NCBI GenBank assembly: GCA_001897305.1
Contig: MKSO01000001.1
Location: 750,001-782,000, forward strand
Length of the DNA stretch: 32,000 bases
Origin: Candidatus Saccharimonadota bacterium
GTDB lineage: Bacteria > Patescibacteriota > Saccharimonadia > Saccharimonadales > Saccharimonadaceae
Reading direction: 5' to 3'
This document shows positions 1 through 32,000 of this stretch, one piece after another (position 1 is the first letter of the stretch; every line of letters begins with the position of its first letter). The position numbers and the translations under genes are program-made. Below the pieces are notes generated by a model that ran no database searches, was not told the DNA's origin, and saw only the letters and a program-made list of their open reading frames with translations.

Positions 1-135
1 GAGATCGTCACGGAGTTCCCGGAAAAACCGCTCTGCTACGTTTGCGGCATGACCAAGTTCGTTGATGCAATGACAGAGGCACTACAGGCTAACGGCATTA
101 CGCCGGATCTTATCAAGACAGAACGGTTTGGATAA
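1..135 (+). CDS. 3' end of a gene cut by the window edge; C-terminus of a ferredoxin-reductase-type FAD/NAD(P)-binding oxidoreductase
   Basis: Frame 1 is open from nt 1 to TAA at 133-135 and reads EIVTEFPEKPLCYVCGMTKFVDAMTEALQANGITPDLIKTERFG*. The Y-x-CG...M...L...G(I/V)...I..E.F ending is typical of the NAD(P)-binding C-terminus of this family. Only 44 aa are visible. Confidence 0.45.
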   Translation, partial: EIVTEFPEKPLCYVCGMTKFVDAMTEALQANGITPDLIKTERFG

Positions 136-179
136 ATAGCTTAAAAGTAATATCAAGCCACTACTGAAGCTGAAGCAAA

Positions 180-728
180 TTACATACTCAAGAAGGTACG
201 TAATCCTTCGCTATCACGCAGCTTGTTATATGTTTCAATATCAGCCTCGGGGGATAGCTCTGACCTTGTCAGCCCACCATACCCTAATGGTTCGAAAATC
301 TTATCCCAGCCGTAGCCTCCATCACCTTTTGGATGCAAGGCTATCTTGCCATCGAGTCTTCCCTCAAAAAAACGCAGCTCGTTACCATCGTAATACCCAT
401 ATATCACAGATCCGTAAGCAGTTCGATCACTAAAACCATCGAGCATACGGCACATTTTCTCAAGTCCATCATGTGCATCTACAAAAAATTTTACAAATGG
501 GCCAGGCAGGCCGTTCAATGCCGTAAAGCTAAGGGACGTGTCCTCGACGAGGACAGGTTTGCCAATAATTTCATACGCTTGCTTTACTTTATGCTCAATT
601 ACAACTTTTGGGTCTGCCGATTGAATTTCATCAAGGTCTATTTTTTGATGAGGCAGGTTAAGTCCAAGAGTTTTTGATAAATAATCAATTTTATTCTGGT
701 TTCCAGAAATGAAGATGGGCGTTTTCAT
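180..728 (-). CDS. non-canonical purine NTP pyrophosphatase (ITPase, HAM1/RdgB family)
   Basis: 182-aa ORF. The motifs VLVEDTSLSFTALNGLPGPFVKFF and GYGWDKIFEP match the ITPA-like branch of the HAM1 family (EDTxL...GLPGPYIKWF...FGWDPIF). Confidence 0.85.
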   Translation of the reverse strand: MKTPIFISGNQNKIDYLSKTLGLNLPHQKIDLDEIQSADPKVVIEHKVKQAYEIIGKPVLVEDTSLSFTALNGLPGPFVKFFVDAHDGLEKMCRMLDGFSDRTAYGSVIYGYYDGNELRFFEGRLDGKIALHPKGDGGYGWDKIFEPLGYGGLTRSELSPEADIETYNKLRDSEGLRTFLSM

Positions 729-758
729 CTTTTTACTATACCAGCTTAGCTCGGTCTT

Positions 759-1610
759 TTACTTTTTCGTACCTTGCAAGGCTTTCACCTGGTACGTCCA
801 ATAAAGTATCCAACCAGCTATGGCAACACTGAAGGCGACCCAATCACCAATCGTCTGAACGTCCGTCGAAGGCTGCCACAAATAGCCCATGACTGCCGAT
901 TCAAATAAATTCATTACATAAACAGCCACGAACAATACCGAAAGTGATACCGCAGACCACGCACTTTTCTGAAGGCTCGACAATTTCGATGTATTAAGCG
1001 TGACATACGATATTAAACCAAACAGTAATGCAGTAAAAGGCGTAAAGAACGTGAAAACAGTGACACTATTAGTGACGATATTATTTATAACGCCAAGTAA
1101 AGGCATAGCAATAATACTCGCCACAAAGACGAGGACGAACGGCCTATATTCAAGTACATCAAGCGTAGCCTGCTTACTTCGCACATGCATACCAGCAATA
1201 ACAGAAGCTACAATCGCCACAAATATACCAGGAAGTACGTTTACAAGCACTAAGCGTGCATTAGTATCTGGGAAAAGCTGCGTAGGAACGGTAATAAATA
1301 CCGTAGTTAAGACCATACACCAATAAGCAAATAGCCCAAAGAGCATGCCATTAAAATGATGGCTCAATTTGCTCTTCGACTTCGCTGAATGATCACCGAT
1401 AATGTACCCAACTACAACAGGTAACAGGGCGCCGATCGTGAGCGAAATCATCGCAACAGCAGCATGTATCTTAATTGAATTCGGATGACTAAGAATAGAA
1501 GTCCACGGTAATGTAGTTGAGAAAAAAACTGAAACTAATAACAGTACAAATAAACTATACCCCGTAACGACAAGTGGTGCATGTATTTTATTGCTTTTTG
1601 TTTTTGCCAT
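759..1610 (-). CDS. polytopic membrane protein of unknown family; paralog of 4777..5637
   Basis: The ORF-track start at 1631 is a TTG lying upstream of the TATAAT box. The ATG at 1608-1610 gives MAKTKSNKIHAPLVVTGY..., colinear with MAKIKTNKIHKPLVVTGY... in the paralog. About 8 hydrophobic spans. Confidence 0.75.
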   Translation of the reverse strand: MAKTKSNKIHAPLVVTGYSLFVLLLVSVFFSTTLPWTSILSHPNSIKIHAAVAMISLTIGALLPVVVGYIIGDHSAKSKSKLSHHFNGMLFGLFAYWCMVLTTVFITVPTQLFPDTNARLVLVNVLPGIFVAIVASVIAGMHVRSKQATLDVLEYRPFVLVFVASIIAMPLLGVINNIVTNSVTVFTFFTPFTALLFGLISYVTLNTSKLSSLQKSAWSAVSLSVLFVAVYVMNLFESAVMGYLWQPSTDVQTIGDWVAFSVAIAGWILYWTYQVKALQGTKK

Positions 1611-1620
1611 ATTTATTTTC

Positions 1621-1648
1621 ATTATAAGCAAAACATAAGCGAATGCAA
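1621..1648 (-). promoter_or_regulatory. sigma70-like promoter for 759..1610
   Basis: On the minus strand: TTGCAT (1643-1648), 16 nt spacer, TATAAT (1621-1626), then 10 nt to the ATG at 1610. Confidence 0.5.
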
Positions 1649-1677
1649 ATTAAGTCGAATAATTAGATGCGTGACAA

Positions 1678-1709
1678 AATTGGTACAGCATTTTGGGTGA
1701 AGTTAGAAC
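1678..1709. repeat. intergenic repeat copy R1
   Basis: Plus strand reads aatTGGTACAGCATTTTGGGTGAAGTTAGAAC. It starts 4 nt past the stop codon (1714-1716) of the upstream minus-strand gene. Confidence 0.85.
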
Positions 1710-1713
1710 CGAG

Positions 1714-2337
1714 TTACTGCTTAACTAAAGAGATCGCAGGCGTGACATCGGCAACTTGACCAAGCTCATTTGCAGTTGGGCACACCCCACTTACTTCAAT
1801 ATATCCGTCGACACCTTCAATCCAACCGTAGCTCATACCTTTCATTGAATTTTCAGAACCAGCGCCACTCAATTCATAGTTATTCATTATTATCGTCTTG
1901 CTACCGCCAAAAATAGTCAGGCTTGCTTCAGACTGCCCAACTTCATTCATACTCAAATCACCTGATGGCATACCCGCATCCTTTTCGGCCTTCAGCTTTG
2001 ATAGGTCTGTTTTGTAGTCGTAATAAGAGAGCGAAACGAAACAATCAGTGCGACCGTCGCCTTCAATTCCCTTGAATGCATGAATACTCGCAACAGGCAA
2101 TTTATCTATAGGAGAATCTCCCTGGTACTTTTCTTCGTTTGCAGATTCTTGAGCATTGTAATTTTTCGCGGCCCACCAATCAGGGGCTTTGTCTTGGCTA
2201 AATACGAATATTGGATCCTTTAAGGTGCTACCTATCAACCCAAGTACCTTCTCGCTATTAAATGCAAAAAGAATACCCGCAACCATAAGCAGTGCGAGTG
2301 GTGTAAATACTAAGATGAGTTTTTGATTTTTTATCAT
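1714..2337 (-). CDS. signal-anchored secreted/surface protein of unknown family; paralog of 4062..4790
   Basis: The ORF-track ATG at 2347-2349 overlaps the TATAAT box (2348-2353). The next in-frame ATG at 2335-2337 (MIKNQKLILVFTPLALLMVAG...) lies 10 nt downstream of the box. Blocks shared with 4062..4790: K(A/F)PDW, LPVA, CFVS(L/V)xY. Alternative start at 2349. Confidence 0.7.
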   Translation of the reverse strand: MIKNQKLILVFTPLALLMVAGILFAFNSEKVLGLIGSTLKDPIFVFSQDKAPDWWAAKNYNAQESANEEKYQGDSPIDKLPVASIHAFKGIEGDGRTDCFVSLSYYDYKTDLSKLKAEKDAGMPSGDLSMNEVGQSEASLTIFGGSKTIIMNNYELSGAGSENSMKGMSYGWIEGVDGYIEVSGVCPTANELGQVADVTPAISLVKQ

Positions 2338-2347
2338 ACTACGCTTC

Positions 2348-2375
2348 ATTATAACTAAATTGTAAGCGTCAGCAA
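2348..2375 (-). promoter_or_regulatory. sigma70-like promoter for 1714..2337
   Basis: On the minus strand: TTGCTG (2370-2375), 16 nt spacer, TATAAT (2348-2353). It is part of a 77-79 nt module that is 85% identical to 5638-5716. Confidence 0.5.
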
Positions 2376-2394
2376 GTTGGCGAAATAATTTAAG

Positions 2395-2437
2395 TGTTAC
2401 ATAGAAATTGGTACAGCACTTTGGGTGAAGTTAGAAC
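2395..2437. repeat. intergenic repeat copy R2 (with left flank)
   Basis: TGTTACATAGAAATTGGTACAGCACTTTGGGTGAAGTTAGAAC. GTGAAGT (2425-2431) can pair with ACTTCAC (2451-2457). Confidence 0.85.
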
Positions 2438-2474
2438 GAAACTCACTTTGACTTCACGGATGGGTGCCGCCGAC

Positions 2475-2930
2475 TCATCTCAATGAGCGTTTGCGAATTA
2501 TTAATCCTACTACGAAGTAGCTAATGAGGAGAGCTGGTATAAAGAAAATAACCAAGAATGCGGCGACGCCCAAGCCCGAATCTGTTGCACTTGAATCCCA
2601 TGTGCCACCCGACATCACCCAGAACAGTCCGTTCGCGAGAAATGGGGCGAGCACAATTAATACTGTCACGACCACTAAGCTTGCTAAGAAGAAGCATGTA
2701 CTCTCCTTTGTTTTCATAGCCAACAAAGGCCACCAGCAAGTAGGCATGAGCACGAGGCCGAGTACTAATAGTCCGTCCTGAACCCATCCAAACTCTTCAA
2801 TGGTGTATTCTCTTTCGAATGTACTACCGCTACTCATCGCACCCACTAAGTTAAGAATTATCGATACGGCAGTTAGAGATAGTGCCCATAGAATCAGGAT
2901 AAGATATGCTTTTCGAATACTTAAAATCAT
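2475..2930 (-). CDS. small 4-span membrane protein, unknown family
   Basis: The 191-aa ORF-track version reads through repeat R3. The ATG at 2928-2930 (MILSIRKAYLILILWAL...) lies 6 nt downstream of an extended -10 box. Confidence 0.6.
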   Translation of the reverse strand: MILSIRKAYLILILWALSLTAVSIILNLVGAMSSGSTFEREYTIEEFGWVQDGLLVLGLVLMPTCWWPLLAMKTKESTCFFLASLVVVTVLIVLAPFLANGLFWVMSGGTWDSSATDSGLGVAAFLVIFFIPALLISYFVVGLIIRKRSLR

Positions 2931-2936
2931 AAACAC

Positions 2937-2945
2937 ATAATACCA
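2937..2945 (-). promoter_or_regulatory. extended -10 element (TGGTATTAT), leaderless start
   Basis: The minus strand reads TGGTATTAT, followed by GTGTTT and then the ATG at 2930. Confidence 0.45.
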
Positions 2946-2980
2946 CAAGCAGTATTTACCAATTTTTGAGTATAATTTTA

Positions 2981-3012
2981 TGTTACATAGAAATTGGTAC
3001 AGAGTGGTGAAT
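2981..3012. repeat. intergenic repeat copy R3 (degenerate)
   Basis: TGTTACATAGAAATTGGTACAGagtGGTGAAtgac. The left flank is intact and the core is shortened and diverged. Confidence 0.6.
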
Positions 3013-3068
3013 GACGTTATATCCGCTATTCGAGCAGACCCGCGTTTCACGCTATAACATGTTTGTAG

Positions 3069-3548
3069 CTAATCTTTCGAGTGACTTTCTATAAAGTCTT
3101 CGATGTACTGAATTGACGTATCGTGGGCAGGAATATGTAATGAGCATGGCCGGAACGATTGGTTTTCGTATTTATCTGGGAACTGTAGCACCAAGTCCTG
3201 CCCGTCCATATAGGACTGGCACACCGCATTCTTATCAAAGTCATACTGAAGAAAATCAGTCTGGTCAATAACTCTTTGAAGCTCAGAAATTTCCTGGCTA
3301 CTCGCCCTGTCATGCCCGTCAAACACTCCATTTTCATATAGCTTATACTCAGACGAACACATGCTATTGTCCGGGCATAAACCACCTTCATAACGAACTA
3401 CCATAACTATGCCGCCATTCGCGACACCCGTGAACCTACTGCTTGCAAACAACCACACGAACAATACAACTAGCACAAAGCTCGCCAAACAAATAGCTAT
3501 TATTATGCCTTTATTTGGTTTTACTTTCTTTTGCTTTTCGTTTGTCAT
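3069..3548 (-). CDS. N-terminally anchored extracytoplasmic protein (4 Cys), unknown family
   Basis: 159 aa. It has a Lys-rich N-terminus, a single TM segment (IIIAICLASFVLVVLFVWLF), and a ~110-aa soluble domain. The ATG at 3546-3548 lies 6 nt downstream of an extended -10 box. Confidence 0.6.
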   Translation of the reverse strand: MTNEKQKKVKPNKGIIIAICLASFVLVVLFVWLFASSRFTGVANGGIVMVVRYEGGLCPDNSMCSSEYKLYENGVFDGHDRASSQEISELQRVIDQTDFLQYDFDKNAVCQSYMDGQDLVLQFPDKYENQSFRPCSLHIPAHDTSIQYIEDFIESHSKD

Positions 3549-3554
3549 GAATTA

Positions 3555-3563
3555 ATAATAGCA
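3555..3563 (-). promoter_or_regulatory. extended -10 element (TGCTATTAT), leaderless start
   Basis: The minus strand reads TGCTATTAT, followed by TAATTC and then the ATG at 3548. Confidence 0.45.
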
Positions 3564-3570
3564 TAGGCAC

Positions 3571-3598
3571 AATGGTACAGCATTTTGGTGAAGTTAAA
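3571..3598. repeat. intergenic repeat copy R4
   Basis: aaTGGTACAGCATTTTGG-TGAAGTTAAA. One deletion and a few substitutions relative to R1/R5. Confidence 0.75.
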
Positions 3599-3616
3599 AT
3601 CAAGCTACTAGCCGCC

Positions 3617-3625
3617 TGATATACT
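3617..3625 (+). promoter_or_regulatory. extended -10 element (TGaTATACT), leaderless start
   Basis: TGATATACT is followed by AATTCGT and then the ATG at 3633. Confidence 0.45.
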
Positions 3626-3632
3626 AATTCGT

Positions 3633-3983
3633 ATGGATTACGGCGCACTCATATCAATAGCTGCATTCTTTGTTGCAATCCAGATCGCCACAAAGACAAA
3701 CGCACATCCGCTATTACCTGCCTCGGTCGCCGTAGCTCTACCCTATATAGTCAACTTAATTCTAAATTACATTCGTGCCGTCGGCTTTGGTCTCCCGATT
3801 TTACCAAATTTATTCACGCTAGCATCAACACTCACGTTTGTAGTGCAGTTTATCCTGAGTATCTACATCTTCAAAAGAATACGCGATGAGGATGATATCC
3901 TGTTAACTCTCTGCTGGGGAGTAGGTGGTGCGATTCTAGTGATTCTAGCGGTGCCGTTACTAGCAAGTTTGATTCATTTTTAA
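3633..3983 (+). CDS. small 3-4-span membrane protein, unknown family
   Basis: 116-aa hydrophobic ORF. It is the only plus-strand gene in the block, yet it is flanked by R4 and R5 in the same orientation as all other copies. Confidence 0.55.
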   Translation: MDYGALISIAAFFVAIQIATKTNAHPLLPASVAVALPYIVNLILNYIRAVGFGLPILPNLFTLASTLTFVVQFILSIYIFKRIRDEDDILLTLCWGVGGAILVILAVPLLASLIHF

Positions 3984-4006
3984 AAAATAATTTCTATGTA
4001 TAACAG

Positions 4007-4039
4007 AATTTGGTACAGCATTTTGGGTGAAGTTAGAAC
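4007..4039. repeat. intergenic repeat copy R5
   Basis: AATTTGGTACAGCATTTTGGGTGAAGTTAGAAC. GTTAGA (4032-4037) can pair with TCTAAC (4069-4074). Confidence 0.85.
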
Positions 4040-4061
4040 GAGGCTCACATCCTCAAAAGAG

Positions 4062-4790
4062 TTAAGGCTCTAACCGAATGGCCGATAGAACCGATATAGT
4101 CTCATCCACCTGGCTTGCCTCCGTGCAAATACTTCGTATGTCGATATGTCCGTTTGAGAGCGAAATATACCCGATGGCGTTACCTTGCTTTATCGTATCA
4201 CTACCCTGGTTCTTGTACTTATAGTTGTGAAGTGTGTATTCCTTTCTGCCTTCCGGTGTGAGCATTGTGAGTGTTTTTGTGCCCACCTCCTGAATGGTCA
4301 TGCCGCCAAAACTATTCACGTTGTCTATAAACTTTACCACTTCTTGTTCGGGATCAACTTTTCGCTCATTATAAAATACCGACACAAAACAGTTCGTATT
4401 CATCGTACTTTGCGCTAACTTCTTACAGGCTGGCTTATCTTCACTCCATGGCTCACATCGTTCTATCAACTTTACACAATTACTCCCCCTCTCGCATTGG
4501 TTGACGTTCATGCCAGCTACGGGTAGGTCGTCTTTACTCCCCTGAAAATCATCGGTAATATCGTCAGGATTCGTGTAGACATTACCAACAGTAGCCCAGT
4601 CAGGGAACTTTTCCGTATCAAATACAAACTTTGGTTTTCCCTGATTTTCAATGCTTGACTTCACATCTGTCGCCACTGTTTTAAGCGTATCTTGAGAAAT
4701 GAACCCAGCAGTCAAGGCAAGGAGCGCCAATGCACTGACTATTATCAGTACAGTCGTCGGCCTCCTTTTCTTACCTCTATTTTTTAGCAC
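4062..4790 (-). CDS. signal-anchored secreted/surface protein; paralog of 1714..2337
   Basis: 242 aa with an N-terminal anchor (TTVLIIVSALALLALTAGF). It overlaps the upstream gene 4777..5637 by 14 nt. Confidence 0.7.
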   Translation of the reverse strand: MLKNRGKKRRPTTVLIIVSALALLALTAGFISQDTLKTVATDVKSSIENQGKPKFVFDTEKFPDWATVGNVYTNPDDITDDFQGSKDDLPVAGMNVNQCERGSNCVKLIERCEPWSEDKPACKKLAQSTMNTNCFVSVFYNERKVDPEQEVVKFIDNVNSFGGMTIQEVGTKTLTMLTPEGRKEYTLHNYKYKNQGSDTIKQGNAIGYISLSNGHIDIRSICTEASQVDETISVLSAIRLEP

Positions 4791-5637
4791 TACTGCTAAC
4801 GCTCAGTGATTTTACTTGTTTAATCCAGTAAATTAACCAAGCTACAAGTGCAGTGACAAACGCCATCCAAGTGCTCGCACTCTGCACCTCGGCGCTTGGC
4901 TGCCATAAGTAACCAACCAGTGCAGTTTCAAACATATTTGCAACGAAAACAAGCAAAAATAACACCGAGACCGCAACCGACGACCACGCAACTTTCTGTA
5001 ACTTGGAAAGTTTACACTTCTTTAAAGTAAGGTAGGTAACACACCCTATCGCAAAAATAATGCTCGGTACGATGAATGTATATACATTCACGCTATTCGT
5101 CATAAAATTATTCACTACAGACGAAAGTGGCATAGCAAGAACACTAGCTGCGAGCACAATAACAAACGGTTTATACTCCAGTACGTCATGCCGGGCTTGC
5201 TTGCTACGTACATGCATGACCCCAAGTGTGGTAGTTATGATTGCTACGAAAATGCTCGGCACAAAATTCATTAGCATTATGCGAATATTATTGTCTGACA
5301 CTAGGTACGCTGGAAAAGATACGAACACGGTAATGAGCGTCATCCACCAGTACGCTAGAAGACCAAAAAGCATGCCGCTAAAATGATGGGTCAGTTTACT
5401 TTTTGACTTAACCGATGTATCGCCAATGAAATATCCGACAAGCACAGGTAGGAGCGCTCCAACCGTCAGTGAAATCATAATAATGGTGACGTTAAGCTTT
5501 ATTGAGTTTGGTTGTGCCAAGATCGTTGCGAATGGAATCGTGGTCGATATAAATACAGACGCCACTAGTAGTCCGAACGATATGTAGCCTGTTACAACGA
5601 GCGGTTTGTGGATTTTATTTGTTTTTATTTTTGCCAT
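4777..5637 (-). CDS. polytopic membrane protein; paralog of 759..1610
   Basis: 286 aa, colinear with 759..1610 along the whole length (for example SKSKL(S/T)HHF(N/S)GMLFGL, MHVRSKQA, VLEY(R/K)PFV, GYLWQPS). Confidence 0.8.
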   Translation of the reverse strand: MAKIKTNKIHKPLVVTGYISFGLLVASVFISTTIPFATILAQPNSIKLNVTIIMISLTVGALLPVLVGYFIGDTSVKSKSKLTHHFSGMLFGLLAYWWMTLITVFVSFPAYLVSDNNIRIMLMNFVPSIFVAIITTTLGVMHVRSKQARHDVLEYKPFVIVLAASVLAMPLSSVVNNFMTNSVNVYTFIVPSIIFAIGCVTYLTLKKCKLSKLQKVAWSSVAVSVLFLLVFVANMFETALVGYLWQPSAEVQSASTWMAFVTALVAWLIYWIKQVKSLSVSSSAKK

Positions 5638-5648
5638 ACTTACGCTTC

Positions 5649-5676
5649 ATTATAAGTAAATTACAAGCATTGGCAA
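5649..5676 (-). promoter_or_regulatory. sigma70-like promoter for 4777..5637
   Basis: On the minus strand: TTGCCA (5671-5676), 16 nt spacer, TATAAT (5649-5654), then 11 nt to the ATG at 5637. Confidence 0.5.
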
Positions 5677-5696
5677 GTTTGTGAAAATAATTTCAA

Positions 5697-5716
5697 TGTT
5701 ACATAGAAATTGGTAC
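5697..5716. repeat. intergenic repeat copy R6 (left flank only, fused to attL)
   Basis: TGTTACATAGAAATTGGTAC is identical to the left part of R2 and R3. After TGGTAC the sequence continues as the tRNA-Arg 3' half instead of the R core. Confidence 0.8.
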
Positions 5717-5755
5717 CCCGGACTGGATTTGAACCAGTGACCTTAGGCTTAGAAG
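5711..5755. repeat. attL: 45-bp direct repeat, a copy of the tRNA-Arg 3' half
   Basis: tggtaccccggactggatttgaaccagtgaccttaggcttagaag is identical at 5711-5755 and 16183-16227. Identity stops on both sides. Confidence 0.9.
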
Positions 5756-5819
5756 ACCTTTTTTGTCATCTATACCGACCAGCTTAACCGAAGTGTACGC
5801 GGTTGTACAAGTTCGACAT

Positions 5820-5854
5820 AGACGGCTTATGATTGGGTCTATAGCCGTCTTTTT
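5820..5854 (+). terminator. hairpin plus T-tract just inside the island's left end
   Basis: AGACGGCT (5820-5827) pairs with AGCCGTCT (5843-5850) around a 15-nt loop, followed by TTTT. It may insulate the tetR operon from read-through. Confidence 0.4.
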
Positions 5855-5896
5855 AAGCCGTTGATTCTTAACAATTAATTAAACAGATAAAAGGTA

Positions 5897-5929
5897 TTGA
5901 CTTAAAAACCTACCATACGGTAGTATGGT
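5897..5929 (+). promoter_or_regulatory. tetR promoter with an overlapping palindromic operator
   Basis: TTGACT (5897-5902), 18 nt spacer, TAGTAT (5921-5926), then 6 nt to the ATG at 5933. A perfect inverted repeat, ACCATAC-ggta-GTATGGT (5912-5929), overlaps the -10 box. Confidence 0.6.
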
Positions 5930-5932
5930 TAT

Positions 5933-6457
5933 ATGATCTTGAAGAATGATATTATAGTGACTGCACAAGAACTTATGAAAAATGGCGATCCAGTTTCTTT
6001 GGACTCAGTTGCACGCAAAATAGGATTAACTAAAGCCGGTTTAGTACATCACTTCCCTACCAAAAAGGCACTTATGATTAGTCTTGTAGATGACGTTGCA
6101 AGGCGTTGGAGCAAAATGCTTGAAGAGGCTCCATCTAGTTCAAGCCCTGAGGGGCGCATGATGACTTACTTAAATTATGCACTGTCAGACGATATAGATT
6201 CCTCCGACTTCGCATTCATGACTGACTATAAGCTAAAGGACGAACTATACACTAGATGGGCTGAGTTGATTGATAGATGGTTCGACTTCAACGATATTAA
6301 AGACACAAGTAGAAGGAATGCATTAACTACCGTGCGACTCATTGCAGACGGTGCATGGTTCGACAGGGGCTTAGGAATGCTAAGTACTAGCGAGGTTGAA
6401 CGTAAATCAATTATATCTACGTCTGAAGTGATACTAAATAATGGAGTAAATAAATGA
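5933..6457 (+). CDS. TetR/AcrR-family transcriptional regulator
   Basis: The N-terminal HTH reads SLDSVARKIGLTKAGLVHHFPTKKAL. The stop overlaps the next start (ATGA). Confidence 0.85.
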   Translation: MILKNDIIVTAQELMKNGDPVSLDSVARKIGLTKAGLVHHFPTKKALMISLVDDVARRWSKMLEEAPSSSSPEGRMMTYLNYALSDDIDSSDFAFMTDYKLKDELYTRWAELIDRWFDFNDIKDTSRRNALTTVRLIADGAWFDRGLGMLSTSEVERKSIISTSEVILNNGVNK

Positions 6458-6801
6458 AACAATGGATTTTTTTGATAGGCGCTATCATATCGGAAGTGGC
6501 TGCCACACTATCTCTCAAAGCTGGAATGGATAATCCCCTCTTTTACATCGTAGTTGCAATTGGATATGGGGCTGCTTTCGTTTTCTTAACAAAAGCACTT
6601 AAACTTGGTATGGCTCTTGGTGTGGCTTATGGTATCTGGGGTGCTAGTGGTGTTGCTCTAACTGCCGTTCTATCAAACCTTATATTCAAAGAACCCCTAA
6701 CTACAATTATGATAGCGGGTATTATTGTAATCATAGTCGGTGTACTTATGATTGAATTAGGCTCACAAGCTGCAAATAAAAAAGAAGCGGGGAACGCATA
6801 A
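6454..6801 (+). CDS. SMR-family small multidrug efflux subunit (paired type)
   Basis: 115 aa with 4 TM segments. The conserved membrane Glu lies in IGAIISEVAATLSLK, and the GVAYGIWGASGVALTA motif is present. Confidence 0.85.
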   Translation: MKQWIFLIGAIISEVAATLSLKAGMDNPLFYIVVAIGYGAAFVFLTKALKLGMALGVAYGIWGASGVALTAVLSNLIFKEPLTTIMIAGIIVIIVGVLMIELGSQAANKKEAGNA

Positions 6802-7127
6802 TGAGCTGGCTATTTCTTATAGGTGCAATCATTTTTGAAGTCTCAGCAACACTCTCGTTACGTATGGCCAGTACAGGGAAACGTCGTTGGTGGATAGCCG
6901 TTGCAGGAGCATATATGATAGCATTTACTATGCTCATACTGACACTCTCCAACGGTATGGCTCTTGGTGTGGCTTATGGTATCTGGGCGGCATCAGGAGT
7001 TGCCCTCACAGCTATATTTAGCAAAATTATTTTCAAAGAACACCTTACATTAGTTATGTCTATCGGTATCCTTGTTGTAATTGGTGGTGTGCTTATGATC
7101 GAACTTGGAAGCGGATCTATACATTAG
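6801..7127 (+). CDS. SMR-family small multidrug efflux subunit (second half of the pair)
   Basis: 108 aa, with IGAIIFEVSATLSLR and GVAYGIWAASGVALTA. The start overlaps the previous stop (TAATG). Confidence 0.85.
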   Translation: MSWLFLIGAIIFEVSATLSLRMASTGKRRWWIAVAGAYMIAFTMLILTLSNGMALGVAYGIWAASGVALTAIFSKIIFKEHLTLVMSIGILVVIGGVLMIELGSGSIH

Positions 7128-7212
7128 TAAGACTCGATCAATTAGCATCACATAGTCATACAAGACCTACTTTCTACCAAAAAACGGGATTGGTAGATGG
7201 AACGTAAAAGTA

Positions 7213-7218
7213 TACAAT
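7213..7218 (+). promoter_or_regulatory. -10 box (TACAAT) for the 753-aa gene, leaderless spacing
   Basis: TACAAT is followed by 7 nt (AAAACAA) and then the ATG at 7226. Confidence 0.35.
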
Positions 7219-7225
7219 AAAACAA

Positions 7226-9487
7226 ATGCTATTCTTACGCAAACCATTTATGTTTATACGAAGGTCGCTTTTTCGATTACGCATCTTAATTTCACGTTGG
7301 TTTAAAAAGACTCTAACACCAAGTTTTATTGCAGTAGTTATAGGAATATTATCGACCTATATTCTGCTAGTAATTAATGGCGATGTATTCGAATCCGCTC
7401 CACCTAAAGACCCGTCCTTCTTTTTTGGCTCAGCGGCATTTGTCGGTGGAGCGCTCGCTATCATCGTGACTCTAAACACATTACTTTTACAAAATGCTCT
7501 CGATAAATTGCCCGCTCGGTCATTCAAGCGAGTTGGTGCGAGTGGAAAACTTTATTCAATGTATCTTGCTATGGCTGTAATTACTTTATCCCTATTTACC
7601 CTCGGAATTTCTTACGTAGATACAGCTAATATTGCAAGAACTTATCTCCTCAGGTATGGCATGGGTCTGAATGTTTGGGCGCTTATAATCATCTTTTTAT
7701 ATGCGCAGTCAATTTCTTCTCTTCTTGACCCTACCGCGCAGCTCAAGCAGAAGACGAAACAAATCAAAAAGAAAATTGACAGTACGGAGAGGTTAATTAA
7801 GCGTGCCGTAAAAGCAATGTCCGGAGATGACACCCCAAAAGCTGCCCTAGAGGCAACCGTAAGGAATCAAATGCAACCAACTATGAAGGACATACTTAAT
7901 GACCTTGATGATTTAAGCGGTATGTATTTCAGATTAATTGAACGAGGCGATACGGAACTAGCGATGACATGTATTGCAGCTATAACAGGGTCAGTTTCAT
8001 ATGTATATGGAACACGTAAAGATAACGCATTGGCTATGCCATCGGGTCAATGGGGTTTCTTCGTACCAAAGAGTGACCTAGCAGACTTTACTAACAAGGT
8101 TGATGAAATTATGATGCGGATGTGGACTAATGCTTTGCAGACAAATGACCTGGAATCAATCAGGGAAATAATCAATGGCTACATTATAATGGTCAACTCT
8201 TCAGTTACTATGAAGCATGTCAATTACGATCGTGATAATCCACTCTTCAGCCATACATGGGGTGGGTTTAAAAGGATGTTTGATAAGGGATTCGTCAGCA
8301 GGAACGAGGAAGCACTTTTTCAACTTAGTGGAGCTGTAAGCTCTATAGCAAAGTATTTCTATCTCCATTCAAACAGAAGCTCTCTGAATTATTTGCACTT
8401 CAAGGGTATTTTAGATACACACTATAAGTTATACGCTCACGGCGCTGTCAACCGTGATACTACGCTTATGACACAGGCTAGCGACGGCTTCATGGGGATT
8501 CTAGGTGTCGTTTTAGTAAAAGATATGGGCGACAAACAGATAGATGAGGTGATGACTGAAAAGTATTCTGAATATGTTAGATTAGCCAATACCCCAGCGC
8601 TTCAGAGGCTGCTCAATGCTGGAGATGAGATATTCACGCAAGAACAACTCATACAAGGTTTAATTATGGGTGTTGCCGCGGTCGATACTACAATTGAAAA
8701 AGTCCAGCTTTTTATTCGCGCTTCTGGAATACTTATTGATTCATTAATCTCAGCCGCCACGTCTAACAACGTAAGCACCGTACGGATTAATTTTGATAGG
8801 TATGTTATGGTTTCAGGCGAAGCTGCTTTGCGTCTCCTTTCTAATCCCCCAATTGACTTAGGTGATGTTATCAAGAAGGATTTGAATGGTTTGTTAATTA
8901 AGATAATAAAACTTCATGAGGTTGCTCTACTAGCAAATGACTTCGCATCAGATGATATAAGCGAGGATTATTCTCAAAAATTATCTATGATTGGTCAAAC
9001 GGCATCTTCTTTTAACGACTCCTCACACGCAATTGAATCTATTTCATCGTTAATGAAGATGGCAAGCTGGTTACTAGAAAATCATTTAAACTCCGGGGCA
9101 GGGGCTACTCATGTAATTTATCGTATGGTGCGCTATGCTGCATTTATTGCAGGTTATTCGCATAGCCGACGGCGATTCCTCGTATCGAGGCAATATAAAG
9201 CATCTTTACATACACTTGAATCTCGTTGGTTGCAGCTTACGTTTCCTAATGGTATACCTCAAGGTTCCGTAGCTCAATCACCTAACCTTTTCAGGTATAT
9301 GTTCGATGATTTATTACATGGTTTTGGACATTCGGGTATTCCGGGTTTATTGGATTATCCCGAGGATATTTTCAGTAACCAAGTCTCATATGAACAAATT
9401 GACACTTTCAATAATTACTTATGGCGTGGGATACCTGTCGCGGATCCTATCAATCATCCCTTCACTCCTACCGTTTATTACTACTAG
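7226..9487 (+). CDS. 753-aa protein with an N-terminal multi-span membrane domain and a ~580-aa helical soluble region; no family recognised
   Basis: Long uninterrupted ORF with about 4 hydrophobic spans in the first 170 aa. I could not recognise any nucleotide-binding, nuclease or peptidase motif. Confidence 0.7.
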   Translation: MLFLRKPFMFIRRSLFRLRILISRWFKKTLTPSFIAVVIGILSTYILLVINGDVFESAPPKDPSFFFGSAAFVGGALAIIVTLNTLLLQNALDKLPARSFKRVGASGKLYSMYLAMAVITLSLFTLGISYVDTANIARTYLLRYGMGLNVWALIIIFLYAQSISSLLDPTAQLKQKTKQIKKKIDSTERLIKRAVKAMSGDDTPKAALEATVRNQMQPTMKDILNDLDDLSGMYFRLIERGDTELAMTCIAAITGSVSYVYGTRKDNALAMPSGQWGFFVPKSDLADFTNKVDEIMMRMWTNALQTNDLESIREIINGYIIMVNSSVTMKHVNYDRDNPLFSHTWGGFKRMFDKGFVSRNEEALFQLSGAVSSIAKYFYLHSNRSSLNYLHFKGILDTHYKLYAHGAVNRDTTLMTQASDGFMGILGVVLVKDMGDKQIDEVMTEKYSEYVRLANTPALQRLLNAGDEIFTQEQLIQGLIMGVAAVDTTIEKVQLFIRASGILIDSLISAATSNNVSTVRINFDRYVMVSGEAALRLLSNPPIDLGDVIKKDLNGLLIKIIKLHEVALLANDFASDDISEDYSQKLSMIGQTASSFNDSSHAIESISSLMKMASWLLENHLNSGAGATHVIYRMVRYAAFIAGYSHSRRRFLVSRQYKASLHTLESRWLQLTFPNGIPQGSVAQSPNLFRYMFDDLLHGFGHSGIPGLLDYPEDIFSNQVSYEQIDTFNNYLWRGIPVADPINHPFTPTVYYY

Positions 9488-9516
9488 CAAGTGATTTCCT
9501 TTCCCGAAATGTATTA

Positions 9517-10773
9517 CTATGCGCGTTTTAATAGTAGTTCAAAGTATTCCGTTCCACCGAATGGAATCTTTTGCTTGATAACTTTTTTGCCTTCGATTGT
9601 GTTCGCCGAATAAACAGTGAAAGCACCGTAAAAGTCGTTAATCTCATCAACCGCCTTAGTTAAGTCTCCTACCTTCGAAATATCTTCGAACATACTCATC
9701 TGACTAGCCTTAGACGGCTCAACACCATAGCAATAAATGCCCATTGTCTGAACGTCAGCACCACTCGGGCGTTGATTGAAAAGTTCAAGCGCTCGGCGGT
9801 ATATCTCTTGATTGGTGTAGAAGCTCGATTTATGCATACGCTTCGCATACCACGACTCACCATTACGAAACCTAGCCCATACACAAACCCCACGCGCTTC
9901 AACATTCTTATACCTCACTTTCATACCAGTTGTCTCGCATAAAAAGCTTAGGTACGAACGCAGAAGGTCATCTTTATTTGTAGGATCGCGCAATACCCAT
10001 TGGCGACCTATCATTCCGAGCTTAGTATCGAAATCATCTATTTCATGACCCCTTAAACGCCGGTACCAGTACGTTCCAGTAATACTGTTGAATACCCTCT
10101 TTTTGAGCATGTACTCGTCCGCTGCTAAAAACTGCAAAGGATTCATAATACCATAAGAATTCAACCGCGCTTCATTACGTTCAGCTATGCCAGTGAGATC
10201 GAGCAATGTACGTTCAGCGTAAAATTTCTTTAAGTTCTTGTGATCGATTACATCTAAACCATCTGGCTTGTGCCAACCGGCAGCTTGCTTCGCCAAGAAA
10301 ACATTCATACTAATACCAATATTGATTTTCATCCAATCGCCTATTTCGTCGCGTACCCTCTGTTTAATTTCATAACCGATATCGACTAATGAGCGACCAT
10401 TAAGCGTCGGCTCCATTCCATGAAAATCTATGACTCCTTCGTCAATTGACTTCATCCATGTTTTTGGTGAGTAATCCTTCATTATACGTACCAGTTTCTG
10501 ATACACCTGATGATACTTTGGTGCGTCTGTTTCGAGCATAATAAAATCTTTGCATATCGCTCTCGCGTCACTTAAGCGCATACCGACTTTAATACCCAAG
10601 GCTTTTGCCTCATAAGATGCAGCAATGACACAGCATTCTTTGGATATACGATTAGTGACACCCATAGGTTTACCGCGCAGTGTAGGGTGAGCTTGTTGCT
10701 CTGCTGTAGCAAAGGCACTGTTAAGGTCAATGAACATTATCATCGGCTTTTCTTTGTTAATATCGTTATACAT
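9517..10773 (-). CDS. Y-family (UmuC-like) translesion DNA polymerase
   Basis: Motif I FIDLNSAFATAEQ (D-x-N as in UmuC CDVNAFYASCE) and the catalytic SIDEGVID motif are present. 418 aa. Start could also be the internal MIMFID Met. Confidence 0.85.
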   Translation of the reverse strand: MYNDINKEKPMIMFIDLNSAFATAEQQAHPTLRGKPMGVTNRISKECCVIAASYEAKALGIKVGMRLSDARAICKDFIMLETDAPKYHQVYQKLVRIMKDYSPKTWMKSIDEGVIDFHGMEPTLNGRSLVDIGYEIKQRVRDEIGDWMKINIGISMNVFLAKQAAGWHKPDGLDVIDHKNLKKFYAERTLLDLTGIAERNEARLNSYGIMNPLQFLAADEYMLKKRVFNSITGTYWYRRLRGHEIDDFDTKLGMIGRQWVLRDPTNKDDLLRSYLSFLCETTGMKVRYKNVEARGVCVWARFRNGESWYAKRMHKSSFYTNQEIYRRALELFNQRPSGADVQTMGIYCYGVEPSKASQMSMFEDISKVGDLTKAVDEINDFYGAFTVYSANTIEGKKVIKQKIPFGGTEYFELLLKRA

Positions 10774-11041
10774 ATTCGCCCCCCATTACGTACACTAACG
10801 TCCATATCAACCGCTCAGCATCCAGTTCGATACGATAATCATTAACACCGTCACTCATGTTGAAAGCGTGAATCATTCTCTTACCTTTTTCGGTCGGATG
10901 CCTCATACCAAGTTGCGTAAATATAATTTCCCGTCCTCGATAGACCATCTTCCATGGGACACACTTAAACTGGTCACCTGCATGACCCCGGAAGATTGGT
11001 ACGATGTCTACCACTTCGTTGATTTCTTCCATAGGATTCAT
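10766..11041 (-). CDS. 91-aa protein of unknown family, translationally coupled to the polymerase
   Basis: Its stop overlaps the polymerase start by 8 nt. There is no S24-peptidase (UmuD) Ser/Lys signature. Confidence 0.55.
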   Translation of the reverse strand: MNPMEEINEVVDIVPIFRGHAGDQFKCVPWKMVYRGREIIFTQLGMRHPTEKGKRMIHAFNMSDGVNDYRIELDAERLIWTLVYVMGGEYV

Positions 11042-11047
11042 AATTGC

Positions 11048-11197
11048 CTACTTTAAAAAACTAAAGCGACGAATCTGCTTTGCGCGTTTAAATGCACGGA
11101 TACGCTCTTCGAGTAACGCATCAAGCTTTACTGGTGAAGTTGAACCACGCTGTGTTTCGATATAAGTAATTAATTCTTTTTCTTGAGCTGTCTTCAT
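11048..11197 (-). CDS. 49-aa basic helical protein (not in the ORF track), first gene of the polymerase operon
   Basis: The minus strand reads ATGAAGACAGCT...AAGTAG, giving MKTAQEKELITYIETQRGSTSPVKLDALLEERIRAFKRAKQIRRFSFLK*. GGAGA lies 4 nt upstream of the ATG. The stop is 6 nt before the next start. Confidence 0.45.
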   Translation of the reverse strand: MKTAQEKELITYIETQRGSTSPVKLDALLEERIRAFKRAKQIRRFSFLK

Positions 11198-11417
11198 ATA
11201 ATCTCCATGCCTTAATAAACAAAAAACAACTAAAACGAACTGCTTAGCTGTAACGGGTTTTATTGTATGGAGCTATCCGGTGGTATTTGCAGACCGTTAT
11301 CTGTTGATACACGACGGGGAGCTGATGATTATATAAGACTTCCAGGGACGCTTTGCAAATGCCAGTGTGTATGTCGTCTACTCGTATTATATACCTGTTC
11401 GGCGTTATAATAAAAGC

Positions 11418-12065
11418 ATGTGCGGTAGATATACACTATATACAACCGATGAACTTGAAGACCGATATCGAGTTGAAGTTAGTGACGCTATTAGAGCAAA
11501 CTACAACGTCGCCCCGTCGCAAACTATGCCAGTTATTACAGCGAATGGCTTAGAAATGATGCGCTGGGGACTTATACCACCTTGGGCAAAGGACGAGAAG
11601 ATAGGATATAAATTAATTAATGCTCGAAGCGAAACTATCTTTGAAAAGCCAATGTGGAAGAAGCCAGTCATGCAACGAAGGTGTTTAATTCCTGCTAATG
11701 GGTTTTATGAGTGGAAAAAGGAAGATGACGGTAAACACCCGCAGTATATTCACTTAAGAGATGAAGCCCTGTTCTCTTTTGCAGGTATCTGGGAAACATG
11801 GAATCACGACGGCAAGGAATGGCACACTTACTCTATATTAACGACCTCGCCCAATAAAGAAATGACATCAATCCATGATCGAATGCCGGTAATACTTCAC
11901 AAAGACGATGAAGCCCAGTGGCTTGAAGCTGATACAGAAGAAGATATAGCCGTATTACTTCAACCATACACGAACGGCAAACTAGAAACGTTTGAAGTTG
12001 GTCGAGAAGTGAATACAGTCAAAGTTAATGACGAGACGCTAATTGGACCAATTAATTCAAAGTAA
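11418..12065 (+). CDS. SOS-response-associated peptidase (SRAP/YedK-type abasic-site processing protein)
   Basis: The true start is MCGRY (Cys2 nucleophile) at 11418; the ORF-track N-terminal 17 aa are spurious. YNVAPSQ, INARSET and IHDRMPVIL motifs are present. Confidence 0.9.
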   Translation: MCGRYTLYTTDELEDRYRVEVSDAIRANYNVAPSQTMPVITANGLEMMRWGLIPPWAKDEKIGYKLINARSETIFEKPMWKKPVMQRRCLIPANGFYEWKKEDDGKHPQYIHLRDEALFSFAGIWETWNHDGKEWHTYSILTTSPNKEMTSIHDRMPVILHKDDEAQWLEADTEEDIAVLLQPYTNGKLETFEVGREVNTVKVNDETLIGPINSK

Positions 12066-12090
12066 AACCCCGAGCTCTTTCGGGGTTTAT
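12066..12090 (+). terminator. rho-independent-like terminator after the SRAP gene
   Basis: AACCCCGA (12066-12073) pairs with TCGGGGTT (12080-12087) around a 6-nt loop, followed by a short T-rich tail. Confidence 0.55.
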
Positions 12091-12215
12091 ATGTCAGGCA
12101 CGTTAACGCGTATTCGTATAGTAACAATAAAACATTAAAAAGTTATTAACTATAAAACTAGATTAATCGTATTTACTCGAATCAACCTGAATAATCCGAG
12201 TAATAACCGAATATA

Positions 12216-12503
12216 TCAGTATTTATCTGTATCTAATGCAGAAAGATGGGACAGCAGTTTTTGCGTAACCCCCTGTTCAAACATGGACCACCACAATCCT
12301 TCAACTATGCGGTTCCTATACATCAGCCCAAACAAGATGCTAAGCACTTCATCTTTTGAAAGCGAGGGATAGCCCCCCTTGTCTATTGTTCGTGCTAGTA
12401 AATCGTCCCAGTCAGCAATAACAGGATAAATAAGTCGGTCTTCTGGGTCGTATGTCACCCATAGAAAATCTTTTACATCCTGCGCGTATTGCCTACTCAG
12501 CAC
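12216..12503 (-). CDS. 95-aa protein, unknown family
   Basis: The GTG start (12501-12503) overlaps the TAG of the upstream gene by 1 nt. The C-terminal half has the pattern EVLSILFGLMYRNRIVEGLWWSMFEQG..KLL, which I cannot name confidently. Confidence 0.5.
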   Translation of the reverse strand: MLSRQYAQDVKDFLWVTYDPEDRLIYPVIADWDDLLARTIDKGGYPSLSKDEVLSILFGLMYRNRIVEGLWWSMFEQGVTQKLLSHLSALDTDKY

Positions 12504-12979
12504 TAAAACTTATTCCCACAGTTTAAACACACTCTTTTAATTTCAGATACAATCTTGTCGGCAGTTACAAGTTTGTTCATGTTGGCAAGCTGCCAAATTG
12601 TCGCTGCTCCGGAATGTCTATTGGTAGTTTCCGAAACGGCAGTAAGATTGGTGCTACCACATTTAGGGCATTGTCCGTTAGACTCCCTGTCTTTCTGTAT
12701 TTGCGCAGCTTCTAACTGTTCGCTTTTAGTTGCCTGTACAGCTTCACGCTTCTCTCGCTTGATGGCAATCCATTGCTCCCAGTTGTCCTTATGGCTTCGT
12801 ATAACAGCTATGTCTACGAGCCAAGGAATAATGAATAGAAAAAAGAACAAACAGATTTTTAAAGTACCCATTCCCTTATCGCCCATATAAAACCTATCCA
12901 CGCCAAGCCATCCAAGAAACATGGAATACTTCAGTGCTGTATCATAGTTAATCGTTTGAGTGTTCTGTGAGATGTTCAT
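12503..12979 (-). CDS. TM2-domain membrane protein with a C-terminal zinc ribbon
   Basis: The ATG at 12977-12979 gives MNISQNT... The TM2-like segment reads FLGWLGVDRFYMGDKGMGTLKI...WLVD. CPKCGS...CLNCGNKF forms a Cys4 ribbon. The extra 50 aa in the ORF track have no support. Confidence 0.6.
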   Translation of the reverse strand: MNISQNTQTINYDTALKYSMFLGWLGVDRFYMGDKGMGTLKICLFFFLFIIPWLVDIAVIRSHKDNWEQWIAIKREKREAVQATKSEQLEAAQIQKDRESNGQCPKCGSTNLTAVSETTNRHSGAATIWQLANMNKLVTADKIVSEIKRVCLNCGNKF

Positions 12980-13284
12980 GCCGCGTTGCGTACCTTCCAT
13001 TAATTGGTAATCCGGTAGCAACAAAAAACCGACTACCGGTTGAGCTTGCACTCCACGACCCTTTCGAGTCGCGACTACGCGAATAGTTACCGATAGCCGG
13101 ATTAATATTCGCGTAGATTTGATGACCATACCTTCCCTTGCGGGGGCTCTAGATCGCGTAGCAATTTGAGCTACTTGCAGTCAATTATAGGGGTAAAGTC
13201 CTGAAAAAGAAACTCATATAGGAGCCTCTGTGTGAAAGCGAAAAACGGCGACGGCAGTTATGGTCGTTTTATACTTGATAACCC

Positions 13285-13304
13285 CTTAGAACGGCTTAGA
13301 ACGC
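13285..13304 (+). repeat. tandem 10-bp direct repeat CTTAGAACG(G/C) x2
   Basis: cttagaacgg cttagaacgc, located 58 nt upstream of the 13362 start. It shares TTAGAACG with the right end of the R-repeat core. Confidence 0.6.
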
Positions 13305-13361
13305 GCCACAAAAGCCAATGTACTACCACTTATTACAACTATGTAAGATAATGGTCTTAAT

Positions 13362-14114
13362 ATGAACGAAGACACTCACTACTGGCTAACTCGAGTCGCT
13401 GTAAAACTAAACGAGTTGTTTCTCAGTGGCGTTGATTTTACACTTCATGACGGACAGTGGCTTTTCGATTGGAACGACGAATTAAGCCTAGAGAAAAACT
13501 TGGATAAAGTTCGCGCCGAAGATAAAGCTCTTACTATATTTACTCAAAAAGGCGTTATTAAAAGCACACGTAAAAGGAACTTCTATCGCGAACAGCAACT
13601 AGAATCTTTTGCAGACCCACTCAGAGGTCATCTTATCTTTGGGAATTGGGAGGAGTTTGACGCACCAAAACGAGAGTATGAATATTTACGCTATGTTGAC
13701 GACGTGAATTGGGATAAATTCATTGATTTTTGTGAAGAATACAATTTGAATTACAAGCAAGATGGAATATTAGCAACTCTCGAAATTACCAATCAAGCTC
13801 CTGTAATAAATATTGGTAATGACACTTATATATTGAAAACATTACAAAGCGGTTCCACCTACGACATTATTCAGGTAGCGTACGACCATATAGATATAAG
13901 GTTTGGCTTAAGCGAGTTACGTAAATGGTCTAATAAGTCGTTTACTGCGCAGAAAAGATTTACGGACATATTCCGAACAGGCAAAAATGAATTCAGTAAG
14001 AATAGCGTGTTGAGCCCATTCGCCGATATAACTGCTCAGACATTTATGCTCAAAAAAAATGCCCAGTTGTCACCTACTCAAATCAAAAATATACAAGAAT
14101 CTAGTACCAATTAG
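13362..14114 (+). CDS. 250-aa protein, unknown family
   Basis: Clean ORF with no recognisable motifs. Confidence 0.55.
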   Translation: MNEDTHYWLTRVAVKLNELFLSGVDFTLHDGQWLFDWNDELSLEKNLDKVRAEDKALTIFTQKGVIKSTRKRNFYREQQLESFADPLRGHLIFGNWEEFDAPKREYEYLRYVDDVNWDKFIDFCEEYNLNYKQDGILATLEITNQAPVINIGNDTYILKTLQSGSTYDIIQVAYDHIDIRFGLSELRKWSNKSFTAQKRFTDIFRTGKNEFSKNSVLSPFADITAQTFMLKKNAQLSPTQIKNIQESSTN

Positions 14115-14257
14115 TACCGCTTCACCTAAGTAGATGTACCGATGTCGTACATCCGTTAAGTTATTTTACTTCTCAAATTACACTAAATGTTATGACGCAC
14201 AACGAGTTAGCAAAGTCATCAAGCGTCAGACTTTGTGTACTCAAAAGGAGAACCAAA

Positions 14258-14590
14258 ATGGAAAACGAATACGAAGTAGAGGCTCAGGTACATAAGCGCG
14301 TAGGTGCTGGATATCGAGTTAAGGCTTTAGTTCACGACATCGGACTATATATTAACGGAATGATGGTATTCCCGCCGAACGATGAACATGACTGGTCTGT
14401 ATATCCCCCCTTATTAGGAAGAGCTGGTCGCGGGGTATATAGATATACAGTTGAGTTCAATAAACATGCTCCGCTTTGGGAAGAAATTCACGAGGCTTGT
14501 ATCGAGGCTGTTAAGTCCGAGCTGGGAATTAGTGATACCGATGACGACATATCCTATGCACAAGAATCGGATGATAAAGAGTTCATGTAA
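14258..14590 (+). CDS. 110-aa protein, unknown family
   Basis: AAAGGAG lies 7 nt upstream of the ATG at 14258 (MENEYEVEAQ...). The ORF-track start at 14192 lacks such support. Confidence 0.55.
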   Translation: MENEYEVEAQVHKRVGAGYRVKALVHDIGLYINGMMVFPPNDEHDWSVYPPLLGRAGRGVYRYTVEFNKHAPLWEEIHEACIEAVKSELGISDTDDDISYAQESDDKEFM

Positions 14591-14665
14591 CCCTTAAAAA
14601 GAAAACCCTTATATATAAAGATAACCTCTAATGTAATAAGGATTACCTTTATGATTAGCCTTGTT

Positions 14666-14681
14666 TTATTACAAGTAATAA
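14666..14681. promoter_or_regulatory. palindrome upstream of the xis/int module (candidate operator)
   Basis: TTATTAC-aa-GTAATAA. A TATAAT box at 14727-14732 lies 10 nt upstream of the ATG at 14743. Confidence 0.3.
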
Positions 14682-14742
14682 CTCGATTACGAGGAACAAT
14701 GGGGTTTCGAAAAACAGAGAATTATTATATAATAAAAGCTGA

Positions 14743-15024
14743 ATGATGTCCAGTAACTTAACTACCCTAACTAAACTGAGCATCACACAGCTTAACTGCA
14801 AATACGGAAGGATTTTGGAGATGAGCGACACAAAAACTAATATTAAGCCGACTTTATATACGGTCGGTGAAGCTGCGGAGGAGTTGAGAGTAAGCAAGTG
14901 GATGATCTACAGACTTCTCCGCAATAACGAACTCAAATCACTAACTATTGCCAGTCGTAGGCTTATCGCATCCGATGATTTGGTGGATTTTATTAAACGA
15001 CATAAGGGTGATTATTATGGGTAG
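14743..15024 (+). CDS. excisionase-type helix-turn-helix DNA-binding protein
   Basis: LYTVGEAAEELRVSKWMIYRLLRNNELKSLTIASRRLI matches the MerR-like/excisionase HTH pattern. The gene sits immediately upstream of, and overlaps by 8 nt, the integrase gene. An alternative start at 14821 would give 67 aa. Confidence 0.7.
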   Translation: MMSSNLTTLTKLSITQLNCKYGRILEMSDTKTNIKPTLYTVGEAAEELRVSKWMIYRLLRNNELKSLTIASRRLIASDDLVDFIKRHKGDYYG

Positions 15025-16204
15025 ACGCGCACGCGGAAATGGAACAGTTTATAGACGTAAAGAAGGACGGTACGAGGCGGCGTGCTATGTAAACACTCCT
15101 CAGGGAATTAAACGCGTGAGGCGATATGCAAAGACATTAAGTGAAGCCGAGTCTATATTGGTTGAACTGCGCAGTAAAAATAACAGTGGCATTCTAAGCA
15201 GTACTAAGGAAGAAAAGCTTGGTGATTACATGGATTACTGGTTATTGACTGTGAAGTCCTCTATCCGCAGGCGAACATTCATAAGTTATGAAACGACTAT
15301 TCGACTTTACTTAAAACCAGGACTTGGCAACAAAAGATTAACGAAATTGACGGTCGCAGAGGCGCAGTTATTCATGAATAATCAAGGAAGAGTAGGCCAA
15401 TCGCACCGTAACTTACAGAAAATGCGAATAGTGCTTTCTGCGGTGCTTAACCACGCTCTTTATGAGGAGCGGGTTATAAGGAATGTTGCACACTCAGTAA
15501 AAATACCGACTTATAAACCAAAAGAGATTGAGCCTTGGAGCATTGACCAATTAGCAAGTTTCTTGGAAGCTACGTGCAATGACCGATACTATCCAATTTA
15601 CTTTTTGATGGGTTTTTATGGACTTCGCAGTGGTGAAGCATTAGGTATCTCATGGTCGGATATAGATATAAATAAAAAAGTTATTCGCATTCGCAGACAA
15701 GTGGACTATGTGAACGGCAGCTATGAATATTCGGAGTTAAAGACACAAGCTGGACGGAGAGATTTGCCTATCGTTGGTATGACCCAAGACGTACTTGATA
15801 ACCTTAGCCCGACATTAAATGGACCGTTACCAGATTTAGTATTCAAGACTCCAAGTGGTTTGCCGATAGACGCAGGTAATATGCGAAAAACGTTCAAGCG
15901 ACTAAGTCGTCAAGCAGGGCTACCAGTTATAAACCCACATCACCTACGACATACAGCAGCGACTAATCTCAAAAACCTGAACATTGCGCCAAAAGATGTG
16001 CAGATGATTTTAGGGCATGCACATATCTCAACTACCATGCAGATATATCAGCATTCTGACATGACAGGTAGGTCAGACGCGTTTGAGAAATACGAACTCC
16101 AAATAGCCGAAAAAAATGCCTCTAGCCGTCAAGTTAAGCCGTCAAATGAAAAAGTCATTGCACAAAACAATGACTCTTACAGTGGTACCCCGGACTGGAT
16201 TTGA
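15017..16204 (+). CDS. int: tyrosine site-specific recombinase (integrase)
   Basis: The start MGRRARGNGTVYRRKEGRYEA is typical of this class. Catalytic signatures present: YGLRSGEAL, HHLRHTAATNL, LGHAHISTTMQIYQH. The stop (16202-16204) lies inside the 45-bp att repeat. Confidence 0.9.
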   Translation: MGRRARGNGTVYRRKEGRYEAACYVNTPQGIKRVRRYAKTLSEAESILVELRSKNNSGILSSTKEEKLGDYMDYWLLTVKSSIRRRTFISYETTIRLYLKPGLGNKRLTKLTVAEAQLFMNNQGRVGQSHRNLQKMRIVLSAVLNHALYEERVIRNVAHSVKIPTYKPKEIEPWSIDQLASFLEATCNDRYYPIYFLMGFYGLRSGEALGISWSDIDINKKVIRIRRQVDYVNGSYEYSELKTQAGRRDLPIVGMTQDVLDNLSPTLNGPLPDLVFKTPSGLPIDAGNMRKTFKRLSRQAGLPVINPHHLRHTAATNLKNLNIAPKDVQMILGHAHISTTMQIYQHSDMTGRSDAFEKYELQIAEKNASSRQVKPSNEKVIAQNNDSYSGTPDWI

Positions 16205-16227
16205 ACCAGTGACCTTAGGCTTAGAAG
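16183..16227. repeat. attR: 45-bp direct repeat (3' half of the functional tRNA-Arg)
   Basis: Identical to 5711-5755. Confidence 0.9.
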
Positions 16228-16259
16228 TCCTCTGCTCTATCCAACTGAGCTACCGGGGC
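16183..16259 (-). tRNA. tRNA-Arg (anticodon UCU), CCA encoded; island integration target
   Basis: Hand-folded cloverleaf: acceptor GCCCCGG/CCGGGGT, D stem GCTC/GAGC, anticodon loop CTTCTAA, T arm ACTGG-TTCAAAT-CCAGT, then A-CCA. The anticodon stem has only 3 Watson-Crick pairs, flanked by G.A and A.G. Confidence 0.85.
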
Positions 16260-16351
16260 GCGTATATAATAGGCTAACGCCTTGGTATATTATACCCCAC
16301 CTCGGTCGATCTGATGGTAATCTTATTACTTACTGGGTATACTGAACTAGT

Positions 16352-17146
16352 ATGGGAGAGTTTATTCAACATCGCTGGGTGGTGCAAGCTGTTAAAGCAA
16401 TTGCCGAAGAACTGCGACTGGACGTTCGTTCGTATTCAGGTGATTGGATCATAGAGCTGCGAAACGATTCAGTAACGCGACGTATTTTTGGCTACCACTT
16501 CGACCTCAATAGCGACATTGCCAGCCGCTGCGCCGAGGACAAAACCGCCGCAGCTGCATTATTGCAAGAAGCCGGCGTGGCGTGTGTGCCCCATTTACTT
16601 TTACGGAGTGGTGAATTTAAAGACACAGCATGGAAAGAGACTGACTGGAATGAAGTGGTTGTAAAGCCGCTCACCGGTACCAGCGGCCACGAAGTACGCA
16701 AACTCGCATCGCTTGATGAAGTCGAGTCCTTCCTTGCTTCTGAACACGATAACGACTGGGTGGTTTCGCCTTACATTGATATAGTCAGTGAGCAGCGAGT
16801 TATTATATTAGACGACGAGCCGCTCCTGAGTTACCGAAAGCACCCCGTTATGCTTGATGGTTTAAAAATGTTCAACCTTGGGCTTGGCGCAACCCCGGAA
16901 CGAACTGATCTTGACGACGAAACCGCACAGCTGGCTAAAGCCGCAACTCAAACCTTAGGACTTCGACTAGCCGCCGTTGATGTCATTACGCTACAAACCG
17001 GCGAGAAAAAGGTGTTAGAAGTAAACAACGGTATTATGATGGAGCACTATGCCACAGTCTCAGATGAGTACAAGTTAGATGCTTTAGGAGTCTATAGGCA
17101 CATCATTACCACCATGATGCAAAGCAGTGCTATACTAAAAGCATAA
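16352..17146 (+). CDS. ATP-grasp fold ligase, substrate unknown
   Basis: AEDKTAAAALLQEAGVACVP, VVVKPLTGTSGHEV, an EQRVIILDD stretch and VDVITLQTGEKKVLEVNNG follow the ATP-grasp order of motifs. TATACT lies 8 nt upstream of the ATG. Confidence 0.7.
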   Translation: MGEFIQHRWVVQAVKAIAEELRLDVRSYSGDWIIELRNDSVTRRIFGYHFDLNSDIASRCAEDKTAAAALLQEAGVACVPHLLLRSGEFKDTAWKETDWNEVVVKPLTGTSGHEVRKLASLDEVESFLASEHDNDWVVSPYIDIVSEQRVIILDDEPLLSYRKHPVMLDGLKMFNLGLGATPERTDLDDETAQLAKAATQTLGLRLAAVDVITLQTGEKKVLEVNNGIMMEHYATVSDEYKLDALGVYRHIITTMMQSSAILKA

Positions 17147-17173
17147 TCATTTACAACTCAGAAGGATGGGCAT

Positions 17174-17731
17174 ATGAAGCGCAGTAGCATCGACAAAATC
17201 ATTTCGTACATAGGACTTGTATCGGCTGCGGTTTTGTTGGCGGCGTCGGCCGTCCTTTATGGTACCTACCTCTTCATCCATAACGAAGTAAGCACTCAAC
17301 TTAAACCGCAAAATATCACACTCCCAGCTGAAGGAAGCGCAGCCTTTAATGCACTACCGCAAGCCGACCAGGACGCCGTTAAGCCATTTGCTGGCCAACA
17401 AGTAACCACCGGCCAACAAGCGAAAGTATTTGCTGACAACTATATTGGCGCACACTTACAAAAAATTGGTGGTGGCAAATCATACTCAGAACTAAGCGCC
17501 GAATCTATGGCCAATCCAAGCGACGCTGCACTAGCTGGCAAAGTAAATACCGTTTTCAGGGGTGAAACACTCCGTGGTATTCTTTTGAATGCTTATGCCT
17601 TTGACACTATGGCTGTAGTAGCCAAGTTTGTTGCGGCTGGTGCGTTAGTTGCTGGCGTTATCTTAGTAGGGCTATCTATTCTTGGCTTCCAACACGCCAA
17701 GAAAGCGGCGACACCAAAGCGCAAAAAATAA
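17174..17731 (+). CDS. membrane protein with N- and C-terminal TM anchors, unknown family
   Basis: 185 aa. GAAGGA lies 7 nt upstream of the ATG. Hydrophobic segments sit at both ends, and the tail is Lys-rich. Confidence 0.6.
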   Translation: MKRSSIDKIISYIGLVSAAVLLAASAVLYGTYLFIHNEVSTQLKPQNITLPAEGSAAFNALPQADQDAVKPFAGQQVTTGQQAKVFADNYIGAHLQKIGGGKSYSELSAESMANPSDAALAGKVNTVFRGETLRGILLNAYAFDTMAVVAKFVAAGALVAGVILVGLSILGFQHAKKAATPKRKK

Positions 17732-17736
17732 ATTAT

Positions 17737-18195
17737 TTATTTTTTCGCAAGTTCGCAGTATTCAAAAATCTTTTGCTCAGTCATACGGTCTGAACTCTTG
17801 AATATTTCAGGGTTTATAAATTGCAGCTCATCGCCGTCCTCGCCCACTTCAAAAGTCAGGTTCTCTGGAATAATTACGTAGATAATCCTTACTTGATAAA
17901 AATTCAAACTATGCAGTAGCTTTGGGTCTTCCACCAAAATTGACCTGTACGTAAAATCGCCGGTCAGTAGCACCTCTTCGTGTAACTCGCGCGCAAGTGC
18001 CTCTTTAACTGTTTCACCGTGATCCATGCCGCCGCCCGGCAAATCCCACCAGTCGCGGTCACGTTCTTTTACAACAAGCACCTCACCTCGCTCGTTAAAA
18101 ATAACTGCTTTCAGCGAAATGCGAAACAGGAAATCGCTCCTTCTCGAGCCACGTTTATACGTTATTGACCCTTCAATTCTCGGAGACTTATTCAT
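17737..18195 (-). CDS. NUDIX hydrolase
   Basis: The Nudix box reads GGMDHGETVKEALARELHEEV (GX5EX7REUXEE). Confidence 0.85.
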   Translation of the reverse strand: MNKSPRIEGSITYKRGSRRSDFLFRISLKAVIFNERGEVLVVKERDRDWWDLPGGGMDHGETVKEALARELHEEVLLTGDFTYRSILVEDPKLLHSLNFYQVRIIYVIIPENLTFEVGEDGDELQFINPEIFKSSDRMTEQKIFEYCELAKK

Positions 18196-18216
18196 TGCTT
18201 GTATTATAACAGACTA

Positions 18217-19314
18217 CTACTGCGCAGGCCCTGTCGATGTAGAGCCATCAGGAGTACCATTCCACTTCCACCCAGGTGTATTGCCGTCCGCATATGATGA
18301 AGCAGTTGCCGTTTCGGTAAGCATAACTGCATCAATAAAGAATGGTACCCCGGTTGCATCACGTGCCCTAACGTAGAGAGGAGCGTTGCTCTGCTTAATA
18401 CCCGTGACGTATATATACGTCCAAGATGGGCCTATCGTTTTAGCAGTGTTTACTGCCAATGCGTCTGCTGCGAGATTAATAGCCTGTGGCGATTGGGAGT
18501 ATACGTATGCCGAAAAAGTGTACGAAGAACCAATAGAGCCCGGTGTCACATATGACACACCACTATACACCTGACTCGAGGAAGGTACTACTTTAAGAGA
18601 ATTATTTCTATTCGCCTTCTGGGTGTTGCTAAGGGCCATTGTTGCCCCATTAAATGTCGACCACCCACTAGTACTAGTCTCAAAACTAGGGTTGGATATA
18701 AGATTTGAGATTGTTGTTTCTGCAGCAGTCGTTACTCTTAGCGCACAGGTTGACGCGTTTCCGTCGGTCCATATTGTATCAAGACCACCTGGACATCTAC
18801 CCCCAAGAAAGAAATCCCAGACAACCGTTGGCTTGTCAGCCCGATACGAGACCATAGGCCCAACACCATCAGAAGCCCCGACGGGACAATACCAAGCCAC
18901 GATACAGGTAGAGGGCTTTGGGAGCGAGCCGACAGAGCCTAGTTGATCCATCAGTGAACTATCTTCATAAGCAACTGGTTCGTCAGTTTTAGGGCCACTC
19001 CCTTTTACACCAGTTGCACCGTAGACATCATACACATTCCAACAAGCATCGTATTTAAAATCACGACCTAAACAATACTCTCTTGCGCCAGGTGAGCCAG
19101 GTATTGGAAATTTACCGCCATGCTTAGAGCTGTATATCTGAAAGAGATCTCTCCAATCAGCAAGTGCTGAAAGCTTGTGAGCGTTGAGCGCATTTCTTTG
19201 AACACCGTTATAACTGACAGTGGCTATAGTAGCTAAGATCGCTATCACAACAATAACTATGACAAGTTCTACTATAGTGAACCCTCTATTGTACTTTTTA
19301 TAGATAGCGTACAT
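18217..19314 (-). CDS. type IV pilin-like protein with a C-terminal CBM4/9-like carbohydrate-binding-type domain
   Basis: Class III signal MYAIYKKYNRG/FTIVELVIVIVVIAILATIA (G-1, F+1, E+5). The C-terminal region NLISNPSFETSTSGWSTF...SLKV...YTFSAYVY...FFIDAVML matches the CBM_4_9-type jelly-roll pattern, followed by the tail YADGNTPGWKWNGTPDGSTSTG. Confidence 0.8.
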   Translation of the reverse strand: MYAIYKKYNRGFTIVELVIVIVVIAILATIATVSYNGVQRNALNAHKLSALADWRDLFQIYSSKHGGKFPIPGSPGAREYCLGRDFKYDACWNVYDVYGATGVKGSGPKTDEPVAYEDSSLMDQLGSVGSLPKPSTCIVAWYCPVGASDGVGPMVSYRADKPTVVWDFFLGGRCPGGLDTIWTDGNASTCALRVTTAAETTISNLISNPSFETSTSGWSTFNGATMALSNTQKANRNNSLKVVPSSSQVYSGVSYVTPGSIGSSYTFSAYVYSQSPQAINLAADALAVNTAKTIGPSWTYIYVTGIKQSNAPLYVRARDATGVPFFIDAVMLTETATASSYADGNTPGWKWNGTPDGSTSTGPAQ

Positions 19315-19474
19315 TCTGTAATGATAACATAAGCACGTAGCCTGTTGATACCTTCAAAACTAAGTATCCCAAAAATAAGTTACCGTGCACCTTTGAAGCC
19401 GAAAGATACCCTATGTTTGACGTAATCTTCTTCTTTGGGGCATCATTCTACGCGAAGTTATACATTTATCGATT

Positions 19475-19816
19475 TTATGTCGATAAGGCTTCTTGTATAG
19501 CTATAAAATCACGCTTGTCTATTAAGCACCTGATTGGTACTTCTTGAATCTTTTCAAATCGAACAGTGCAACGCCATGGATGAAAATCTGCACCCATTTC
19601 AGCCTGGTACGGCTCATCGTCGGTAATCTCACCTAGTGCAGTGAAAGACTGTAGCGGTTCCCCATCTTCAAAGTGGGTTTTTAGGGAGTAAAAGATTAAC
19701 TTGTCACCCTTACTCATCTTACGGAGCGCCCATAACTTACCATGGTTAGCTTGCGTAAAGCCGCCCACTACCCCACGCACATGATCTCGACTAACGATGC
19801 TGATCCAATACTTCAT
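19475..19816 (-). CDS. EVE (PUA-like) domain protein, possibly C-terminally short
   Basis: MKYWISIVSRDHVRGVVGGFTQANHGK...DKLIFYS...FHPWRC.VRF is the pattern I associate with EVE-domain proteins. At 113 aa it seems shorter than I expect for that family. Confidence 0.6.
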   Translation of the reverse strand: MKYWISIVSRDHVRGVVGGFTQANHGKLWALRKMSKGDKLIFYSLKTHFEDGEPLQSFTALGEITDDEPYQAEMGADFHPWRCTVRFEKIQEVPIRCLIDKRDFIAIQEALST

Positions 19817-20100
19817 AGCTTTCTCATTCTAAATCAGCCACGGATCGGTGGAAGCCATCGCCCACGGAGAAAGTATGGCCCGCGAGTCTGTTGGCGCGCG
19901 CAACCCGGGGATAAATCGGTCGAGGAGAATTGCCTTTTAGTGGGTTATTACCTTTCTTTGCAGCAATTTTTGCATCAGAGTCGACCGTCACAAGCAAGAT
20001 CGTATCGCTACTCGCTATACTACAATGCAGATTATCATCCGTTGAGTCCATACCCTTTTCCAAGAGACTACTTTCAGCAGCAACAGTGTCTTGTTTGAAA
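19817..20100. other. unassigned ~280-nt segment with a GC-rich core; candidate structured RNA or decayed gene
   Basis: It lies between the EVE gene start and a bidirectional terminator. A local hairpin CCAC-ggatcg-GTGG sits at 19838-19851. There is long-range complementarity between 19866-19878 and 20048-20061. Only low-quality ORFs are present on both strands. Confidence 0.3.
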
Positions 20101-20139
20101 AAAGAAAAAAAGTCGTATCAGAAGATACAACTTTTTTTC
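20101..20139. terminator. bidirectional rho-independent terminator
   Basis: An A-run is followed by GTCGTATC (20112-20119), loop agaa, GATACAAC (20124-20131) and TTTTTTT. It sits directly 3' of tRNA-Gly on the minus strand. Confidence 0.7.
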
Positions 20140-20140
20140 T

Positions 20141-20215
20141 TGGTGCGGGCGGAGAGAATCGAACTCTCATCACGTGCTTGGAAGGCACGTATATTAGCCA
20201 TTATACGACGCCCGC
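20141..20215 (-). tRNA. tRNA-Gly (anticodon UCC), CCA encoded
   Basis: Hand-folded: acceptor GCGGGCG/CGCCCGC, anticodon arm CGTGC-CTTCCAA-GCACG, T arm GAGAG-TTCGATT-CTCTC, 4-nt variable loop. Confidence 0.9.
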
Positions 20216-20287
20216 AGACTCGAACTACTATAGCATATTTTCAAGATCGACTCAATCTGTTACAATAGCCTCTGTACTTGGCGATAT

Positions 20288-20365
20288 GGCGAATATAGCT
20301 CAGTTGGTTAGAGCGCCTGATTGTGGTCCAGGAGGTCGGCGGTTCAATTCCGCTTATTCGCCCCA
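20288..20365 (+). tRNA. tRNA-His (anticodon GUG) with genomically encoded G-1 and CCA
   Basis: G-1 lies opposite C73. Acceptor GCGAATA/TATTCGC, D arm GCTC..GAGC, anticodon loop TTGTGGT, T arm GGCGG-TTCAATT-CCGCT. Confidence 0.9.
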
Positions 20366-20375
20366 AGACATAATG

Positions 20376-20403
20376 AAAAAGTCCCGCTTTATGCGGGGCT
20401 TTT
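20376..20403. terminator. bidirectional rho-independent terminator (tRNA-His / clp-like gene)
   Basis: AAAAA, then GTCCCGC (20381-20387), loop tttat, GCGGGGC (20393-20399), then TTTT. It overlaps the stop codon of the minus-strand gene. Confidence 0.75.
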
Positions 20404-22813
20404 AGTTTCCGGCGACAATCTGGTCGGCTTGTGTTTTTGTACGCAACATAGTTTCGACTTGCTCACGAGTAATTTCAATCGTACTACCAGGGGTTGCTTC
20501 TTTTGACAACAACAGTTTTGCTACCGTATTCTCAACGGCACGTTGTACTACGCGACGCATCGGACGAGCACCCAATCGTGGATCGTACCCGGCTTCAACC
20601 AAATACTCCTTGGCATCCTGGGCTACCGTAATAGTAATCTGTTGTTCGGCTAGGTTTTTATTGACGTCAGCCAAGATAAGATCGACCACTTGGAGTAGTT
20701 GCGGCTTATCAAGTGGTCCAAATACAACCATCTCGTCAAACCGGTTCAAGAACTCAGGGTGAAAAATATGGCTGCTTATGAGTTCGTTAATAAAGGTCTC
20801 TTCAAATTGCTGCAAAGTATAGCCGCGGTGAATATACTCTTGAATACGGTCAGAACCGGCGTTGCTAGTGGCTATAACCACCGTGTCACGGAAACTGACT
20901 TCCCTATTACGTACGTCCCGCAAAATACCTTCGTCAAGCAACTGTAGAAGGGTCGTAAGCACGCTGGAGTGTGCTTTTTCAATCTCATCAAGCAGTACAA
21001 CACTAAATGGTTGCTTCATCACCTGCGCCGTTAGGCTAGACGGATCCTCGGCCCCATCGGCAATTAAGCGCGCCACGTCGTCGGGTGAGACAAACTCGTT
21101 CATATCCAAACGAATAATATTCTTTTCGCCCCCAAAATAGACAGCCGCGAGCGACTTGGCTAATTCCGTCTTACCGACGCCCGTTGGACCCAAGAACAAG
21201 AAAGTCCCTACCGGCCTATTCTGGTTACGCACCCCTGATCGAGCCCGGCGCAGTGCGTCCGACACGACTGTTACAGCCCTATCTTGGCCGATCATACGCT
21301 GGTGCAATAGTGACTCTAGGTTTAACAGCATTTCGCGCTCCGAACTGTCGTCAGCCACGGCCGTTTTAACACCAGTCGTCTGTTCAATTGCCCGGTTCAC
21401 CGAAACTGCCGACACGAGCCCGTTATCTGCATACTCAGCAGCTTGCTCTAAGAGGCTCAGCGCCTGACCCGGCATGGCAACATCATAGACATACCTTTGA
21501 CTTAGCCTGTAGGCTTCTTTCATAGCTTGGTACATTATGGTTACTTTGCGTTTATGCTCGATTAAAGGCAAATGATCCTCTAATACTCGAAGCGTTTCCG
21601 ATTCATTAGTAGGGTGAACAGTAATGCGCTTTAGTGCAGTGGCCAGAGCCGGGGTTCGTTTACTAATTTCTAAGAACTTTTGCTCATCGAGTGTTAAGAT
21701 CATTCGCAAACGGCCAGCCTCGATAATAGGCAGTAACAGCGATGATAAATCAACCGACCCAACCCCTTCAGCAAAGAACAACTCGGCATTATCAAAACAC
21801 ACTATAATGTTTTTTGCCGCAAAAGCCTCTGACAACAATGTACTTACCAGGTTTTCAAGCCCGCCCTTATGATCCGAGACACTTACGAGGCGCGAAGCAT
21901 CAAGCATAAAGACTTGCTGGTACCAAAGCCCACGCGGAACCGTAGGGTCGGGACTTATAAGTTTGGAGGCAAGTTCGTATACGAGTTCTGTTTTCCCAAC
22001 GCCATCCTTACCTACCAGAGCGATCGTACCGCCTTCGCCATCAAGGCTACTCATAAGATGATTAAGTGTTTCAGTTCGGATTTCTCCCCTTGCCATCGTA
22101 CCGCCCTGCGATATGTTAGTGCCGAAGCGCGACAATAGAGGAATCCAGCCAAATGACCAGTCGCGGCCTATGCCGCCGGACTTTTTCCGTTGCCTAGATT
22201 GCTGTTCAATAAGCGTATCGATGTAATGATACCATCGAATACCATCCATCAAATCATCCTCTGACAGTTGAAGATGCCCCAAAAGTGTTTGCCTAGCCGG
22301 TAGTTGGCGCACCATCGCAAGGATCAGAATACCAGGACTTACCCGACCATCTATACCATCAGCAATGTTCAGAGCTTCTTCAAAAATAGCCGCTACATCA
22401 TCCGTATGGTCAGATACAACCTCTTTAAGAAATGAACCGCCAACCCCAAACCGTACCTGAAAGAATAAGCCACCGTTCACGTGCATTAACGCCAAGGCCA
22501 GCTCTTTTGGCGAAGGGTGCTGCGAGAGCATACCTAGCATGTCGCCCTCAAGACGCGCATCAATTGACCTGTTCTTGAGATCAATCGGAATATTATGAAG
22601 TTCGCTGTTATACCAGTAGGTAATCATCGCTGGTAGTGCAGCCAATCCTACTACCAACCAACCTAGTGCTATACCGACCACCACAAGGCCAGCGCCACCT
22701 AAAAGTAAAACAATAACGACGAGTTGCAATAAGAATACCCATGGCTGTAACGCTTTGCCGTAACGAGCTTTCTGAGCCCGAGTACTGTGCCAGTTAAATA
22801 CTTTTACATCCAT
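20402..22813 (-). CDS. membrane-anchored two-ring AAA+ Clp/Hsp100-family ATPase
   Basis: The start MDVKVFNWH (ATG 22811-22813) overlaps the upstream gene by 10 nt. Two N-terminal TM helices are followed by Clp_N-like repeats. D1 has Walker A GKDGVGKT but Walker B IIVCFDNAE (D-N rather than D-E). D2 has GPTGVGKT and VVLLDEIEKAH. I saw no long coiled-coil M-domain and no IGF/L ClpP loop. Confidence 0.85.
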   Translation of the reverse strand: MDVKVFNWHSTRAQKARYGKALQPWVFLLQLVVIVLLLGGAGLVVVGIALGWLVVGLAALPAMITYWYNSELHNIPIDLKNRSIDARLEGDMLGMLSQHPSPKELALALMHVNGGLFFQVRFGVGGSFLKEVVSDHTDDVAAIFEEALNIADGIDGRVSPGILILAMVRQLPARQTLLGHLQLSEDDLMDGIRWYHYIDTLIEQQSRQRKKSGGIGRDWSFGWIPLLSRFGTNISQGGTMARGEIRTETLNHLMSSLDGEGGTIALVGKDGVGKTELVYELASKLISPDPTVPRGLWYQQVFMLDASRLVSVSDHKGGLENLVSTLLSEAFAAKNIIVCFDNAELFFAEGVGSVDLSSLLLPIIEAGRLRMILTLDEQKFLEISKRTPALATALKRITVHPTNESETLRVLEDHLPLIEHKRKVTIMYQAMKEAYRLSQRYVYDVAMPGQALSLLEQAAEYADNGLVSAVSVNRAIEQTTGVKTAVADDSSEREMLLNLESLLHQRMIGQDRAVTVVSDALRRARSGVRNQNRPVGTFLFLGPTGVGKTELAKSLAAVYFGGEKNIIRLDMNEFVSPDDVARLIADGAEDPSSLTAQVMKQPFSVVLLDEIEKAHSSVLTTLLQLLDEGILRDVRNREVSFRDTVVIATSNAGSDRIQEYIHRGYTLQQFEETFINELISSHIFHPEFLNRFDEMVVFGPLDKPQLLQVVDLILADVNKNLAEQQITITVAQDAKEYLVEAGYDPRLGARPMRRVVQRAVENTVAKLLLSKEATPGSTIEITREQVETMLRTKTQADQIVAGN

Positions 22814-23187
22814 ATTGGTACCCAGCCAATCGCCATCATAATTGCCCCGATGATAGGGAGAAGTGGTACAAACCACCAAGCAACCATAATAACGAGTTCA
22901 TACAGCGCCTGCAGTATAATCGCCACTACTCCGATAAGAATTGTGCAAAAACGAACAAACGCGCCGATACAACGGGAGATCATCTGATCGGCAAAAGCGC
23001 GCACTGCGCCGCCAAAGGAACCATCACCCCCGCCAGCAGATATTTGCCGAAATGGTGAAAATAACGTAGCCGTCAACTGACCAATTGAAAAGAACTCTAT
23101 AGTAGCGGCAAACCGACCCGCGATTTGCTTCCACTGTTGGGTCCAGCCTCGGCCATACCACCATGAAATAAGTCCCACCAAGAACAT
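22804..23187 (-). CDS. 127-aa membrane protein, unknown family, coupled to the Clp-like gene
   Basis: The ATG at 23185-23187 (MFLVGLISWWYGRGW...) lies 6 nt downstream of TATAAT. The ORF-track TTG start at 23208 lies upstream of that box. Confidence 0.6.
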   Translation of the reverse strand: MFLVGLISWWYGRGWTQQWKQIAGRFAATIEFFSIGQLTATLFSPFRQISAGGGDGSFGGAVRAFADQMISRCIGAFVRFCTILIGVVAIILQALYELVIMVAWWFVPLLPIIGAIMMAIGWVPIWM

Positions 23188-23193
23188 GTCTTT

Positions 23194-23228
23194 ATTATAC
23201 AGGAGCAACTATAAAATGGCGGTATAAT
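23194..23228. promoter_or_regulatory. divergent back-to-back leaderless promoters
   Basis: Minus-strand TATAAT (23194-23199) is 6 nt from the ATG at 23187. Plus-strand TATAAT (23223-23228) is 7 nt from the ATG at 23236. Confidence 0.5.
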
Positions 23229-23235
23229 AGTAGGT

Positions 23236-24507
23236 ATGCCTCAATCTTTAACTATTGTTCTCGGTAAGGCCATCCGTTATGCAGCCCGACTGCGCGGCGG
23301 CGGCTCTGCCCTGCCCGGTTTATTTGTCGAACGAATTAGCCCGCGCTTCGTACCTGATACACTCGCACAACTCCCTCATGGTGTTGTGGTCATTAGTGGC
23401 ACTAATGGTAAAACAACTACTACAAAAATGGTTGTTTCACTGCTTGAATCACAAGGCTTGCGTGTGTTTACAAACCGCACAGGAAGCAACTTTGTACGCG
23501 GCGTGGCAGCAGCTCTACTAGGCGAAATTGATATTAAAGGCAACTTACCAGCCGACATCGCCGTACTAGAACTCGACGAAGCGCACGCAGTAAAGTTTGT
23601 TGAAGTCATTCCGCCTCGTTACAGCCTGTTGCTTAATGTCATGCGTGATCAGCTGGATCGTTTTGGTGAGATTGACTCAACCGCCCGTATGCTCGAAAAA
23701 GTAGCCCTTGCTACAACCGACACTGTCGTTATGAACCGTGAAGATGCCCGTGTGCGACGCATTGCCGATAAGCTCCCTAAGACCACCAACGTACGCTTTT
23801 TTGGTTTATCAGACAAACTCTTAAGCCATTTTCCAAACGACGATGACCTTCATGGTCCACTGAAAAAAACACCAGCCGATAAACGCCCGGCCGCCGAAGT
23901 AGTCTTGAAAGACTTTAACGAAAAAGGCGCCGCATTTACGATAGCTAAAAAAGACTTTGTAACTCCTTTAAAACTGAAGGGTGTCTACAATATATATAAC
24001 AGCGCTGCTGCGCTTACCCTAGTGCGAACCATAGCGCCAGAAGCTTCAATGAATAGCTTACTCAGGGCTCTTTCAACTGTTACCCCGGCATTTGGTCGAG
24101 GCGAAACCATTACAGTTGCCGGGCAGCCATTAGAGCTCGTGCTGGTAAAAAACCCAGCTGGCTTCCGCCTGAGTCTGGAATCGTTTAACCCGGAAGGGTA
24201 CGCCACCATGATCGCCATTAATGACAACTACGCCGATGGCCGTGATATGTCTTGGCTATGGGACGTCGACTTCACAAGCCTTTCGTCGTCTATATATGTG
24301 ACCGGCATACGCGCTTACGATATGGCCTTACGTCTCCAATACGATGAAGTATCAATAGAAAAAGTCGAGACAGAGCTTGCTGCAGCATTGACCGATTTTA
24401 TACAAAAACACCCAGATACCCCTAAGCGCATTTACTGTACTTATACCGCCATGCTGGCACTGCGTAAAGAACTCGGCAAAATTACTCAAGTGGAGGTTGT
24501 GTCATGA
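23236..24507 (+). CDS. murT: MurT, Mur-ligase-like subunit of lipid II isoglutaminyl synthase
   Basis: ISGTNGKTTTTKMV P-loop, LLLNVMRDQLDRFGEID, and a C-terminal DUF1727-like NDNYADGRDMSWLWDVDF. Colinear with S. aureus MurT as I recall it. Coupled (ATGA overlap) to the gatD-like gene. Confidence 0.85.
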   Translation: MPQSLTIVLGKAIRYAARLRGGGSALPGLFVERISPRFVPDTLAQLPHGVVVISGTNGKTTTTKMVVSLLESQGLRVFTNRTGSNFVRGVAAALLGEIDIKGNLPADIAVLELDEAHAVKFVEVIPPRYSLLLNVMRDQLDRFGEIDSTARMLEKVALATTDTVVMNREDARVRRIADKLPKTTNVRFFGLSDKLLSHFPNDDDLHGPLKKTPADKRPAAEVVLKDFNEKGAAFTIAKKDFVTPLKLKGVYNIYNSAAALTLVRTIAPEASMNSLLRALSTVTPAFGRGETITVAGQPLELVLVKNPAGFRLSLESFNPEGYATMIAINDNYADGRDMSWLWDVDFTSLSSSIYVTGIRAYDMALRLQYDEVSIEKVETELAAALTDFIQKHPDTPKRIYCTYTAMLALRKELGKITQVEVVS

Positions 24508-25217
24508 TTATCACCATCCTACAGCTTTACCCCCGTGATATGAATATTTACGGTGATAATGGCAACGTGCAGGTACTCCGTCGCCGCCTAGAGTGGTACG
24601 GCTATACACCAAAAGTTATTGAATATAACGTCGGTGATACCCTCCCAAAACAGCCAGATATTATCATTGGCGGGGGCGGCCAAGATAGCGGCCAAGAAAA
24701 AATTCATGCCGACCTGCTAAAAATTGGACCCACACTAAAACAGTGGGCAGATGATGGCGTGCCCATGCTTATGGTGTGTGGACTCTACCAGCTATTTGGC
24801 CATTCCTTTAAGACGTTGAACAACCTCGTTCTCGAAGGTATTAGCATCTTAGACGTCACGACTTACGGTACAAATGAGCGTCTGATAGGTAACATTGTTA
24901 CGCAAAGTGACTCATTTGGTGAGATTATTGGCTACGAAAACCACAGCGGACAAACTTTCTTAGGACCCAACGCGCAGCCCTTTGCCATTGTTGTGCGCGG
25001 TGCCGGTAATAACTCGAAAGATGGCCATGAAGGCGCTCTCTATAAGAATGTTATTGGTACCTACCTGCACGGATCAATTCTTCCGAAAAATCCTAAGGTT
25101 GCTGACTTCCTCATTAAAACTGCCGCCAAAAGACGATACGGTAGCTTCAGCCCCGACCTGATTGACGATATGTTCGCCGATCTCGCCCGCCAAGTTGCCC
25201 GCGAGCGCCCACGTTAA
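24504..25217 (+). CDS. gatD: GatD, glutamine amidotransferase subunit of lipid II isoglutaminyl synthase
   Basis: LYPRDMNIYGDNGNV, IGGGGQDSGQ, catalytic Cys in MVCGLYQLFG, and YLHGSILPKNP (CobQ/CobB-type GATase). Confidence 0.85.
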   Translation: MIITILQLYPRDMNIYGDNGNVQVLRRRLEWYGYTPKVIEYNVGDTLPKQPDIIIGGGGQDSGQEKIHADLLKIGPTLKQWADDGVPMLMVCGLYQLFGHSFKTLNNLVLEGISILDVTTYGTNERLIGNIVTQSDSFGEIIGYENHSGQTFLGPNAQPFAIVVRGAGNNSKDGHEGALYKNVIGTYLHGSILPKNPKVADFLIKTAAKRRYGSFSPDLIDDMFADLARQVARERPR

Positions 25218-26656
25218 GTAAAACCGGTCTCAGTTTGTCGAAACGAATAGTTTGAAGTCCGGTACATCCATACACAGGCGAGCCCCAATCCGAGTGCATA
25301 CACACCCCATATAACAGCTGGTACAGCGACGGTATTTTGCGCCCATGACAGACCCGACACAAAGGTTGCAACATTCGTCATATACCCAAGGAGCCATGTG
25401 GTTGGTAGGGCGACCCAGCTGATCAGCGATATTGATAACAATGCGCCAATGCCGCATATAAAAGTGAGGAGCATTGCGAGAGGTACTAGCGGGACAACCA
25501 AAATATTAGCAAGAATTGCTACATGTGATACTGTTCCAAAACTCAAGGTAATGATGGGCAGCGTTACTACATGCGCCGCCACTGTTTCACCTAAAATACC
25601 CCTTAGTAAACCGGGCTCTTTTTCACCAAAGAAATATCGCTGCAACAATGGCCCTACAATCATAACCGCCGCAAAAGCCGTAAAGCTTAATTGCCACCCT
25701 AAATCACCCCACACATAGCTTGGTTGAACTGCCACTGTGATTGCCGCCGCAACAGGTAAAAGTACTAGCGGATGAAAAGCGTGCCCATAATACCAGGCTA
25801 TTAAACTGAGGCCCGATACCAAACCTGCCCTCGTCATACTTGGGCTCAGGCCCGTTATGGTCATAAACATGACTATCATAAGTGCCGCTGACACAGCTGA
25901 TGTATATTTGGATATTCTGGCAAAAAGCTTCCGGGCCATCTGTACAAGAATGGTTAAGTTATACCCACTGGCTACGACAATATGCGTTAACCCGGCAATT
26001 TTTAAAGCATCGGCTAAATCGGTAGGCAGAGCGCTCTTTTGCCCCGTCAGAAAACCGACACCCAAGCTAGCCTGTGGCTCTGGGATGACACGCCGCACTT
26101 TGTCTGCAAACCAATCGCGCACTACCCGACCAACGTCACCCGGTACAGGCCGAACCGTTTTTGTAATAGTACTTAAACTTATGCTAGCCGGGAAGCTGCC
26201 AAACCCCTCGCCTACCTTCCCCTTAGCCGTAATGACATCGCCACGCTTCGCATGGCTTGAGCCACGAAAGCTGGCATAAATAGAGCCCGGCATAGTGACA
26301 CCATTGAATTGGACAGCATCAAGCTGTAAAGAAAGAGCCCCGGATGCACTGATAGACGGATCCTCTTTAATTCGACCTGTCACATTAATATCCTTTCCAA
26401 AAAAAGAGCTATAGATGTCACGCGCCACCAGGTTCGCCGAGCCATACCCCAACCCTGTTATCAAAAAGCTCAGACAAATAGCCGGGACTACATAATACCT
26501 AGCGACAATAACGCCGGCTAAACCAGAAATAGCGGCCACTAACCCCCAAGACGGTTCAATACGTAGCACTAATGCCAATGCTACCCCACCAACAAAACCA
26601 CTACTCGCCAGAGCCACGCACCACGACCGATGTATTTCTTGTTGCCACCACCACAT
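25214..26656 (-). CDS. comEC: ComEC/Rec2-family DNA uptake channel protein (no C-terminal metallo-beta-lactamase domain)
   Basis: 480 aa. An N-terminal DUF4131-like OB region is followed by a polytopic competence domain (GLTHIVVASGYNLTIL, ITGLSPSMTRAG). No HxHxDH motif is present. Confidence 0.8.
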   Translation of the reverse strand: MWWWQQEIHRSWCVALASSGFVGGVALALVLRIEPSWGLVAAISGLAGVIVARYYVVPAICLSFLITGLGYGSANLVARDIYSSFFGKDINVTGRIKEDPSISASGALSLQLDAVQFNGVTMPGSIYASFRGSSHAKRGDVITAKGKVGEGFGSFPASISLSTITKTVRPVPGDVGRVVRDWFADKVRRVIPEPQASLGVGFLTGQKSALPTDLADALKIAGLTHIVVASGYNLTILVQMARKLFARISKYTSAVSAALMIVMFMTITGLSPSMTRAGLVSGLSLIAWYYGHAFHPLVLLPVAAAITVAVQPSYVWGDLGWQLSFTAFAAVMIVGPLLQRYFFGEKEPGLLRGILGETVAAHVVTLPIITLSFGTVSHVAILANILVVPLVPLAMLLTFICGIGALLSISLISWVALPTTWLLGYMTNVATFVSGLSWAQNTVAVPAVIWGVYALGLGLACVWMYRTSNYSFRQTETGFT

Positions 26657-26800
26657 ACTATGGCTTATGATACGCAGGAATTATTAACTTGTTAGGCTGC
26701 GTGCACACAAAATAAAAAACACCCCCGGTAGCGACGATTCGGTAAAGAATCAAAGGGATGTTTTTTACTTTGGGAGTAACGTATTACTCCCGGATAATTT

Positions 26801-26877
26801 TGGAGGGACCAGTGGGGCTTGAACCCACGACACCCTGCTTAAAAGGCAGGTGCTCTAACCAGCTGAGCTATGGTCCC
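26801..26877 (-). tRNA. tRNA-Lys (anticodon UUU), CCA encoded
   Basis: Hand-folded: acceptor GGGACCA/TGGTCCC, anticodon arm CCTGC-CTTTTAA-GCAGG, T arm GTGGG-TTCAAGC-CCCAC. Confidence 0.9.
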
Positions 26878-26944
26878 GGACCTTATGCACTATACAGCAA
26901 CAGGGGTGCTCTGTCAATCTCACCCAACCCCTAAGTACACTGTA

Positions 26945-27433
26945 TTAATGTTTGCCGTGTTCTTTTTCTACGTGCTTAGCGCGCTTCGTAAAGAAAAGGT
27001 CAATAACCGCCAGCACAACGCCAACGCTAATAATGATATCTTTATACTGCTTGATGTAATTGTAGACAGTAGCCCCATCACCGCTTAACGGTAAAGCATA
27101 TCCAATAGGTTCCACCAAAAATGCTACCGCAAGAATCGTAAATGCTAACGAACCAAAAATACGCAATATAAGATTTTTGTAAGTGTAGCCATGAAACAGT
27201 AGCAAGAACGCGGGGAGTAACACGACTGCCGACTGCGTAACCGCCTGGGTTAACTCGCCTTCCGGTATAAAACCTAGGCTGGACACCACTAGCCCAGCAT
27301 CGTAGCTCCAAAGCGTACTTAAAGTAGCCCCAGCGGTTAAAGCCAAGCCCAACAAACCAAACCGTCGCTTTGATATAAAAGCGGCAAAAAACAGAATAAC
27401 GGCGACAATGCCAAAGGTTGCAATTGGAATCAT
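26945..27433 (-). CDS. 162-aa multi-span membrane protein, unknown family
   Basis: Hydrophobic ORF lying 9 nt downstream of the DUF192 gene's stop. Confidence 0.55.
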   Translation of the reverse strand: MIPIATFGIVAVILFFAAFISKRRFGLLGLALTAGATLSTLWSYDAGLVVSSLGFIPEGELTQAVTQSAVVLLPAFLLLFHGYTYKNLILRIFGSLAFTILAVAFLVEPIGYALPLSGDGATVYNYIKQYKDIIISVGVVLAVIDLFFTKRAKHVEKEHGKH

Positions 27434-27442
27434 ACTATACCC

Positions 27443-27919
27443 CTACTTATTATCGCTTATTTTTACTGTTATACCAGTCTGAATCGCTGACCGCTTCACC
27501 GACCCCGCTGGCAGCTCTAGTACATACCGAGTAGGTTGAAGTGGCCGATAGATTGTTTTAACAGGTGTTTCTGGTTGAGCATGCTGAACAATATACACCA
27601 CTTTTTTGTCTTTATCGAGCCATACGATATCAAGTGGAATGCGCATGTCTTTCATCCAAATTCCCCAGGTATCATCGGTTTTAAAATCCATAAATAAGCC
27701 GCTGTTAGGGTCTAGTTTTGACACGCCAGAGAGGCCTTGAATTCGTTGCGGTTCGGTGCTGGCCACCAAAAGCACATATTCACCTTCGCCCAATTTTGCC
27801 TGAACAGTAGGCCTGGAATGAGCGATACCAAACCATAAGGCAGTCGCGCTAAATAGTACAACAACAAAAAGCCCAATCGCAGCATTCACGCCTAATGAAA
27901 AAGAACTGAGCCTATTCAT
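27443..27919 (-). CDS. DUF192 (COG1430) family protein with an N-terminal signal anchor
   Basis: GLSGV...GLFMDF...WMKDMRIPLDIVWLD...YVLELPAGS matches the DUF192 pattern. Confidence 0.7.
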   Translation of the reverse strand: MNRLSSFSLGVNAAIGLFVVVLFSATALWFGIAHSRPTVQAKLGEGEYVLLVASTEPQRIQGLSGVSKLDPNSGLFMDFKTDDTWGIWMKDMRIPLDIVWLDKDKKVVYIVQHAQPETPVKTIYRPLQPTRYVLELPAGSVKRSAIQTGITVKISDNK

Positions 27920-27927
27920 AGGCTCAG
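27896..27927 (-). terminator. hairpin plus U-tract ending the four-gene ligase/peptidase operon
   Basis: The minus strand reads CTGAGCCT-ATGAAT-AGGCTCAG, followed by TTCTTTTTC. The 6-nt loop contains the ATG of the DUF192 gene. Confidence 0.55.
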
Positions 27928-27949
27928 TATAAACAATTGCAGGAACTTT

Positions 27950-28870
27950 TTATGCCCCAACTCTGTCTTTTTTGTTGCGACGTTTCGCATTAAGTTCTAT
28001 ATACTCAATAATCTTAGATGCAATGTCACGGTTCGTAACACCCTCGATACCTTCAAGACCTGGCGATGAGTTAACCTCCAAGACAAGCGGCCCACGGTTT
28101 GATCGAATAAGGTCCACGCCACATACTGCAAGTCCCATTGATTTAGCAGCCTTTAGGACAACCTTCTTTTCTTCGTCGGTTAGCCTAATCGGTGTCCCAG
28201 TGCCGCCCTGGTGAATATTAGAGCGGAAATCATCGTCGAGGCTTTTTCGCATGTAACTTGCAACAACTTTACCACCGACCACAAAAGCACGAATATCAGT
28301 ACCGCTTGCCTCTTCAATAAACTCTTGAAGTAAAATGCTCGTGCCACTAACATAAAAGGCTTGCACTACAGATTTTGCAGCTTTTTTAGTCTCTGCAAGC
28401 ACCACACCATTTCCGTGCGTACCCGAAACAAGCTTAATGATCATTGGGAGTCCGATTTGCTCAATGAGGTCATCAACTTCAAAGGTATCCCGAGCAATAA
28501 TTGTCTTTGGAATTCCAACGCCAGCTTTGTTAAAAAGCTGCGTTGAGCGGAGTTTGTCCCTAGAGCGCACAATAGCAATGGATGATGAAAGTGTGTATAT
28601 CCCCATCATTTCAAATTGACGAACCACAGCAGAACCATATTTAGTGATTGTAGGCGTTATCCTTGGAATAATTGCATCGAAGTTACCAAGAGATTCACCT
28701 TCGTAGCGCACCTCTGGTTGCCCCTGTTCAATAACTAAATAGCATCGGCGCACGTCAACAATTTTCACTTCGTGGCCCCGAGCTTCCGCAACCTCTTTTA
28801 AACGTCGCGTGGAATAAATCCCAGCTTTATTAAGAGGGCCTTTTCCCTGACTAAGAATAGCGATTTTCAT
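27950..28870 (-). CDS. rimK: RimK, ribosomal protein S6 L-glutamate ligase (ATP-grasp)
   Basis: Colinear with E. coli RimK as I recall it: MKIAILS, FDAIIPRI, RDKLRSTQL, GTDIRAFVVGG, DFRSNIHQGG, NRGPLVLEVNSSPGLEGIE. Confidence 0.9.
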   Translation of the reverse strand: MKIAILSQGKGPLNKAGIYSTRRLKEVAEARGHEVKIVDVRRCYLVIEQGQPEVRYEGESLGNFDAIIPRITPTITKYGSAVVRQFEMMGIYTLSSSIAIVRSRDKLRSTQLFNKAGVGIPKTIIARDTFEVDDLIEQIGLPMIIKLVSGTHGNGVVLAETKKAAKSVVQAFYVSGTSILLQEFIEEASGTDIRAFVVGGKVVASYMRKSLDDDFRSNIHQGGTGTPIRLTDEEKKVVLKAAKSMGLAVCGVDLIRSNRGPLVLEVNSSPGLEGIEGVTNRDIASKIIEYIELNAKRRNKKDRVGA

Positions 28871-29811
28871 TATGTAGTACGCTCTCTTTCTATGATATTA
28901 ACAAGTGTTTCCGCAAGCTTCTGCATCTTTTCATCCACGAAAGAGCCAGTTGCGAGTTGCGGTAGGGCATTCGCCTCCAATACGTAATACTCGTTTGTTT
29001 CAGTATCTCGCATTACATCAATGCCTGTAACTGTTCTATTCAGCAGCTTTGATGTATTTATTATATCATCTATAGTACTTTTTTGCAATACCTCTTCACT
29101 TACAAGTTCGGCTTTTCCACCCTGAGAGGTATTGTTAAGGTGACTTTCGCCGGACCCCGTACGATGAATAAGAAGTTTTATCTCGTACCCCATAACCACA
29201 GCACGGATATCACTACCGTCATTTGGAATGCACGGCTGTACAATAAACGGCTGCGACTCCTTGCGCCCAATAGGAAGCGATGATAATTCATCAAACGTAC
29301 AGAGGTAGTTACTGGCACCACGACTCGCAAGCGCGTCTTTTACAATAAGCTTTCCATCCTTCAACGCAGGCTGCATACCTACATAGTTAATAAGTGCGGC
29401 CGCGGAAAGCGAAAAGACAGTACGCGGAACCTTAATATTATGTTCGGCCAATAGAAGCATCTGAGAAATTTTACTACTCGAACGATTATAATACGCCTCA
29501 TCATTAATGAACGGGATACCCCTATTCTTGAGATATATTGCGATCGAATAGGCAATGTCTCGACGAGTTGGTACATAGCTATACCAACTCATCATGTATA
29601 CTAAATCGAAACTCGAAAGGTCCTCACCAGTTGTAGAAAGAAATACCTTAGTTCTGGATGGCTGAATATCAAAAATCAGCTCGTTATAGTTAGCAACCGA
29701 CAAGCTATAGCCGTCAGGAACATGGCTACCTAAAGCATGGTAGAGGTCATCGACTTTTTCTTTTTGTATACTGTGCTTGCGTCCGAGAAGGAGTATTTTT
29801 TTCTGATTCAT
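28870..29811 (-). CDS. second, divergent RimK-like ATP-grasp ligase
   Basis: SSKISQMLLL, LIVKDALASRGASNYL, GSDIRAVVMG, HLNNTSQGGKAE, GIDVMRD..YYVLEANALPQL. Its stop overlaps the rimK start by 1 nt (TAATG). Confidence 0.8.
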   Translation of the reverse strand: MNQKKILLLGRKHSIQKEKVDDLYHALGSHVPDGYSLSVANYNELIFDIQPSRTKVFLSTTGEDLSSFDLVYMMSWYSYVPTRRDIAYSIAIYLKNRGIPFINDEAYYNRSSSKISQMLLLAEHNIKVPRTVFSLSAAALINYVGMQPALKDGKLIVKDALASRGASNYLCTFDELSSLPIGRKESQPFIVQPCIPNDGSDIRAVVMGYEIKLLIHRTGSGESHLNNTSQGGKAELVSEEVLQKSTIDDIINTSKLLNRTVTGIDVMRDTETNEYYVLEANALPQLATGSFVDEKMQKLAETLVNIIERERTT

Positions 29812-29815
29812 TATC

Positions 29816-30970
29816 TTATTTTACTTTATGTGTGAGCAAAAAACGGAAATCTCGCTTAGTAAACCTTTGACGCGATAGGGCCTCAACAAACAACATACTA
29901 CCGTGGACATAGCGTATATCCTTTGAAATTGCACCCCCCCTGACTGAAAAAGGCGTCCCTTTCCATACGCGAACTATCGTGCCGAACACAAAGTGTTTTG
30001 GGTCGTTGCCTTTGGCATATTTCTCGTATAATGGCAGCAAAATCTCATACACTTCGCGCGCAGTACGAGGCTTACCTCTATCAATCCCCTTGCTTAGCCC
30101 GATGGCGAAATATCTCCAATAGCGTGCAGGTATGAGTGTCTTATCTAACGACAAACGCTCTACTGCATGGGCAAGACCTTCCTCAAAAGCCGACAGCTCT
30201 TTTTGCTCATTCAGACTCTCCGGGTGTGGCGATGGATATTTTGCACGAACTACGTGAACGAGCTCGTGAAGCAGTATTGCTAACTTCTTTTTGGAGTCAG
30301 TAGTATTAACGATTGAAGTCCCCAAAATAAGCCTTCGTGTTCGCGGGGCAACAAGACTAGAAGGACGCGTTTGGTCTTCGACCACGCGCCACCCCCTTCT
30401 ATACATGCCTGTCCGCCTTAGGAATAAAGTCGCCGCTTGCGTAATAGAGTGTTTTTCGATAAGGCTAAGAAGCCTCCTGGAAACTGGCTTTATAAGCTTC
30501 TTAAGCAGTAAGATATTCTCCGATAGATAGTCGTTTTCATCGACAGGAAAGTGAGACAAGGCCCCTTTTTGAGTGGTATCTACTATCCTTTTAAATACTT
30601 CATCATCAAGTCCTCCGAATAGTTCTTCGTTGAGCGATTCAAAGCGTTCGGGGAGCTGGCCAGTCTCCCAGCTAGTTGCCTGACAAAGGAGTAGTTCGGT
30701 CTCTATAAGCCTTTGATGTAAAAAGGCTTTTGCACGAACTAGGTGCGTTGCAGTAGCTTGATCCGCACGCTTAAGCATCACTAGCCGAGCTTGCAGAACC
30801 TTCACTGACAAGTTCTCATAGGTAAAGTGAGGATCGATATTATTACCCGCTAAAAATAACGCTTCGAGTGTTTTTAAGTCCGCACTCTGACGCAAATAGT
30901 ACCCGTAGGAACTCACGAATTGTTTCCTAAGCTTTAGATATTCTGCTCTATCCTGTGTATCTATTTTCAT
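29816..30970 (-). CDS. MATCAP/DUF1704-like (QEGLA-motif) putative metallocarboxypeptidase, copy B
   Basis: 384 aa. HELVH is encoded at 30254-30268, followed 24 aa later by AFEEGLAHAVE. It is a paralog of the upstream gene, and its ATG overlaps the upstream stop (ATGA). Confidence 0.65.
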   Translation of the reverse strand: MKIDTQDRAEYLKLRKQFVSSYGYYLRQSADLKTLEALFLAGNNIDPHFTYENLSVKVLQARLVMLKRADQATATHLVRAKAFLHQRLIETELLLCQATSWETGQLPERFESLNEELFGGLDDEVFKRIVDTTQKGALSHFPVDENDYLSENILLLKKLIKPVSRRLLSLIEKHSITQAATLFLRRTGMYRRGWRVVEDQTRPSSLVAPRTRRLILGTSIVNTTDSKKKLAILLHELVHVVRAKYPSPHPESLNEQKELSAFEEGLAHAVERLSLDKTLIPARYWRYFAIGLSKGIDRGKPRTAREVYEILLPLYEKYAKGNDPKHFVFGTIVRVWKGTPFSVRGGAISKDIRYVHGSMLFVEALSRQRFTKRDFRFLLTHKVK

Positions 30971-32000
30971 AATGTCGGCAGATTGTATTCTCGTAGAAGC
31001 GCATCGTGCTGCGGGTTGGTCGGATCGGTTTTAGATTGCTGAAAAAAGGCAAAAACTTCAGCCGGCGATTTGTCGGTCTCATTAATAACGTCGATAATTT
31101 TCGTCTTGCCCATCAGGTAACCCGCATTGCGCCTCAGGATATGGCCGGGCGGCATACCTCTATATATTCTGTAGACATGGTCAAAACTAGACTGTCGCGC
31201 TTTTTGCATCTCTCGTGACACATCTGTATCTTTCCCCGTTTTTAAACCCTGCAAAGTCATAGTACTAGTAATAAAGTCGTATGTCTCTTGTTCTGTATGC
31301 TTCTTCCCGTCATAGATACCATCAGCATAGGCAACTGCCATATATCTAAATACGTCACGGCCAGGGACCTCTGTTTTTTGTACACCCTTCCATAATATTT
31401 CCGCTACCATACCGGTTCCTTCCTGAACATCTGCAATACCAGGTAAAGAGGAAGACCCAAGTGCACCCGCCTCGATGTCTCTTGGGTTCTGTGTTGAAGC
31501 CATATGAATTTCCACCTCGTGCATCATGAGCTCTTCAAAACGCGCCCATGTTATTTGTACACTTCGATTCCCTGATTCAAGTACGTTCTTTCCAGCATTA
31601 ACGAAAAACCCAGTTCTTCGCGGGTTAGGCTCGCAGGTCCAGCCTTTATCAGTGAACCCGCGCAACTCTAAATAACGATTTGCTACTTGCACTAGATTAT
31701 CGTTTGAAATTTCCCCAAACTCACTCCGTAACAAATAAAAAGTTGGCGCATATTTTTCGTGAAGAAATTCGCTAAATTCTTTCAGCTTCTCTTCTTTGAT
31801 TCTTGGAAGCTCGCCTTCTAAATCTTCCACCCAGGGATATTGCTCTAGATACTGATTGGCAAATTCAACCGCCCGTACATTCGTTGGCTCAATACCCGTC
31901 CTTACCACGGCGACGCAAGATGCCGCCAATTCTTTATCAAGCTGTCCATAGAGTACTTCTTGACCTCGATCAATTTCGTTTGAATATATCGCCTTATGTC
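30967..32000 (-). CDS. MATCAP/DUF1704-like (QEGLA-motif) putative metallocarboxypeptidase, copy A (5' end beyond the window)
   Basis: The reading frame stays open from 31929 to the window edge (...HKAIYSNEIDRGQEVLYGQLDKELAASC...), so the TTG at 31929 in the ORF track is not the start. HEVEIH is encoded at 31504-31521, followed by DVQEGTGMVAE. Confidence 0.65.
   Translation of the reverse strand, partial: HKAIYSNEIDRGQEVLYGQLDKELAASCVAVVRTGIEPTNVRAVEFANQYLEQYPWVEDLEGELPRIKEEKLKEFSEFLHEKYAPTFYLLRSEFGEISNDNLVQVANRYLELRGFTDKGWTCEPNPRRTGFFVNAGKNVLESGNRSVQITWARFEELMMHEVEIHMASTQNPRDIEAGALGSSSLPGIADVQEGTGMVAEILWKGVQKTEVPGRDVFRYMAVAYADGIYDGKKHTEQETYDFITSTMTLQGLKTGKDTDVSREMQKARQSSFDHVYRIYRGMPPGHILRRNAGYLMGKTKIIDVINETDKSPAEVFAFFQQSKTDPTNPQHDALLREYNLPTL

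Follow-up and report, generated by a model that had tools for sequence, protein, structure and literature searches.

Why should one short sequence, always pointing the same way, separate a series of small genes near a tRNA gene? The question is raised by a 32,000-nt stretch of a Saccharibacteria genome (the window; Table 1). A 30-mer, TTGGTACAGCAYTTTGGGTGAAGTTAGAAC, occurs there in three exact copies (1680-1709, 2408-2437, and 4010-4039), with 0 copies expected from 100 shuffles, and it is joined by a copy with a 1-nt deletion in which AAAAT replaces AGAAC, a decayed copy (2995-3023), and a sixth copy that keeps only the flank. The left flank TGTTACATAGAAATTGGTAC, itself a near-palindrome (AATTTnnnTGTTACAnnnAAATT), recurs exactly at 2395, 2981, and 5697; at 5711 it passes into a copy of the 3' part of tRNA-Arg(UCU) (5711-5759 = 16183-16231, 98%). 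A preliminary description had reported these copies, the flank common to three of them, and the switch into tRNA sequence, and we confirmed all three, with positions that move by 1-3 nt and a tRNA-derived part of 49 nt, not 45 nt.

All copies lie on the plus strand; tRNA-Arg(UCU) and most genes lie on the minus strand. Their orientation is independent of gene direction, as had been noticed from the plus-strand gene E, which sits between two copies in the common orientation. The further claim that every gap between non-homologous genes holds a copy is true of the series A1|B1|C|D|E|B2 (B2 and A2 overlap, leaving no gap) and fails at the Ham1|A1 gap of the window, which has none. The block encodes small proteins, membrane or secreted, that belong to no Pfam family, among them two pairs of paralogs (A1/A2 and B1/B2). 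Sigma-70-like promoters upstream of A1 and A2, with upstream sequences of the other cassette genes that also fit, are consistent with the suggestion that the cassettes are independently promoted.

Table 1. Features of the gene block, the repeat junctions, and the neighboring island (positions in the 32,000-nt window)
Feature	Position	Strand	Description
Cassette block	759-5637	-	A1 759-1631, B1 1714-2349, C 2475-2930, D 3069-3548, E 3633-3983 (+ strand), B2 4062-4790, A2 4777-5637
Junction 1	1681-1709	+	TGGTAC (crossover/common core) and element-side arm AGCATTTTGGGTGAAGTTAGAAC; left flank (A1 promoter side) non-palindromic
Junction 2	2385-2437	+	Palindromic flank 2385-2408; TGGTAC and arm 2409-2437
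Junction 3	2972-3023	+	Palindromic flank, TGGTAC, decayed arm AGAGTGGTGAATGACGTTATATC; nhmmer E=0.022
Junction 4	3573-3600	+	TGGTAC and arm with 1-nt deletion and AAAAT end; no palindromic flank; between divergent genes D and E
Junction 5	3985-4039	+	Palindromic flank variant AATTTCTATGTATAACAGAATT, TGGTAC, arm; convergent genes E and B2 on either side
Displaced former attB	5685-5759	+	Palindromic flank 5685-5710; TGGTAC and 43 more nt of the tRNA-Arg 3' part, 5711-5759
Tyrosine-integrase island	5760-16182		10.4 kb, own tyrosine integrase
Excisionase-like HTH_17 gene	14743-15024		Accompanies the tyrosine integrase
Tyrosine integrase	14948-16204	+	Phage_integrase and SAM-like N domain
tRNA-Arg(UCU)	16183-16259	-	3' end ...GGGGTACCA gives TGGTAC; T-arm gives the host-side GAACC motif

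Related genomes vary at the repeat boundaries, and comparing them located the crossover. Genomes with 96%-99% identical MurA differ wholly in gene content between MurA and tRNA-Arg. Breakpoints between related genomes fall within TGGTAC(AGCA), which bears out an attachment site and a scar of serial integration beside tRNA-Arg, two of the options raised at the outset. Two loci (L022 and L029) match the window at 99.3% identity through base 1709 and, starting with the first core base, match two others (L016 and L028) at 99.99%; the switch, from homology with the window to homology with an island carrying a large serine recombinase (LSR), occurs within TGGTACAGCA of junction 1. This breakpoint is the sole boundary evidence for the window's own single-gene cassettes. 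Within the window's own population the array was identical in all 24 contigs read, and so gives no sign of current turnover.

The LSR island (9.05 kb) is at least 99.85% identical across six host backgrounds, some with backbones only 63%-70% identical. Its only recombinase is an LSR of 534-538 aa, which has Resolvase, Recombinase, and Zn_ribbon domains and matches SPbeta integrase structures over its full length. In six out of six hosts the left end reads TGGTAC-AGCAGAATGTGCGAAGTTAGAAC after one of six unrelated flanks, and the right end reads ...TTTCCATCT-TGGTAC followed by the host-specific tRNA-Arg; the LSR reading frame runs across this junction into the tRNA, whose sequence alters the length of the LSR. 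A cassette encoding DUF4145 moves together with the island in the six hosts. A second LSR island, with a 43%-identical LSR, has the same geometry at tRNA-Trp, where the distal end reads hairpin-TTGGCAG-AGCATATTGTTTGAAATTAGAACC: the arm stays unchanged, and the overlap is instead TGGCAG, matching the tRNA-Trp end TGGCAGGGG. These comparisons establish the position of the crossover, the association with LSR islands, and the co-variation of the overlap with the target tRNA. They also account for the earlier observation that the core stands in the place of the tRNA 3' end, core and tRNA being alternative right half-sites of one crossover sequence.

A further regularity bears on the enzyme. GAAC stands at +20 after the hexamer in 12 out of 18 listed junctions, the ones that retain GAAC (11 at tRNA-Arg and one at tRNA-Trp); on the tRNA side it stands at +15, both in tRNA-Trp and in three variants of tRNA-Arg, so that the arm GAAC(C) motif lies exactly 5 bp farther out than its T-arm counterpart. 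In serine-integrase attB sites the zinc-ribbon-domain motif is likewise 5 bp nearer the center than in attP (PMC3783163). By this attP-versus-attB rule the enzyme of the family is most likely an LSR. Phage serine-integrase sites (Listeria A118/LI integrase, SPbeta, phiC31, and Bxb1) are similar in their short common core, in a recombinase gene that adjoins attP, in the distal "ZD motif" of both sites that is shifted center-ward in attB, and in the relationship of the LSR to SPbeta integrase. They differ in that the left half-sites here are barely conserved (one junction only, L006 11252-11304, has a clear inverted repeat), a tRNA acceptor/T-arm forms the right half of attB, phage genes are absent, and no recombination directionality factor was identified.

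The left flanks swap between cores and tRNA: the palindrome precedes both in the window, L006, and L033, and another flank, of hairpin type, lies ahead of a core in L006 and ahead of the tRNA in L017. The repeat is also confined to one locus in fixed orientation: an nhmmer search of loci totaling 351 kb gave 42 hits at E<0.01, every one of which belongs to the arrays downstream of these tRNAs and points the same way relative to its tRNA; they amount to ∼22 distinct junctions, as the same locus recurs in several of the loci searched. A scan of JGI metagenomes matched the repeat to no other genomic position, and the genome-wide scatter that the preliminary description had set against its own reading was not seen.

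We conclude that the repeat is probably the P' arm (the element-side half-site) of the att site used by integrative elements whose target, in a Saccharibacteria clade with tiny genomes, is the 3' end of tRNA-Arg(UCU). The best explanation of the small-gene block is a pile of past insertions and not a new regulatory or RNA element. Strand exchange would take place within TGGTAC, the hexamer common to the element site and to the complement of the tRNA end ...GTACCA. An attP reconstructed as …GAAATATTTCCATCT-TGGTAC-AGCAGAATGTGCGAAGTTAGAAC… would recombine with palindrome-TGGTAC-tRNA-Arg, and the resulting tRNA-distal junction would consist of the sequence formerly downstream from the tRNA (usually an AT-rich palindrome), TGGTAC, and AGC-N9-GAAGTTAGAAC, which is the repeated unit. 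The distal arm motif GTTAGAACC imitates the T-arm TTTGAACC from 5 bp farther out, and GTTAGAAC and TGGTAC are the predicted sequence requirements.

An LSR presumably made the window's own junctions too; the 32-kb window, the part of the 1.05-Mb source genome covered here, contains no LSR gene, and neither do the arrays of L006 and L017. We infer that the array grew through serial events, and infer their order likewise. Repeated rounds of integration beside the tRNA, after which the part with the recombinase was lost or excised and neighbors were co-mobilized, would yield stacked small gene cassettes, each with a scar on its tRNA-distal side and with scars oriented by the tRNA regardless of gene direction. 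Canonical serine integrases recombine attP with attB only (PMC3783163), so attL-like junctions one gene apart need extra steps, possibly a relaxed choice of sites like that of Ccr recombinases or excision using an alternate attL. As a separate observation, three copies in the window are identical, which one would not expect of scars that are old and arose independently.

The sixth copy is the original attB, pushed aside by the 10.4-kb tyrosine-integrase island, a later insertion outside the repeat system whose cargo comprises TetR, two SMR genes, a 753-aa protein, a Y-family polymerase, SRAP, and LOOT RNA. Entry of this unrelated island would be the newest event, moving the intact attB (palindrome-TGGTAC-tRNA 3' part) to its present place. 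The earlier idea that the last copy is specially fused to the island att site is accordingly replaced by a simple displacement of flank, TGGTAC, and tRNA 3' end. The island resembles the elements discussed here in target gene, target end, and tandem occupancy; it duplicates 49 nt of the tRNA, whereas the repeat shares only TGGTAC with it.

Alternatively, the junctions could be working sites and not scars, in an active integron-like platform where each core-gene-palindrome unit is a non-autonomous cassette that excises as a circle with palindrome-TGGTAC-core and then integrates anew, either at the tRNA end or at any of the junctions, the recombinase acting in trans. We consider this unlikely, if worth weighing. 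Its single-gene units (0.44-1.7 kb) with their own promoters, the two recurrent end types (palindrome in the window, L006, L032, and L033; hairpin in L006 and L017), the wholly different gene content between MurA and tRNA-Arg, the DUF4145 cassette accompanying the LSR island, and the well-conserved cores with identical copies inside one genome would all fit. Yet the same single cassette was never found at two array positions, no circular junctions were observed, the array is unchanged in the 24 contigs read of the window's population, recombination between like sites is non-canonical for serine integrases (PMC3783163), and the order His_Phos-HIT is kept between distant genomes, junction or not. 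Integron arrays (IntI, attI, attC) do share one-gene units, boundary repeats in a single orientation whatever the gene direction, and a fixed entry point at one array end, here the tRNA end. Unlike them, this system has neither an IntI tyrosine recombinase nor the attC-type imperfect palindrome with RYYYAAC/GTTRRRY, its cassettes have their own promoters, and its crossover lies in a tRNA-derived hexamer.

The pair His_Phos and HIT bears on another idea, that the ∼60-nt palindrome-TGGTAC-core is itself a miniature mobile element inserted between pre-existing genes near the tRNA, none of them imported. L033 has a unit between His_Phos and HIT, and the L035 orthologs are adjacent, 4 nt apart, without one; junctions need not all mark imported genes. 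We nonetheless regard a miniature element as quite improbable, as copies occupy one locus in one orientation, flank and core part at TGGTAC in mosaic genomes and at the tRNA and hence are not one unit, and window junctions 1 and 4 lack the palindrome. A shared expression element (a terminator, insulator, operator, or 3'-UTR RNA motif kept to control the cassette genes) seems very improbable. In most gaps the repeat does sit between a stop codon and the next promoter, the palindrome followed by ATTATTTT looks like a weak AT-rich terminator (also right after the tRNA), and scars might secondarily have acquired a function of this kind. But orientation tracks the tRNA and not the genes, the core occurs in two divergent promoter gaps without an upstream gene end (window junction 4 and L006 10397), promoter distance varies, and regulation does not predict co-variation of the hexamer with the target tRNA. 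Nor did the regulator-binding or RNA-processing option of the preliminary description gain ground: no Rfam family matches the repeat, no fold is conserved, and RNA folds were no stabler than shuffles, one relative excepted. The pairing partner proposed near GAAGTTAGAAC is at chance level in the three window copies (5 nt, p=0.39; 7 nt, p=0.02; 6 nt, p=0.11). Equally remote is the idea that the sequence is just a short anchor for recombination, homologous or homology-facilitated illegitimate, of DNA taken up by natural transformation, with no dedicated recombinase. These organisms encode ComEC and type IV pilins, and the mosaic L022 could come from a long tRNA-side anchor plus microhomology in TGGTACAGCA, but six independent host flanks meet the island at the identical base with only 6 nt of identity, and an LSR is encoded precisely at the island's opposite junction. 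Such an anchor would also leave unexplained the existence of the sequence, its fixed orientation, the 5-bp shift, and the tRNA-Trp counterpart.

Returning to past insertions at an attachment site, the window's cassettes are best read as small elements without a recombinase that accreted in tandem, similar to SCC composite islands or CIMEs. Islands of the staphylococcal cassette chromosome (SCC) occupy the 3' end of orfX/rlmH through the Ccr large serine recombinases and include pseudo-SCC elements lacking ccr. Shared with them are insertion by a large serine recombinase at the 3' end of a conserved gene, tandem elements and remnants with short direct-repeat integration site sequences in one orientation, and recombinase-less units next to recombinase-bearing ones (PMC3900703). 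The differences are a tRNA target in place of a protein gene, mostly single-gene units of ∼0.5-1.7 kb in place of 10-60 kb, a repeat made of a 23-nt element arm and a 6-nt overlap, and a host from the Saccharibacteria lineage. In CIMEs and site-specific accretion (ICESt1/ICESt3 of Streptococcus thermophilus and related tandem islands), decayed elements likewise lose the integrase and retain att sites; the classical cases involve tyrosine integrases and conjugative transfer, whereas a serine recombinase is associated here, and the cassettes lie between like-type junctions, not a clear attL/attR pair. Accretion and cis-mobilization allow a composite to move as one (PMC5704250), and the joint movement of the DUF4145 cassette and the LSR island resembles this.

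The window (43.8% G+C) contains the 30-mer TTGGTACAGCAYTTTGGGTGAAGTTAGAAC three times without change, where chance would give none, together with two imperfect copies. Its AT-rich left flank, the palindrome TGTTACATAGAAATTGGTAC, recurs exactly at three places, and at 5711 it continues as a 49-nt duplicate of the tRNA-Arg(UCU) 3' part. The complement of the tRNA 3' end starts with TGGTAC, and we call the sequence that follows this hexamer in the repeat the core, and flank-TGGTAC-core a junction. Read outward from the tRNA, the order is tRNA-Arg, a 10.4-kb island, the tRNA 3' fragment with the palindrome, genes A2-B2, junction 5, gene E on the opposite strand, junction 4, D, junction 3, C, junction 2, B1, junction 1, A1, and Ham1. 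A1 and A2 are diverged paralogues (∼65% DNA identity); B1 and B2 look paralogous by shared protein motifs, with no DNA match detected between the two. A2 and B2 overlap as an operon, and B1 and A1 stand in reverse order with a junction between them. The preliminary description of the repeat was accurate save for small coordinate offsets and the length of the att copy, which it had put at 45 bp. Its sixth copy is a real feature, to be read as a displaced intact attB (the host site at the tRNA) and not as one more repeat.

Features of the repeat array and the adjoining island in the window
Feature	Position	Strand	Remark
Exact 30-mer, three copies	1680-1709, 2408-2437, 4010-4039	+	
Fourth copy	3573-3600	+	1-nt deletion, AAAAT end
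Fifth copy	2995-3023	+	decayed
Left flank, exact	2395, 2981, 5697		
Displaced intact attB	5685-5759		
A1	759-1631		
B1	1714-2349		
B2	4062-4790		
A2	4777-5637		
SMR (Multi_Drug_Res) genes	6607-6761, 6954-7108		
LOOT RNA (Rfam RF03000)	13042-13155	-	49.7 bits (gathering 46.4)
Tyrosine integrase of later island	14948-16204	+	Phage_integrase domain; HTH_17 gene in same island
tRNA-Arg(UCU) gene	16183-16259	-	

Scanning one genome per GTDB species for the core gave a single match, in a Bacteroidales MAG and with a weak HMM score, which we took as chance; the clade of the window is apparently not among the GTDB species representatives. JGI metagenomes yielded four same-strain contigs, all from the window's locus, and one different relative (L006), in which five cores, oriented relative to tRNA-Arg(UCU) as they are in the window, follow that tRNA. 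There the cores separate wholly different genes, including an S51 peptidase, a DnaJ-domain protein, and a nucleotidyltransferase. The L006 array also holds a 62% G+C segment (7440-8125) within a 45% G+C genome, with a 204-aa ORF of no Pfam family and a GC-rich terminator of its own. A high-GC organism, perhaps an actinobacterial host of these epibionts, looks like the recent source of this segment.

Further loci of relatives were fetched using the conserved MurA-HTH gene as an anchor. The interval from MurA to tRNA-Arg proved hypervariable, with unrelated gene sets despite 96%-99% identical MurA. Cores were present in several genomes of this MurA identity (L016, L017, and L022) and absent from L018 and L024 (90% identity), and in locus L033 four more junctions lie between NUDIX, His_Phos, HIT, and NUDIX genes. 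The ATP-grasp gene to the right of the tRNA failed as an anchor for more arrays because it is not conserved beyond two relatives. Over 351 kb of loci, a nucleotide HMM gave 42 matches (E < 0.01), all in tRNA-linked arrays and in a single orientation relative to the tRNA; since one locus recurs among several loci, these amount to about 22 distinct junctions. The core consensus is TGGTAC-AgCattnTggnngAAGTTAGAAc, with a middle that varies with lineage. Within the window's own population the array was identical in all contigs read (24/24).

Where the exchange takes place can be seen in a mosaic locus (L022/L029) that is 99.3% identical to the window up to window base 1709 and, beginning with the first core base, 99.99% identical to L016/L028. 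In their backbones, L022 and L016 are only 78%-83% identical. The junction of the mosaic combines a window-type left flank (GTGACAAAAT) with an L016-type variable middle, right arm, and everything beyond, and the switch therefore lies inside TGGTACAGCA. At the tRNA, too, the flank is unchanged and the difference begins after TGGTAC. In the window, L006, and L033 the palindromic flank is found before cores and before the tRNA end alike; another flank type (AAAAAAGTAGAACCGATTAACAGTTCTACTTT...) stands before a core in L006 and before the tRNA end in L017. The junctions have the makeup of att sites, with a short identity between element and host that contains the crossover and an element that ends exactly there.

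The L016-type segment is a 9.05-kb island whose single recombinase (534-538 aa) is a large serine recombinase (LSR) with Resolvase, Recombinase, and zinc-ribbon domains and a full-length match to SPbeta integrase structures. Six host backgrounds (L028, L029, L030, L032, L033, and L035) carry the island at ≥99.85% identity; their backbones are 63%-80% identical (some as low as 63%-70%), and their tRNA-Arg sequences differ. TGGTAC stands at both ends in all six: the left end passes from unrelated host sequence into TGGTAC-AGCAGAATGTGCGAAGTTAGAAC, and the right end reads ...GAAATATTTCCATCT-TGGTAC-CCCGG..., entering the tRNA-Arg 3' end. One host, L030, carries a partial duplicate of the tRNA 5' part directly upstream of tRNA-Arg (11653-11745; …GAGCTACCGGGGCACG twice, ∼95 nt apart), which is absent from the island's other hosts. 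An LSR gene sits at the element end beside the att site in related loci L028-L035 and L037-L039; none was found within the 32-kb window or in the L006 and L017 arrays. The LSR frame crosses the right att junction (∼11560-11617 in L028, L032, and L035) and its last 7-11 codons are those of the strand complementary to the host's tRNA-Arg gene; the C-terminus is therefore host-dependent (534, 536, or 538 aa). A circular form would instead end the frame inside the core, in …WYSRMCEVRTMII.

Joining the island ends gives the reconstructed circle junction TTTCCATCT-TGGTAC-AGCAGAATG, from which we infer an attP of the form flank-TGGTAC-core, in L028 made up of 11536-11581 and 2532-2575; the core would thus be the element-borne half-site. 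Integration leaves the old flank downstream of the tRNA, TGGTAC, and the core on the tRNA-distal side. In the same loci a DUF4145 unit lies between two cores and was co-transferred with the LSR island. IMG/VR held no match to the reconstructed circular junction or the island end, and the LSR island was unmatched in a phage and a plasmid collection; the core pattern did match one phage-contig family in IMG/VR, inside a coding region and with poor HMM scores, and we attribute this to chance.

The same geometry recurs at tRNA-Trp(CCA), in an island headed by a 43%-identical LSR (L037). The distal end of this island reads hairpin-TTGGCAG-AGCATATTGTTTGAAATTAGAACC: the arm is homologous to the tRNA-Arg-type arm, while TGGTAC is replaced by TGGCAG, which is complementary to the 3' end of tRNA-Trp. 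This island carries Hachiman-type defence genes (HamA and a DEAD helicase; L037 2946-5892), and an OLD-like nuclease gene lies just outside it in L037. Beside the distal core of L037 is an 18-nt tRNA-Trp 3' fragment (1140-1157), probably the scar of another, older integration.

Serine integrases use the same distal motif for their zinc-ribbon domain (ZD) in attP and attB, placed 5 bp nearer the center in attB (PMC3783163). Counted from the hexamer, GAAC starts at +20 in the 12 junctions retaining it and at +15, as part of the T-arm, in three tRNA-Arg variants and tRNA-Trp. The right half-sites therefore show the 5-bp shift; it is not demonstrable for the left half-sites, which are poorly conserved. 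Only L006 11252-11304 forms a clear inverted repeat around the crossover; the reconstructed island attP forms a weak one, and most flanks form none. The exact offset in two systems is strong, though indirect, support for serine-integrase sites. If the model is true, recombination would depend on GTTAGAAC, on the 5-bp position of GTTAGAAC, and on the hexamer.

We consider it likely that the repeat is one arm of an att site, left as a scar wherever a serine-recombinase element integrated at its target tRNA, and that small cassettes lacking a recombinase accreted there in tandem. The attB would consist of the AT-rich palindrome downstream of the tRNA, TGGTAC, and the tRNA itself, and each integration would place a core by the old flank and a new element end by the tRNA. 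The recombinase-bearing part would later be lost, or excise via the inner junction, leaving a small unit and a free tRNA end; composite excision via the outer junction would take neighboring units to new hosts, as suggested by the DUF4145 unit. The window array most likely arose by such steps. Arrays with recombinase-less units were found in the window, L006, L017, L032, and L033, and such att-bounded units pile up at the target gene; one, the DUF4145 unit, moved together with an autonomous element. The same accretion and cis-mobilisation scheme is described for ICEs and CIMEs (PMC5704250). SCC composite islands are alike, with Ccr serine recombinases, direct-repeat integration site sequences, and ccr-less pseudo-SCC units (PMC3900703).

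Several other origins were weighed. A described structured RNA would show as a covariance-model match or a conserved secondary structure, and Rfam at the gathering threshold gave only tRNAs and the LOOT RNA in the window, with zero matches at the repeat and hence no family for it. Most copies had fold z-scores of -1.7 to +1.4, no more stable than shuffles. The pairing of the core's right end with a nearby partner, proposed in the preliminary description, came to best complementary runs of 5, 7, and 6 nt (p = 0.39, 0.02, and 0.11 against shuffled flanks). On these grounds an RNA motif or terminator was rejected; the palindrome may have been secondarily co-opted as terminator or promoter context. 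Neither a purely regulatory or RNA role nor simple homologous or illegitimate recombination is likely to be the primary explanation: against both stand six identical junctions with just 6 nt of common identity, an orientation fixed relative to the tRNA, a hexamer that co-varies with the target tRNA, and the 5-bp motif shift. An interspersed REP/MITE-like repeat or DNA uptake sequence would have many scattered copies in both orientations, which the 351 kb of loci did not show, and the genome-wide scatter named beforehand as grounds for rejecting a boundary element was likewise not seen there or in the same-strain JGI contigs. A dif/Xer-like site and a sigma-54 promoter were set aside as well, since the arms do not form inverted repeats and the element runs antisense to most of the genes. 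Cores as decayed tRNA-Arg 3' fragments were rejected, too, given no collinear similarity beyond TGGTAC and the shifted GAACC motif, and cross-genome core conservation with a lineage-specific middle.

A bolder reading takes the palindrome-TGGTAC-core junctions as working sites of a tRNA-anchored LSR gene-capture platform, a functional integron analogue in ultra-small Saccharibacteria genomes. LSRs of visiting islands would excise, exchange, and stack single-gene cassettes in trans; the attP arm would be a 5-bp-shifted T-arm mimic, and retargeting (Arg to Trp) would need a change in the overlap hexamer alone. We regard this as doubtful. The array is not an integron proper: no IntI tyrosine recombinase with attI and Pc was found at the array head, where the tRNA-adjoining genes encode an ATP-grasp protein (window) and a cupin-like protein (L006); the sole tyrosine recombinase is that of a separate island with the 49-nt tRNA att. 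Neither attC boxes (RYYYAAC ... GTTRRRY) in correct order nor a conserved fold better than shuffles was present. Canonical serine integrases do not recombine like sites (PMC3783163), so a run of attL-like junctions needs additional steps. In two distant genomes, His_Phos and HIT orthologues stand in the same order (L033 855-1906 and L035 1497-2478), separated by a palindrome-TGGTAC-core unit in L033 and by 4 nt in L035, a case for which no explanation accounts cleanly. The L035 case and the like-site problem, together with the missing LSR in the window, L006, and L017, the weak left half-sites, and the invariant array, keep two readings in consideration: an actively working integron-like platform, which we think improbable, and a self-inserting mini-element, which seems very improbable.

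The finding is real and non-trivial and lies inside known biology. New are the phylum of the hosts, the targeting of a tRNA 3' end by a serine integrase whose attP arm mimics the T-arm, and arrays whose units are single genes; no account of such a system in Saccharibacteria turned up in the literature searched. Accretion of serine-recombinase elements at the tRNA would account for the hypervariable locus between MurA and tRNA-Arg, and the 9-kb island documents very recent horizontal spread in a phylum with poorly understood gene flow. The tRNA-Arg and tRNA-Trp sites provide a natural two-target case of the ZD-motif rule, with the tRNA T-arm as the motif. LSR protein P0232, ∼50 bp around TGGTAC with the GAAGTTAGAAC arm, and the tRNA-Arg(UCU) 3' end form a candidate integration tool for hard-to-engineer bacteria.

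The last event in the window would have been integration of the tyrosine-integrase island, which duplicated 49 nt of the tRNA and displaced the intact attB. Part of its cargo (5904-11379), comprising TetR, two SMR genes, a Y-family polymerase, and a 91-aa gene, is shared at only 74%-78% identity with the LSR island of relatives (L029 5109-8255), while the integration modules differ. It looks as though a common backbone at this tRNA had exchanged one type of recombinase for another. The two SMR genes of the window are adjacent tandem paralogues (71% DNA identity). The LOOT RNA match lies inside the same island and overlaps the start of an ORF (12503-13129) with a TM2-domain product.
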